From assembly GCA_032718475.1 (NCBI GenBank), contig JAUCBJ010005107.1, positions 1 through 45,519 on the forward strand: a stretch of 45,519 bases of DNA, given 5' to 3'. The stretch comes from Nemertoderma westbladi (lineage: Eukaryota; Animalia; Xenacoelomorpha). A program made the position numbers and the translations under genes. Of this stretch, positions 1-45,519 are shown one piece after another. The stretch's first letter is position 1, and each line of letters starts with the position of its first letter. The notes under the pieces were generated by a model that searched no databases, was not told where the DNA came from, and saw only the letters and a list, made by a program, of their open reading frames with translations.

Positions 1-190
1 AATCGGTATGTCTGTTGTTCTGTCGATCTGTTGTGTCCAATTTTAAATGTTAATAACTCAGCCAAATGTTAATGAAATTTAATTTCTTTGATTGATTGTC
101 GGTATGGTTAAATTTCTCAAATACTGATTTTGTGATACAGTCGCACAATTGTAATTTGTATCTCATAACTGGGCCTCGTAAAAACTGTAT
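1..190 (+). repeat. Fragment of a Helentron/DINE-1-like (HINE-like) interspersed repeat
   Basis: 1-70 matches 3150-3215 (ctgttgtgtccaattttaaa..taataactcagccaa). 85-180 matches 2790-2890 and the reverse complement of 21325-21420. Confidence 0.55.
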
Positions 191-396
191 ATCACACGGT
201 GTGATATACAATATATCAACCGCAAAAAATAAGTGAGAACATGTGATAAACTGAGATACTGAAAAAAATACTACCATGGGAACGTGAGCTTCGATCAAAG
301 TAGCGCCGCTTTGTATACATTCCATCTACCTAATTAGATGGAAATTAATTGAAAGCGACGTTTGGTTACGTTGTTCAGCTGCCTGTTTTGCTGCTA

Positions 397-493
397 CCCC
401 CCCCCCCCCCCTGTTATACCCCCATATTTTCAATTTACCTCCTACCCCCACCATTCATGTTACCCCCACCCCCCCCCCCCACCCCCCCCCCCC

Positions 494-538
<45 letters not shown>
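397..538. repeat. Poly-C/poly-G low-complexity tract
   Basis: Interrupted C runs. The poly-Pro ORFs here are artefacts of this tract. Confidence 0.9.
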
Positions 539-842
539 ATTCCTGTCTCCCCTTCATGTTCATCATTTTTTTTACTCCTTCCCCCTTATTACAGTAGTAA
601 CAACATAGTTTATTGTTATGGTTAGAAAAACCATCTCTGTAACCTGATCCTTTCCCTCAATTGGTAATAACATAGTTTATTGGTTTGGTCAGATTAATAT
701 GTTATTATTTATTGTTGTTATTGTAGTGCGTGACAGTAATGATAATTGTAATACTGTAATATATTGTATGTGTATGGGTGGTAATAGGAATCATACTACG
801 TGCCATGGGGGGTAACATGAATGGAATGGAATGATGGTGCCC

Positions 843-1195
843 ATGATTAATGTTTGTGCCCTTGATTGATATCGGTCCCTCGTTTAATGTTAGTGTACCT
901 CATTAATGTTTGTGTCCCTCATTAATGTTTGTGTCCCTCATTAATGTTTTGTGTCCCTCATTAATGTTTGTGTCCCTCATTAATGTTTGTGTCCCTCATT
1001 AATGTTTGTGTCCCTCATTAATGTTTGTGTCCCTCATTAATGTTTGTGTCCCTCATTAATGTTTGTGTCCCACATCAATGTTTATGTCCCACATTAATGT
1101 TTGTCCTCCTGGTTAATGTTTGTCCCCCTGATTAATGTTGTCCCACATTAATGTCTGTGGCGCTGATAAATATCTGTCCTTCAATTTAATGTTTG
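843..1195. repeat. 19-bp minisatellite (CATTAATGTTTGTGTCCCT)n
   Basis: Near-perfect units at about 900-1100, degenerate at both edges. Confidence 0.92.
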
Positions 1196-1310
1196 TGGTC
1201 CAAGTTGCTATGGGGTTCCGGACGTTTTGGATAACTTGGTCAGCAACAAGCAACTTAATTTGAGTAACCATTAACTTTTAGTCTCCGTTATATGAGGCAT
1301 CTTTTACAGC

Positions 1311-1386
1311 ACAAACTTCGCGTTTACATAGAGCAACTTGATCGGCAACAAACTTCGCGTTTACATAGAGCAACTTGATCGGCAAC
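1311..1386. repeat. 37-bp tandem duplication
   Basis: acaaacttcgcgtttacatagagcaacttgatcggca occurs at 1311 and again at 1348. Confidence 0.85.
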
Positions 1387-1910
1387 CTGACATGCTCACC
1401 AAGTTGCTGATAGAGTTGCTCAAAATGTTGCCACGTACTGTAGAAAAAACAGTCTTTAATTTTTCGTCATGACGTAGCTAGACTTTGTTCTTACTGTAGA
1501 GTACCACCCATGGCTGTATTTTGTACTTAGAGTTCCGCTTTCTTGAATCTAAATTTTGTTCTTATAGTTCTGCATTTGGCTACATTTTGTTCAATTTGTA
1601 TTGATACATGATTCTAACTACAGTCCCGCACTTATTTTAGAAGCAATTTATACCAAAATATCAAAAACTTATGGAGCCCTTTATAATTTTGGATTCAAAA
1701 ATTTCCAACATGTGCGCAAGTGTGTTAGCTGTATTGTATGTGCTTATTTGTTATTATTGCGTTCACAGGTAATACTAACACCTGCTCATGTGCTAGTTAA
1801 CATGTTAGATAGCACGTATTAGCTAATAACAAATGCGCACATGTATTACGTGCGCACTACGCACTAAATAATTAAGGACGCATGATACGCCTTGGCTATA
1901 ATTTGATATA

Positions 1911-2096
1911 TTTTGCGTATTTTTTGTAAAAATTCGGACTTATGGTGTTTTGCCTAATTGATGATGCCTTGTTTTCTAGGCAATACCCCGCAACTATCGT
2001 ATAGTTACGGGATAATACCAGAAAACGGTGTTCTCCCTTGTTTTGGCAAAACACCATAAGTCAGAAATTTAAAAAAAAACCGCAATATATTTCAAA
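1911..2096. repeat. Inverted repeat, probable MITE remnant
   Basis: gacttatggtgttttgcc (about 1937-1954) and ggcaaaacaccataagtc (about 2045-2062) form arms that extend imperfectly to about 45 bp. A related motif lies at about 2249-2280. Confidence 0.55.
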
Positions 2097-2280
2097 GGTG
2101 ATTCTGTAAATTAAATAGAAAGTTTAGTTATATGAATCTACTGTATACTGTATATATTTATTTGTTAAAAAACACAATAACAAGTAAACTGAGGCATCTC
2201 TCTAAAAAATAAACAGTTTTTATCGATTATCTCAGAACTACAAAAATCGACTTAGGGGGTTCTGCCTTGAAGGTGGCGAT

Positions 2281-2912
2281 ATTATTTCAATACCCATATT
2301 ACTACATCGGCATAGGATGCGTTGGCGTTGTATCACACATCTCCACGTAGATGTATCAGCAGTTACTCGCACAGTTTCGAAACTTCGCATAGTTATAACT
2401 GTATGAAGATCGTCAGTCTTGGTTTAGGAAAAATATTTTAATGCAAAACAGGACGAGCGACGAGCGCAACGAGGCATATAATGAATTCGAGTACTGCGTA
2501 GACTATATTCCTATTAACCATACCTGGCTTCCCCTATTGAAGGCATCGGTAGTTATAAAGATCGTCCGTCAGTCTGCGTTTAGAAAATATGTTTAAATAC
2601 AAAACAGGACGAGCACAACGACGTTTATAATAATGAAGACGAGTACTGCCTACTGCGTTGATTATATTACTATAAACCATACCTGGCTTCGCCTATTGAA
2701 GGCTTCGGTAGTTATAAAGTACTGGTGGGTGGGGGGGGGGGGGGGGGGGGGGGGGGCAGATTAAAAGGGGTGAACCCGTACTGTCCTCCTTTCTTTGATT
2801 GATTGGTGGTGTGGGTAAATTTCTCAAAACCTGATTTTGCGATACAGTCCCTCAATTTTAATCTGTATCTGATAACTGAGCCTCGTCCTGCGCGATGGCC
2901 CCACGAACGTGT
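2281..2912 (+). repeat. 3' portion of the HINE-like repeat (inverted copy of about 21300-21985)
   Basis: Colinear reverse-complement similarity, including an internal ~155-bp duplication and a G-run. Ends in cctcgtcctgcgcgatggccccacgaac. Confidence 0.75.
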
Positions 2913-3103
2913 TATATATTATTATCAGCTGGAATACATTTCTCTAAATACACTCAATATAATAATTAGGAGCTCACTAGTAGTGAGAGACATCTTCAAC
3001 TTGTGTTCCTCCTGCTTTTAAACTACTGTAGCACCAACAACATCGATTCTGATAGGGTGCTGTTTTAGCAACGATAAGCTGTGCTGAGCGCCTGAGCCTA
3101 TGC

Positions 3104-4402
3104 TAGTGTTTGTGGGGCGAGCGACGAAAGTAAGCGAGCTTAGCACACAGCTACTGTTGCCTGTTGCTGTTGCTCTGTTGTGTCCAATTTTAAAAGTTAA
3201 TAACTCAGCCAATTTTCGTTAAAATATATCCAAACTTGGAACATATGTAGTCTGGCAAAAGTTTAGAAATTTTCCAAGTTGAATTTGCGTGGGGTTTTCG
3301 TGCAGCATCTGTGTAACTGTCTTGCCGTTATAATAAATTTATCTATCCAAAAATTATTAGGCTTGGCATCAGCTGGTTGTTAGGAGACTGCAGGATATAT
3401 CAGGTGGGTTTGAAATTCAGCAATACCGGTACAATGCAGCAATAATGTGGTCTTGGGAAGTGTGGTAGGCCTATTTCACTTTCAGCCATTCCAGCATTTC
3501 CAGTTTGCAGAGTTCAGAATACGACACCGGTACCATGAGATGCCTGTACTCAGTACCGGTACTGCTCACTGCTGTTGCTGTATGTGGTAGGCGTAGCTTT
3601 CTAGGCTGGTTGTCAGTCTGTCAGTGTGGTACTGCTACTGCATTATCTGAGTATTTGGTACGTGCGGTAGGGTAGGGAGTCCCATTGCCTGAGTGATGTC
3701 TGAATTACGATATCGCGACTATTCAGCCGTATCATTAACCGGTACGGTACCTTAATCTTATTAGGCCTAAACATAGGCCTATGTTTTACAGTACGGTACC
3801 GGTACTGATACAGTGGTACAGAGTTACCATAGTACCGTCTTCAGGTCATTGGCGCCACCCACCAATCGGCAACGACAACCATGCAGCCATGGAAGTTTTG
3901 AATTTATGCGGACTTAAGACAGACTGACATATTGTCAGGTTGTACCAGCTGACCTTTATTCCATGTTCCAGTATCCCCTACTGCACTAGGTACACCAATA
4001 GCCCAATACTGCAATACCCAGCAACGCTTTGGAATTGTACTGGTACTCAAACAACTCGCCATCAAGGCCACCGCCTCTGTCTGTCGCAGTGCCGTTTGCG
4101 ACCTCGACTTTTGGTATCGCTACTGCACTAGTGCTACGGGCAAACTGGACTAACCGATCAGCGAGACCCGATGACTGAAGAATGCATTGAATATTTTGAG
4201 TAGTTTGACTGTGGACTTCTATGAAATGGCTTGCGAAAGTTTTTTAAAAGTAAAATTTGGTTAAATTTTCTTAATTATTTATTTAAATTTCTTAAGTACC
4301 GATTTTGGGATAGAATTGCTCAAATTTAATCTGTATTTGTTAATCTGTTATTTGTATTGTAATAACTGACCCTCGTCCTGTGCGATGGCCCCACGAACAT
4401 GT
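3104..4402 (+). mobile_element. Putative non-autonomous Helentron/DINE-1-like element
   Basis: Head gtttgtggggc and tail gccccacgaac form short subterminal inverted repeats. A ctgtt-type microsatellite lies near the head and a GC hairpin near the tail. The same head and tail occur at 21300-22872. Confidence 0.5.
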
Positions 4403-4661
4403 TCTAATGCACACAACCCCAATGGAATGGGTGCGTAACAATCAGCCATGGAATGAATGCCACTACGAAACCAAAAATAACTACTGTAAAAAGCCAGCAA
4501 GCTGGCTATAAGAAGACCGTCCATATACAAAAGTAGTGTAGTGGTCTGTCCCCGCATTGAACTGCTTTGCTTACAGTCTGAGAGAAAGTAATACTAGCCC
4601 CTACAGTACATGTCATTATTACTGGATGGATCAATCATGGATGTCCTTATTTCTCACGTGT

Positions 4662-4705
4662 GTTCGTTCGTTCGTTCGTTCGTTCGTTCGTTCATTCGTT
4701 CGTTT
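4662..4705. repeat. (TTCG)n microsatellite within a dispersed repeat head
   Basis: The flank tgtccttatttctcacgtgtgtt recurs at 44524 and, inverted, at about 45380-45403. Confidence 0.8.
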
Positions 4706-4785
4706 GTATGTTTGTGTAGTTCTCCTTATTCCCAAATTCCTTATTCCCAAATCTTAGCCTAAAATCATCATTACTTAAAGGAGGA

Positions 4786-5085
4786 GTGCAACCGCGAACC
4801 GCCTCCATGCAGTCACTCGGGAGTAGCGATCCCATCTGTTCCTCATCCAACGCCTCATCATTGCCATCCTCTTCGGCAACACGGCCTCCATCCTGGTTAC
4901 CATGGACCCCACCCTCTCTACCGGCCTATATGAGGTCCTGTCTCCCCCTCATGCTCCCGCTACCATCATGGGATATACTATTTAACTTTATTAATTTTAT
5001 TTTCTCTTTTTATTTTCTCTTTCAGTTTCGTTTGTCCTAGATTAGATCATCTTGTTATAGTAAATAAATCAAATAAATAAAATAC
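4786..5085 (+). mobile_element. Possible 3' end of a non-LTR retrotransposon
   Basis: C-rich coding-like stretch followed by a T-rich segment and an (AAATA)n-like tail. No diagnostic domain is visible. Confidence 0.3.
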
Positions 5086-5907
5086 TTACTGGTGGTCAAA
5101 CTGAAACCTTCTCGTCAAATGTGAATGGGTCAAAGGTAACTATAAATTCCAAATCTTGTTCGCACTTTTAGACCTTTACCAGTTTAACTTGCTAATTTAT
5201 GTATCTTATAATGTCTGACAGCCTATACAAAATATTAACACAGCCGAAGCCAGTCTAACGCGGCGTATGACCCACCGGGTGTGGGAGTCTGGATTCTATG
5301 GCAGAGAGAGGAGTAGGCTACTTTGTATTATTCGATTGATCTCTACTATATAATCTCCAAAAACTATATTTATTTTCAAGGAAATAGCAACAGTTCCTTT
5401 TAGGTGCTGCGCTTTAAATACCACGCAGACTTATGACTTATACTATTTACAATGGATGGTCATGAGATAACAAATGTTTACTTTATTTAGGAATGTATTA
5501 TTAATCGTTCACACTCACTTAACTGAAAATAATACTGAAACACACTAATTTGCTGACTGTCACCAATTTTACTCATACATAAGGCTAAATTTAGCTCACA
5601 TACGTTGGGGGTTATGAAACAGCATGAACTCATACAAACCACTGTTATTTGAGCCAGGCAATTATTACTAGTGTTTCCCTCTGCTTACCTCAATAATCAA
5701 GAAAGCCGAGGGAGTTAACGGTTATTCATAAGTATTCTCCAAATATAAACATTTATCAAATAGGTTACAAAAGAAAATGCGTGCTGGCCTTTTTAGAGTA
5801 GTTCGCGAATTGCACAAAAACGACACATTTTAGCGGCAAAAGCTTTAACAAATCTGTATGTTTTATCACTTAATTAAATCCAGTGCCAATATCCTTTTGA
5901 GTGAAAT
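4895..5907 (+). repeat. Copy A of a ~310-bp duplicated segment, interrupted by the solo LTR (copy B is at 24641-24944)
   Basis: 4895-5156 plus 5856-5907 align contiguously to 24641-24944 with few differences. Confidence 0.9.
5157..5850 (-). mobile_element. Solo LTR of the BEL/Pao family, internally deleted
   Basis: Termini TGTTCGCAC...AAGCTTTAACA match the family LTR ends. 5-bp TSD AATCT at 5152-5156 and 5851-5855. Similar to the reverse complement of 24945-26040 but lacks the central ~400 bp. Confidence 0.88.
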
Positions 5908-5964
5908 TATAATCAAAAAAGCGAAAAGTAAGCACCCCTTACTTCATATACCCATATAATCTAG

Positions 5965-6581
5965 AAAAGCTACCGTTTCAATGCGTTATGTGTGGGGAAA
6001 GATTCAAACTAAATTATGAACTGAAAACGCACAGTCAAAAACATAGGAAAGACGGTATGTATGGTTGTGTTAAGTGCGGTAAGATATTTCTACATTATGA
6101 ACAGCTAACAGAGCACATACACAAGGCACAGTGCAAACAGCAGCCGTTTGTATGTGCTATGTGTTTTAAAAATTTTGAGGCTAAAAACACCCTAAGACAA
6201 CACAGACAGAGTAAACATACGAAAGAATGGTTGTATGGTTGTGGTAAGTGCGGGGAGAGATTTGAACATGATGAACAGCTGAAAGAGCACAATGCAAAGT
6301 GCAAAGAGCAGTCGTTTATATGCGGAATTTGTTTTGAAGACTTTGCAAATAGAGCCAACCTAAAACGACACCAAGGGCGTCAACATATGAAAGAATTGTC
6401 GCATGTCTGTGATAAGTGCGGGGAGAGATTTCAACATGATGAACAGCTGACAGTGCATAAGGCACAGTGCAGAGAACAGTCGTTTAAATGCAATATTTGT
6501 TCTGAGATCTTTGCAAATACAGCCAACCTAAAACGACACCTACAACAAGTACACAACAGGCTATATCAGTATAGTATATAG
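5965..6581 (+). CDS. Multi-zinc-finger protein, probable terminal exon (seven alternating C2H2/C2HC fingers)
   Basis: CxxC-x12-H repeats throughout ORF 5988-6581. The frame extends upstream through (E)KLPFQCVMC to a candidate AG acceptor at 5963-5964. AATAAA signals at about 6703-6716. Upstream exons were not identified. Confidence 0.8.
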
Positions 6582-7029
6582 TAATTATATATAGAATATC
6601 TTCTAGCTAACCAGGAACGTACTGTAGACTATTCAGTATTATTCTCGCAAGAGATGGTGCATCTGATCTTCAACAATTATTCAAAAAGTTTAGTAAAGCA
6701 ATAATAAAACAATAAATTCACAATTATTATTTACAAATTAAAATATATTGCTCAAGTGGAGAAGGTGTAAAAAATAAAATAGGGTTGATTTCTCTGATTC
6801 CACATTTCCATGGAAGGTACAATCCACAAGCGTGTTCGGTGTATTCACAAGAGATTGTACAACTGATCTACAATATTTTATTAAAAAAGGCTCAGGTCGC
6901 GATAACTATAAACACAGCTGGTCAATTGGATAATCGATCAATTTGTATTGCATAGCAGCATAGAGCAAAGATAGTCAATGACTGTTGGCTATTTGGATTC
7001 AATGTGAGGGGGTAACTGGATGCAAATAC

Positions 7030-7215
7030 CATTTGGGATTTGGGAATAAGGAATTTTGGATTTGGAATATGAAATTTGGGAATAAGAACTTTGGAAATCG
7101 TTGAAGAAGTTTAAAGTTTTTAAAGAATTTTGGAATAAGGAATCTTGGAATATGGAATTTGGGAAAAATAAAATTTTTTGATTTTAAAATAAGGAATTTG
7201 GGATTTGGAATCTGT
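7030..7215. repeat. Degenerate ~15-bp tandem repeat (TTTGGGAATAAGGAA)
   Basis: About 10 imperfect units. Two inverted units occur at 4722-4753. Confidence 0.75.
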
Positions 7216-7219
7216 AGAT

Positions 7220-7820
7220 AACACGTATTACAAGATTATACAGGTTAGAAAAGGATCAGGTTACAGAGGCGGGAAGCTATGACCAAAACAATAAACTATA
7301 GTTAACACGTGTAACAAGATTAAGCGGTTAGTAAAGAAGCAGGTTACAGATGCGTGTAGATTGAAACAAATCAATAAACGGTAGTCAGGTATCGGTAGTC
7401 AGTCCGTATGTCCATATGTTACAAGATTATGCAGGTTAGTAAAGAACAGGTTACAGAGGTTACCAAGGTTCCACCTTGGTGTAGTGGTTGCATTGAATTC
7501 ACATCTCCTGTAGGTCGTGGGTTCGATCCTCACATTGGCCAGGCCAGTTTTCGTTTCGGCACGAATGTTTTAAAGGGATCAGCAAGGGCGCATCTCTGCC
7601 TTGCATCCTTAAGTGGTAGCTAAATGAGTACTAGAGTTTCCTCTGGGGAGTAAAGTTCTGTTGGGACCGCACTGAAAATAAGTCGTCAGACTTTGTGCGT
7701 AATCCCTGGCCTATTGGCCGAAGAAAATTTATTTACTTAGGATGGAACCAAAACAATAGAAACGAAGAAACAAAAGAGAGGTTAACCCATGTTACAAGAT
7801 GGTACAGGTTAGTTCAGTAA
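7220..7820 (-). repeat. Diverged copies of the 60-bp satellite, interrupted by a SINE
   Basis: The motifs gcaggttacagag and aaccaaaacaataaac are reverse complements of the 42009-42710 unit. A further copy lies at about 605-695. Confidence 0.75.
7467..7740 (+). mobile_element. tRNA-derived SINE
   Basis: Pol III A box tggtgtagtgg (7477-7487) and B box ggttcgatcc (7520-7529). Central ccttgcatccttaagtggtagctaaatgagtac resembles conserved SINE core domains. LINE-like 3' tail with an AT-rich end. No full cloverleaf. Confidence 0.75.
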
Positions 7821-8153
7821 CGTTTAGGGCCTACTGTTCTGTCACTTTCAATGAATCAATGAAGTGCGAAGTAGAAATCACCTATTTCCTTTCGCTTATT
7901 TTTGTTCTTGCTTGACTATAACTGTAAAATTCCATCGCATTTAACTACTTAACTGCACTGACTTATTGAATATTGGCGGGGAAGACTAGTATTATTCAAC
8001 TGTGTTATATATTATTATAACAGAGACATGTTTATCTTGTGTGCCTCCTGCAATTCCATATTCCCAAAACAAAAATTCACAATTTCTGGGATTTGCGTCC
8101 AGTTTCCCCTGGGGAGATATTTTTCTGTGTGTGTCCAGTTTCCCCCCTATCTG

Positions 8154-8212
8154 GATATGATATGATTCGATACGATACGATACGATACAGTACAACACGA
8201 TACTATTCGATA
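8154..8212. repeat. (GATAC/GATAT)n pentanucleotide microsatellite
   Basis: Seen directly in the sequence. Confidence 0.8.
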
Positions 8213-8630
8213 TATTTACTGTAGAAACCCATCAGAACTTCTTGCTGTCAAGAAAAGAAAACATAAACAAACAAAAAAAACTTTGTTTGTTTGTCTGTTC
8301 GTATGTGCACATTGATATTGGCTTGGAAGGGAACGTGCTCTACTTGTTAAGAAGTCAAGTATATGTGCCTCTTTAACTCTGTCTTCGTTCAAGCCAATAT
8401 TCCATTAGAAAATCAGTCAGCTATAATCGCAACAGCTCTGAAGCAGACTTATTAAATATTGCTACTGGAAGATTATTGATACCACCCACTCTCTACCTCC
8501 ATATTATTAATGTATCAAACCATTATGATAGTGAGCGCCTACCCAGGTAGCACAAGTACGTAAATTTACGTTCATTATTCATCCAGACGTTCTGAATTCA
8601 TGTTCATATGACGTCATATTTCACCCATAG

Positions 8631-9866
8631 TGTTCGCGCTTTCAGACCTTTGGCAGTTTAACCCACCAAATTAAGATGTCTTCTAGATATTAAATCTGTT
8701 TTTAGTCTATGACAAGTATTTGATTCACTACACTAGTCGAAACCAATCTGTGCGCGATCATTCACCCGCTGGATATTCCCGGGAGATTGGGTTCGACGGT
8801 TTAATTTTATTGCTATGTAAGCCTAATGTATTATTCGAATGACAGTATTATATAATCTCTGACAATATTATTTACCTTCGGTAATATTAACAGTTCCTTT
8901 AGGACGTGGCGCTTTATCTATATAAACAGAGTTATGACTTAAACTACTCACAACGATATGGCTTAATTATAATTCACATATATGGCGCATTCTTTAGGAA
9001 TTGCTTCTTTAACAGACTCACTCATACACAATGCTGCACAATACTGCACACTAATCTGCCAATCTTCACTGATTTTAGTCACATATAAAAGGAACACAGG
9101 CTGACTCATGTAGGGTCTATCAAATAACATTAGATTCACTTCAAACCACTTCAACATAAGTCACAATCGTTATTGGTAACCTTTCTCTCTTACCTTCGGT
9201 ATATCAAGAATATTGGGTTTCGGGGTTATTTATCGTTATTCCAAATATAATAATTCATCAACCATATTATGAAGAACTGACAGTAAATAGCAGTATAAAA
9301 CAACAACTGAACACTGATTGTTACGAGTTTGCAATGTTTCAGCAGTCAGGATGTATGATCAGTCAGCAGTCCGCAGTAGTCGTTAGGTTAAAGGATATAT
9401 GCCCTTTATAATTAAACCTACTAGTGTAAGACTAAAAAACAGTAAAGCACAAAATACTTCCAAGCCGTTCTTTCTTTGGCTCAGGACTGAATGTAAACAC
9501 TGCACATAGGCATTGCGTCATTTCTCGGAAATTTTCTGTACAAGGAGCCACAAAAACGCTCTAATTGGCTGACTGAACTGAGAGACGCCGTAGAACAAAG
9601 GAAATCAACATGTATGAATGTCAGCTGTTAACCGTAGTCATAGTAACTACTGTTCAAGAGTAGCTATCACCCCTTTGCGTCACGAATTGCCATAGAATCA
9701 TAAAATATGCCTTTCACAGTACACATACGGAGGAAATAGGTCTTAGATCCTCTAAAAACACCGATACAGCAATAATACGGTCTCTTACGCTTATTAAATC
9801 AACTACAGAGTATTTTAATGTAAAAGATAATAAAAATAACGGGGCAATTCAGCAAAGGCTTTTACA
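8631..9866 (-). repeat. 3' LTR of element 1
   Basis: Direct repeat of 19226-20461. Only one mismatch noticed (9611 T vs 20206 C). Confidence 0.97.
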
Positions 9867-9876
9867 CCGCTCCCAG
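9867..9876 (-). other. Polypurine-tract position of element 1
   Basis: Minus strand reads ...CTGGGAGCGG immediately before the TGTAAAAG start of the 3' LTR. Confidence 0.6.
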
Positions 9877-10049
9877 AAAATGGGATTTTCAGTCTATAAA
9901 ATATAAAAATCACAGTTTCTAAAACATAAAGATACTCTAAACAGTTAGTCTTTCTTACGCAGACGGCGTTTACGCAGTTTTTTGAGGCTAGCAAGAGTCT
10001 TTTTCTCTTTGGGGGGAGCCACTTTACTAGGAGGGCCATAACTCCTGGG

Positions 10050-11229
10050 TGAAGGGTGCAATATGATTGCATCAGAAGGTGTAAGATCGTGGTCGAGGTA
10101 TCTGCCGTTTCGATATGCTTCTCCTCGAGCTGATTTTCCTCCGCTCGTAGCTGGATACGTTCATCCAAAAACTCTCGCAGAGAATAGGATCGTCCAAGTT
10201 CGATAACTTCTTAGAGATTCTGGATTTCCCAATCGAATTGAGATAAGGCCAATTCGTTTATCGATTGGACTCACTGTTATAACTTACGTTTATCTGAACA
10301 AACGCAGGTTTCCTTTTTGATCTTTTATAAAATAGCGTTTAACTCGTTTCGTACAACGCTCTCCTTCACCTCGATGAGGGGTTGTATCGCGTTAAACGTG
10401 GACGACCATACGGTTGGATAGTGATATTAGGTGTCCGCGTCACAATCCGGCTAGGTAAGATGGGCGGCTAGCTAGAAATCACTGTCGGAGTGTTACCGAT
10501 TAATTGTTAGGGTAGCACTAGATCTTTGAACAGTGAATACAGTCCGCGAGGATCCGCGACACCACCAAGATCGCAGGTCTGAGGTCCAACTAAGGAATGA
10601 GGAGGTTTGACCGAGTATTCCGGGACTCTGATCGTAAGGTTACTCCAGGATCGTTCGAGCCGAGTGAGCATAGGTGATACGTCAACAAGTTTCGGTTTAC
10701 GTGGATGTTTATGTCTTTCCGTTTATTAGTTGGGTCTAGGGCATTTATCGTAATAATACCAAAGACGCACGTCTGGTAGGGTAAACGCGGGTGATATTTA
10801 TTTGTTGTTACAATGCTTCTATCAAGAATTCCAAATATACGTTGGAGTTACCGCGTCCATTTGTTTCTTAAGTGTCTTTTCTTTCGAGTCGATTTCAAAT
10901 AGAATTTTCGCATTCGAATTTCCGTTTATGGTTCCGACTCCGCTGGGCAGAATATATAGTCGACATAGTCCGTATGGTGTAAATCGATAGGATGACCAGT
11001 AGTTAAGAAGCCCATATACGTACCATTACGCCGCGTATATCGAGCAGCGAATTTTCTATAGTCCAACTCGCGCGAGCTGCTCTTGGGACATTGGCGGTTC
11101 GATATAACGACCATCGTCCTCCGCAGCAGTTGGACTAACGTCGCCGCGTATTAAGCTATCAACAAACGCTTGTAAAAGTAGAGTATATCGCTCCCCGATA
11201 CCAAGACCATCTTCTATCAACTCCGTCAT
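10050..11229 (-). pseudogene. Degenerate accessory ORF of unknown function in the 3' (env-like) position
   Basis: MTELIEDG...DDGRYIEPPMSQEQLAR/ELDYRKFAARYTRRNGTYMGFLTTGHPIDLH, broken by frameshifts and stops. Clearly homologous to 31311-32439. Confidence 0.7.
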
Positions 11230-12044
11230 ATCTGCTATATATGAGTTTATCCATATTATAATGAGTTTATATTTAGGCGAGCGGGCATCGCTGCCTACCC
11301 CAATCAACCCCGGACAGTACGAGATCCTCAGCGCCGATGTGTCGTCGCCGCTGTACTTTCGCCAACGACGTAGCCGCACAACAACAACGACAACCGACAC
11401 AAGTCACTCGACTGTCCGTCCCAAAGACTTAGATGTACTTCAGGTTTTCCTTGGAGTTAGGTTACTTTTACGATTGCGACTAGCTACTGTAAACACACCT
11501 TAGTAGTAACATTCGCCTATAAACTCACAAGTACCACACACACAACTTGTCACAAATTACACACACTCGGGTCACTTGTCCGTTAGTCAATGCCTTCCAG
11601 AATGTCACTGTATTATTATGTATCCTTGGATACTATCAGTGCACTATTTATTCCCTATGCTATTCAATGGGACAAGCTTTCTATTGTTCTTTTAACTCAA
11701 TTCTAATTCTAGCGTGGTTGTTGCTATGGTGACATTATGCAAAGCTAGCGGTAGAATTAGGGTGATTCCAATGCATACAGATCTGGGATGTTATTTAATA
11801 GTAATTCTTTAATAGTCAATGTCCTGTTTATACATGACTTTACGAATTTTATCGGCTATTAACTATGTTTGGGAGACTTTCGTACACGCATACGCATAAT
11901 AATATAAATCTCCGCTCCCTTGATCTATCAATTTATGGAATTTTGGGAATGTTATAAATCGCGTAAAATGGCAATTTATTAAATTCATTAAAAGACATGA
12001 ATTTAAATTTATTCCCTGAAATTTTATTATTTGATAATTAAATG

Positions 12045-12360
12045 GACATATTTTGATTCTAGAACTTGTCTAGGGACACAAGATCCTTAATTCTAAGAAA
12101 ATTGTCTCTTTAAGAATATCGGTAAATGCTGCGATATCTTAATTGACTAGAATTGTTGAAGGATCTGAATTTTACAGATTTTGACTTATTTGATTTGTAA
12201 ATATTAACTAATTAATATTTGAGATGGGCACCGATTTATTCCAGAACTTGTCTGGGGACGTTAACCACTGATTCTATAATTTGTCTTTCAAGTATATCGG
12301 TGGGTGCCACGATATCTTAATCGACTAGAATTACAGATGGTCAAAGGGTTTAACAGATTT
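12045..12360. repeat. Diverged ~182-bp tandem duplication inside element 1
   Basis: agaacttgtct...gatatcttaat(t/c)gactagaatt...acagatt occurs at 12061 and at 12243. Confidence 0.75.
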
Positions 12361-12876
12361 ATTTTGCGTTATACGCTACTGTTAAAGGGACATCACGCTA
12401 CTATATGTATTATTTAATATACGGTATGAGAGCAATATCGCACGAAGCAATGTCAGTGTGAAGAGGCAAGTCGTTTCCAAGGTCTACCCAGAGCTTGGTT
12501 TAGCCGAGACACGAGGATCTGAACTTTGCATTCCTAATACTCTGCCTACCAATAATACTTAAATATAGTAGTGGCTTTATTGTACTTTAATAAGTACGGA
12601 CATTTCATCTTACTGTAGTCACGTATTTATAATATGATACGGACAGTAAGGAAAGAGGAAAAGAATTATTTCTTGCCGTCGCATTAAATATAATATATAC
12701 GTAATTAAGTAATAAACGCGAATATATATTGCACTAATCTACTAAATAATCGCTAAAATAATATTCTACTAAATTAAATAAAACGATTATAATAAAATTA
12801 CATAGTAATACATACATAAATATAAAAATAATAGAATAATATAAATAATAGAGTCACACACCCACTCCATATGTTG

Positions 12877-15800
12877 TTACGTTATGGAGTCCCTAGATGT
12901 TTGAAGGATTAGGGAGGTGGTCGTGGGAAGAGAATCTTGCCTTCCACAGTTTCCGGAGAGTCCTCCCTTCCCTTCCGATAAACACAAACGACCGACTGGG
13001 TGATTGAGTCGCTGCATCCTGAATACAATTCCAGGTTTCCTCTTCGTCCTGGAATAGTGACGATAGAAACATCGCTCAAAGTAGATGACGGCGTCACAAA
13101 GCCGATTCCAGGAGCTATAGTGGTCCGTCGCTCTCTGCAGGAGAGGTGAGAGTCCCTGCGAGACGTCTGATGTTCCAGAGCTCCAATCGCTCTCTCTGAT
13201 CTTCATGAAGGATCCACTCGCGGTGGGGAGGCCCAGATCCACGGCGTCGTCCCTGGCAACATGTAATACCGACAGATCTATCCCGGGTTCAAATAACTCC
13301 GATCCACACGTCCGGGTTTCAGGTTCGACTTTCTCCGCTCCCTTGGCTGGTATAATCTCAGTCGGAGTAAGATGGGGAGGCCATTCATTCTCCTTACTCA
13401 GGAAGTCGGGTTCACCTAATCGGTCTGTAGTATCTGTCAGTTCTTGAGGAGTTGCTCCTCTGGAAGCGATGTCCGTTGGATTAAACTTCTTGGGGCAATA
13501 TCTCCATTGATCTACATTGGAGCTAAGATTGTCATTATCTGAGGAGTGTGGTGTTCCCTCAGTTGGGTCGTCTCCCTCACTAGTATCATCTTCCCATTCA
13601 CTCATCTGGCAGACGCGATCTTGAAGCAGTCTTTCCCTGAGCGTTCTACCGGAAGGTCCAGTAAGGTACCAACCTACTCTAGTTCTTACCGCATAGGTCT
13701 GTAGTGGCTGCGGTTGAGCAGGCCGTTTCTCTAATGTCTCCAGCGCCTCATGCGCGTTTTGGCCGATGAGTATTTGCACTCCAGGATAATCAGTCTGGAA
13801 TCGAGGTATGTTAAGATGTTGGATGCTCTCATCCTCTTCCCAATTATAAAGGTCTGCTTGAGTAGTAGCGAAGTTCTTTATAGCCACCATTTTCACTGAC
13901 CTTATGCTATGTTCTCCTAGTTCGTCCTGGGGGGTGGACAACGCGCCTACATAATAATCAGCTGTTACTGTAGATTTCCAAACTTGCATGATTCCTGACA
14001 TGTTTAGCTTGGTTCGGAACTTGGGTTGTCCAGCAAAGATGACTTCGGCTAGTTCTTTATCGATGAATGTTCCTGTGCTACCGGAGTCCAGGAGGGCGTT
14101 CACTATATAGCTCTTCTGAGGTCCGTGGACCCGTAACTGGACTACAGGAAATTCTCGGATTCCTATATTGGAAGTTGGCGCTTTCCAAGATGGTTGTTGA
14201 TCTGAAGTAGTTAGGGTGAGGTCGCTGTCTGTGTCTTTCTCATACATGAGTGCTCGATACACTGCGGTGGTGTTTATTAGGTAACAGGATTCGTTTTGGT
14301 CGGAGAACTCGTCCGTATAGAATCCTTCCATCTCAGATTGATCAGTGTCGTTCACATCACTGAATTGGACATGTAGTTCGGACTCACTTACCTGACTCGG
14401 GCTGTTTCGTTCGAATTCCGTGTGCAACAAGATATGATGTTTTGCGCCGCACTTTGCACACCTTGCGTCGGAGTTACAGGTTCGCCGTTGGTGTCCTCGT
14501 CTGAGGCAATTATAACACAACCGCTTATCCCACATGATTTCACGTCTATCCTTTAGTGATTTCCTCAGGAATTTATCACACGCATTTAAACGGTGGGGCC
14601 CGTCGCACAGCACACATTTCGGCTTGATGTTACTTACTTTAACCTGTGCTATGTGGTGCACACTTGTTCTTTCCTCGGGCTTTCTCACCTGAATTCTTTT
14701 AGGAGACGTAGGAAGGGTTTTTTGTACCGGTTCCCTTCTGTCATTGGGTCGAGACTTGGATTTACTTACCTGATCTTTAGGCATTTTATTGACATAAGAT
14801 CTGTCAGTGTCTTTCCCGCTGTCCTCTCCTTGAGAAGTTTGGCTTTCACCTTCGTCGGTATAACATACTGGTGTTACCCTTCTCCTAGAAACGGGTTTCT
14901 CACTTACCTTGTTTTCCAATGTCTTCTCTCTGGACTGCCTTAGGAGCTGTAATTTCACTTCTCCATCTAAGAATGACATGAGATCAGCCATGGTAGGGTC
15001 TCGTCGTTGTTGTTCCATCATATATAACACTTTCTTATCCCAGCGTGTACCTACTCCACCTTTCGGTAAAGTAGAAGCCACTGCTCTAATAACCATAGTG
15101 TTCTGATACTCATGAGACTTACCTAGCCAATCTAATTGTCTGCAGATCTCCTGGATCTCATCGGAAAACTCGATAATTCCGCTACTAATAAACTTTCGGG
15201 GCGCTACTAACTTTGCATATAAGTATCCAGCGATGTTATTCCTATTACCATACCTGATGTTTAGTGTATCCCAAACTTGTCTTAATCCGTCTGGATGTCC
15301 AATAAACTTTAATGCCATTAACTTGGGAGATCCTTCCAAGCACTCGATGAGGTATCTAAGTTTTTCTCCATTAGATAGTACCGAGTTCTGTATGTTATCT
15401 TTGTAATATTCATTAAAAGGTAACCATTTCATCTCATCCCCATTGAACTTGACGATCTCTCCAACCTTTACCGCTTGTCGGGCTTCGGTTCTAGCCATTT
15501 GACGCGTAAAACTTTCTTGGGCCATTGTGCTATTTAATATCGAGTTATCGGTATATAAATTCCTCGGATTAGGATCAGTTCCATATGGAATATCATTACA
15601 AACAGGTCTATAATTACCCTTAATAGGGTTCACTATAGGAGTTTCTACTTCGCTAGCAGTATATATGCGCGTAGGCTCCACACCTTGCGCATGCAATACT
15701 TCAGACCTAACAGGTTGACACATTGTTACAGAGGGTGGTGGTATACCCTTTTGGGTGTTTACTAATTTGTCGCGTTCAAGCGCGATACTTTGCTGCACTT

Positions 15801-17007
15801 CTTGCAACTCTGGCAACTTCAGCCTACTTTCCCTTACTGTGCCCTTGAATTGCTGGACAGTCTCCTGCATCTGCCCGAGCAGGATATCCATCCCCCGCCG
15901 TCTCTCGTCCACCCATTCGACCGCCGAAGCGGGAGTCGCCAACGTTGTAGCGGGCGGACGAGGGACAACGGGCGACAAATTGTGAATATTTCGCTCGGGG
16001 TCCAGGACCTGAACTGTCTCTTGGGCAGTTCTGCGGGGCACAGGTAGCTTAGTGCTATGCAGAGGGAATTTAGAGGTAGTTTCAGGGAGCACATGTGCGT
16101 CTATCACCGAAGGGGTGATTTCAAGAACAGGCCTAATTATTTCAGGCTCATCTACTATAGTAAGGAGTCTTTCTATTTTAATTATTTGGTCTGCGGGCTC
16201 TGTACTACCTACTTTGGTGTTATTTAGTTGCCTTCTAACAGCTGGAGGCAAATCAGGCAATTTCTGCCGGTGGAATGTTCTTTTACGTCTGCTTTGACGA
16301 GATCTATTTCCTTTGCCTTCAGTATCGGTGGTATCGCCTTCTTCAGATGATGTATATCCCTGTCTTTTGGGAGTAGATCGATTCATCATCTGCATATTAC
16401 TAGCTGTTAACTGTTTACTGAAGTCGTCTTGCTTCTCTTGAAGCGTTTCCAACTCCAGTTGGGCGATCTCTTCAGCCGCTCTCCGTTCTGCTTCTGCTGC
16501 TGCCGCTTTTGCCTCTGCCGCTGCCGCTTTTACCTCTGCCGCTGCTTCTGCTGCTTTTGCCTCTGCCTCTGCCTTTGCTACTGCCGCTTTTGCTTCTGCT
16601 GCTTTTGCCTCTGCCTCTGCCTTTGCTACTGCCGCTTTTGCTTCTGCCGCTGCTTCTGCTGCTGCCGCTTTTGCCTCTGCCTCTGCTTTTGCTGCGGCCT
16701 TTCTGTCTTCTATACGTTTTTTCCTTACTTGTTCTTCTTGGTCTCTAGCGATGCGGAGTTGTTCATCGAATTTAGCTTGGTTCGCCGCTAACCTATCCAC
16801 ATCAATCGCATCTAACACAAGTTTGGCTCCTTCGCTATTAGGGCTAAGTCCCTCTAGCCTTCTCCTCAACTCTTCATCACCTAAAAAACGTTGATAGTCT
16901 GACAGATAAATGTCAATGGCATCCCTCTTATGCGGTTTCTCTGCTGTCACTTCGCTCTCGGTTGTATCTAGTAGACTGTCTGACAGGTTCTGCTTAGTAT
17001 CAGACAT
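12877..17007 (-). CDS. gag-pro: BEL/Pao Gag-protease polyprotein fused to an RNase H C-terminal remnant (RT and integrase absent)
   Basis: 1376-aa ORF with an Ala/Glu/Lys repeat and a DUF1759-type capsid region (KFNGDEMKW...EKLRYL). Three BEL-type Cys/His knuckles (CVLC..H..C, CYNC..GH..C, CAKC..HH..LH). Protease LLDSGS. BEL RNase H end motif WRYCP..NPTDIASRG. No YxDD or DDE. Confidence 0.93.
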   Translation of the reverse strand: MSDTKQNLSDSLLDTTESEVTAEKPHKRDAIDIYLSDYQRFLGDEELRRRLEGLSPNSEGAKLVLDAIDVDRLAANQAKFDEQLRIARDQEEQVRKKRIEDRKAAAKAEAEAKAAAAEAAAEAKAAVAKAEAEAKAAEAKAAVAKAEAEAKAAEAAAEVKAAAAEAKAAAAEAERRAAEEIAQLELETLQEKQDDFSKQLTASNMQMMNRSTPKRQGYTSSEEGDTTDTEGKGNRSRQSRRKRTFHRQKLPDLPPAVRRQLNNTKVGSTEPADQIIKIERLLTIVDEPEIIRPVLEITPSVIDAHVLPETTSKFPLHSTKLPVPRRTAQETVQVLDPERNIHNLSPVVPRPPATTLATPASAVEWVDERRRGMDILLGQMQETVQQFKGTVRESRLKLPELQEVQQSIALERDKLVNTQKGIPPPSVTMCQPVRSEVLHAQGVEPTRIYTASEVETPIVNPIKGNYRPVCNDIPYGTDPNPRNLYTDNSILNSTMAQESFTRQMARTEARQAVKVGEIVKFNGDEMKWLPFNEYYKDNIQNSVLSNGEKLRYLIECLEGSPKLMALKFIGHPDGLRQVWDTLNIRYGNRNNIAGYLYAKLVAPRKFISSGIIEFSDEIQEICRQLDWLGKSHEYQNTMVIRAVASTLPKGGVGTRWDKKVLYMMEQQRRDPTMADLMSFLDGEVKLQLLRQSREKTLENKVSEKPVSRRRVTPVCYTDEGESQTSQGEDSGKDTDRSYVNKMPKDQVSKSKSRPNDRREPVQKTLPTSPKRIQVRKPEERTSVHHIAQVKVSNIKPKCVLCDGPHRLNACDKFLRKSLKDRREIMWDKRLCYNCLRRGHQRRTCNSDARCAKCGAKHHILLHTEFERNSPSQVSESELHVQFSDVNDTDQSEMEGFYTDEFSDQNESCYLINTTAVYRALMYEKDTDSDLTLTTSDQQPSWKAPTSNIGIREFPVVQLRVHGPQKSYIVNALLDSGSTGTFIDKELAEVIFAGQPKFRTKLNMSGIMQVWKSTVTADYYVGALSTPQDELGEHSIRSVKMVAIKNFATTQADLYNWEEDESIQHLNIPRFQTDYPGVQILIGQNAHEALETLEKRPAQPQPLQTYAVRTRVGWYLTGPSGRTLRERLLQDRVCQMSEWEDDTSEGDDPTEGTPHSSDNDNLSSNVDQWRYCPKKFNPTDIASRGATPQELTDTTDRLGEPDFLSKENEWPPHLTPTEIIPAKGAEKVEPETRTCGSELFEPGIDLSVLHVARDDAVDLGLPTASGSFMKIRESDWSSGTSDVSQGLSPLLQRATDHYSSWNRLCDAVIYFERCFYRHYSRTKRKPGIVFRMQRLNHPVGRLCLSEGKGGLSGNCGRQDSLPTTTSLILQTSRDSIT

Positions 17008-18343
17008 ATTTGTGTGTACAGTTGAATGCCTACTGCTATATTATATTACAGTCTAAGCAAGTCTAGTAATTCAGTATTAACTGCTAGCCTAGTAATTAAT
17101 TACCGATACTGCTACTCAGTGTAGTAGGATATATATATAATATATTAGAACACCGGTATGCTTATGGTATATATAACTATATAAGTATTATTACAGACTA
17201 GGTTCATCACAGAATACCGGTATAATTTTAGCACAAATATATATAAATATATAATAGGCCTATCGGGAATACCGGTATACAGTTTACAGTTTGTAGTATA
17301 TATAATTCTGGACTAGAATTAATTATAAGTACCGGTATAATTTCAGCCTAAATTTATAGAAATAAAGATAATAGGCCTATCGTAAATACCGGTATATCAA
17401 TTATTTTAAATAATTGAATTTCTGTATTTTAGGGTTACTTGGTTACTTTACTTACTTTACTACCGTTATTTGAGCAGTAATCCAACTGATATTGAGACCT
17501 AATGGTTGTATGGTAGGCCTACTATTTATAAATCGTTAGATTTGATTTATAATATATATATACCCGTTTTAATGGGTTTTGTCTATGTTTGAAATAAATG
17601 TTATTATTTCTGGGGAGTAATCACTACACAAAGCGGTGCGCTTTCAGTGAAGTGTTACGTATAGGACACTAAAACAAATAATTCTAATTTACCTAAGTTA
17701 CTTAATACTACAAATTACGTACAATTCGGGTTGAGATTACAATCTCTAAATAAACACAAAAATTTACAAAAACACAAATACGAATTTTTAGGGTAATTTT
17801 ACAAGAAGTCTACAAACCAGCCTAACAAAGGGTTAGAAAACCGGTTATTACAACGGACAGAGTACTACGGTATTTGAAATAATAAGTAGTAGTAAATACA
17901 CTGCGTTGTCTAGATAGGAAAATACCACCGCCTGACGACCTATAGCCGTATCGCTATAGGTTCTACGTTATGTATCACGGAGTGTTCCTACCTAGAAGTT
18001 GATAGAGCTAATCGAATGTGCCTATCAACCACTTTACAACACAAATATAATGCCTACACTAATTATTATCGGAAAGCACTGTACACTAAACCCTAAATTA
18101 GGTACGAGTACTTGTACAACAGATAATCAGTAATTAAATATACTTGAACAGCTAAAAGAACCACGGCATCTGCTGGAGTGACCGATGCACAAAATCACCA
18201 GTCTTTACCTACGCCAAGCAGCCCGTGTAGTACCGAGGTTAATTTAACTATAGCGGTATGTATAACAAACACAATTACTGTAGGAACAAACTTGGGGACT
18301 TGAATGTTGCGAATAATCGCATAAACTCTGAATAATAAATATT

Positions 18344-18903
18344 ACGCTACGCGTACAAACTACTCAAACAAAATACAGACCGAACACTGACAGACTACTA
18401 TCAAGCCTAAACAAACCACGGTATATGCAGACTCCGAAATGATTAGGGAGTATGCGCTCTAACCCAGTAGTGCGACTTATTCTTTAGTTGGGGGTTTACC
18501 TTACAGCCTTCGCTGCCCCTACTGCCTAATCGTACTTAATCGGACAGATGATCCACACACGCGGCAATCCGTTCAGACCTAATAACAGCCAGACAACTAT
18601 CCAGCCTACAAATTATCTAAATAAAATTATACGCTACCCGTACAGACTTACACAAACAAAGTACAGACTAAACGATGGCAGACTACTCTCAAGCCTAAAT
18701 AAACTACAGGACATGCAGACTCCGAAATGATTAGGGAGTATGCGCTCTAACCCAGTAGTGCGACTTATTCTTTAGTTGGGGGTTTACCTTACCGCCTTGG
18801 CTGCCCCTACTTCCTAACCGTACTTAATCGGACAAGTGCTCTACACACACTGTAACTCGTTCGGACTTAACAGCAATCAGACAACAGCTCAGCCTACAAA
18901 TTG
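18344..18903. repeat. ~288-bp tandem duplication in the 5' leader of element 1
   Basis: Two copies containing gcagactccgaaatgattagggagtatgcgctctaacccagtagtgcgac. Element 2 has one diverged copy (about 26290-26560). Confidence 0.88.
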
Positions 18904-19212
18904 TCTGTACAATCTGATCAGGTTTACACGCCTTCTGTTCAATACTGGCCTACAAACAAATAAAACTTGACAGAAATAAGTAGAAATCTCAATAAAAAAC
19001 CAGGGCTGCAGTCCCTGATTAATTATTAAGGCCTACTGGTATATAATTATCAAAATCGAATAATACTGCTGTACCTGTACTGCTGTAGGTACCGGTCCGG
19101 GTGGTTAGGTAGTCAGGCCTACTGGTACGGGTTCTGGCAGTTGGGCCTACTGACCTACAGATGTACCGGTTGACCGGTACTTTCAACTTTATTGCTTACT
19201 GCAACAAAGAAT

Positions 19213-19225
19213 ATATATCCTTTAA
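19213..19225 (-). other. Primer-binding-site position lacking TGG; complementary to an LTR-internal 13-mer
   Basis: Minus strand after the LTR reads TTAAAGGATATAT. The LTR minus strand carries ATATATCCTTTAA at 19995-19983. Confidence 0.6.
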
Positions 19226-20461
19226 TGTTCGCGCTTTCAGACCTTTGGCAGTTTAACCCACCAAATTAAGATGTCTTCTAGATATTAAATCTGTTTTTAG
19301 TCTATGACAAGTATTTGATTCACTACACTAGTCGAAACCAATCTGTGCGCGATCATTCACCCGCTGGATATTCCCGGGAGATTGGGTTCGACGGTTTAAT
19401 TTTATTGCTATGTAAGCCTAATGTATTATTCGAATGACAGTATTATATAATCTCTGACAATATTATTTACCTTCGGTAATATTAACAGTTCCTTTAGGAC
19501 GTGGCGCTTTATCTATATAAACAGAGTTATGACTTAAACTACTCACAACGATATGGCTTAATTATAATTCACATATATGGCGCATTCTTTAGGAATTGCT
19601 TCTTTAACAGACTCACTCATACACAATGCTGCACAATACTGCACACTAATCTGCCAATCTTCACTGATTTTAGTCACATATAAAAGGAACACAGGCTGAC
19701 TCATGTAGGGTCTATCAAATAACATTAGATTCACTTCAAACCACTTCAACATAAGTCACAATCGTTATTGGTAACCTTTCTCTCTTACCTTCGGTATATC
19801 AAGAATATTGGGTTTCGGGGTTATTTATCGTTATTCCAAATATAATAATTCATCAACCATATTATGAAGAACTGACAGTAAATAGCAGTATAAAACAACA
19901 ACTGAACACTGATTGTTACGAGTTTGCAATGTTTCAGCAGTCAGGATGTATGATCAGTCAGCAGTCCGCAGTAGTCGTTAGGTTAAAGGATATATGCCCT
20001 TTATAATTAAACCTACTAGTGTAAGACTAAAAAACAGTAAAGCACAAAATACTTCCAAGCCGTTCTTTCTTTGGCTCAGGACTGAATGTAAACACTGCAC
20101 ATAGGCATTGCGTCATTTCTCGGAAATTTTCTGTACAAGGAGCCACAAAAACGCTCTAATTGGCTGACTGAACTGAGAGACGCCGTAGAACAAAGGAAAT
20201 CAACACGTATGAATGTCAGCTGTTAACCGTAGTCATAGTAACTACTGTTCAAGAGTAGCTATCACCCCTTTGCGTCACGAATTGCCATAGAATCATAAAA
20301 TATGCCTTTCACAGTACACATACGGAGGAAATAGGTCTTAGATCCTCTAAAAACACCGATACAGCAATAATACGGTCTCTTACGCTTATTAAATCAACTA
20401 CAGAGTATTTTAATGTAAAAGATAATAAAAATAACGGGGCAATTCAGCAAAGGCTTTTACA
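19226..20461 (-). repeat. 5' LTR of element 1
   Basis: Direct repeat of 8631-9866, upstream of the gag ATG on the minus strand. Confidence 0.97.
19996..20170 (-). promoter_or_regulatory. Candidate LTR promoter: CCAAT box, TGACGCAA (CRE/CEBP-like) site and TATAAA
   Basis: agccaat(t/c)agagcg and aaatgacgcaatg are conserved in the same order in the otherwise diverged LTR of element 2 (25115-25175). Confidence 0.55.
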
Positions 20462-21299
20462 CATAGGATGCTATTGATGCTGAACGTTCAATAGTTCAAA
20501 GTTGGCCGTCAGATGTACCGTAATATGAAGGGTAATTGAACGTCGGGGGGGGGGGGGGGGGGGGGGGTATCCCTACACCCTATCCTACACGGCCCTACAC
20601 CTAGAATGCCCTATACATTTAGAGAAGGAAGCATCAGAGTATATATGAAAATATTTAATCGATAGTGTCTTGATATCTTATGGTGATGATCCACAAATTC
20701 GCATTCGATTAGTCATATTTATGTTATTTTATTAATTAATTTTAAGACCTTATAATTGGTATTTGAAATTTTATATATTCAAAAAGGCAATAATACACAC
20801 AAAAAGCAATTGAAGCGTAAGAAAGGTTCATTTAATATGATCTGTAAAATCAAAAATAATGTTTTGCGATTAAAAAAAATTACCATCCGCATAATACTGT
20901 AATAGAAGCTTGAACAATCCAACGCCCATATATCCGCTTTATCTCAACAAAATTTAATGGTACAGTATTTGGTGACAACATAGACAACATTTAGCGGTTT
21001 TCTTTGTTTGTTATTTTCTTGGTTCAATAGGCCGAATTAATATATTGTAATAATTTTGTTACAATTTTTTGTGACATAGTGTCTCAGCTTTAGTAATCAG
21101 AGGAATCAGCTTTGTTTAATTTTGATGATATTTGTTGTTTAAAATGTGTCAGCATTGTATTGGTTATCAGTGTTTTGTTGTGTGATTAATTTTGTGATTA
21201 CTTAAAGTAATTGTTTTGTATTGGGAAGGAACCATTAGTCCAGGTATAAGCGGAACCACCCCAACAATAGAAGGAGTGGGCTAAGCAACACAAAAAATA

Positions 21300-22872
21300 C
21301 ACGTTCGTGGGGCCTTCGCGCAGCACGAGGCCCAGTTATGAGATACAAATTAAAATTGAGCGACTGTATCACAAAATCAGGTTTTGAGAAATTTACCCAC
21401 ACCACCAATCAATCAAAGAAAGGGGGACAGTACGTGTTCACCCCTTTTAATCCCCCCCCCCCCCCCCACCACCCTTCCCAACCACCAATAAATAACCGCG
21501 ACATCTACCACCCACGGAAGGGTAGCACGAACTTATTTCCAATCGCACGTTCAATATGCAAAGCCAGATGGTTTATAGGAATATAATAAACGCAGTACTC
21601 GTATTCATTATAAGCCTCGTTGCGTTCGTCCTGTTTTGTATTTAAATATATTTCTTAAACGCAGGCTAGGACGTTCTTTATAATAATAATAACTAGGGAT
21701 GCGATCAATATGTGAAGCCAGGTGGTTTATATAATAATTTAGTCAACGCAGTACTCGTCTTCATTATATGCCTCGTTGCGCTCGTCGCTTGTCCTGTTTT
21801 GTTATAAAATATTTTTCCTAAACGCAGACTGACGATCTTTATACAGTTATAACTATATGCGAAGTTTCGAAACTGTGCGAGTAACTGTTGATACATCTAT
21901 GTGGATATGTGTGATATGTGGAGATGTGTGATACAACGCCAACGCATCTTATGCCGATGTAGTAATATGGGTATTGAAATAATATTAAATTAATGTACAC
22001 TCTTAAAGCTGCAGCGAAAAAATGTAGCTAATTTCCTAGGTTACATATAAAATAATAATATTATTTTTAAGAACATTAATTTTACTACTTTGCAAAAATT
22101 CAATTAAAAAATAACCAGACATATACATTGTGGAATAAACTATTTCAGAAGCCTACACAACAGCCATGCCATGGATAGTATTTATGTTATGATATCTGTC
22201 ATTCACCTGAGATAGCAATACAACATTTATAGTGAATTTAAAGAATGCTGTCTGGGCTGGAATAGCAATACTGGTTGTATATTACTATTCCTCTCTGGTT
22301 AGTCTTAGCAACAACTCCCAGCCAGCAGCAGAGACTTGACCAATAATCATTCCCAGCAACTGGGAATGACACACACATCCCATCTATGTACCAGCATGTT
22401 GGCCAATAAATGAGCAGTATTTAATGAGAATAAATTTTTTTTGCCGTTTTAATTACTTTAGATCAATTAAAGACACAATTATTAAAGCAAATCACTTGAA
22501 CTAATTAAAAACTATAATAGAATGGCGTATGGGGATTACATCTGTATAATTTTTAATTATAATTATTTAAATCTTTTACTGTAAAACAATTAATTTCCTT
22601 TAAAAGGCAGGTTGAAAATGGTGTTTTTACCGTAATAACTTAATTAACTAATTAACTGCTATTATCTTAGCTTCTCGAAGGCCACACGGAAATTCTACTT
22701 GGAAAATTTCTAAACTTTTGCCAAACAACATGTGTACCAAGTTTGGATAGATTTCATCAAAGATTAGCCGAGTTATTAACGTTTAAAATTGAACACGACA
22801 GAACGACAGAACGACAGGTTGATTAATGGTACCACTACGCTAAGGCTCACTCACTTCGTGGCTCGCCCCACA
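21300..22872 (-). mobile_element. Putative full-length non-autonomous Helentron/DINE-1-like element
   Basis: Tail hairpin and subTIR gttcgtggggccttcgcgcagcacgaggccc (21303-21333), head gctcgccccac (22861-22871), and a gacagaac microsatellite near the head. Confidence 0.55.
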
Positions 22873-23331
22873 GTACAATAATAAATAATCAGATAATTGT
22901 GTCACGAACAAGTTTCAACATGCCATTCACATAACTAATTAAAGTAAATTATGTTTGAACGTTCATAAACGTTCAAACAACGTACATATTTAGGTATAAA
23001 AACTGAACGTAAAACTGAATGTAATTTGAACGTTCAATATTCGTTTGTTTTGGTTCATATTCAATTTCACATATTCAAGGACGTTTAATTACCTAATGTG
23101 AATGAACGTCACAATTTCTTAAATTATTCACAACGTCAGCAATTTTTACCTATTTTGAACGATATTTCATTGATGTTCAGATTCGCAGGAAAAAAGTACC
23201 AAATGTGAACGTTCAATTTCTTTCGTGGACGTCCTGTGCTACCTGGGTATATTGTTCAGGTTTCGTAGAAGATTATTTTTAGAATACATTGCATATTTTT
23301 CGTGTTCGGTATAATAACTCAGTATACTTTT

Positions 23332-24640
23332 TGTTACGTGTTAGATATAAATATACTATAATATAGTTCAGTTCAGTTCAGTAATTAATCACAGGTACCG
23401 GTATCACATTAATCACAGATACCGATATCACGTACACAGTAGGCTACTGCACTCCTGCAACTTCAATCCTGCAATCAGGCTACCGGTCCTAGGGTATTTC
23501 TGTCCTTCCCTAAACTGCACAGTACAGCAGTATTATATTAACCCTCCGATCTGCTTGCCCCCTTGACTCCTTTCCTTCCGTAGTCCTTTCCTGCCCGCAT
23601 ACACTACATTCCCCCCTGTTTCCATAGAAACATACTGTACAACCAACCACCCTTGTCAATTTTAGTCATTTTACTTTCAGTTTGCAACTACTTCCAGTTT
23701 CGGTTAGTTTCCGTATCCATAATAGTCTGGAGGGCGACTTGAGCGACCAGATCTAGTAGTGGTTGTGCCTGGTGTCAATTTCTCTACTCCGAGAGGGTCT
23801 GGGCCGGTCCCAATCTTTGGGTTGCTTTCTACAGTAGTACAACTTTCAGACACTTCATTGCTGTTTGTCTCCTGGTCAATATCGATATTATTCTGGTTGA
23901 ACGTTTGTGGGCTTGAGTACTCTCGAGGGAAGCTGGATTTGCCATAGATTTCGCATAGACTGACCATTGGTCTACTGCATGGACCGTTCCATCTGGTGGT
24001 ACATCGGACATGTTGGCCCGGTTTAATGTAAACCAAGTTTCCAATTCTAATGTTATGTCTAACGTTTTCCTCTTCTTCAGTTGTAATTAGGAGGTTTTTG
24101 TTGACTCCTGGAAGTTTTGTTTTTCGTAATGCCATTCCAGCAAAGCACTCTTCCTGAGGGGTCTGCTCCTATCCCCTGCCTTTCGTATTTATGATACCAA
24201 AATGTTGTTTGTTCCAGTGATTTTGCTGATTGGGAAGCCCATGCCTTGATTGTTCGGTGCACCCGCTCTTCTGGGTTTCCTTGTGGGTGGTAGGCACATA
24301 TGGGTACACGAGTAATTTCCCACTCCTGCAAGAATGACTTAAACTCCTTACTCTTGAATGCGGGCCCATCGTGCGGGCCCAATGCGAGTCCGCCATCGGC
24401 CAAAAAGACTTGCTGCAGTTGTGTAGTGACTGAGTTTGTCTTCTCATATTTGCAACACGTCGGCAGATGGTGTAATTTTGGGGCAGATTGGTGTAATTGG
24501 TTTCTGATCCTCATATTCAGTGAAGTCAACTGAGATTCGACTCCAGGGTTTACTGACCTTGGTTGTCCCTGGTTTTAACTGTACTGGAGCTGGGTCTATA
24601 CTATTACACTGATCACATTCACTACACATTTTCTGTATGA
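23332..24640 (-). mobile_element. Ty3/Gypsy 3' fragment: degenerate integrase, PPT and 3' LTR
   Basis: CDQCNSIDPAP...PWSRISVDF, DGPAFKSKEFKSFLQEW...AYHPQGNPEERVHRTIK and C-terminal TRSGRSSRPPDYY. PPT GGAAACAGGGGGGAA precedes TGTAGTG at 23608. The left LTR boundary is uncertain. Confidence 0.85.
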
Positions 24641-24944
24641 GGTTACCATGGACCCCACCCTCTCTACCGGCCTATATGAGGTCCTGTCTCCCCCTCCTGT
24701 TCCCGCTACCATCAAGGGATATACTACTGTATTTAACTTTTTTAATTTTATTTTCTCATTCAGTTTCGTTTGTCCTATATTAGATTAGATCATCTTGTTA
24801 TAGTAAATAAAACAAATAAATAAAATACTTACTGGTGGTCAAACTGAAACCTTCTCGTCAAATGTGAATGGGTCACTATAAATTCCAAATCTTGATGTTT
24901 TATCACTTAATTAAATCCAGTGTCAATATCCTTTTGAGTGAAAT
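24641..24944 (+). repeat. Copy B of the duplicated segment (empty site for the solo LTR; target of element 2)
   Basis: Contains a single AATCT at 24888-24892 where copy A has AATCT-LTR-AATCT. Confidence 0.88.
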
Positions 24945-26040
24945 TGTAAAAGCTTTTGCGGACAAAATAAGTCATTTTGAGCAATGCGCTGAAATACTCT
25001 AAAAGACTTATAAACTTATGCAACTACGCGTCTGTCCAAACTCAGAGCTGAGATGACGAAATCTACCAGCTGTTTCTTTGTGTAAAGGATCTGTGTTAGT
25101 TGTTGATATATTTCAGCCAATCAGAGCGATCTCCCTTTACCTGTGCTCTGTAGCCTATGTAAAATGACGCAATGCGGCAAATTTATCAGAATTAATTCAT
25201 TCTGATTTTCTGGCTCTGTTCTGACTTCGCCCGAAAAACATCAGTGGCTTGAGATGGGTCATAAGAACGCAAATCTATTAACAACAAAACACTGCATTTC
25301 ATACATTTCAAACGTATCAAACTTTCATATTATACCACATATCATCGCAATTCTGAATTCTGATACTGCAACACTGCTGTTGCGCCGCTAACACCGTTTT
25401 TTACTGTTTTATACTATTATTAGCTGTTGTTATATATTAATGGATGTTATATTTGGAGAATACTGATGAATAATCGTTAAATCCCCCTGAACTTTCTTAA
25501 TTACTGAGGTAAGCAGAAGGATGTATCAGTAGCAATTGTGGCTCAATTTATAGTGGTCTGTATGAATTTAATGCTATTTCATAACCTCAAGGTATGTGAG
25601 TTGCAATCCTCCTTATATATGACTAAAATCGGTGACAGTCGGCAAATCAGTGTGTGTTAGTGTGATTATTGGTACAGAAGTTGAGTGTGAAGGTTAATAA
25701 AGCATTCCTAAAGAATGCGTCATTTGCAAAATATCACGGCCACTCATTGTAATTAGTGTCAGACATAACTCTGAGTGATACTTAAAGCGCCACGGCCCAA
25801 CGGAACTGTTAATATTTCCCTGAAAGTAAATATAGTTGCTGGAGATTATATAGTAGTGATCAATCGAATAATACAAAATAGCCTACTCATCTCTCTACAA
25901 AAGAATCCAGTCTCCCACACCCGTGGGTCATACGCCGTGCTAGACTGGCTTCAGCTGATGTCAATTAGTACGGGCGATTATCAACTCATAAGACACTTAA
26001 ATTAGCAGGTTAAACTGTTAAAGGTCTAAAAGCGCGAACA
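24945..26040 (+). repeat. 5' LTR of element 2
   Basis: Termini match the reverse complement of the element 1 LTR ends. 25272-25571 is repeated at 37623-37929. Confidence 0.9.
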
Positions 26041-27813
26041 TTTATAGATTTTCTCTTTTTATTGCTCAGTAGGCAATAAACCCTACCGTACCGGTCGAAT
26101 GGTAACCTAGGCTCAGCGGTACCGGTCCGGTACCATATAGCAGTATTACTTCGATTGTGAAATATTGTATATCGTGGGCTGTTAGAGAATTAGGGATTGA
26201 TCACCCCTTATTTCTTGTATGGTTTACTTATTTCTGTTGGCTTTATTTATCTGTAAGTGTAGTATCGAGCAGGCTGAATTACAGGCTCATAGGCTGAATT
26301 GTTGCCTGATTGTTGTTAGGTCTGAAGTGGATTACAGTGTGTGTAGGTTATTTGTCCAATAAAGTGCTAGTTAGGAAGTGGTGGCTTCCAAAGTTGTAAG
26401 GTAAATCCCCCTCTAAAGAATAAGTCGTACTACGTAGTCTAGAACGCTTACTAACTAACAATTTTGGAGACTGCATATACTGTGGTTTATTTTAGGCTTG
26501 GCGGTAGTCTGTCAGCATTTTTGGTCTGTGTTTTGTTTAAATAGTCTGTACAGGTAGCGTAATATTATTATTCAGAGTTTATGCAAGTAATTTATACCAT
26601 CATGTCACCAAGTTTATTCCTTACAGTAATTCTGCTTGTTATGCATACCGTAATAGTTATAAATTAACCCCGGTACTACTTCAGGACTGCTTGGCATAGG
26701 ACAGACTGGTGATTTCTTTAGCATCGGATGAGTAAGCCTAAATACTCCGGTCACTCCAGCAGATGCTGTGGTTCTTTTAGCTGTTCACGTATATTTAACT
26801 GCAAGTTATATGTTGTATAAGTGCTAGTATCTAATCTAGGGTTTAGAGTACAGCACTTTCCTGAAAGTTAATTTAGTGTGTACGCAGTATATTTGTGTTG
26901 TAACGTGGTTAATAGGTCTGTTAGCATAGGCTTCGATAATTAATCTCTAGGTATAGGACACTCTGGGTACGTTTGTTTATAGTGTAGACTATAAGCCGTC
27001 ATACGGTGGCATTTCCTTATCTGGACAACACAACGTATAGAATACTACTTTATTGGTTTCAAAATTCCTAAATTCCCTATCAGTCTGTAAGAACCAGAAA
27101 TTCAAAATTTTTGTTAGTCTGGTTTGTAAAATTCTTGTAAAATTACCCTAAAAAATTGTACATGTAACTTTGTTTATTGTTTGCTTAGAGATTGTGTAAT
27201 ATCAACCCGATACGTAAGTAATTTGTAGTGATAAGTAACTTAGTTAATTAGAACTATCAGTATTTAGTGTCTAACAAGTAGCACTCCACTGAGAGCGTCA
27301 AACCTCTGTGTAGTGACTTCGTACTCAGAAATAATAACATCTATTTCAATAATTGACAAAACCCATTACGGGTACATATATATTTGTAAATTTAACTCAA
27401 TCAGATTTATAAATTAGTAGGCCTGTTAGAATCAATTAGGTCTTAATATCAGTTGAACCTATTGCTTAATATCAGTAATAGAGTAAAGGGGAAATAATTC
27501 CTAAAATCGGATATAATCAGTTATTATTTAATTATTGATAATATCGGTGTCTACAGTAAGCTTATTATACATTTATATAACTTAGGCTAAACCCATATAC
27601 CGGCATTCAGTGATTAATATCAGTCTGTATCTGTAGTCTTAGTAATACTGTTATATATACTATAGAGTGTATACTGGTATTATAACACTTGTTATCTACC
27701 CACGTTACATTGAGTAACAATATTTGGTAACTATAAGACTGACAGTTGATAATGATTTACCTTAGACTTACTTTAACTGTTGTTATAGTGATAGGCATTC
27801 AACTGTGATAATT

Positions 27814-30800
27814 ATGTCTGATCCAAAACAGATACTTTCAGATAGCCTCTTGGGACAGACAATCTCTGACCCAGATCAAAGTATAGAAAGGACCCGACCG
27901 AGGTCTAAGTCCCCACCTACTGTAAGAAAGGCCATCCCTACAGTAATGGTGTAGGACCCTAGGTTAGTGGAGCACCATAGGTCTATTATAGGCACTAGCT
28001 AAGTTAAGTTAAGCTAAGCCAAGTTAAGCGAGACCAAGCGACGGCTGCAGAACAGCGGCGGCACCCTGACCGGGAATTTATCTCTAAACAACCCTGTGAC
28101 CCTAGTTCCAGTACCGAAGAGTTAACGCCCGAGACTGGTTCATGGATGGAAGAGGTGGTTTACTCTGACCCACTCCTGATTATTCCTGGGGTAGTGCTCA
28201 CTCGAGTTCTTCTAGCCATAGAAAGAACATCAAGCGGACTGGACAAGAAATAAGCGGTCAACCCCGGATACCCTCTCGAGGAATTTTAGTCTATTGTGGA
28301 AACTCAATGGAACTTTCCCGGACACGGACTACCATTTAACTTCTCAGAAGCTGCCTGGAAAGACCTACATCAGATGGGCATAGTTCGAGATACCAGAGAT
28401 CCCGCTGTAGGGAAGAGGTCGGCAGCCGGATATGTCCAGGGATTCTTCAACTCCTTAGGACAAATAGAAACGCAGTTACTCCGAGGGCAACTGGGACCAC
28501 TCGAGCAGGGAGAACTGCTATATCAAGTAAGAGAATGGATACTAAGGATTAGATTATATTAGATCAGTGTTCAAAGAAGCTTCAAAGATAAGTCAAGAAA
28601 CATCACTACAAGTGTCAGTAAAGACCTGGTTCCAACGAGTCAATGTTAAAGTCCAGGGAACAACCAAGTGGTAGGCTCAGTTGGCAGAACAACTAGTCTA
28701 CTGAGAATCCACGATGCAGTCACTTCTCATGGGGAAAGCAACGCAGTATCTGAAAAACCTCCGAAAAAAGATGCTATTGACATCTATTTATCTGATTACC
28801 AACGATTCATAGGTGACAAAGAGCTAAGGAGACGTCTAGCGGGACTTCACCCCAACAGTGAAGCAGCCAACTTAATCCTAGACGCATTGAATGCTGTGAT
28901 GCAAGCGGCAGAGCAGGCTAAAATAGATGAAAGCGTTCTCATCGCTTTAGACAAGGAGGAACAAGTAAAGAAAGGATTAATAGAAGAAAGGAAAAGAGCT
29001 GCCGCCGCTGAAGCCGAACTTAAAGCTGCAGCAGCAGAAGTCAAATGGAAAGCTGCAGCGGCAGCGGCAGCGGCAGAAGTCGAACTGAAAGCTGCAGCGG
29101 CAGAGGTCGAGCGGAAGGTTGCAGCGGCAGCAGCAGAAGTCGAATAGAAAGCTGCAGCGGCAGAAGTCGAACTTAAGGCTGCCACAACAGAAGTTGAAAG
29201 AAAGGCAACTGAAGCCAAAGCATAACTAGAGTTAGAGACCATTCAAGCGAGACAAGATTTCTTAAGTAAATAAAGGGCAGCGACTCAAATGCAATACCTA
29301 AGTCGATCTACCCCTAAAAGACATGGATTTAATACCTCCTCGGACGAAGGTACTACCACTGATTCCGAGTGTAGAAGTAACAAATCCCATTCAAACGGAA
29401 GTAGAAGAGTGCCCCTAGGACATAAGTTACCTAACTTGCCCCCCCCCCCTCCCCCCCCCCCCCCCCCGTGAGAAGGGAATTAGCTAGCGCAGACTTAAGA
29501 ACTGGAGAGTCAATAACTCAAGTTATACAATCAATACTATAATGGATGAGCCAGAAATAATTAGGCCTGCTATCAATAGTACTGCTTTAATGGAGACCCC
29601 TTTGCTGCCTGAAAACAATTCTGAGTTCCCTTTACACAGTACCAAACTTCCCTTGACCAGTAGACAAATACCCGAGTCCCGAGGTATGGAAACAGAACGC
29701 AAAATGTTCTGGAAGGGACTGTCCCCTGTAGCCCCGATGAGTCATCCAGCTACTACATTGGCGGCTCCCACACCTGCGGTTGAGTGGATGGAGGAGGGGC
29801 GGCGGGAGATGAGAGAGTTGCTTGGGCACTTAGCCCAAACAAAGGCCCAATCCACTGAGCAAGTCAGGGATTTGGAAGGAACTGTCAAATTATTAAAGGG
29901 AACAGTATGGGACAGTAAAATAGAGTTGCAAGAAGTGCAGCAACACATCGCTCTAGAGCACGATAAATTAGTAAATATACAAATGGGTATACCACCACCC
30001 CCAATAACGGTGGTATCAGCCCTTTAGGCCTGAATTACCTCATGCGCAAGGTGTGGAGCCTACACGCATCTATACTGCTAGTGAAGTAGAAACTCCTATA
30101 GTAAACCATGTTAATAATATTAATAAACCAGTTGATAATGATATCCCATACCGATCTGATAATAATCCAAGAAATTTATATACCAATAATTCGATATTAA
30201 ATAGTACAATGGCTCAAGAGAGTTTCACGCGTCAGATGGCTAGGATGGAAGCTCGTCAAGCTGTAAAGGTGGGAGAGGTTGTCAAGTTCAATGGAGATGA
30301 GATGAAGTGGTTACCTTTTAATTAATATTACAAAGATAACATACAATACTCTGTACTATCCAACGGAGAAAAACTATGATTCCTCATCGAGTGCTTGGAA
30401 TGTCCTCCCAAGTTAATGGCGTTAAAGTTTATTGGACATCCTGATGGATGAAGACAAGTCTGGGATACACTTAACATCAGGTATGGTAATAGGACTAACA
30501 TAGCTAGATATCTGTATGCAAAATTAGTAGCACCCAGGAAGTTTCCTAGCAATGGGATTATAGAGTTTTCCGATGAGATTCAGGATATCTGTAGACAGTT
30601 AGACTGGTTGGATAAATCTCATGAATACCAATGTTCTATGGAGGTAGGAGCTGTAGCGTCAACTTTGCCAAAGGGCGGAGTAGGTACTCGTTGGGACAAA
30701 AAGATTTTATACTTTATGGACCAACATCAGAGAGATCCAACCATGGCGGACATTATGTTGTTCTTAAATGGAGAGGTAAGATTACAGCTAATTAAACAGT

Positions 30801-31310
30801 CTAGAGAGAAGACTCCAGAAACCAAGATGAGTGAGAAACCTGTTGCTAGGAGAAAGATAACACCAGTATGTTATACTGAGTATAAGAGTCAAACGTCCTA
30901 TGATGTGGACAGCAGCAAGGACACCGAAGAGATTTATTATACGAGTAAAGGTAAGGACATAGGAAAACCCAAGGTTTGACCTAATAACAAGGGAGAACAA
31001 CTTAGAACTCCTCCTACGTCTCCTAAGAGAATTCCTGGTTGGAAGACTGAGGAAAGAACTCATGTACAAAACACCATGCATACAAAGGTAAGTAACATAA
31101 AACCTAAGTATGTATTGCGCGAAGGGCCCCACCACTTAAGTAGGTGTGAGGAATTCTTAAAGAAAGAACTAAAGGATAGGCGTAGTGTAACTTGGGATAA
31201 AAGGTTTACAACTGCCTCCAGAGGGGACATCAAAGGAGAACCTGTTACTCCTATGCGATGTACGCTAAGTGTGGAGCGAAACACCATATCCTACTGCACA
31301 CCGAGTTTGA
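27814..31310 (+). pseudogene. gag: gag1, degenerate homolog of the element 1 Gag
   Basis: Starts MSDPKQILSDSLLG and includes DAIDIYLSDYQRF, PTRIYTASEVETP, QESFTRQMAR, PKGGVGTRWDKK and CAKCGAKHHILLH-like blocks. Many stops and frameshifts. Confidence 0.92.
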
Positions 31311-32439
31311 TAAGGTACGCGACGCGAGTCAACATACGACGGAAGATGCTGGACGTTATATCAAACCACCGATGTCCGAGGCGCAGCTTAAACGTGAATT
31401 GGACTATAGAAAATTCACGGCACGCTATACGTATCGCAATTGTACATATATGGACTTCTTGACTACTGGTTATCCTATCGATTTACACAATGCGGACGAT
31501 GTGGATACCGAAAGGGAGATGATTTTATTTAAATATCACTCGCAGCGGAGTTGGAACGACAAACTGAGAATCGAACATGAAAATTATATTCGAAACCGAC
31601 TTGAAAGAGTAGATGTTGAAGAACCAGACAAGCGTACTAACTTTTACAAATATTTAGAGTTCCTGAGAGAAACTTATCTCAATGTAGCTAGTCAACAAAA
31701 TCTAGAAACTCGATATCCACAAGGTATACATCCTAATCCTATGATGGAACTTAAACAATTGTATTTTACATGATATATCTTACCGCTAATTGACCCCTAC
31801 CTGTTATACCGGATAGCTTCGAACAGATGGAGGAATATTATAAAACGGGAGAAAAGTCGCTAGTGTTTCCTTTACAAGATGTGCGTCTTTGGTATTACTG
31901 CGATGAATGCCCTAGACCCAATCAACAAACGGAATGCCATAAACACCCGCAGAGACGTTGCACTAAACATAGTTTCACTCGCTATACTTACGGGAGTTTT
32001 GAGCGAAACCTGTTCGACGTTGCCACCCACGCTCGCTCGACTCAAACGATCCTTAAGTAAACCTTTGATCAGAGTTCCGGAATACTTGGTCAGACCTCCT
32101 TATTCCCCAGTCCGACCACAGACTCTCGACCCTAACAGTATGACAGACCCTCCTGAGTTGTACTCGTTGTTCAAAGATCTGGTGCTACCCGAACAATTAG
32201 TCGGTGGCACTCCTGTTGTGGGCTCCTTGGATATTTGCCCATCCTACCTAGCCGGATTAGAACGCAGACATCTAATATCTCCGTTCAACCCATATAATCG
32301 TCCCGGTTTGACTCCAATACAACCTGTCACCGAGGTGGAGAAAAGTGTCATACGGAACGCACTGGACGCAATTCGGCAAAAGATCGGAAAGGGAACCTAT
32401 GATTGTTTAGACAAATGTAGACTACATGGACTACAGTAG
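31311..32439 (+). pseudogene. Unknown accessory ORF fused in frame to the last gag1 knuckle
   Basis: ORF 31258-31773 runs from HHILLHTEF directly into EDAGRYIKPPMSEAQLKRELDYRKF. Homology to 10280-11160 (minus) continues to about 32430. Confidence 0.7.
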
Positions 32440-32688
32440 ACGGTGGGGTCGTACTCCGGGAGATTGCCATCACCCCGGAGAAACACAACCTGATGAAATA
32501 TACCACACACCGGGAGAGGGATACAGAGTGTACCGGTACGAGGATGAAGACAGGAGAGGGGATCTGAGAGAAACTTCCCATCGGAACTTAGCTGCCGATT
32601 GAGAATATGGTAGTCACGGGGAGGCCCGACAGGTGAACCACACCCAACAACAAAAGAGTCTGTATTCCTACCATCGAGCGCGCTGGAA

Positions 32689-35600
32689 GTGCAAGCGATG
32701 GGAATGGCAATACTCATCGACGCGCTGAAGACTAGGGTCGAGCTGCCGCCAGTGGAGCCCTTCAAGTTTGATGGGAGTAAGCCGGAGGAATATCTGCAAT
32801 TCCGGCGTATGTACAGCAATGAAATCTTAACGAAAAACCTGACGCAGGTGGAGTGCCTTAAACATCTACAAGTCTACACAGGGGGGCCAGCATACGACAT
32901 CATGAGACAATACCAAGGTATTGAAGGAGGATTCACGACTGCATGGCGAGCCCTGGACAGGGAATTCGGGCATCCTGCGAAGATTATCCGACAAACCTTA
33001 AGGGGAATAACATCAGGCGGACTTCAGGACAACCCTGTCAGCATCAAAACCTTCGCCAACAAAGTAGAAAAGGCGCTAATAGTATTAAAGACCCTGGATG
33101 CACCTTACGAACTCAATGCATCAAACAACATCACTACAATAGCGCAGGCACTGCCGATCTGGCTGAGAAACAAGTGGATTAAGATCGCTTTCTCCACCCG
33201 AGAGAGGAATGGTGCGGAGCCAGGGCTGGAGGAAATGTGGAACTTCCTTCACTACGAAGCGGAAATCATCACAGACCCAGTCTATAGTGAGGACAGTCTC
33301 GGTAAGGTACTGAAAGCGGAATGCAGCCGATCTAAACGAGAACATAGTTCGGCGGATGCGCTATACAAGGAACGCTACAATCCCAATTACAAATCTCAAT
33401 TGCATAGAAACGGGTTCCACAAGACCATAGACTGCAAGCATTGGCAGGCGTTACTTAAACAATATCGGGCAGCCTACACTGGTAAGAATGGACTATGTCA
33501 TCGATGCGTGGTAGGAGGGCACAGATTTGCCGAGTGCAAGGAACCTCCAGTAAAATACGACGAGGTTGATGGAAATGGAGGCTAAACGATGGCGACAAGC
33601 ACCACGGGAGCGAAGAAAAGGGGAATGGTACTACTCGGTGAGGATAATAGGAGAGGATGAGCTGTCGGTCACGACGCTAATGTTGGTCGACAGCGGAGCA
33701 GCGTTCACACTAGCGGAAAGTTGGGTGGCCGAAAAGATAGGGTTGCGGACGAGGCCAAGCAAAATGGCAGTAACCACCATCTCGAGTAAGGATGATGTCT
33801 TGAGGATGAGAATGGTGCATTCCGAAATATCAGTGATAACACCAGGGTGCGATTATGGGGCTACGATCGATCCCATTCAAATAATATAATTGATTAATAT
33901 AAACGCCAGGCAGCCCACAAAGATCGAGGTCGAGCAATACCAGTACCTGGATGAGAATGATTTCTCCGTACCCGAACTGGACGTCCCGAAAGTATCTCCC
34001 ATAGTCGGCATGGATTGCCTGACAGCCCACGAGAGACTACGGACCGTATTCGGCGAGGATAGGGAGTGAGACCCGATGGCGATTCTCACGCCATTCAGAT
34101 GGACGCTCAGTGGCCCAATTAAGACCAGAATCCCGTTTTATGTCGGAATCCTCAGGGTGCATGTTTTCGGGCTCAATGAAGGAAATGGAGGATGAAGGAG
34201 CAGAGGAACAACTCAAGAGGCTGCTGCGGCAGGACTTCGAAGGGTTGAAGGAGACTGGGGTCGGGACCTCGGTGGAGGATAAACAGGCGTTGGAGAGCGT
34301 GAAGAACTCGATGAAGTGGTAAGGAGGGCGGTAGACCATAGGGATGAAATGGAAACAACTGAAGTTGCCGCTACCAGATAACAAGAGGATGGTCTTGACG
34401 AGGCTCCGAAAGTTGAAGCAGATACTCAAACGGAGCCCCGAAAAAAGGATGAATACATCCACAAGACGTTTAAGAAGTATGTGGACAGAGGGTGGGTGGT
34501 GGAGTTGCCGGTCGATGAACCTATTTGCTATTTGCCACTGCATATGGCTTTGGATCCTAAGAAGGGCAAACTAAGGATGGTGGTCAACGCGTCGGCCAAG
34601 ACTAATGGCAAGAGTCTGAATGACTACCTGCAGGAAGGCCCCAACATTTACAACTCGAGGATAGAGGTCCTGTGGGAAAGCACGCCTTCACGTGCAATAT
34701 AGAAGGCATGTTCAACCAGGTTCGAGTGACAGAGGAGGACAGCGATAGTCAGCGCTTCCTGTGATACAACGGCGATGAAGAACCGTCGGAGATACTGATA
34801 TACAAGATGGTAGTGCAGAACATGGGGGCCAAATCATCCTTGTTCACTACGACTACAGCTGTGAGAGACACGGTGTAGGGTAAAGAGGGAGAATACAGTG
34901 AGAAGGCGATCGACATGATTCGATGCGGATTCTATGTGGACGATGAGATAGGATCTGGAAACACGGTTGAAGAAATACTCGACGTGTACGGTGCGAAGTT
35001 CGCGACATACTAAAAGGATTGGGGTTCAACCTCACAGAATTCCAGTCCAACTCCGAATAATTTATGGAGGCCATAGAAGATAAACAACCAGAGACAATGA
35101 TAAACAAACCTACAACAGCAAAGGGGCAGATTATGGCGGACAAGAGGATAGAGTCGCAGCAGATGGCACTAGGGATCGTATGGAACTGGGAGATGGATGA
35201 GTTGGAGTACCAGGAGGGCGCCGAAATCCATACTAAATGAGGCTCTGTGTCATACATAGCGAGGATTTATGATCCCCTAGGCCTGGCATCCCCGTTGTTA
35301 GTCATGGGGAAACAGATATTGAAGAAAGTGTATAAGTTGAATGATGATTGGGACGCGGAGATCCCGGTGGAGATAAGTAGACAATGGGACAGTGTTTTCC
35401 GACGCATCCTTGGAAGCATATGGAGCGGCACTTTATTTGGTACAGTGAAAGGGGGCCCATAAGCCCAGGCTTGTGTTTAGTAAACCGAGGTAGATGCCAC
35501 CAGATTCAGCATCAGTGCCAAAACTCGAGCTAATGGCTGCGAGATTAGGGCGACAGCATACTTGATGGAAACTATACCGAGTATAGTACTACTGTCCAGT

Positions 35601-37489
35601 ATACTACTGGACAGATTCTATGGTAGTATTAGGGTGGCTACATAACGAGAAGACATGTTACCCTATATATGTGGTGAACAGGGTGGACGAGATAAGGGTG
35701 ACAACAGATCTGGAAAAGTGGCACTACTGCCCAACCGACTACAATCCAGCAGATCTGCTATTGAGGGGCATTGTACGCCATGCTTTCTCGAGAAAGCAGG
35801 AGTTGTGGCAGCATGGGCCATACTTCCTTAACGATAGGCCGAGTTGGCCACCAATGAGGAAGGTAGACCCAGGTACAGAGGAAGTAACAGTAGAGGAGGA
35901 GTGAGAGGAATCGGAGGGGGAGGAAATATACAGCCAATTGTCGAGGGAGATTAAGGAGGCGCCACCATAACTGAAACCGAGAGAATCATGTGGCAACCCA
36001 ACAGATAGGTTGCTCAGTTACAGCTCCAGCTGGTATAAGACTAAGAAGCTGGTAGCATATCTGAGGGCCTACAGAGATTTCCTCAGGGGAGTTGGTAAGG
36101 ATAGCAAAACGAGACCCACTATCGATCTGGAAGGGGTGGCCAAAGCCGTGATACGATACGAGCAAAGGAAGGGGTACGAGGACGAAGTGAACAGCGTCAG
36201 CAAGCAACAATGCCTTCATCAAGACAGCGAACTCAACGCACTGTCGCCACACAATTGGACGATGATGGGATCCTGGTGATGAATTCCAGGGTGGTAAACA
36301 ACAACAGCCCAGTCATTCCACCGAAACCGATAATAATCCCCAACAAGTCACCAATAGTCTACCAGATCATATGGGATTCCCATAAATCTATACTACATGG
36401 GGGTACTAACCAGACCCTGACAGAGATCCGGAAGACGTTCTGGGTTATCCAGCTCAGAAAGATGGTGAAGGCGGTAGTGAGGCAGTGCCAGACCTGCCGA
36501 CGGACGAAGAAGGTGAGGGCCATATAGGACATGGTGCCATTACCAGCCAACAGGGTGACGCATCACGAGCCACCATTTACACACTGCGGCATGGACATGA
36601 TCGGGTCGATTAAGATAAAGGTGATGCGGCATATGGAGAAACGCTACGGCATTATCTTCGTCTGCAATAATACTAGGGCGGTGCGGATAGAACTAGCCAA
36701 GGATGCTACGGCATCGGCATTTATTAATGCACTAGAGAGGTTTGTAACCTGCAGGGAAGGGACGGTTGAGGTATTATATTCAAACAATGGGACTAACTTT
36801 GTGGGCGCAGAGAATGAGTTAGCCGAGGCCCTCGACATTCTGGAGGGAGATGATGTCAGGGTGGCAATGAGGAAACACCTTATAAGGTGGGAAAGGAGAA
36901 CACCATATGCGCCACATACATTAGGCTGTGTGGAGCGGCTTGTGGGAAGCTCCAAACGACTATGACCAAACTGATGAACAACCACATGGTCACGGAGGAC
37001 GTATTGAGGACGGTGTTAGCAAAATGTGAGGGGATTATTAATAGCCGACTGCTATACCCCAAGAATGACGACCCAGAATCACTGGATGTCCTCACACCAG
37101 CACACTTACTCATGGAGAGACCAGCGACGATTGACATGCGAAGTGTGGATCCAGATGATATACGTTCGCGTCAAAGTTGGAAAGTCGCCAAGGCAATAAG
37201 CGCAGAGTATTGGACAAGGTGGATACAAGAGTACCTCCCAACACTACATAAGAGGAGTAAATGGAGGAACAGTCACAGGGAACTAAAGAAAGGTGACTTG
37301 ATAATTGTCACAGATGACACAATTATCAATAACCAGTGGAGACTAGCTAGGGTAGTAGAAACCTACCCCGACGAGGATGGAAGGATTAGATCCGTGGAAG
37401 TAAGGATCGGAAGAAATATAGGGGCCAAAGAAAGGAAGACCTACAGGAGGGTGGTAGGAAAGTGTTGCCTATTGGAAGGGTCGCCTTAG
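32689..37489 (+). pseudogene. gag-pol: Second BEL/Pao gag plus pol (protease, RT, RNase H, integrase), disrupted
   Basis: Capsid LPPVEPFKFDG...; knuckle CHRC..GH...C; protease LVDSGA. RT YLPLH...KLRMVVNAS...SLNDYL..GP and YVDD (34933-34944). IYDPLGL and WHYCPTDYNPADL. Integrase H..GG...CQTC, PFTHCGMD, SNNGTNFVGA, and C-terminal WTRWIQEYL...DGRIRSV. Confidence 0.93.
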
Positions 37490-37622
37490 AGTTGAGTCGT
37501 CCAAAAAATAAAATAGTAAGCAAAATAATAAAATAAGTACTTAGTACCAAGGTACGCTGTATTTAGAGGGGGGGGGACAAAGCCCCCCCCCCCCCCCCTC
37601 TTTTAACAACCAACTATATAAC

Positions 37623-37929
37623 AATCTATTAACAACAAAACACTGCATTTCATACATTTCAAACATATCATTTCATACTTTTCATATTATATTACATATC
37701 ATCGTAATTCTGAATTCTGATACTGCAACACTCCTGTTGCGCCGCTAACACCGTTTTTTACTGTTTTATACTATTATTAGCTGTTGTTATACATTAATGG
37801 ATGTTATATTTGGAGAATACTGATGAATAATCGTTAAATCCCCCCTTAACTTTCTTAATTACTGAGGTAAGCAGAAGGGTGTATCAGTAGCAATTGTGGC
37901 TTAATTTATTGTGGTCTGTATGAATTTAA
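37623..37929 (+). repeat. Partial 3' LTR of element 2
   Basis: Aligns to 25272-25571 with scattered differences. Preceded by a G-run/C-run and cut off by the Gypsy fragment. Confidence 0.88.
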
Positions 37930-39770
37930 AGCAGTAAAAGCGACCTCAGACGAGGACAAACTATCGCTCCTTACAAACTATGTTTCTCATTCTATTTTTG
38001 ACTACATTTCCGAGATACACGGAAACAATCTTCATCTGAAACACTGGATGAATATTTACAGCAACTGCGTGGTCTGAGTAAAAATTGCGCTTTTAAAGCT
38101 GTAACAGCGGAGGTAAACCAGGATGAACACATTCGAGACGCATATATTTCTGGTTTGTCATCCAACTTGATACGCCAACGTCTTCTAGAGAATACAACTC
38201 TCGACTTAAACACTGCCTATGAACAGTCACGAACCCTTGAACATGCTTTAAAATATTCGGAGGCTTACAATTCCCAGCCAAGCGGTGCAGTAGGCAGTTA
38301 CAGTCTGGCTCTGGCTCCAAATCGTTATGAAGTTTCAAGGGATTACAGCTTGCCCAGTATTGGTCGACAAGATCTTGGTGATTCAGGAAACGATCCTCCA
38401 AACACATCGGCATCTGTAACAGTAAAGAAATGTTACTTCTGTGGTGGTAAACTGCACCCCGGAGGACGTGAATCGTGTCCAGCTAAACATACCGACTGCC
38501 TCAACTGTGGAAAGACTGGTCACTTCGCCAAGGTTTGTAAGTCTCAAAGTAAGAAGAAACATGGTGTTTCTGCCTCTGCTTCTGCTACTCTGGCTACTAT
38601 CGGTGCTCCAACCTGCTTATCGGGGAGTTTAGTTGATGTTATGATTAAAAAGAAACCGTACAAGGCATTGATCGATAGTGGAAGTTCTGAAAGTTTCATT
38701 CACCCTAGTATTTTGGGTAAACTTACTGTGAAGAAAGCAAACTTTGACATTAACATGGCTACAGTTTCTGAAACTAAGAAAGTAAATGGTTTCTGTGAAG
38801 CCACATTAGTGATAAATGGACAACATTATAACAAGGTTAAATTAGCTGTACTGCCTGATCTTTGTTGCGATATGATTCTAGGTAAAGATTTTATGCAGCG
38901 CCATTCAAATGTGGTATTTTCTTTCATTTCTGAACCCAGGGTTCATTTTGGGAAAATTGTTGCAAGCTGCCCAGCAAAAAATACCACAACTGATACACTT
39001 CCAGAAGCAACTCTTGTTGCACAAAGTTTATTCTCCAATCTTCAACCTAACTGTGTTCCCATAGCAACCAAATCTCGTCGGTTTGGACATTCAGAGAAGG
39101 ATTACATTGCTAAGGAAATTGATAAACTTCTGAAGGATCAAGTTATAGAACCCAGTTCATCACCATGGCGAGCTCAAGTTCATGTTGTTCCTGAAACGGA
39201 TCATCATAGACGCCGCTTTGTTGTTGATTACTCTCAAACTATCAACAAATATACACAACTTGATGCCTAATCCGGTTCCCCGTATAGATGATCTAGTCAA
39301 TGAAGTATCAAAGTACAAGTTCTATAGTTGCCTAGACCTAAAAAAGCGCATATCCTCAAATTCCTATTCCTAAAGAAGAAAGACTTTACACTGGATTCGA
39401 GGCAAACGGTTCACTGTATCAGTATACACGTATACCTTATGGGGTAACTAATGGTGTATCTGTATTCCAACGAATTATGGATAACTTGATAAAAGAAAAC
39501 AATATCAAGGCTTGCTTTGTCTACTTAGACAATATTACAATCTGTGGTATGACACAGCAAGAACATGTTGACAATCTCAATAATTTCCTAGAAACTGCCA
39601 GGAAGCACAGTCTTACTTTCAATTTCAGTAAGTGTGGATTTTCCAAGAATTCAATATCTATGCTCGGGTACGAAGTTTCTCTTGGTTCACTTAAACCTGA
39701 TCCTGAAAGGTTGGAACCTCTCAGAAACCTTCCTCTTCCTACAAACAATAAAGCCTTACAGAGGTCGATT
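37930..39770 (+). mobile_element. Ty3/Gypsy internal fragment (gag, protease, RT), disrupted, no LTR visible
   Basis: Knuckle CLNCGKTGHFAKVC, protease LIDSGS and ILGKDF. RT PSSSPWRAQV...DYSQTINKYTQLDA, PYGVTNG and VYLDNI. Contains a stop and a frameshift. Confidence 0.9.
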
Positions 39771-40237
39771 GTGTTCAATGTTCTTTTATGTTAATAACGA
39801 ACCTGCCTATTAATAGGCCAGGGCAGTTCTTGTCAAGAGTTGAGCCGTTTAAAAACACGATGTGTGTGGTTGTGTGTGTATAACCATCCAATATCTCAAA
39901 AACTCAAGCAGGTACGCAAAAATTTTCATAACAAACTCTCCATAAATTTTGGTTGCGCACAAGACTGTATATTTTTTGTGGAGTTTCGATCACGGGGTCA
40001 CTGAAAAATAGCGGTTTTGAAAATTTAAAGTCGAATTTCACCGATTTCAACTCGTCGAGTATGCACCAACTTTTTTATTTGAGATATTCAGTCATCTGAG
40101 CAACATATTTGAGCCTCAGAATCTTTTCAAATATCGCCAATCTCGCACAGAACGTCGCCAAAATTTGTTAGTCCGGCAAAAAAACGCACAAATTCGTCTA
40201 AAAGAGTAAATTATTTGATTGCAGAATAATATGATTC

Positions 40238-40676
40238 AACTAGAAAAGCCAGCCAGCTGGCTGTAAGGAGACCGTCCATAGACAAACGTATTGTTAGTTG
40301 TGTCCCTCGTCATTCCTTATCATCAACTCCCTCCCACCTAACAGCAGTGAGTAACCTTATAGATTATTGTCATTGGATTCACTGGGAAGAGCTATTCATC
40401 TGGTGGGGTAATAACAAACTTACAGTTGATGTTTGATTACTGTCTGGGTTAGAGTGAGATAGTAATCAATTTGGCAATAATATACTTCTTTGCAGTTTGG
40501 GCCTATCCATTCAATAAATAGTAGTAGCTTACTAGGCCCACATGAGTACCAGCAGCTGGTGTTTCTATCGTTGAGTTGAAGGCAATTATCGTGTTTTCAT
40601 TTTCGCTCACTCAGGGTACTGCGGTGCTGGTTTGAGGGGCAGGTTCGTTTAAAGCCAGCTTGCTGGATTTCTAGTT
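40238..40676. mobile_element. Short element with imperfect inverted ends, each a GC hairpin plus CTAG (Helitron/Helentron-like or MITE)
   Basis: aactagaaaagccagccagctggct ... agccagcttgctggatttctagtt. A related end occurs at about 4488-4555. Confidence 0.5.
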
Positions 40677-41482
40677 TATTGTACATGTGCAAAAATTAAT
40701 ATTTTATTGTTATTCTGGTCTGGCAATTACAGGCCCAACAGGTCTAACCTAGGCATGCATATATCACTGCACTTAGGCCATGCTGCACTTCTTGTTGATT
40801 CCTGCTCTGTCTGTACTGCTGTATGCAGGTACCTTATTCCTGTATTCTGTATTCAGACATTGTACAATCAGACAATGATTCATTGATTGCAGTAGGGTGG
40901 TAGTGGTAGGTACTGCTGCAACCTGGTAACTGCTGAACTCAGAACTGGCACGGCTGTACGGTATTGCTCAGTTGCTGTATTCAGGTAGGCCTATTGCTGT
41001 ATTGCCAGATTGCAGTATTGAGCAGTCTGGCAATTGAGATATTCAATATTCAGATATTGATCTTAGATTCTTTATAATTTCACAATGTGAAAGTATGGTT
41101 TAAAATGAGCATTAGAAATAAAATATAACTGAAAGCAGCACAAAAGTAAAAATTACACCGAGACGGAGCAGTGATTAACTAAAATACAATATAAGACGGC
41201 GCTTGTCTGCTTGTGGCTTGTGATGTTAAAAGTATATGTGATACCTAAAGTTGATAATATTAGATCATTTGCCTCTCTAGATACTGAGATACATTAGGCT
41301 GTTAGGTAAATGGCTGAATGGCCAGCTTGAGCGTGGTTGAAACGTAGCTTAGTTGCGGGCAAGATCTGTAGTGTTCTATCGAAGCAGCAGGTCGTGTGCA
41401 GAGCCAGCAGACACACAATTCTTCGGGTCTCCAGCAGCTTAATTTATTGCAGAGTTTATGATGGTATCCGTCAGTCGGTGAG

Positions 41483-41570
41483 AAGTCAAAAATTGGACTT
41501 CAAGTCCAATTTTAGACTTCAAGTCCAATTTTGGACTCCAAAGCTGCAAAGTCCAATATTGGACTTTAGT
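41483..41570. repeat. Tandem palindromic ~19-bp units (AAGTCCAATTTTGGACTT)
   Basis: Four imperfect self-complementary units. Confidence 0.8.
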
Positions 41571-42008
41571 ACAACTCCAAGTGTACACATGCTGCCATAC
41601 CGGTAGGCCTACTGTATATCGGTATTTAAATCAAAACTGCATCCCGTATCAGTACATATATATTACATAATTACAATGCAACATTATTTTAACGCAATAA
41701 TTTTTATTGTCCGTTTAAATCCTTTTTTTGTCCTTTTTTTTTATTTTTTATGTCCTCCAAAAATCTAATGTTAGGTTCCATGCTGCCGGTTTCTCTACTG
41801 CTGTTCTCTCAGGCTATCTGTACCGGTATTAGTATATATAGCACTATTTTGCTGTATTGTATGTACAGATGTAGATGTAGGTATAACAGTATAAAGCAGG
41901 TATTTCTGTATTTTAGTAACGGTACCGGCACCGGTACTGCTGTAGGCCTACTGTGTAGCCTACCATTTAAATACGGTACTGGCAGACTGGTAGGCCTAAC
42001 GGCTGACC

Positions 42009-42710
42009 GGTTGTTTTGGTTAGAAAATCCCGCCTGTGTAACCTGCTCCTTTCCCCCGCCTCTGTAACCTGCTCCTTTCCCTCAATTAGTTAAGTGATCG
42101 TTTATTGTTTTGGTTAGGAAATCAACGCCTCTGTAACCTGCTCCTTGCTCTCAATTGGTAATGTTATCGTTTATTGTTTGGTTTGAAAATCCCGTCTCTG
42201 TAACCTGCTCCTTTCCCTGATTTGGTAAAGTGACTGTTTATTGTTTTGGTTAGAAAATCCCGCCTCTGTAACCTGCTCCTTTCCCTCAATTAGTTAAGTG
42301 ATCATTTATTGTTTTGGTTAGGAAATCCCGCCTCTGTAACCTGCTCCTTTCTCTCAATTGGTAATGTTATCGTTTATTTGTTTTGGTTAGAAAATCCCGT
42401 CTCTGTAACCTGCTCCTTTCCCTGATTTGGTAAAGTGACTGTTTATTGTTTTGGTTAGAAAATCCCGCCTCTGTAACCTGCTCCTTTCTCTCAATTGGTA
42501 ATGTTATCGTTTATTGTTTTGGTTAGAAAATCCCGTCTCTGTAACCTGCTCCTTTCCCTCAATTAGTTAAATGATCGTTTATTGTTTTGGTTAGAAAATC
42601 CCGCCTCTGTAACCTGCTCCTTTCCCTGATTTGGTAAAGTGACTGTTTATTGTTTTGGTTAGAAAATCCGGCCTTAACCTGCTCCTTTCCATCAATTGGT
42701 AATTGTTTTT
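42009..42710 (+). repeat. ~60-bp tandem satellite upstream of TCP1
   Basis: About 11-12 units of ttgttttggttagaaaatcccgcctctgtaacctgctcctttccctcaattggtaatgttatcgtttat-like sequence, with three recurring variants. Confidence 0.92.
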
Positions 42711-43442
42711 GGCTATAAAATGAGTGTTTTGCTACGTCATGTGGTAATCAATTATCGACAACAACCACAAACTATTAAATTTAGTGTCTTTTACAACAGG
42801 CGCATATGGAATTCTATCTCATAGTCTAGTCTATAAATCATGGAATGTTTTGGCACAGGCATAGTGAAACCAACTGTCCGACAGACCAGAAATAAACAAA
42901 TTTTGAATGTTTTGGCATAGGCATGTTGAAATCAACTGTCTGACAGTCCAGAAATCAGCAGTCTGACAGTTTGAAGAAATACATACATAAAAAGTCATTA
43001 AAAGGACAACAAAAGTCATTAAAAGGACAACAAAAGTCATTATGCACAATTCGTAAAAAAAGGAGGACAAAAAAAGTCAAATAAAAGGACATAAAAAATC
43101 ACTGCCTTATTTTAATGATTAAATTAATTATAAGCAGGGATCGCACACGTACAGTCAGACATCAGTAGTTACTTTTTGCGGTGGTGGTATGGCTTTGCGG
43201 CGGTCCTACGAATTACCACTGCCTTAGCGGTGTATACCGCGGTAGCGCGGTAGCGGTAACTTGGCTGCTTGGTGTGCTTTGGCCAGTACTGCAGTAGGCA
43301 GCCCAGACTGCATATTCCCCTTACAGCCTTATTCTGATAGCCTCTAACAGTATAACAATTCAGATTATTCCATATTCCATATACATATATTAGACTTTTA
43401 GGCCCTACCGGTAGGCGGTATATAATTTAGCAAAAAGATACA

Positions 43443-44267
43443 ATGGATTCCGATACATCAGCAGTGCTTTCGATCGGGGGAGAGCGAACAACCGGTAACA
43501 CAGTTCGCTCACAGAACGTTATGGCGGCTTGTTCCATCGCGAACATCGTAAAATCTTCCCTGGGTCCCGTCGGACTCGATAAGATGCTGGTTGACGACGT
43601 CGGTGACGTCACCATCACCAACGACGGCGCCACCATCCTCCGACTCCTAGAGGTGGAACACCCCGCCGCCAAGGTTCTAGTGGAGTTGGCTCAGTTGCAG
43701 GACGAGGAGGTGGGCGACGGAACTACCAGCGTTGTAATAATCGCAGCCGAGTTACTCAAAAACGCCGATGAGTTAGTCAAACAGAAGGTTCACCCGACCT
43801 CTATAATCAGCGGTTACCGTCTCTCCTGTAAGGAAGCATGCGCTTACGTTAAGGATCATCTCACCATGAATGTCGATGAGCTTGGCCGCGATTGTTTGAT
43901 CAATTGCGCTAAAACCTCGATGAGTTCCAAACTGATCGGGGCCGACGGAGATTTCTTCGCTAACATGGTTGTGGAAGCCGCGAACGCGATTAAAGTAACC
44001 GACGGAAAGTTCACTCGCTACCCGATAAAGGCGATCAACGTCCTCAAGGCACACGGGCGTAGCGTCCGCGAGAGTCGGTTGGTGGCCGGATACGCACTAA
44101 ACTGCATCCTCGGATCCCAACAGATGCCAAAGAAGATCGTCAATGCAAAGATCATCTGCATTGATTTCTCACTTCAGAAAACCAAAATGAAGATGGGAGT
44201 TCAAGTTCTGGTAACGGACGTCGATAAATTGGAAGCGATTCGGAAGCGAGAGGCCGATATTACTAAG
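43443..44267 (+). CDS. TCP1: T-complex protein 1 subunit alpha (CCT-alpha), first coding exon
   Basis: [52 protein letters not shown] and KTSMSSK...READITK. 275 codons end at a phase-0 donor AAG|GTAAGG at 44268. The rest of the gene was not found in the window. Confidence 0.96.
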
Positions 44268-44522
44268 GTAAGGTAGAAGGTAGAGGCCGATATAACTAAG
44301 GTAAGTTGTAAGGGAGAGGCCGATATTACTAAGGTAAGGTAGAAGGTAGAGGCCGATATAACTAAGGTAAGTTGTAAGGGAGAGGCCGATATAACTAAGG
44401 TAAGTTGTAAGGGAGAGGCCGATATAACTAAGGTAAGTTGGAAGGGAGAGGCCGATATAACTAAGGTAAGTTGGAAGGGAGAGACCGATATAACTAAGGT
44501 AAGTTGGAAGGGAGAGGCCGAT
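44250..44522 (+). repeat. 33-bp tandem repeat (8.3 units) spanning the TCP1 exon/intron junction
   Basis: Unit GAGGCCGATAT(A/T)ACTAAG|GTAAG(T/G)T...AAGG(G/T)A. GT donors at 44268, 44301, 44334, 44367, 44400, 44433, 44466 and 44499. Confidence 0.95.
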
Positions 44523-44523
44523 T

Positions 44524-45403
44524 TGTCCTTATTTCTCAAACGTGTGTTTGTTTATTTGTACACACAACTTCTTGTGCACTTAATTTTGATGGAATTGGAT
44601 GAAACTTTGATGGATGATAGTTCATTATCGGACCTAGTTGTGGAATGCAAGGTTTATTTCGGCATTTTGGTCACTACTAGCAACTACTACTGGGATCTAT
44701 ATTCTAGATCCTATAACGCAATCGTTCAGTACCACACTGAACTGAACTGAACTGAATAAATTAGTAGCTAAATTAGGACGTCCGATTTTATGATTTTTTA
44801 TATTTAGCATAATATGCTATAATATCCTTTATTGACGGACTCCCCCTAGTGATCTTAACGTAAATAAGCTTGCCAGCCGAGAGATGGCAATGTGGACGGA
44901 TCCATTGCTATCAATATTGTTGTATTAATTTTCGCGCCTATGCAAGGAAGCCTAATAACGAAAAACGCAAAACGAAACAGTGGGCAAAGTACCGTCTGTA
45001 CAATACAATTATTATTTTATTGTTTGTTGTAATGAATTACGCGCATAAGCAGGGAGCAGCCTAATAAGTAATAACGAATGAGAACCCAATAGTTGTCAAT
45101 GTGGAGCAGACAGCTCTCTCAATTACACCGCTACTTACTTACTTCCACACTGAACCTCCAATAGGATGTTGTCTTGGCAACGATATTCGGGATTGGCTAG
45201 CCAGTATGATAATAGTAATATAGTATAAATGTATCTTCTACAATTCTAAACGAAATAAAGCGAAATTTTGCATAAAGCATGTCCAATAGGTGCTCCCTGC
45301 GGGGTGTCAGTTTCATCCAATTCCATCAACATTAAGTGCAAGAAGCTGTGTGTACAAACATACAAACAAACACACAAACAAACACGTGTGAGAAATAAGG
45401 ACA
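44524..45403. repeat. Inverted pair (~80-90-bp arms) of a dispersed repeat in the TCP1 intron
   Basis: 44524-44605 (tgtccttatttctc...gatggaattggatgaaac) is the reverse complement of about 45310-45403. Confidence 0.8.
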
Positions 45404-45519
45404 TCAGATGGATCCGTCCAATATATAAGTAGAAATCAAAGGCTATGAAGTTTGGCCCGGGGGGGGGGGGGGGGCGACTATGTCATACATACGTGCTCTT
45501 CTATCGGGATCTCCTGAGT

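Follow-up and report, generated by a model that had tools for sequence, protein, structure and literature searches.

The window, a stretch of 45,519 nucleotides from Nemertoderma westbladi (contig JAUCBJ010005107.1), holds two LTR retrotransposons of related subfamilies, here called E1 and E2, and a solo LTR of a third subfamily (Table 1). Host sequence is represented by a coding stretch of CCT1/TCP1-alpha (43431-44276; at 74-82% identity to the proteins of many invertebrates, with none close), a C2H2 zinc-finger open reading frame lies at 5913-6581, and tandem repeats occupy 42041-42722 (68 bp) and 833-1229 (19 bp). Two copies of one host repeat (5851-5912 and 24888-24949) received the solo LTR and E2, with insertion points about 55 bp from each other, and a target preference is possible. 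A remnant of an E2 LTR (37623-37932; 94% alike to 25272-25574) is placed between a broken second BEL gag-pol (32614-37489) and a Ty3/gypsy-like gag-protease-RT fragment (38002-39791). The first base of this remnant corresponds to base 2 of the candidate primer described below, which could reflect either the 5' end of an RNA or a rearrangement at a later time.

E1 is read on the minus strand, and its two LTRs differ from each other solely at 20206 (5' versus 3' LTR). Its open reading frame codes for a Gag with a DUF1759 domain (E=1.7e-11) and three Cys-His knuckles (aa 809, 842 and 861), followed by a protease with the motifs LLDSG (aa 983) and LIG (aa 1091), which correspond to the BEL/Pao hallmarks as defined in the available part of PMC554778. 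By the sequence of its Gag and protease, its TG...CA LTRs and its target site duplication, E1 is a member of BEL/Pao (Belpaoviridae), and its closest protein matches bear Pao-type domains. In a tree of the knuckle-protease region, E1 sits on a long branch without firm placement. The protease joins the end of RNase H directly, most of which is gone, and neither reverse transcriptase nor integrase was found in E1 in any frame, so that the element was mobilised by enzymes supplied in trans. The original prediction had deduced from the near-identical LTRs that the element transposed recently; the single LTR difference and the 5-bp duplication bear out the date, with the correction that the enzymes were not its own. 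Judged from these features, E1 is a recently inserted, non-autonomous copy. Contigs point to a very high-copy E1 family, depth not being equal to copy number. The extra 3' coding region gave no Pfam match among the E2 open reading frames (31319-32443).

Table 1. Positions in the window of the features of E1, E2 and the solo LTR.
Feature	Position	Strand	Remarks
5' LTR of E1	19226..20461	-	1236 bp, TG...CA
3' LTR of E1	8631..9866	-	1236 bp, TG...CA; one substitution versus 5' LTR
5-bp target site duplication of E1, upstream copy	20462..20466	-	other copy 8626-8630
E1 open reading frame: Gag (DUF1759, triple Cys-His) and protease (LLDSG, LIG)	12877..17040	-	
Degenerate extra 3' coding region of E1	10261..11144	-	common to E2 (31319-32443)
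Conserved CCAAT and TGACGCAA motifs, promoter-like	20108..20163	-	common to E1 and E2; CCAAT at 20163, TGACGCAA at 20115
TATAAA-containing word	19997..20005	-	possible TATA box; alternatively pairs with 19204-19211 as a second arm
Candidate self-primer in E1 5' LTR	19983..19995	-	LTR nt 467-479, 757 nt before LTR end
Same 13-mer in E1 3' LTR	9388..9400	-	primer source in the alternative U3 model
Hypervariable stretch	19900..19982	-	starts directly past candidate primer 3' end; depth drop, joints, loose ends
Splice-donor-like AG/GTAAG	19784..19790	-	kept in all three related LTRs (19790, 25507, 5690)
Predicted stem, LTR end 19230-19243 with 19340-19351	19230..19351	-	
Predicted U5 hairpin	19245..19264	-	invariant loop
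Primer-binding position of E1	19213..19225	-	flush with LTR end, no TGG
Predicted hairpin past primer site	19187..19209	-	contains acceptor-like YAG (19200) and AATAAA (19193-19188); E2 keeps the two
5' LTR of E2	24945..26040	+	subfamily diverged and decayed; U5 and leader about 70% alike
E2 candidate self-primer	25271..25281	+	759 nt before LTR end
E2 primer-binding position	26041..26051	+	flush, 10/11 paired
Solo LTR, third subfamily	5157..5850	-	5-bp target site duplication; without promoter/primer region

As the original prediction had stated, no TGG-type primer-binding site follows the 5' LTR of E1: TGG is absent from the first 21 nt, and the nearest one is 223 nt away. The first 13 nt past the LTR form an exact complement (13/13) of a segment inside the LTR, in the correct polarity and flush with the LTR end, again as claimed. 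Such a length was reached in 0/300 dinucleotide shuffles of the E1 LTR, the analytic chance expectation is 1.2e-4 hits per LTR, and the controls, host sequence next to the 3' LTR and next to a solo LTR, gave only 4-5 nt. The proposed 13-nt duplex is thus exact in E1, but its 13th base is private to this copy, the site differing from E1 there in 99.8% (X1) and 97% (X3) of contig depth, so that the duplex in most copies of the family probably measures 12 bp. The remaining 25 positions of both arms showed no majority change among the variants listed for the E1 family contigs, and joints and loose ends of these contigs lie at 19982. A primer assembled across a splice junction was rejected for E1 and E2, the best junction matches being 8 and 7 nt versus contiguous matches of 13 and 10 of 11. 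The LTR-end patterns of the element had no match in metagenome or viral contigs, and protein scans of the viral contigs returned nothing.

E2 carries the same arrangement at a homologous site set by five shared anchors. Between E1 and E2, the primer sites in the LTR differ in columns 5, 6 and 10 (3/11) and the post-LTR partners in columns 3, 5, 6 and 10 (4/11). All three columns changed on both sides stay paired in E2 (P=0.0011 if the changes were independent), a covariation of binding site and LTR that the original prediction had called for and that here compares two subfamilies, with site and partner scored by contigs without linkage in one copy and with variants being those listed. The single mismatch of E2 is in column 3 (26043), where 98% of contig depth reads a pairing base (two runs, 38 and 26 contigs), a share to which other subfamilies contribute; among the contigs that extend to 26052, as many as about half may not carry the pairing base. 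One contig is paired at 11/11 positions, and column 12 of the E2 site varies among contigs. Taken alone, the E2 match is moderately significant (0.05 expected per LTR; exact matches equalled in 74/300 shuffles). Contig joints in E2 begin at 25280-25284, i.e., at the 3' end of the primer, in 10/14 cases. Conservation therefore ends with the primer in both subfamilies, which fits a cut and strand transfer as in Tf1, and selection on pairing predicts the same.

The promoter-like motifs and a TATAAA 5-10 nt upstream of the candidate primer are located where the original prediction had placed them. With the usual TATA-to-start spacing of about 30 nt, this TATAAA (20005-20000) would set a start near 19975, past the candidate primer. 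Only one TATAAA is found in the LTR with 1.2 expected by chance, E2 reads CATAAGAA at this place with no majority change among the variants listed, and in none of five contiguous comparators (see below) is the site preceded by a TATA-like word at 25-35 nt. In both E1 and E2, an ATAA word is kept 10-11 nt before the 11-nt site, and ACTGC is kept 31-33 nt past the TATA-like word. The caveat of a TATA-driven start downstream of the primer, which the original prediction had raised itself, is thus weakened by the chance level of TATAAA, the E2 reading and the comparators, yet it is not removed, the ATAA word being common to both subfamilies. In Tf2, alternative transcript starts can include or omit the primer (excerpts of PMC5341516). 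As a second arm, the word can pair with the T-tract past the site, convincingly so to the eye, but 335/1193 (E1) and 191/1053 (E2) LTR windows equal it (18-28%); over seven cases, second-arm pairing gave a Fisher p=0.013, driven by one comparator (L024), and is a weak hint at best.

Splice-like signals surround the site. Splicing from the donor-like sequence in the LTR to the acceptor-like sequence past the site would leave a Gag mRNA devoid of the primer site. The AATAAA lies about 33 nt past the 5' LTR in a predicted hairpin and is followed by a palindromic ACCGGT stem-loop; in E2, the counterparts are an acceptor-like site at about 26070 and AATAAA at 26075-26080.

In structure prediction, an RNA starting at 19995 forms the duplex with a probability of about 0.98 (z -3.9 on 20 shuffles). 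The predicted probability is 0.59-0.94 if the RNA begins at 19993-20000 and 0.03-0.08 if it begins at 20004 or further upstream; for the decayed E2 it is 0.03-0.1. Folds of this length are weak evidence either way. The U5 hairpin and the LTR-end stem are predicted with 52/54 cells paired in three LTRs and two double changes, a score equalled in 48/500 shuffles.

Other BEL/Pao elements were collected by a metagenome scan, which yielded 80 integrase loci. The query was made from homologues of the second pol of the window, and the comparator sample is biased accordingly. After 34/80 loci shorter than 4500 nt had been set aside, 46 were left, 28 with and 18 without a terminal repeat; unnamed BEL integrases from a representative search were not used further. 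A self-complementary post-LTR site was present in 14/28 loci, representing 11 families, with the LTR end set by both copies in five of these loci and elsewhere by a shuffle-calibrated scan. A TGG-type site was found in five others (L016, L045, L046, L052 and L077), none of them self-complementary, and nine were assigned to neither class. The complement is contiguous (11-15 nt, offset 4-5 nt; 0-2 per 100 shuffles) in L013, L017, L023, L024 and L032. It arises only across a GT-AG junction (11-15 nt, offset 0-4; 0-1 per 100 shuffles) in L010, L011, L018, L026, L034, L039, L050 and L058, and together with L038 this type accounts for 9/14 self-complementary loci. By inspection, the 3' LTR copy of L038 (at 6918-6930) is devoid of exactly the GT-AG intron of L039:131-672 and L041:4359-4905, and its joined form complements the post-LTR site over 11 nt, starting right at the LTR end. 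Throughout the 16 self-complementary cases, the paired block begins 0-5 nt past the LTR end, and the TGG site of L045 and L046 is at 4 nt. The post-LTR sites of the 11 comparator families are unrelated, each matching its own LTR.

L020, counted among the loci assigned to neither class, has an 11-nt match (0/100 shuffles) in low-complexity sequence with an unverified LTR end, and matches of 16 nt in L006, L020 and L056 were edge artefacts and were dropped. The post-LTR sequences of L049:102 and L059 (LTR end at scan position 670) resemble those of L038 and L058, with 9-nt flush complements that were not significant on shuffles.

In an integrase tree (a quick tree with midpoint root), ten self-complementary and five TGG-type rows were parted by one branch with an SH-aLRT of 97. 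Four loci that were classed only after the tree had been labelled all fell on the self-complementary side, where the second pol of the window is also found, on a long branch. The trees were quick and FastTree reconstructions, with E1 having no integrase placement.

Taken together, a self-priming signature in BEL/Pao, consisting of complement, position, covariation and recurrence, is present at the level of sequence, and to this extent the original prediction is supported by the covariation in E2 and by the same arrangement in 14/28 testable loci. A retroelement primer must anneal beside the LTR end, and at the E1 site no primer candidate other than the element's own sequence was seen, which leads to the reading that E1 primes its minus strand with a fragment cut from its own 5' RNA, similar to Tf1. 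We put the probability of this reading at about 0.68. Transcript start, cut and priming are inferred. Transcription would start at or slightly upstream of 19995, and the 5' end of the RNA would fold back over a loop of 757 nt closed by the conserved U5 stems. The RNA would then be cut past 19983 by a nuclease, which on the model of Tf1 would be the RNase H belonging to the reverse transcriptase of a helper element, and the freed 3'-OH would prime at the LTR end. Strong-stop DNA would stop at the cut and be transferred to the 3' LTR, and copying of the primer during plus-strand synthesis would rewrite the binding site. As the primer would be copied into its own binding site, the two should stay matched through change, and a primer derived from the 5' end would best account for perfect pairing not extending beyond 11-13 nt. 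For Tf1, the available part of PMC11042837 describes that about half of the cDNA retains the copied binding site at the 3' end.

Other explanations have to be weighed against this reading. The pairing might be structural, as a 5'-3' circularisation or as a switch aiding strand transfer, splicing or packaging, with a different primer starting DNA synthesis. The position of the TATAAA, the acceptor-like site and the AATAAA hairpin directly past the duplex would suit such a role, and covariation fits selection on any pairing. However, the paired block sits where a primer is needed, 0-5 nt from the LTR end in 16/16 cases and much like a TGG site, and circularisation alone, the fallback named in the original prediction, leaves priming at the LTR end unexplained; a purely structural role is thus considered unlikely. 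Slightly less likely still is a primer taken from U3 of the 3' LTR or from a second RNA, in which case transcription would start near 19975 and the genome would be cut near its 3' end and prime itself. The TATAAA and a YR/ACTGC about 30 nt further on in both subfamilies would agree with it. Against it stand the limit of perfect pairing at 11-13 nt, as a long 5' body would probably be copied further, the CATAAGAA of E2 in place of the TATA word, the hypervariability or replacement of the region around the predicted start in many copies, and the loss from a cut RNA of the R region needed in strand transfer.

Priming by a host RNA, such as a tRNA half, a mitochondrial tRNA or a small RNA, would render the LTR match secondary. 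A precedent exists in half-tRNA priming in Ty1/copia lineages (according to excerpts of PMC6317226), but the E1 and E2 sites differ at 4/11 positions, the 11 comparator families each match their own LTR, and neither an Rfam match in 18900-20600 nor a tRNA gene in the window was found, which makes this explanation improbable. Least credible of all is that AT-rich sequences match by chance, or that an inverted copy without function arose a single time. Both arms are indeed AT-rich and the 13th pair is private to E1, but the shuffles, the three compensatory changes and the recurrence in 11 other families have largely refuted it.

Beyond E1, it might be speculated that a branch of BEL/Pao dropped tRNA priming for self-priming, that in many families the spliceosome joins two LTR exons into the primer, and that contiguous primers as in E1 and E2 reflect intron loss, as in L038. 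The chances of this wider scenario are rated somewhat below even. If self-priming in BEL/Pao is true, none of the three LTR superfamilies would be without it, its origin in animals would be an independent one, and BEL/Pao elements without an annotated primer-binding site would be explained. Replication would then be tied to start-site choice and splicing, and might be independent of the tRNA supply and of tRNA-fragment defences. The window offers two natural, covarying versions with exact coordinates.

To our knowledge, self-priming is proven only in the Tf1 group and predicted in a few plant lineages. With regard to BEL/Pao, no paper assigning self-priming was found by a search that lay outside supplements, Repbase, GyDB and subscription journals, where an earlier mention is possible; the main text of a BEL/Pao survey (PMC3118150) does not contain the words 'primer', 'PBS' or 'tRNA'. 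Among tRNA-primed BEL/Pao elements, Achilles uses tRNA-Tyr at a TGG-type site (available part of PMC4580426). Achilles and the five TGG-type comparator loci share with E1 the superfamily, TG...CA LTRs and Gag motifs, and these five loci lie opposite the self-complementary loci on the integrase branch. Cer7 of C. elegans, a BEL element, reportedly encodes a tRNA-like primer of its own, with a TGG site; as in the reading favoured for E1, the element itself would supply the primer, but E1 has no tRNA-like sequence.

Excerpts of PMC6317226, PMC4600332, PMC6934838 and PMC5443660 describe Tf1/sushi as self-priming and give Tcn1 and TAR as predicted cases. The rule for predicted self-primers, according to the available part of PMC6317226, asks for a complement to the LTR of 10 bp or more that begins 0-5 bp past it. 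E1 falls within this rule, which was used for Tcn1 (Ty3/gypsy) and TAR/Houba/Osr-1 (Ty1/copia); these are plant lineages of other superfamilies, and in them as in E1 self-priming is a prediction only. In Tf1/Tf2, Tj1 and the sushi group, the post-LTR sequence is complementary to a short LTR segment (excerpts of PMC4600332 and PMC10085805). Like Tf1/Tf2 of S. pombe, Tj1 of S. japonicus and the Tf1/sushi chromoviruses, E1 has no tRNA site, and its primer site is directly at the LTR end. A predicted U5 stem-loop and a stem adjoining the site are common to E1 and the Tf1 group as well. The Tf1 primer has a length of 11 nt. E1 differs in its 757-nt loop within an LTR of 1.24 kb, and compared to the Tf1 'pretzel', as outlined in the available part of PMC10085805, no third duplex was found downstream of its primer, where the stretch is hypervariable and the 3' flank is predicted to fold on itself in the YAG/AATAAA hairpin. 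Many BEL/Pao relatives differ further from the Tf1 group in that their complement is formed across a splice junction. With a BEL/Pao Gag and protease, E1 is not a Ty3/gypsy chromovirus, and the likeness to the Tf1 group would be one of mechanism only.

What the first reader, a model, noticed from the sequence alone, without database searches (positions are those of the whole stretch)
25271..26051. Compensatory covariation of the same pairing in the diverged element 2
Element 2 has a different post-LTR sequence (TTTATAGATTT, 26041-26051). At the homologous LTR position, about 100 nt after TGACGCAA and again after GC and ending in TTAA-C, it has a different motif, AAATCTATTAA (25271-25281). These pair at 10 of 11 positions. 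Both partners changed between subfamilies while pairing was kept, which points to a functional RNA duplex rather than a chance AT-rich match.
Basis: partly seen in the sequence, partly recalled or inferred. Interest (0 to 1): 0.8.

Follow-up and report, generated by a model that had tools for sequence, protein, structure and literature searches.

The report
Self-priming signature in BEL/Pao retrotransposons
Two related jumping genes of the BEL/Pao type carry, where a host tRNA normally lands to start DNA copying, 11-13 letters that pair with a stretch of their own terminal repeat and differ in step with it between the two elements, so they likely start copying with a piece of their own RNA.

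Summary
Confirmed, and it has a likely name. Element 2 (E2) is a decayed BEL/Pao-type LTR retrotransposon. Bases 26041-26051 follow its 5' LTR directly, at the primer-binding position, have no tRNA-type TGG start, and pair 10 of 11 with 25271-25281. Alone this is weak (577 of 10,000 shuffles; 20 of 10,000 near the place predicted from element 1). Element 1 pairs 13 of 13 (1 of 10,000); three pairs differ on both sides between the elements. In contigs of two studies about 98% of the depth carries the pairing base at E2's one mismatch, and 10 of 15 listed joints start at the motif's 3' end. Of 16 distant BEL loci with paired LTRs, 8 have tRNA-type sites and 7 pair with their own LTR, 6 of these only across an LTR intron. 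Best reading: Tf1-like self-primed reverse transcription (0.62). Start site, cleavage and priming are untested; alignment does not establish homology of the two motifs (1 of 7 settings). Ten literature searches found no BEL/Pao self-priming. The scan noted the same signature before in other genomes.

The parts
24945..26040 (+). E2 5' LTR (1096 bp, TG...CA)
25271..25281 (+). E2 LTR motif, candidate self-primer; LTR position 327-337, starts at the A of a CA
   Evidence: local peak of contig depth and start of 10 of 15 listed joints at its 3' end
26041..26051 (+). E2 primer-binding position; pairs 10 of 11 with the motif; no TGG until 60 nt after the LTR
26002..26021 (+). E2 hairpin near the LTR end, 7 pairs; 4 of the 7 differ from element 1 and still pair (1 on both sides, 3 on one side)
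   Evidence: z -1.6 for the 96-nt region, not significant alone
26058..26080 (+). E2 hairpin after the binding site; a YAG acceptor-like site in the loop, AATAAA in the 3' arm; same layout in element 1
25507..25514 (+). splice-donor-like AG|GTAAG inside the LTR, present in E1, E2 and the solo LTR
   Evidence: splicing not tested
28707..31314 (+). E2 first gag (DUF1759), broken by stops and frameshifts; 49-81% identical in pieces to E1 ORF1
32614..37489 (+). E2 second gag and pol in pieces (DUF1759, protease, integrase zinc finger and core, DUF5641); whether it belongs to this LTR is not settled
37623..37932 (+). E2 3' LTR piece; begins at the second base of the motif and agrees with the 5' LTR over the motif's other 10 bases; 11 mismatches in 303 aligned bases
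19226..20461 (-). element 1 (E1) 5' LTR, 1236 bp
19983..19995 (-). E1 LTR motif, LTR position 467-479 (second copy at 9388-9400)
19213..19225 (-). E1 primer-binding position; pairs 13 of 13 with the motif
12877..17007 (-). E1 ORF1: gag (DUF1759), protease-like and remnant pol stretch; no reverse transcriptase or integrase seen, so likely non-autonomous
8631..9866 (-). E1 3' LTR, 1 difference from the 5' LTR; 5-bp target duplication
5157..5850 (-). solo LTR of the same family with a 5-bp target duplication; an internal deletion has removed the motif region

Best explanation
E1 and E2 are BEL/Pao-type LTR retrotransposons whose primer-binding position pairs with a motif in their own LTR, and that motif likely serves as the primer for reverse transcription in place of a tRNA. 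Shown: anatomy, pairing, matched changes, absence of a tRNA-type site. Inferred, by analogy with Tf1: (1) the RNA starts at or just before the motif; (2) the motif folds onto the binding site about 760 nt downstream, which lies unpaired between two hairpins; (3) the RNA is cut just after the motif, probably by the RNase H of an autonomous partner, freeing a 3' end; (4) copying runs through the LTR to the cut and jumps to the 3' LTR, which restores the motif; (5) plus-strand synthesis copies the primer into the binding site, so a change in the motif is written into its partner, giving the matched changes.
For: Pairing starts at the first base after the LTR in both elements: 13 of 13 and 10 of 11; shuffles 1 and 20 (position-restricted) of 10,000. 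Three pairs differ on both sides, none on the motif side alone. No TGG in E1's leader as read (125 nt), first TGG at +60 in E2, whereas the ICTV profile gives BEL/Pao an 18-nt tRNA site. At E2's mismatch the pairing base holds 18,104 of 18,468 depth units in run X1 (39 contigs) and 11,980 of 12,182 in X3 (30 contigs); one X1 contig shows an LTR end followed by 11 fully complementary bases; no motif position is among the 40 variant rows shown. 10 of 15 listed joints start at 25280-25284, and the motif bin is a local depth peak in both runs; in E1, 2 of 4 joints and one listed loose end fall at 19982, the base after the motif. Folding: mean pairing probability 0.94 (E1) and 0.52 (E2) when the RNA starts at the motif, 0.001 and 0.0 when it starts 100 nt upstream. 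Both motifs start at the A of a CA, an initiator-like context (the YR rule is recalled). Distant relatives: of 16 loci with paired LTRs, 7 pair with their own LTR over 10-13 nt (shuffles 1/300, 0/300, 0/100, 0/100, 1/100, 1/2000), while five tRNA-type loci reach only 7-8 of 11. E2's integrase piece falls in the group holding all self-pairing loci on the tree.
Against: No RNA end, cleavage or cDNA was observed. The E2 duplex as it stands is weak (-5.2 kcal/mol) and five other LTR windows pair as well or better with the post-LTR 14-mer (-6.0 to -7.6). Motif-to-motif alignment in only 1 of 7 settings. The 98% figure pools sister subfamilies that share the LTR end: depth falls from about 18,000 to 621 nine bases further on, 10 rows were not shown, and one run may be the window's source. 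At E1's 13th position nearly all other copies differ (287,609 of 288,319 depth, X1), so the family duplex is probably 12 pairs. E1 has TATAAA 10 nt before the motif start, which as a TATA box would put the start site just after the motif; E2 lacks it. Folding is unstable to the start chosen (E1 0.03 at -20 but 0.37 at -30; E2 0.05 at -2). E2's branch is long (1.6) and the group's support is 87/85, unstarred. Joints come from related copies and are not independent.
Confidence: 0.62

Rival explanations
1. Own-RNA priming or circularisation by the 3' copy of the motif. The start site lies just after the motif (or the poly(A) cut falls at its end), so the motif exists only at the RNA's 3' end; it pairs with the binding site there and either primes after trimming or holds the ends together.
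For: TATAAA ends 17 nt before the motif's 3' end in E1 and could be a TATA box or a poly(A)-signal variant. Divergence of sister copies right after the motif fits an RNA 5' end there just as well. No poly(A) hexamer sits at the same place in both LTRs.
Against: The hexamer is not kept in E2. In six related loci the partner is formed across an intron and ends 5-8 nt into the downstream exon, an unlikely poly(A) site (inference). E2's 3' LTR piece begins at the motif's second base, not after it.
Confidence: 0.17
2. A regulatory RNA switch, not a primer. The duplex masks a branch-point-like stretch before the acceptor-like site 27-29 nt after the LTR end and so tips the balance between spliced message and unspliced genome; priming is by an unseen tRNA fragment or other RNA.
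For: A donor AG|GTAAG is kept in all three LTR types; a YAG after a T-rich tract sits in a hairpin loop just after the binding site in both elements; an intron between them (about 560-590 nt) would remove the binding site. The four bases at the start of the binding site are the least variable part.
Against: The duplex starts at exactly the first base after the LTR, where a primer's 3' end must lie; each subfamily would need its own unseen primer; relatives pair the same position with quite different letters. Splicing at these sites is untested. Not exclusive of self-priming.
Confidence: 0.12
3. No function: an AT-rich coincidence in E2, or an old inverted duplication carried along.
For: 577 of 10,000 shuffles reach 10 of 11 somewhere in the E2 LTR; the E2 duplex is not the most stable LTR window; the motifs do not align reliably.
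Against: E1 1 of 10,000; three two-sided differences; sister copies pair at the mismatch; seven distant loci show the same geometry and the tRNA-type controls do not. A passive duplication would decay, not change in step.
Confidence: 0.05

Closest known systems
Tf1/Tf2 (S. pombe), Tj1 (S. japonicus) and the Tf1/sushi and Tcn1 groups of Ty3/gypsy: self-primed reverse transcription
   Same: [quoted passage not shown]
   Different: Here the proteins are BEL/Pao (DUF1759, DUF5641), not chromovirus; the loop between partner and binding site is about 760 nt; start site and cleavage are unmapped; relatives build the partner across an intron.
TAR/Houba/Osr-1 Ty1/copia of plants: predicted self-priming
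   Same: Inferred from the same kind of evidence, an LTR stretch complementary to at least 10 bases starting 0-5 bases after the LTR (PMC6317226; passages). E1 meets that rule; E2 does so only with one mismatch.
   Different: Different superfamily and host kingdom.
BEL/Pao (Belpaoviridae, Semotivirus)
   Same: Gag with DUF1759, protease before integrase, DUF5641 at the integrase end, TG...CA LTRs, 5-bp target duplication; all 26 hits of E1 ORF1 carry BEL-type Pfam domains.
   Different: The ICTV profile gives an 18-nt site for tRNA-Arg or -Gly and a 4.2-10 kb genome (PMC8742986; whole text); these elements have no such site, are 11.8 and at least 13 kb, and E2 holds two gag regions.
Fungal GalEa copia elements with a conserved hairpin site in place of a tRNA site
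   Same: No tRNA site after the LTR; a conserved hairpin there (PMC5445492; passages).
   Different: That paper found no LTR partner for its site; here an LTR partner exists and changes in step.

Membership tests
BEL/Pao (Belpaoviridae) | LTRs with TG...CA ends and a target-site duplication | tested here: met
   E1 and solo LTR: 5-bp duplications; E2's 3' end is cut
BEL/Pao (Belpaoviridae) | BEL-type Gag and Pol domains in the order gag, protease, (RT, RNase H), integrase | tested here: met
   DUF1759, aspartyl protease, Integrase_H2C2, rve, DUF5641 in E2 in that order; the two pieces given from the RT/RNase H stretch hit no Pfam family; E1 DUF1759
BEL/Pao (Belpaoviridae) | Placement by reverse-transcriptase phylogeny | not tested
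   only an integrase-piece tree among BEL sequences was built, without outgroups
BEL/Pao (Belpaoviridae) | 18-nt primer site complementary to the 3' end of tRNA-Arg or tRNA-Gly (ICTV description) | tested here: not met
   no TGG start in either element; so I call them BEL/Pao-type by their proteins and do not claim they fit the ICTV description
BEL/Pao (Belpaoviridae) | Polypurine tract of about 10 nt before the 3' LTR | tested here: inconclusive
   E1 has 8 bases with one pyrimidine; E2's U3 boundary is missing
Tf1/sushi self-priming group | Ty3/gypsy chromovirus polyprotein | tested here: not met
   BEL-type domains instead: not a member; works-like claim only
Tf1/sushi self-priming group | Primer site complementary to the element's own LTR | tested here: met
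   13 of 13 and 10 of 11
Tf1/sushi self-priming group | The complementary stretch is the first bases of the RNA | not testable with these tools
   only contigs were available; indirect hints point both ways
Tf1/sushi self-priming group | RNase H cut just after the primer | not testable with these tools
   joints cluster there, which is indirect
Tf1/sushi self-priming group | Stem-loop beside the primer site | tested here: inconclusive
   hairpins on both sides in both elements, 4 of 7 pairs changed and kept; region z-scores -1.0 and -1.6; the Tf1 requirement seen only as a title in a reference list
Half-tRNA or internal-tRNA priming (copia, Ty5 type) | Primer site complementary to an internal tRNA stretch | not testable with these tools
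   no host tRNA set: no genome held, no tRNA gene in the window

The most novel reading that the evidence does not exclude
A whole branch of BEL/Pao retrotransposons has given up tRNA priming for a self-made RNA primer, a third independent origin beside Tf1/sushi and the plant TAR copias; in many of its families the host spliceosome assembles the primer across an intron in the LTR, while E1 and E2 carry it ready-made and rewrite their binding site from it each cycle.
Probability: 0.45. Interest if true: 0.85.

Novelty: new variant of a known kind. Interest (0 to 1): 0.66.

Why it matters
BEL/Pao replication is described as tRNA-primed by assumption (ICTV profile: 'poorly understood'). Self-priming is shown only for Tf1 and predicted for its relatives and one plant copia lineage. 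Its presence in a third LTR superfamily would mean tRNA priming was replaced repeatedly, would free these elements from host tRNA supply and tRNA-fragment control (inference), and would explain why primer-site filters miss them. The family here is young (E1 LTRs differ at 1 of 1236 bases) and abundant, and the model names exact RNA ends that one 5'-end experiment can test.

Tried and rejected
No whole genome is held, so no per-copy census in the host. No RNA holder listed; all runs were contigs, so no start sites or splice reads; no joint matching the proposed intron was listed, which says nothing either way. One search used E1 LTR ends off by 3 bases; its E1 rows were discarded and redone. 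A DNA pattern for the LTR end found 0 matches in metagenome, genome and viral contigs; E1 ORF1 found no relative in viral contigs. Rfam 0 and ARAGORN 0 in the window. A splice-junction partner of 9 or more bases for the E1 or E2 site: none, so their partner is contiguous. L058 was first labelled tRNA-type from a TGG and entered the tree so; after it grouped with the self-pairing loci I re-tested it and found an 11-nt spliced partner at a later CA, so that test is post hoc. L002 stayed unresolved. The binomial figure for joint clustering is not used, since joints are not independent. A CA at the start of the pairing stretch holds exactly in 4 of the 6 cases printed, 2 nt off in two, and not in L058. 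The equal 770-nt distance from motif start to LTR end is treated as partly luck, given indels between. Three primary Tf1 papers were not held. Earlier-note look-ups by sequence and by relatives found nothing.

Full report
Setting. The window is repeat-rich animal DNA (BEL/Pao occur only in metazoans, PMC3601003 passages). No whole genome is held. Self-comparison shows two related LTR elements in opposite orientation and a solo LTR. Element 1 (E1, minus strand, 20461-8631) has LTRs of 1236 bp that differ at one base and a 5-bp target duplication. It encodes gag with DUF1759 and a protease-like and remnant pol stretch, with no reverse transcriptase or integrase seen; all 26 protein hits carry BEL-type domains and are distant, 22-48% identical in local stretches. 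Element 2 (E2, plus strand) has a 5' LTR at 24945-26040, a broken gag like E1's, a second gag and a pol in pieces ending in DUF5641, and a 3' LTR piece at 37623-37932.

Observation. The 11 bases at 26041-26051 follow the LTR's terminal CA directly and pair at 10 of 11 positions with 25271-25281, the best match in the LTR; E1's 13 post-LTR bases pair 13 of 13 with LTR position 467-479. In register from the LTR end, seven pairs are the same in both elements, three differ on both sides, and one differs on the post-LTR side only. E2 alone is marginal: 577 of 10,000 shuffles reach 10 of 11 somewhere, 20 of 10,000 within 25 nt of the place predicted from E1; E1's match occurs in 1 of 10,000. By energy the E2 duplex (-5.2 kcal/mol) is matched or beaten by five other LTR windows, while E1's window (-13.9) stands far above its next (-7.1). 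The region does not align: MAFFT offsets the motifs by about 40 columns and only 1 of 7 pairwise settings joins them. Their 3' ends lie 757 and 759 nt from the LTR end.

Other copies. Nine runs were listed, six holding the stretch, all as contigs. I laid four of them on E1 and two on E2. At E2's mismatched position the pairing base holds 18,104 of 18,468 depth units in X1 (39 contigs) and 11,980 of 12,182 in X3 (30 contigs), so the mismatch is this copy's own; one X1 contig shows an LTR end followed by 11 fully complementary bases; no motif position is among the 40 variant rows shown, with 10 not shown and a threshold of 35%. Caveats: that depth pools sister subfamilies, falling to 621 and 424 nine bases on; contigs cannot link a motif to its binding site 760 nt away; one run may be the window's source. 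Ten of 15 listed joints start at 25280-25284, the motif's 3' end, and the bin holding the motif is a local depth peak (X1: 197, 435, 63; X3: 202, 272, 65). In E1, 2 of 4 joints and one listed loose end fall at 19982, the base after the motif, and one deep X5 contig stops fitting at 19994, the motif's second base. E2's own 3' LTR piece begins at the motif's second base. Against a 13-pair family duplex: at E1's 13th position nearly all other depth shows another base (86 rows not shown).

What the site is. In LTR elements the bases right after the 5' LTR are the primer-binding site. The ICTV profile gives BEL/Pao an 18-nt site for tRNA-Arg or -Gly (PMC8742986, whole text); one fly element is reported with a tRNA-Tyr site (PMC4580426, passages). 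Neither element has the TGG start that a tRNA 3' end needs: none in E1's 125-nt leader as read, first at +60 in E2. [quoted passage not shown] The geometry here is the same: the motif's 3' end pairs with the first base after the LTR. Folding from nine start points per element gives a mean pairing probability of 0.94 (E1) and 0.52 (E2) for a start at the motif and about zero 100 nt upstream, with erratic values between. Locally the site lies unpaired between two hairpins present in both elements; in the upstream one 4 of 7 pairs differ and still pair, but the region's z-scores are only -1.0 and -1.6. Both motifs start at the A of a CA.

Relatives as test and control. A scan with the integrase end kept 80 of 246 related metagenome loci, 30-40% identical. 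I examined 33 of the 80 with at least 3.2 kb upstream (L010 also qualified and was missed); 16 had a paired LTR. Eight start with TGG within 3 nt of the LTR end (L006, L051, L059, L065-L068, L072; for L051 the end was set by that site); the five tested reach only 7-8 of 11 against their own LTR. Following a lead from earlier scan notes, I tested splice junctions: six loci in about four families pair only across a GT(A/G)AG...YAG intron in the LTR: L013, L015, L016 10 nt (shuffles 0 and 1 of 300 for L015 and L016), L026 11 nt (0 of 100), L048 13 nt (0 of 100), L058 11 nt (1 of 100, post hoc); for L026, L048 and L058 the LTR end was chosen among 32, 6 and 7 CA sites, which the shuffles allow for. 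L018 pairs contiguously, 13 of 14 from offset 2 (1 of 2000). L002 is unresolved. On a tree of 20 integrase pieces (12 of the 16 loci, near-copies left out), E2 falls in a group of 8 rows that holds all six self-pairing loci included and L002, with the five TGG-type loci outside; support is 87/85, unstarred, and E2's branch is long. Whether E2's pol is the natural partner of its LTR is not settled.

Mechanism. Most likely (0.62): the RNA begins at the motif, the motif anneals to the binding site, is cut off at its 3' end and primes minus-strand synthesis; the first DNA ends at the cut and jumps to the 3' LTR. This predicts that copying errors and exchanges between subfamilies gather at the base after the motif, as the joints do, and at the motif's start when the template is uncut (inference). 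It also explains the matched changes: plus-strand synthesis copies the primer into the binding site, so one mutation in the motif is written into its partner (inference from retroviral reverse transcription, recalled; retention of the Tf1 primer seen only as a title). Rival 1 (0.17): the 3' copy of the motif does the pairing, with the start or the poly(A) cut at the motif's end; E1's TATAAA fits this, E2 lacks it. Rival 2 (0.12): a splice switch; a donor is kept in all three LTR types and an acceptor-like site lies 27-29 nt after the LTR, so an intron would remove the binding site. This can coexist with self-priming. Chance: 0.05.

Novelty. Self-priming is shown for Tf1 and predicted for Tf1/sushi, Tcn1 and plant TAR copias (PMC6317226, passages). 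Ten full-text searches (listings, 40 of 120 and 30 of 49 rows shown) surfaced no report for BEL/Pao; word look-ups for primer-site terms in two BEL/Pao surveys found none (PMC3118150; PMC554778); passages of PMC5443660, PMC3286476, PMC5445492 and PMC4558846 added none. Subscription papers, Repbase or GyDB entries and supplements were not seen and may bear on this. It is a known mechanism in a superfamily not known to use it: new variant of a known kind. The scan has unreviewed notes of the same signature in other genomes; my score rests on the tests above.

Noticed in passing
window 37490-37623: E2's 3' LTR piece lacks U3 and starts at the second base of the motif, after a G-run/C-run stretch; it may mark an RNA 5' end or be a DNA deletion. 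Unexplained.
   Followed up: partly
window 25509-26069 (+) and 19788-19199 (-): A donor-like site in the LTR and an acceptor-like site just after the binding site would define an intron of about 560-590 nt that removes the binding site; the hairpin there also holds AATAAA in its 3' arm in both elements.
   Followed up: partly
L013, L015, L016, L026, L048, L058 (LTRs): Distant BEL elements whose post-LTR 10-13 bases pair only with an exon-exon junction across an intron of 71-727 nt in their LTR; contig L048 begins exactly at the acceptor.
   Followed up: yes
window 28707-37489: E2 holds two gag regions with about 1.1 kb of unknown coding-like sequence between them (31319-32419, also in E1, no Pfam hit); no separate LTRs flank the second gag-pol, so it is either a nested element that lost its ends or a captured pol.
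   Followed up: partly
window 4895-5912 and 24641-24949: A duplicated host segment took two independent insertions of this LTR family about 50 bases apart and in opposite orientation (solo LTR and E2): possible target preference.
   Followed up: partly
window 11145-14411: Relative to E2, E1 has about 3.3 kb extra: protease and remnant pol in frame with gag, then 1.7 kb of AT-rich sequence with an internal 100-base repeat.
   Followed up: partly
window 38002-39794: A Ty3/gypsy-like gag-protease-RT stretch follows the cut end of E2's 3' LTR.
   Followed up: no
window 43431-44276: An uninterrupted 281-residue TCP-1/CCT chaperonin frame runs into a 33-base tandem repeat (44184-44555) that repeats its last codons.
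   Followed up: no
window 5913-6581: A C2H2 zinc-finger-like frame with internal 168-base repeats lies just beyond the duplicated host segment.
   Followed up: no
window 42030-42722 and 833-1229: Tandem arrays of 68 and 19 bases; the 68-base unit recurs at 605-693 and, inverted, at 7250-7383.
   Followed up: no
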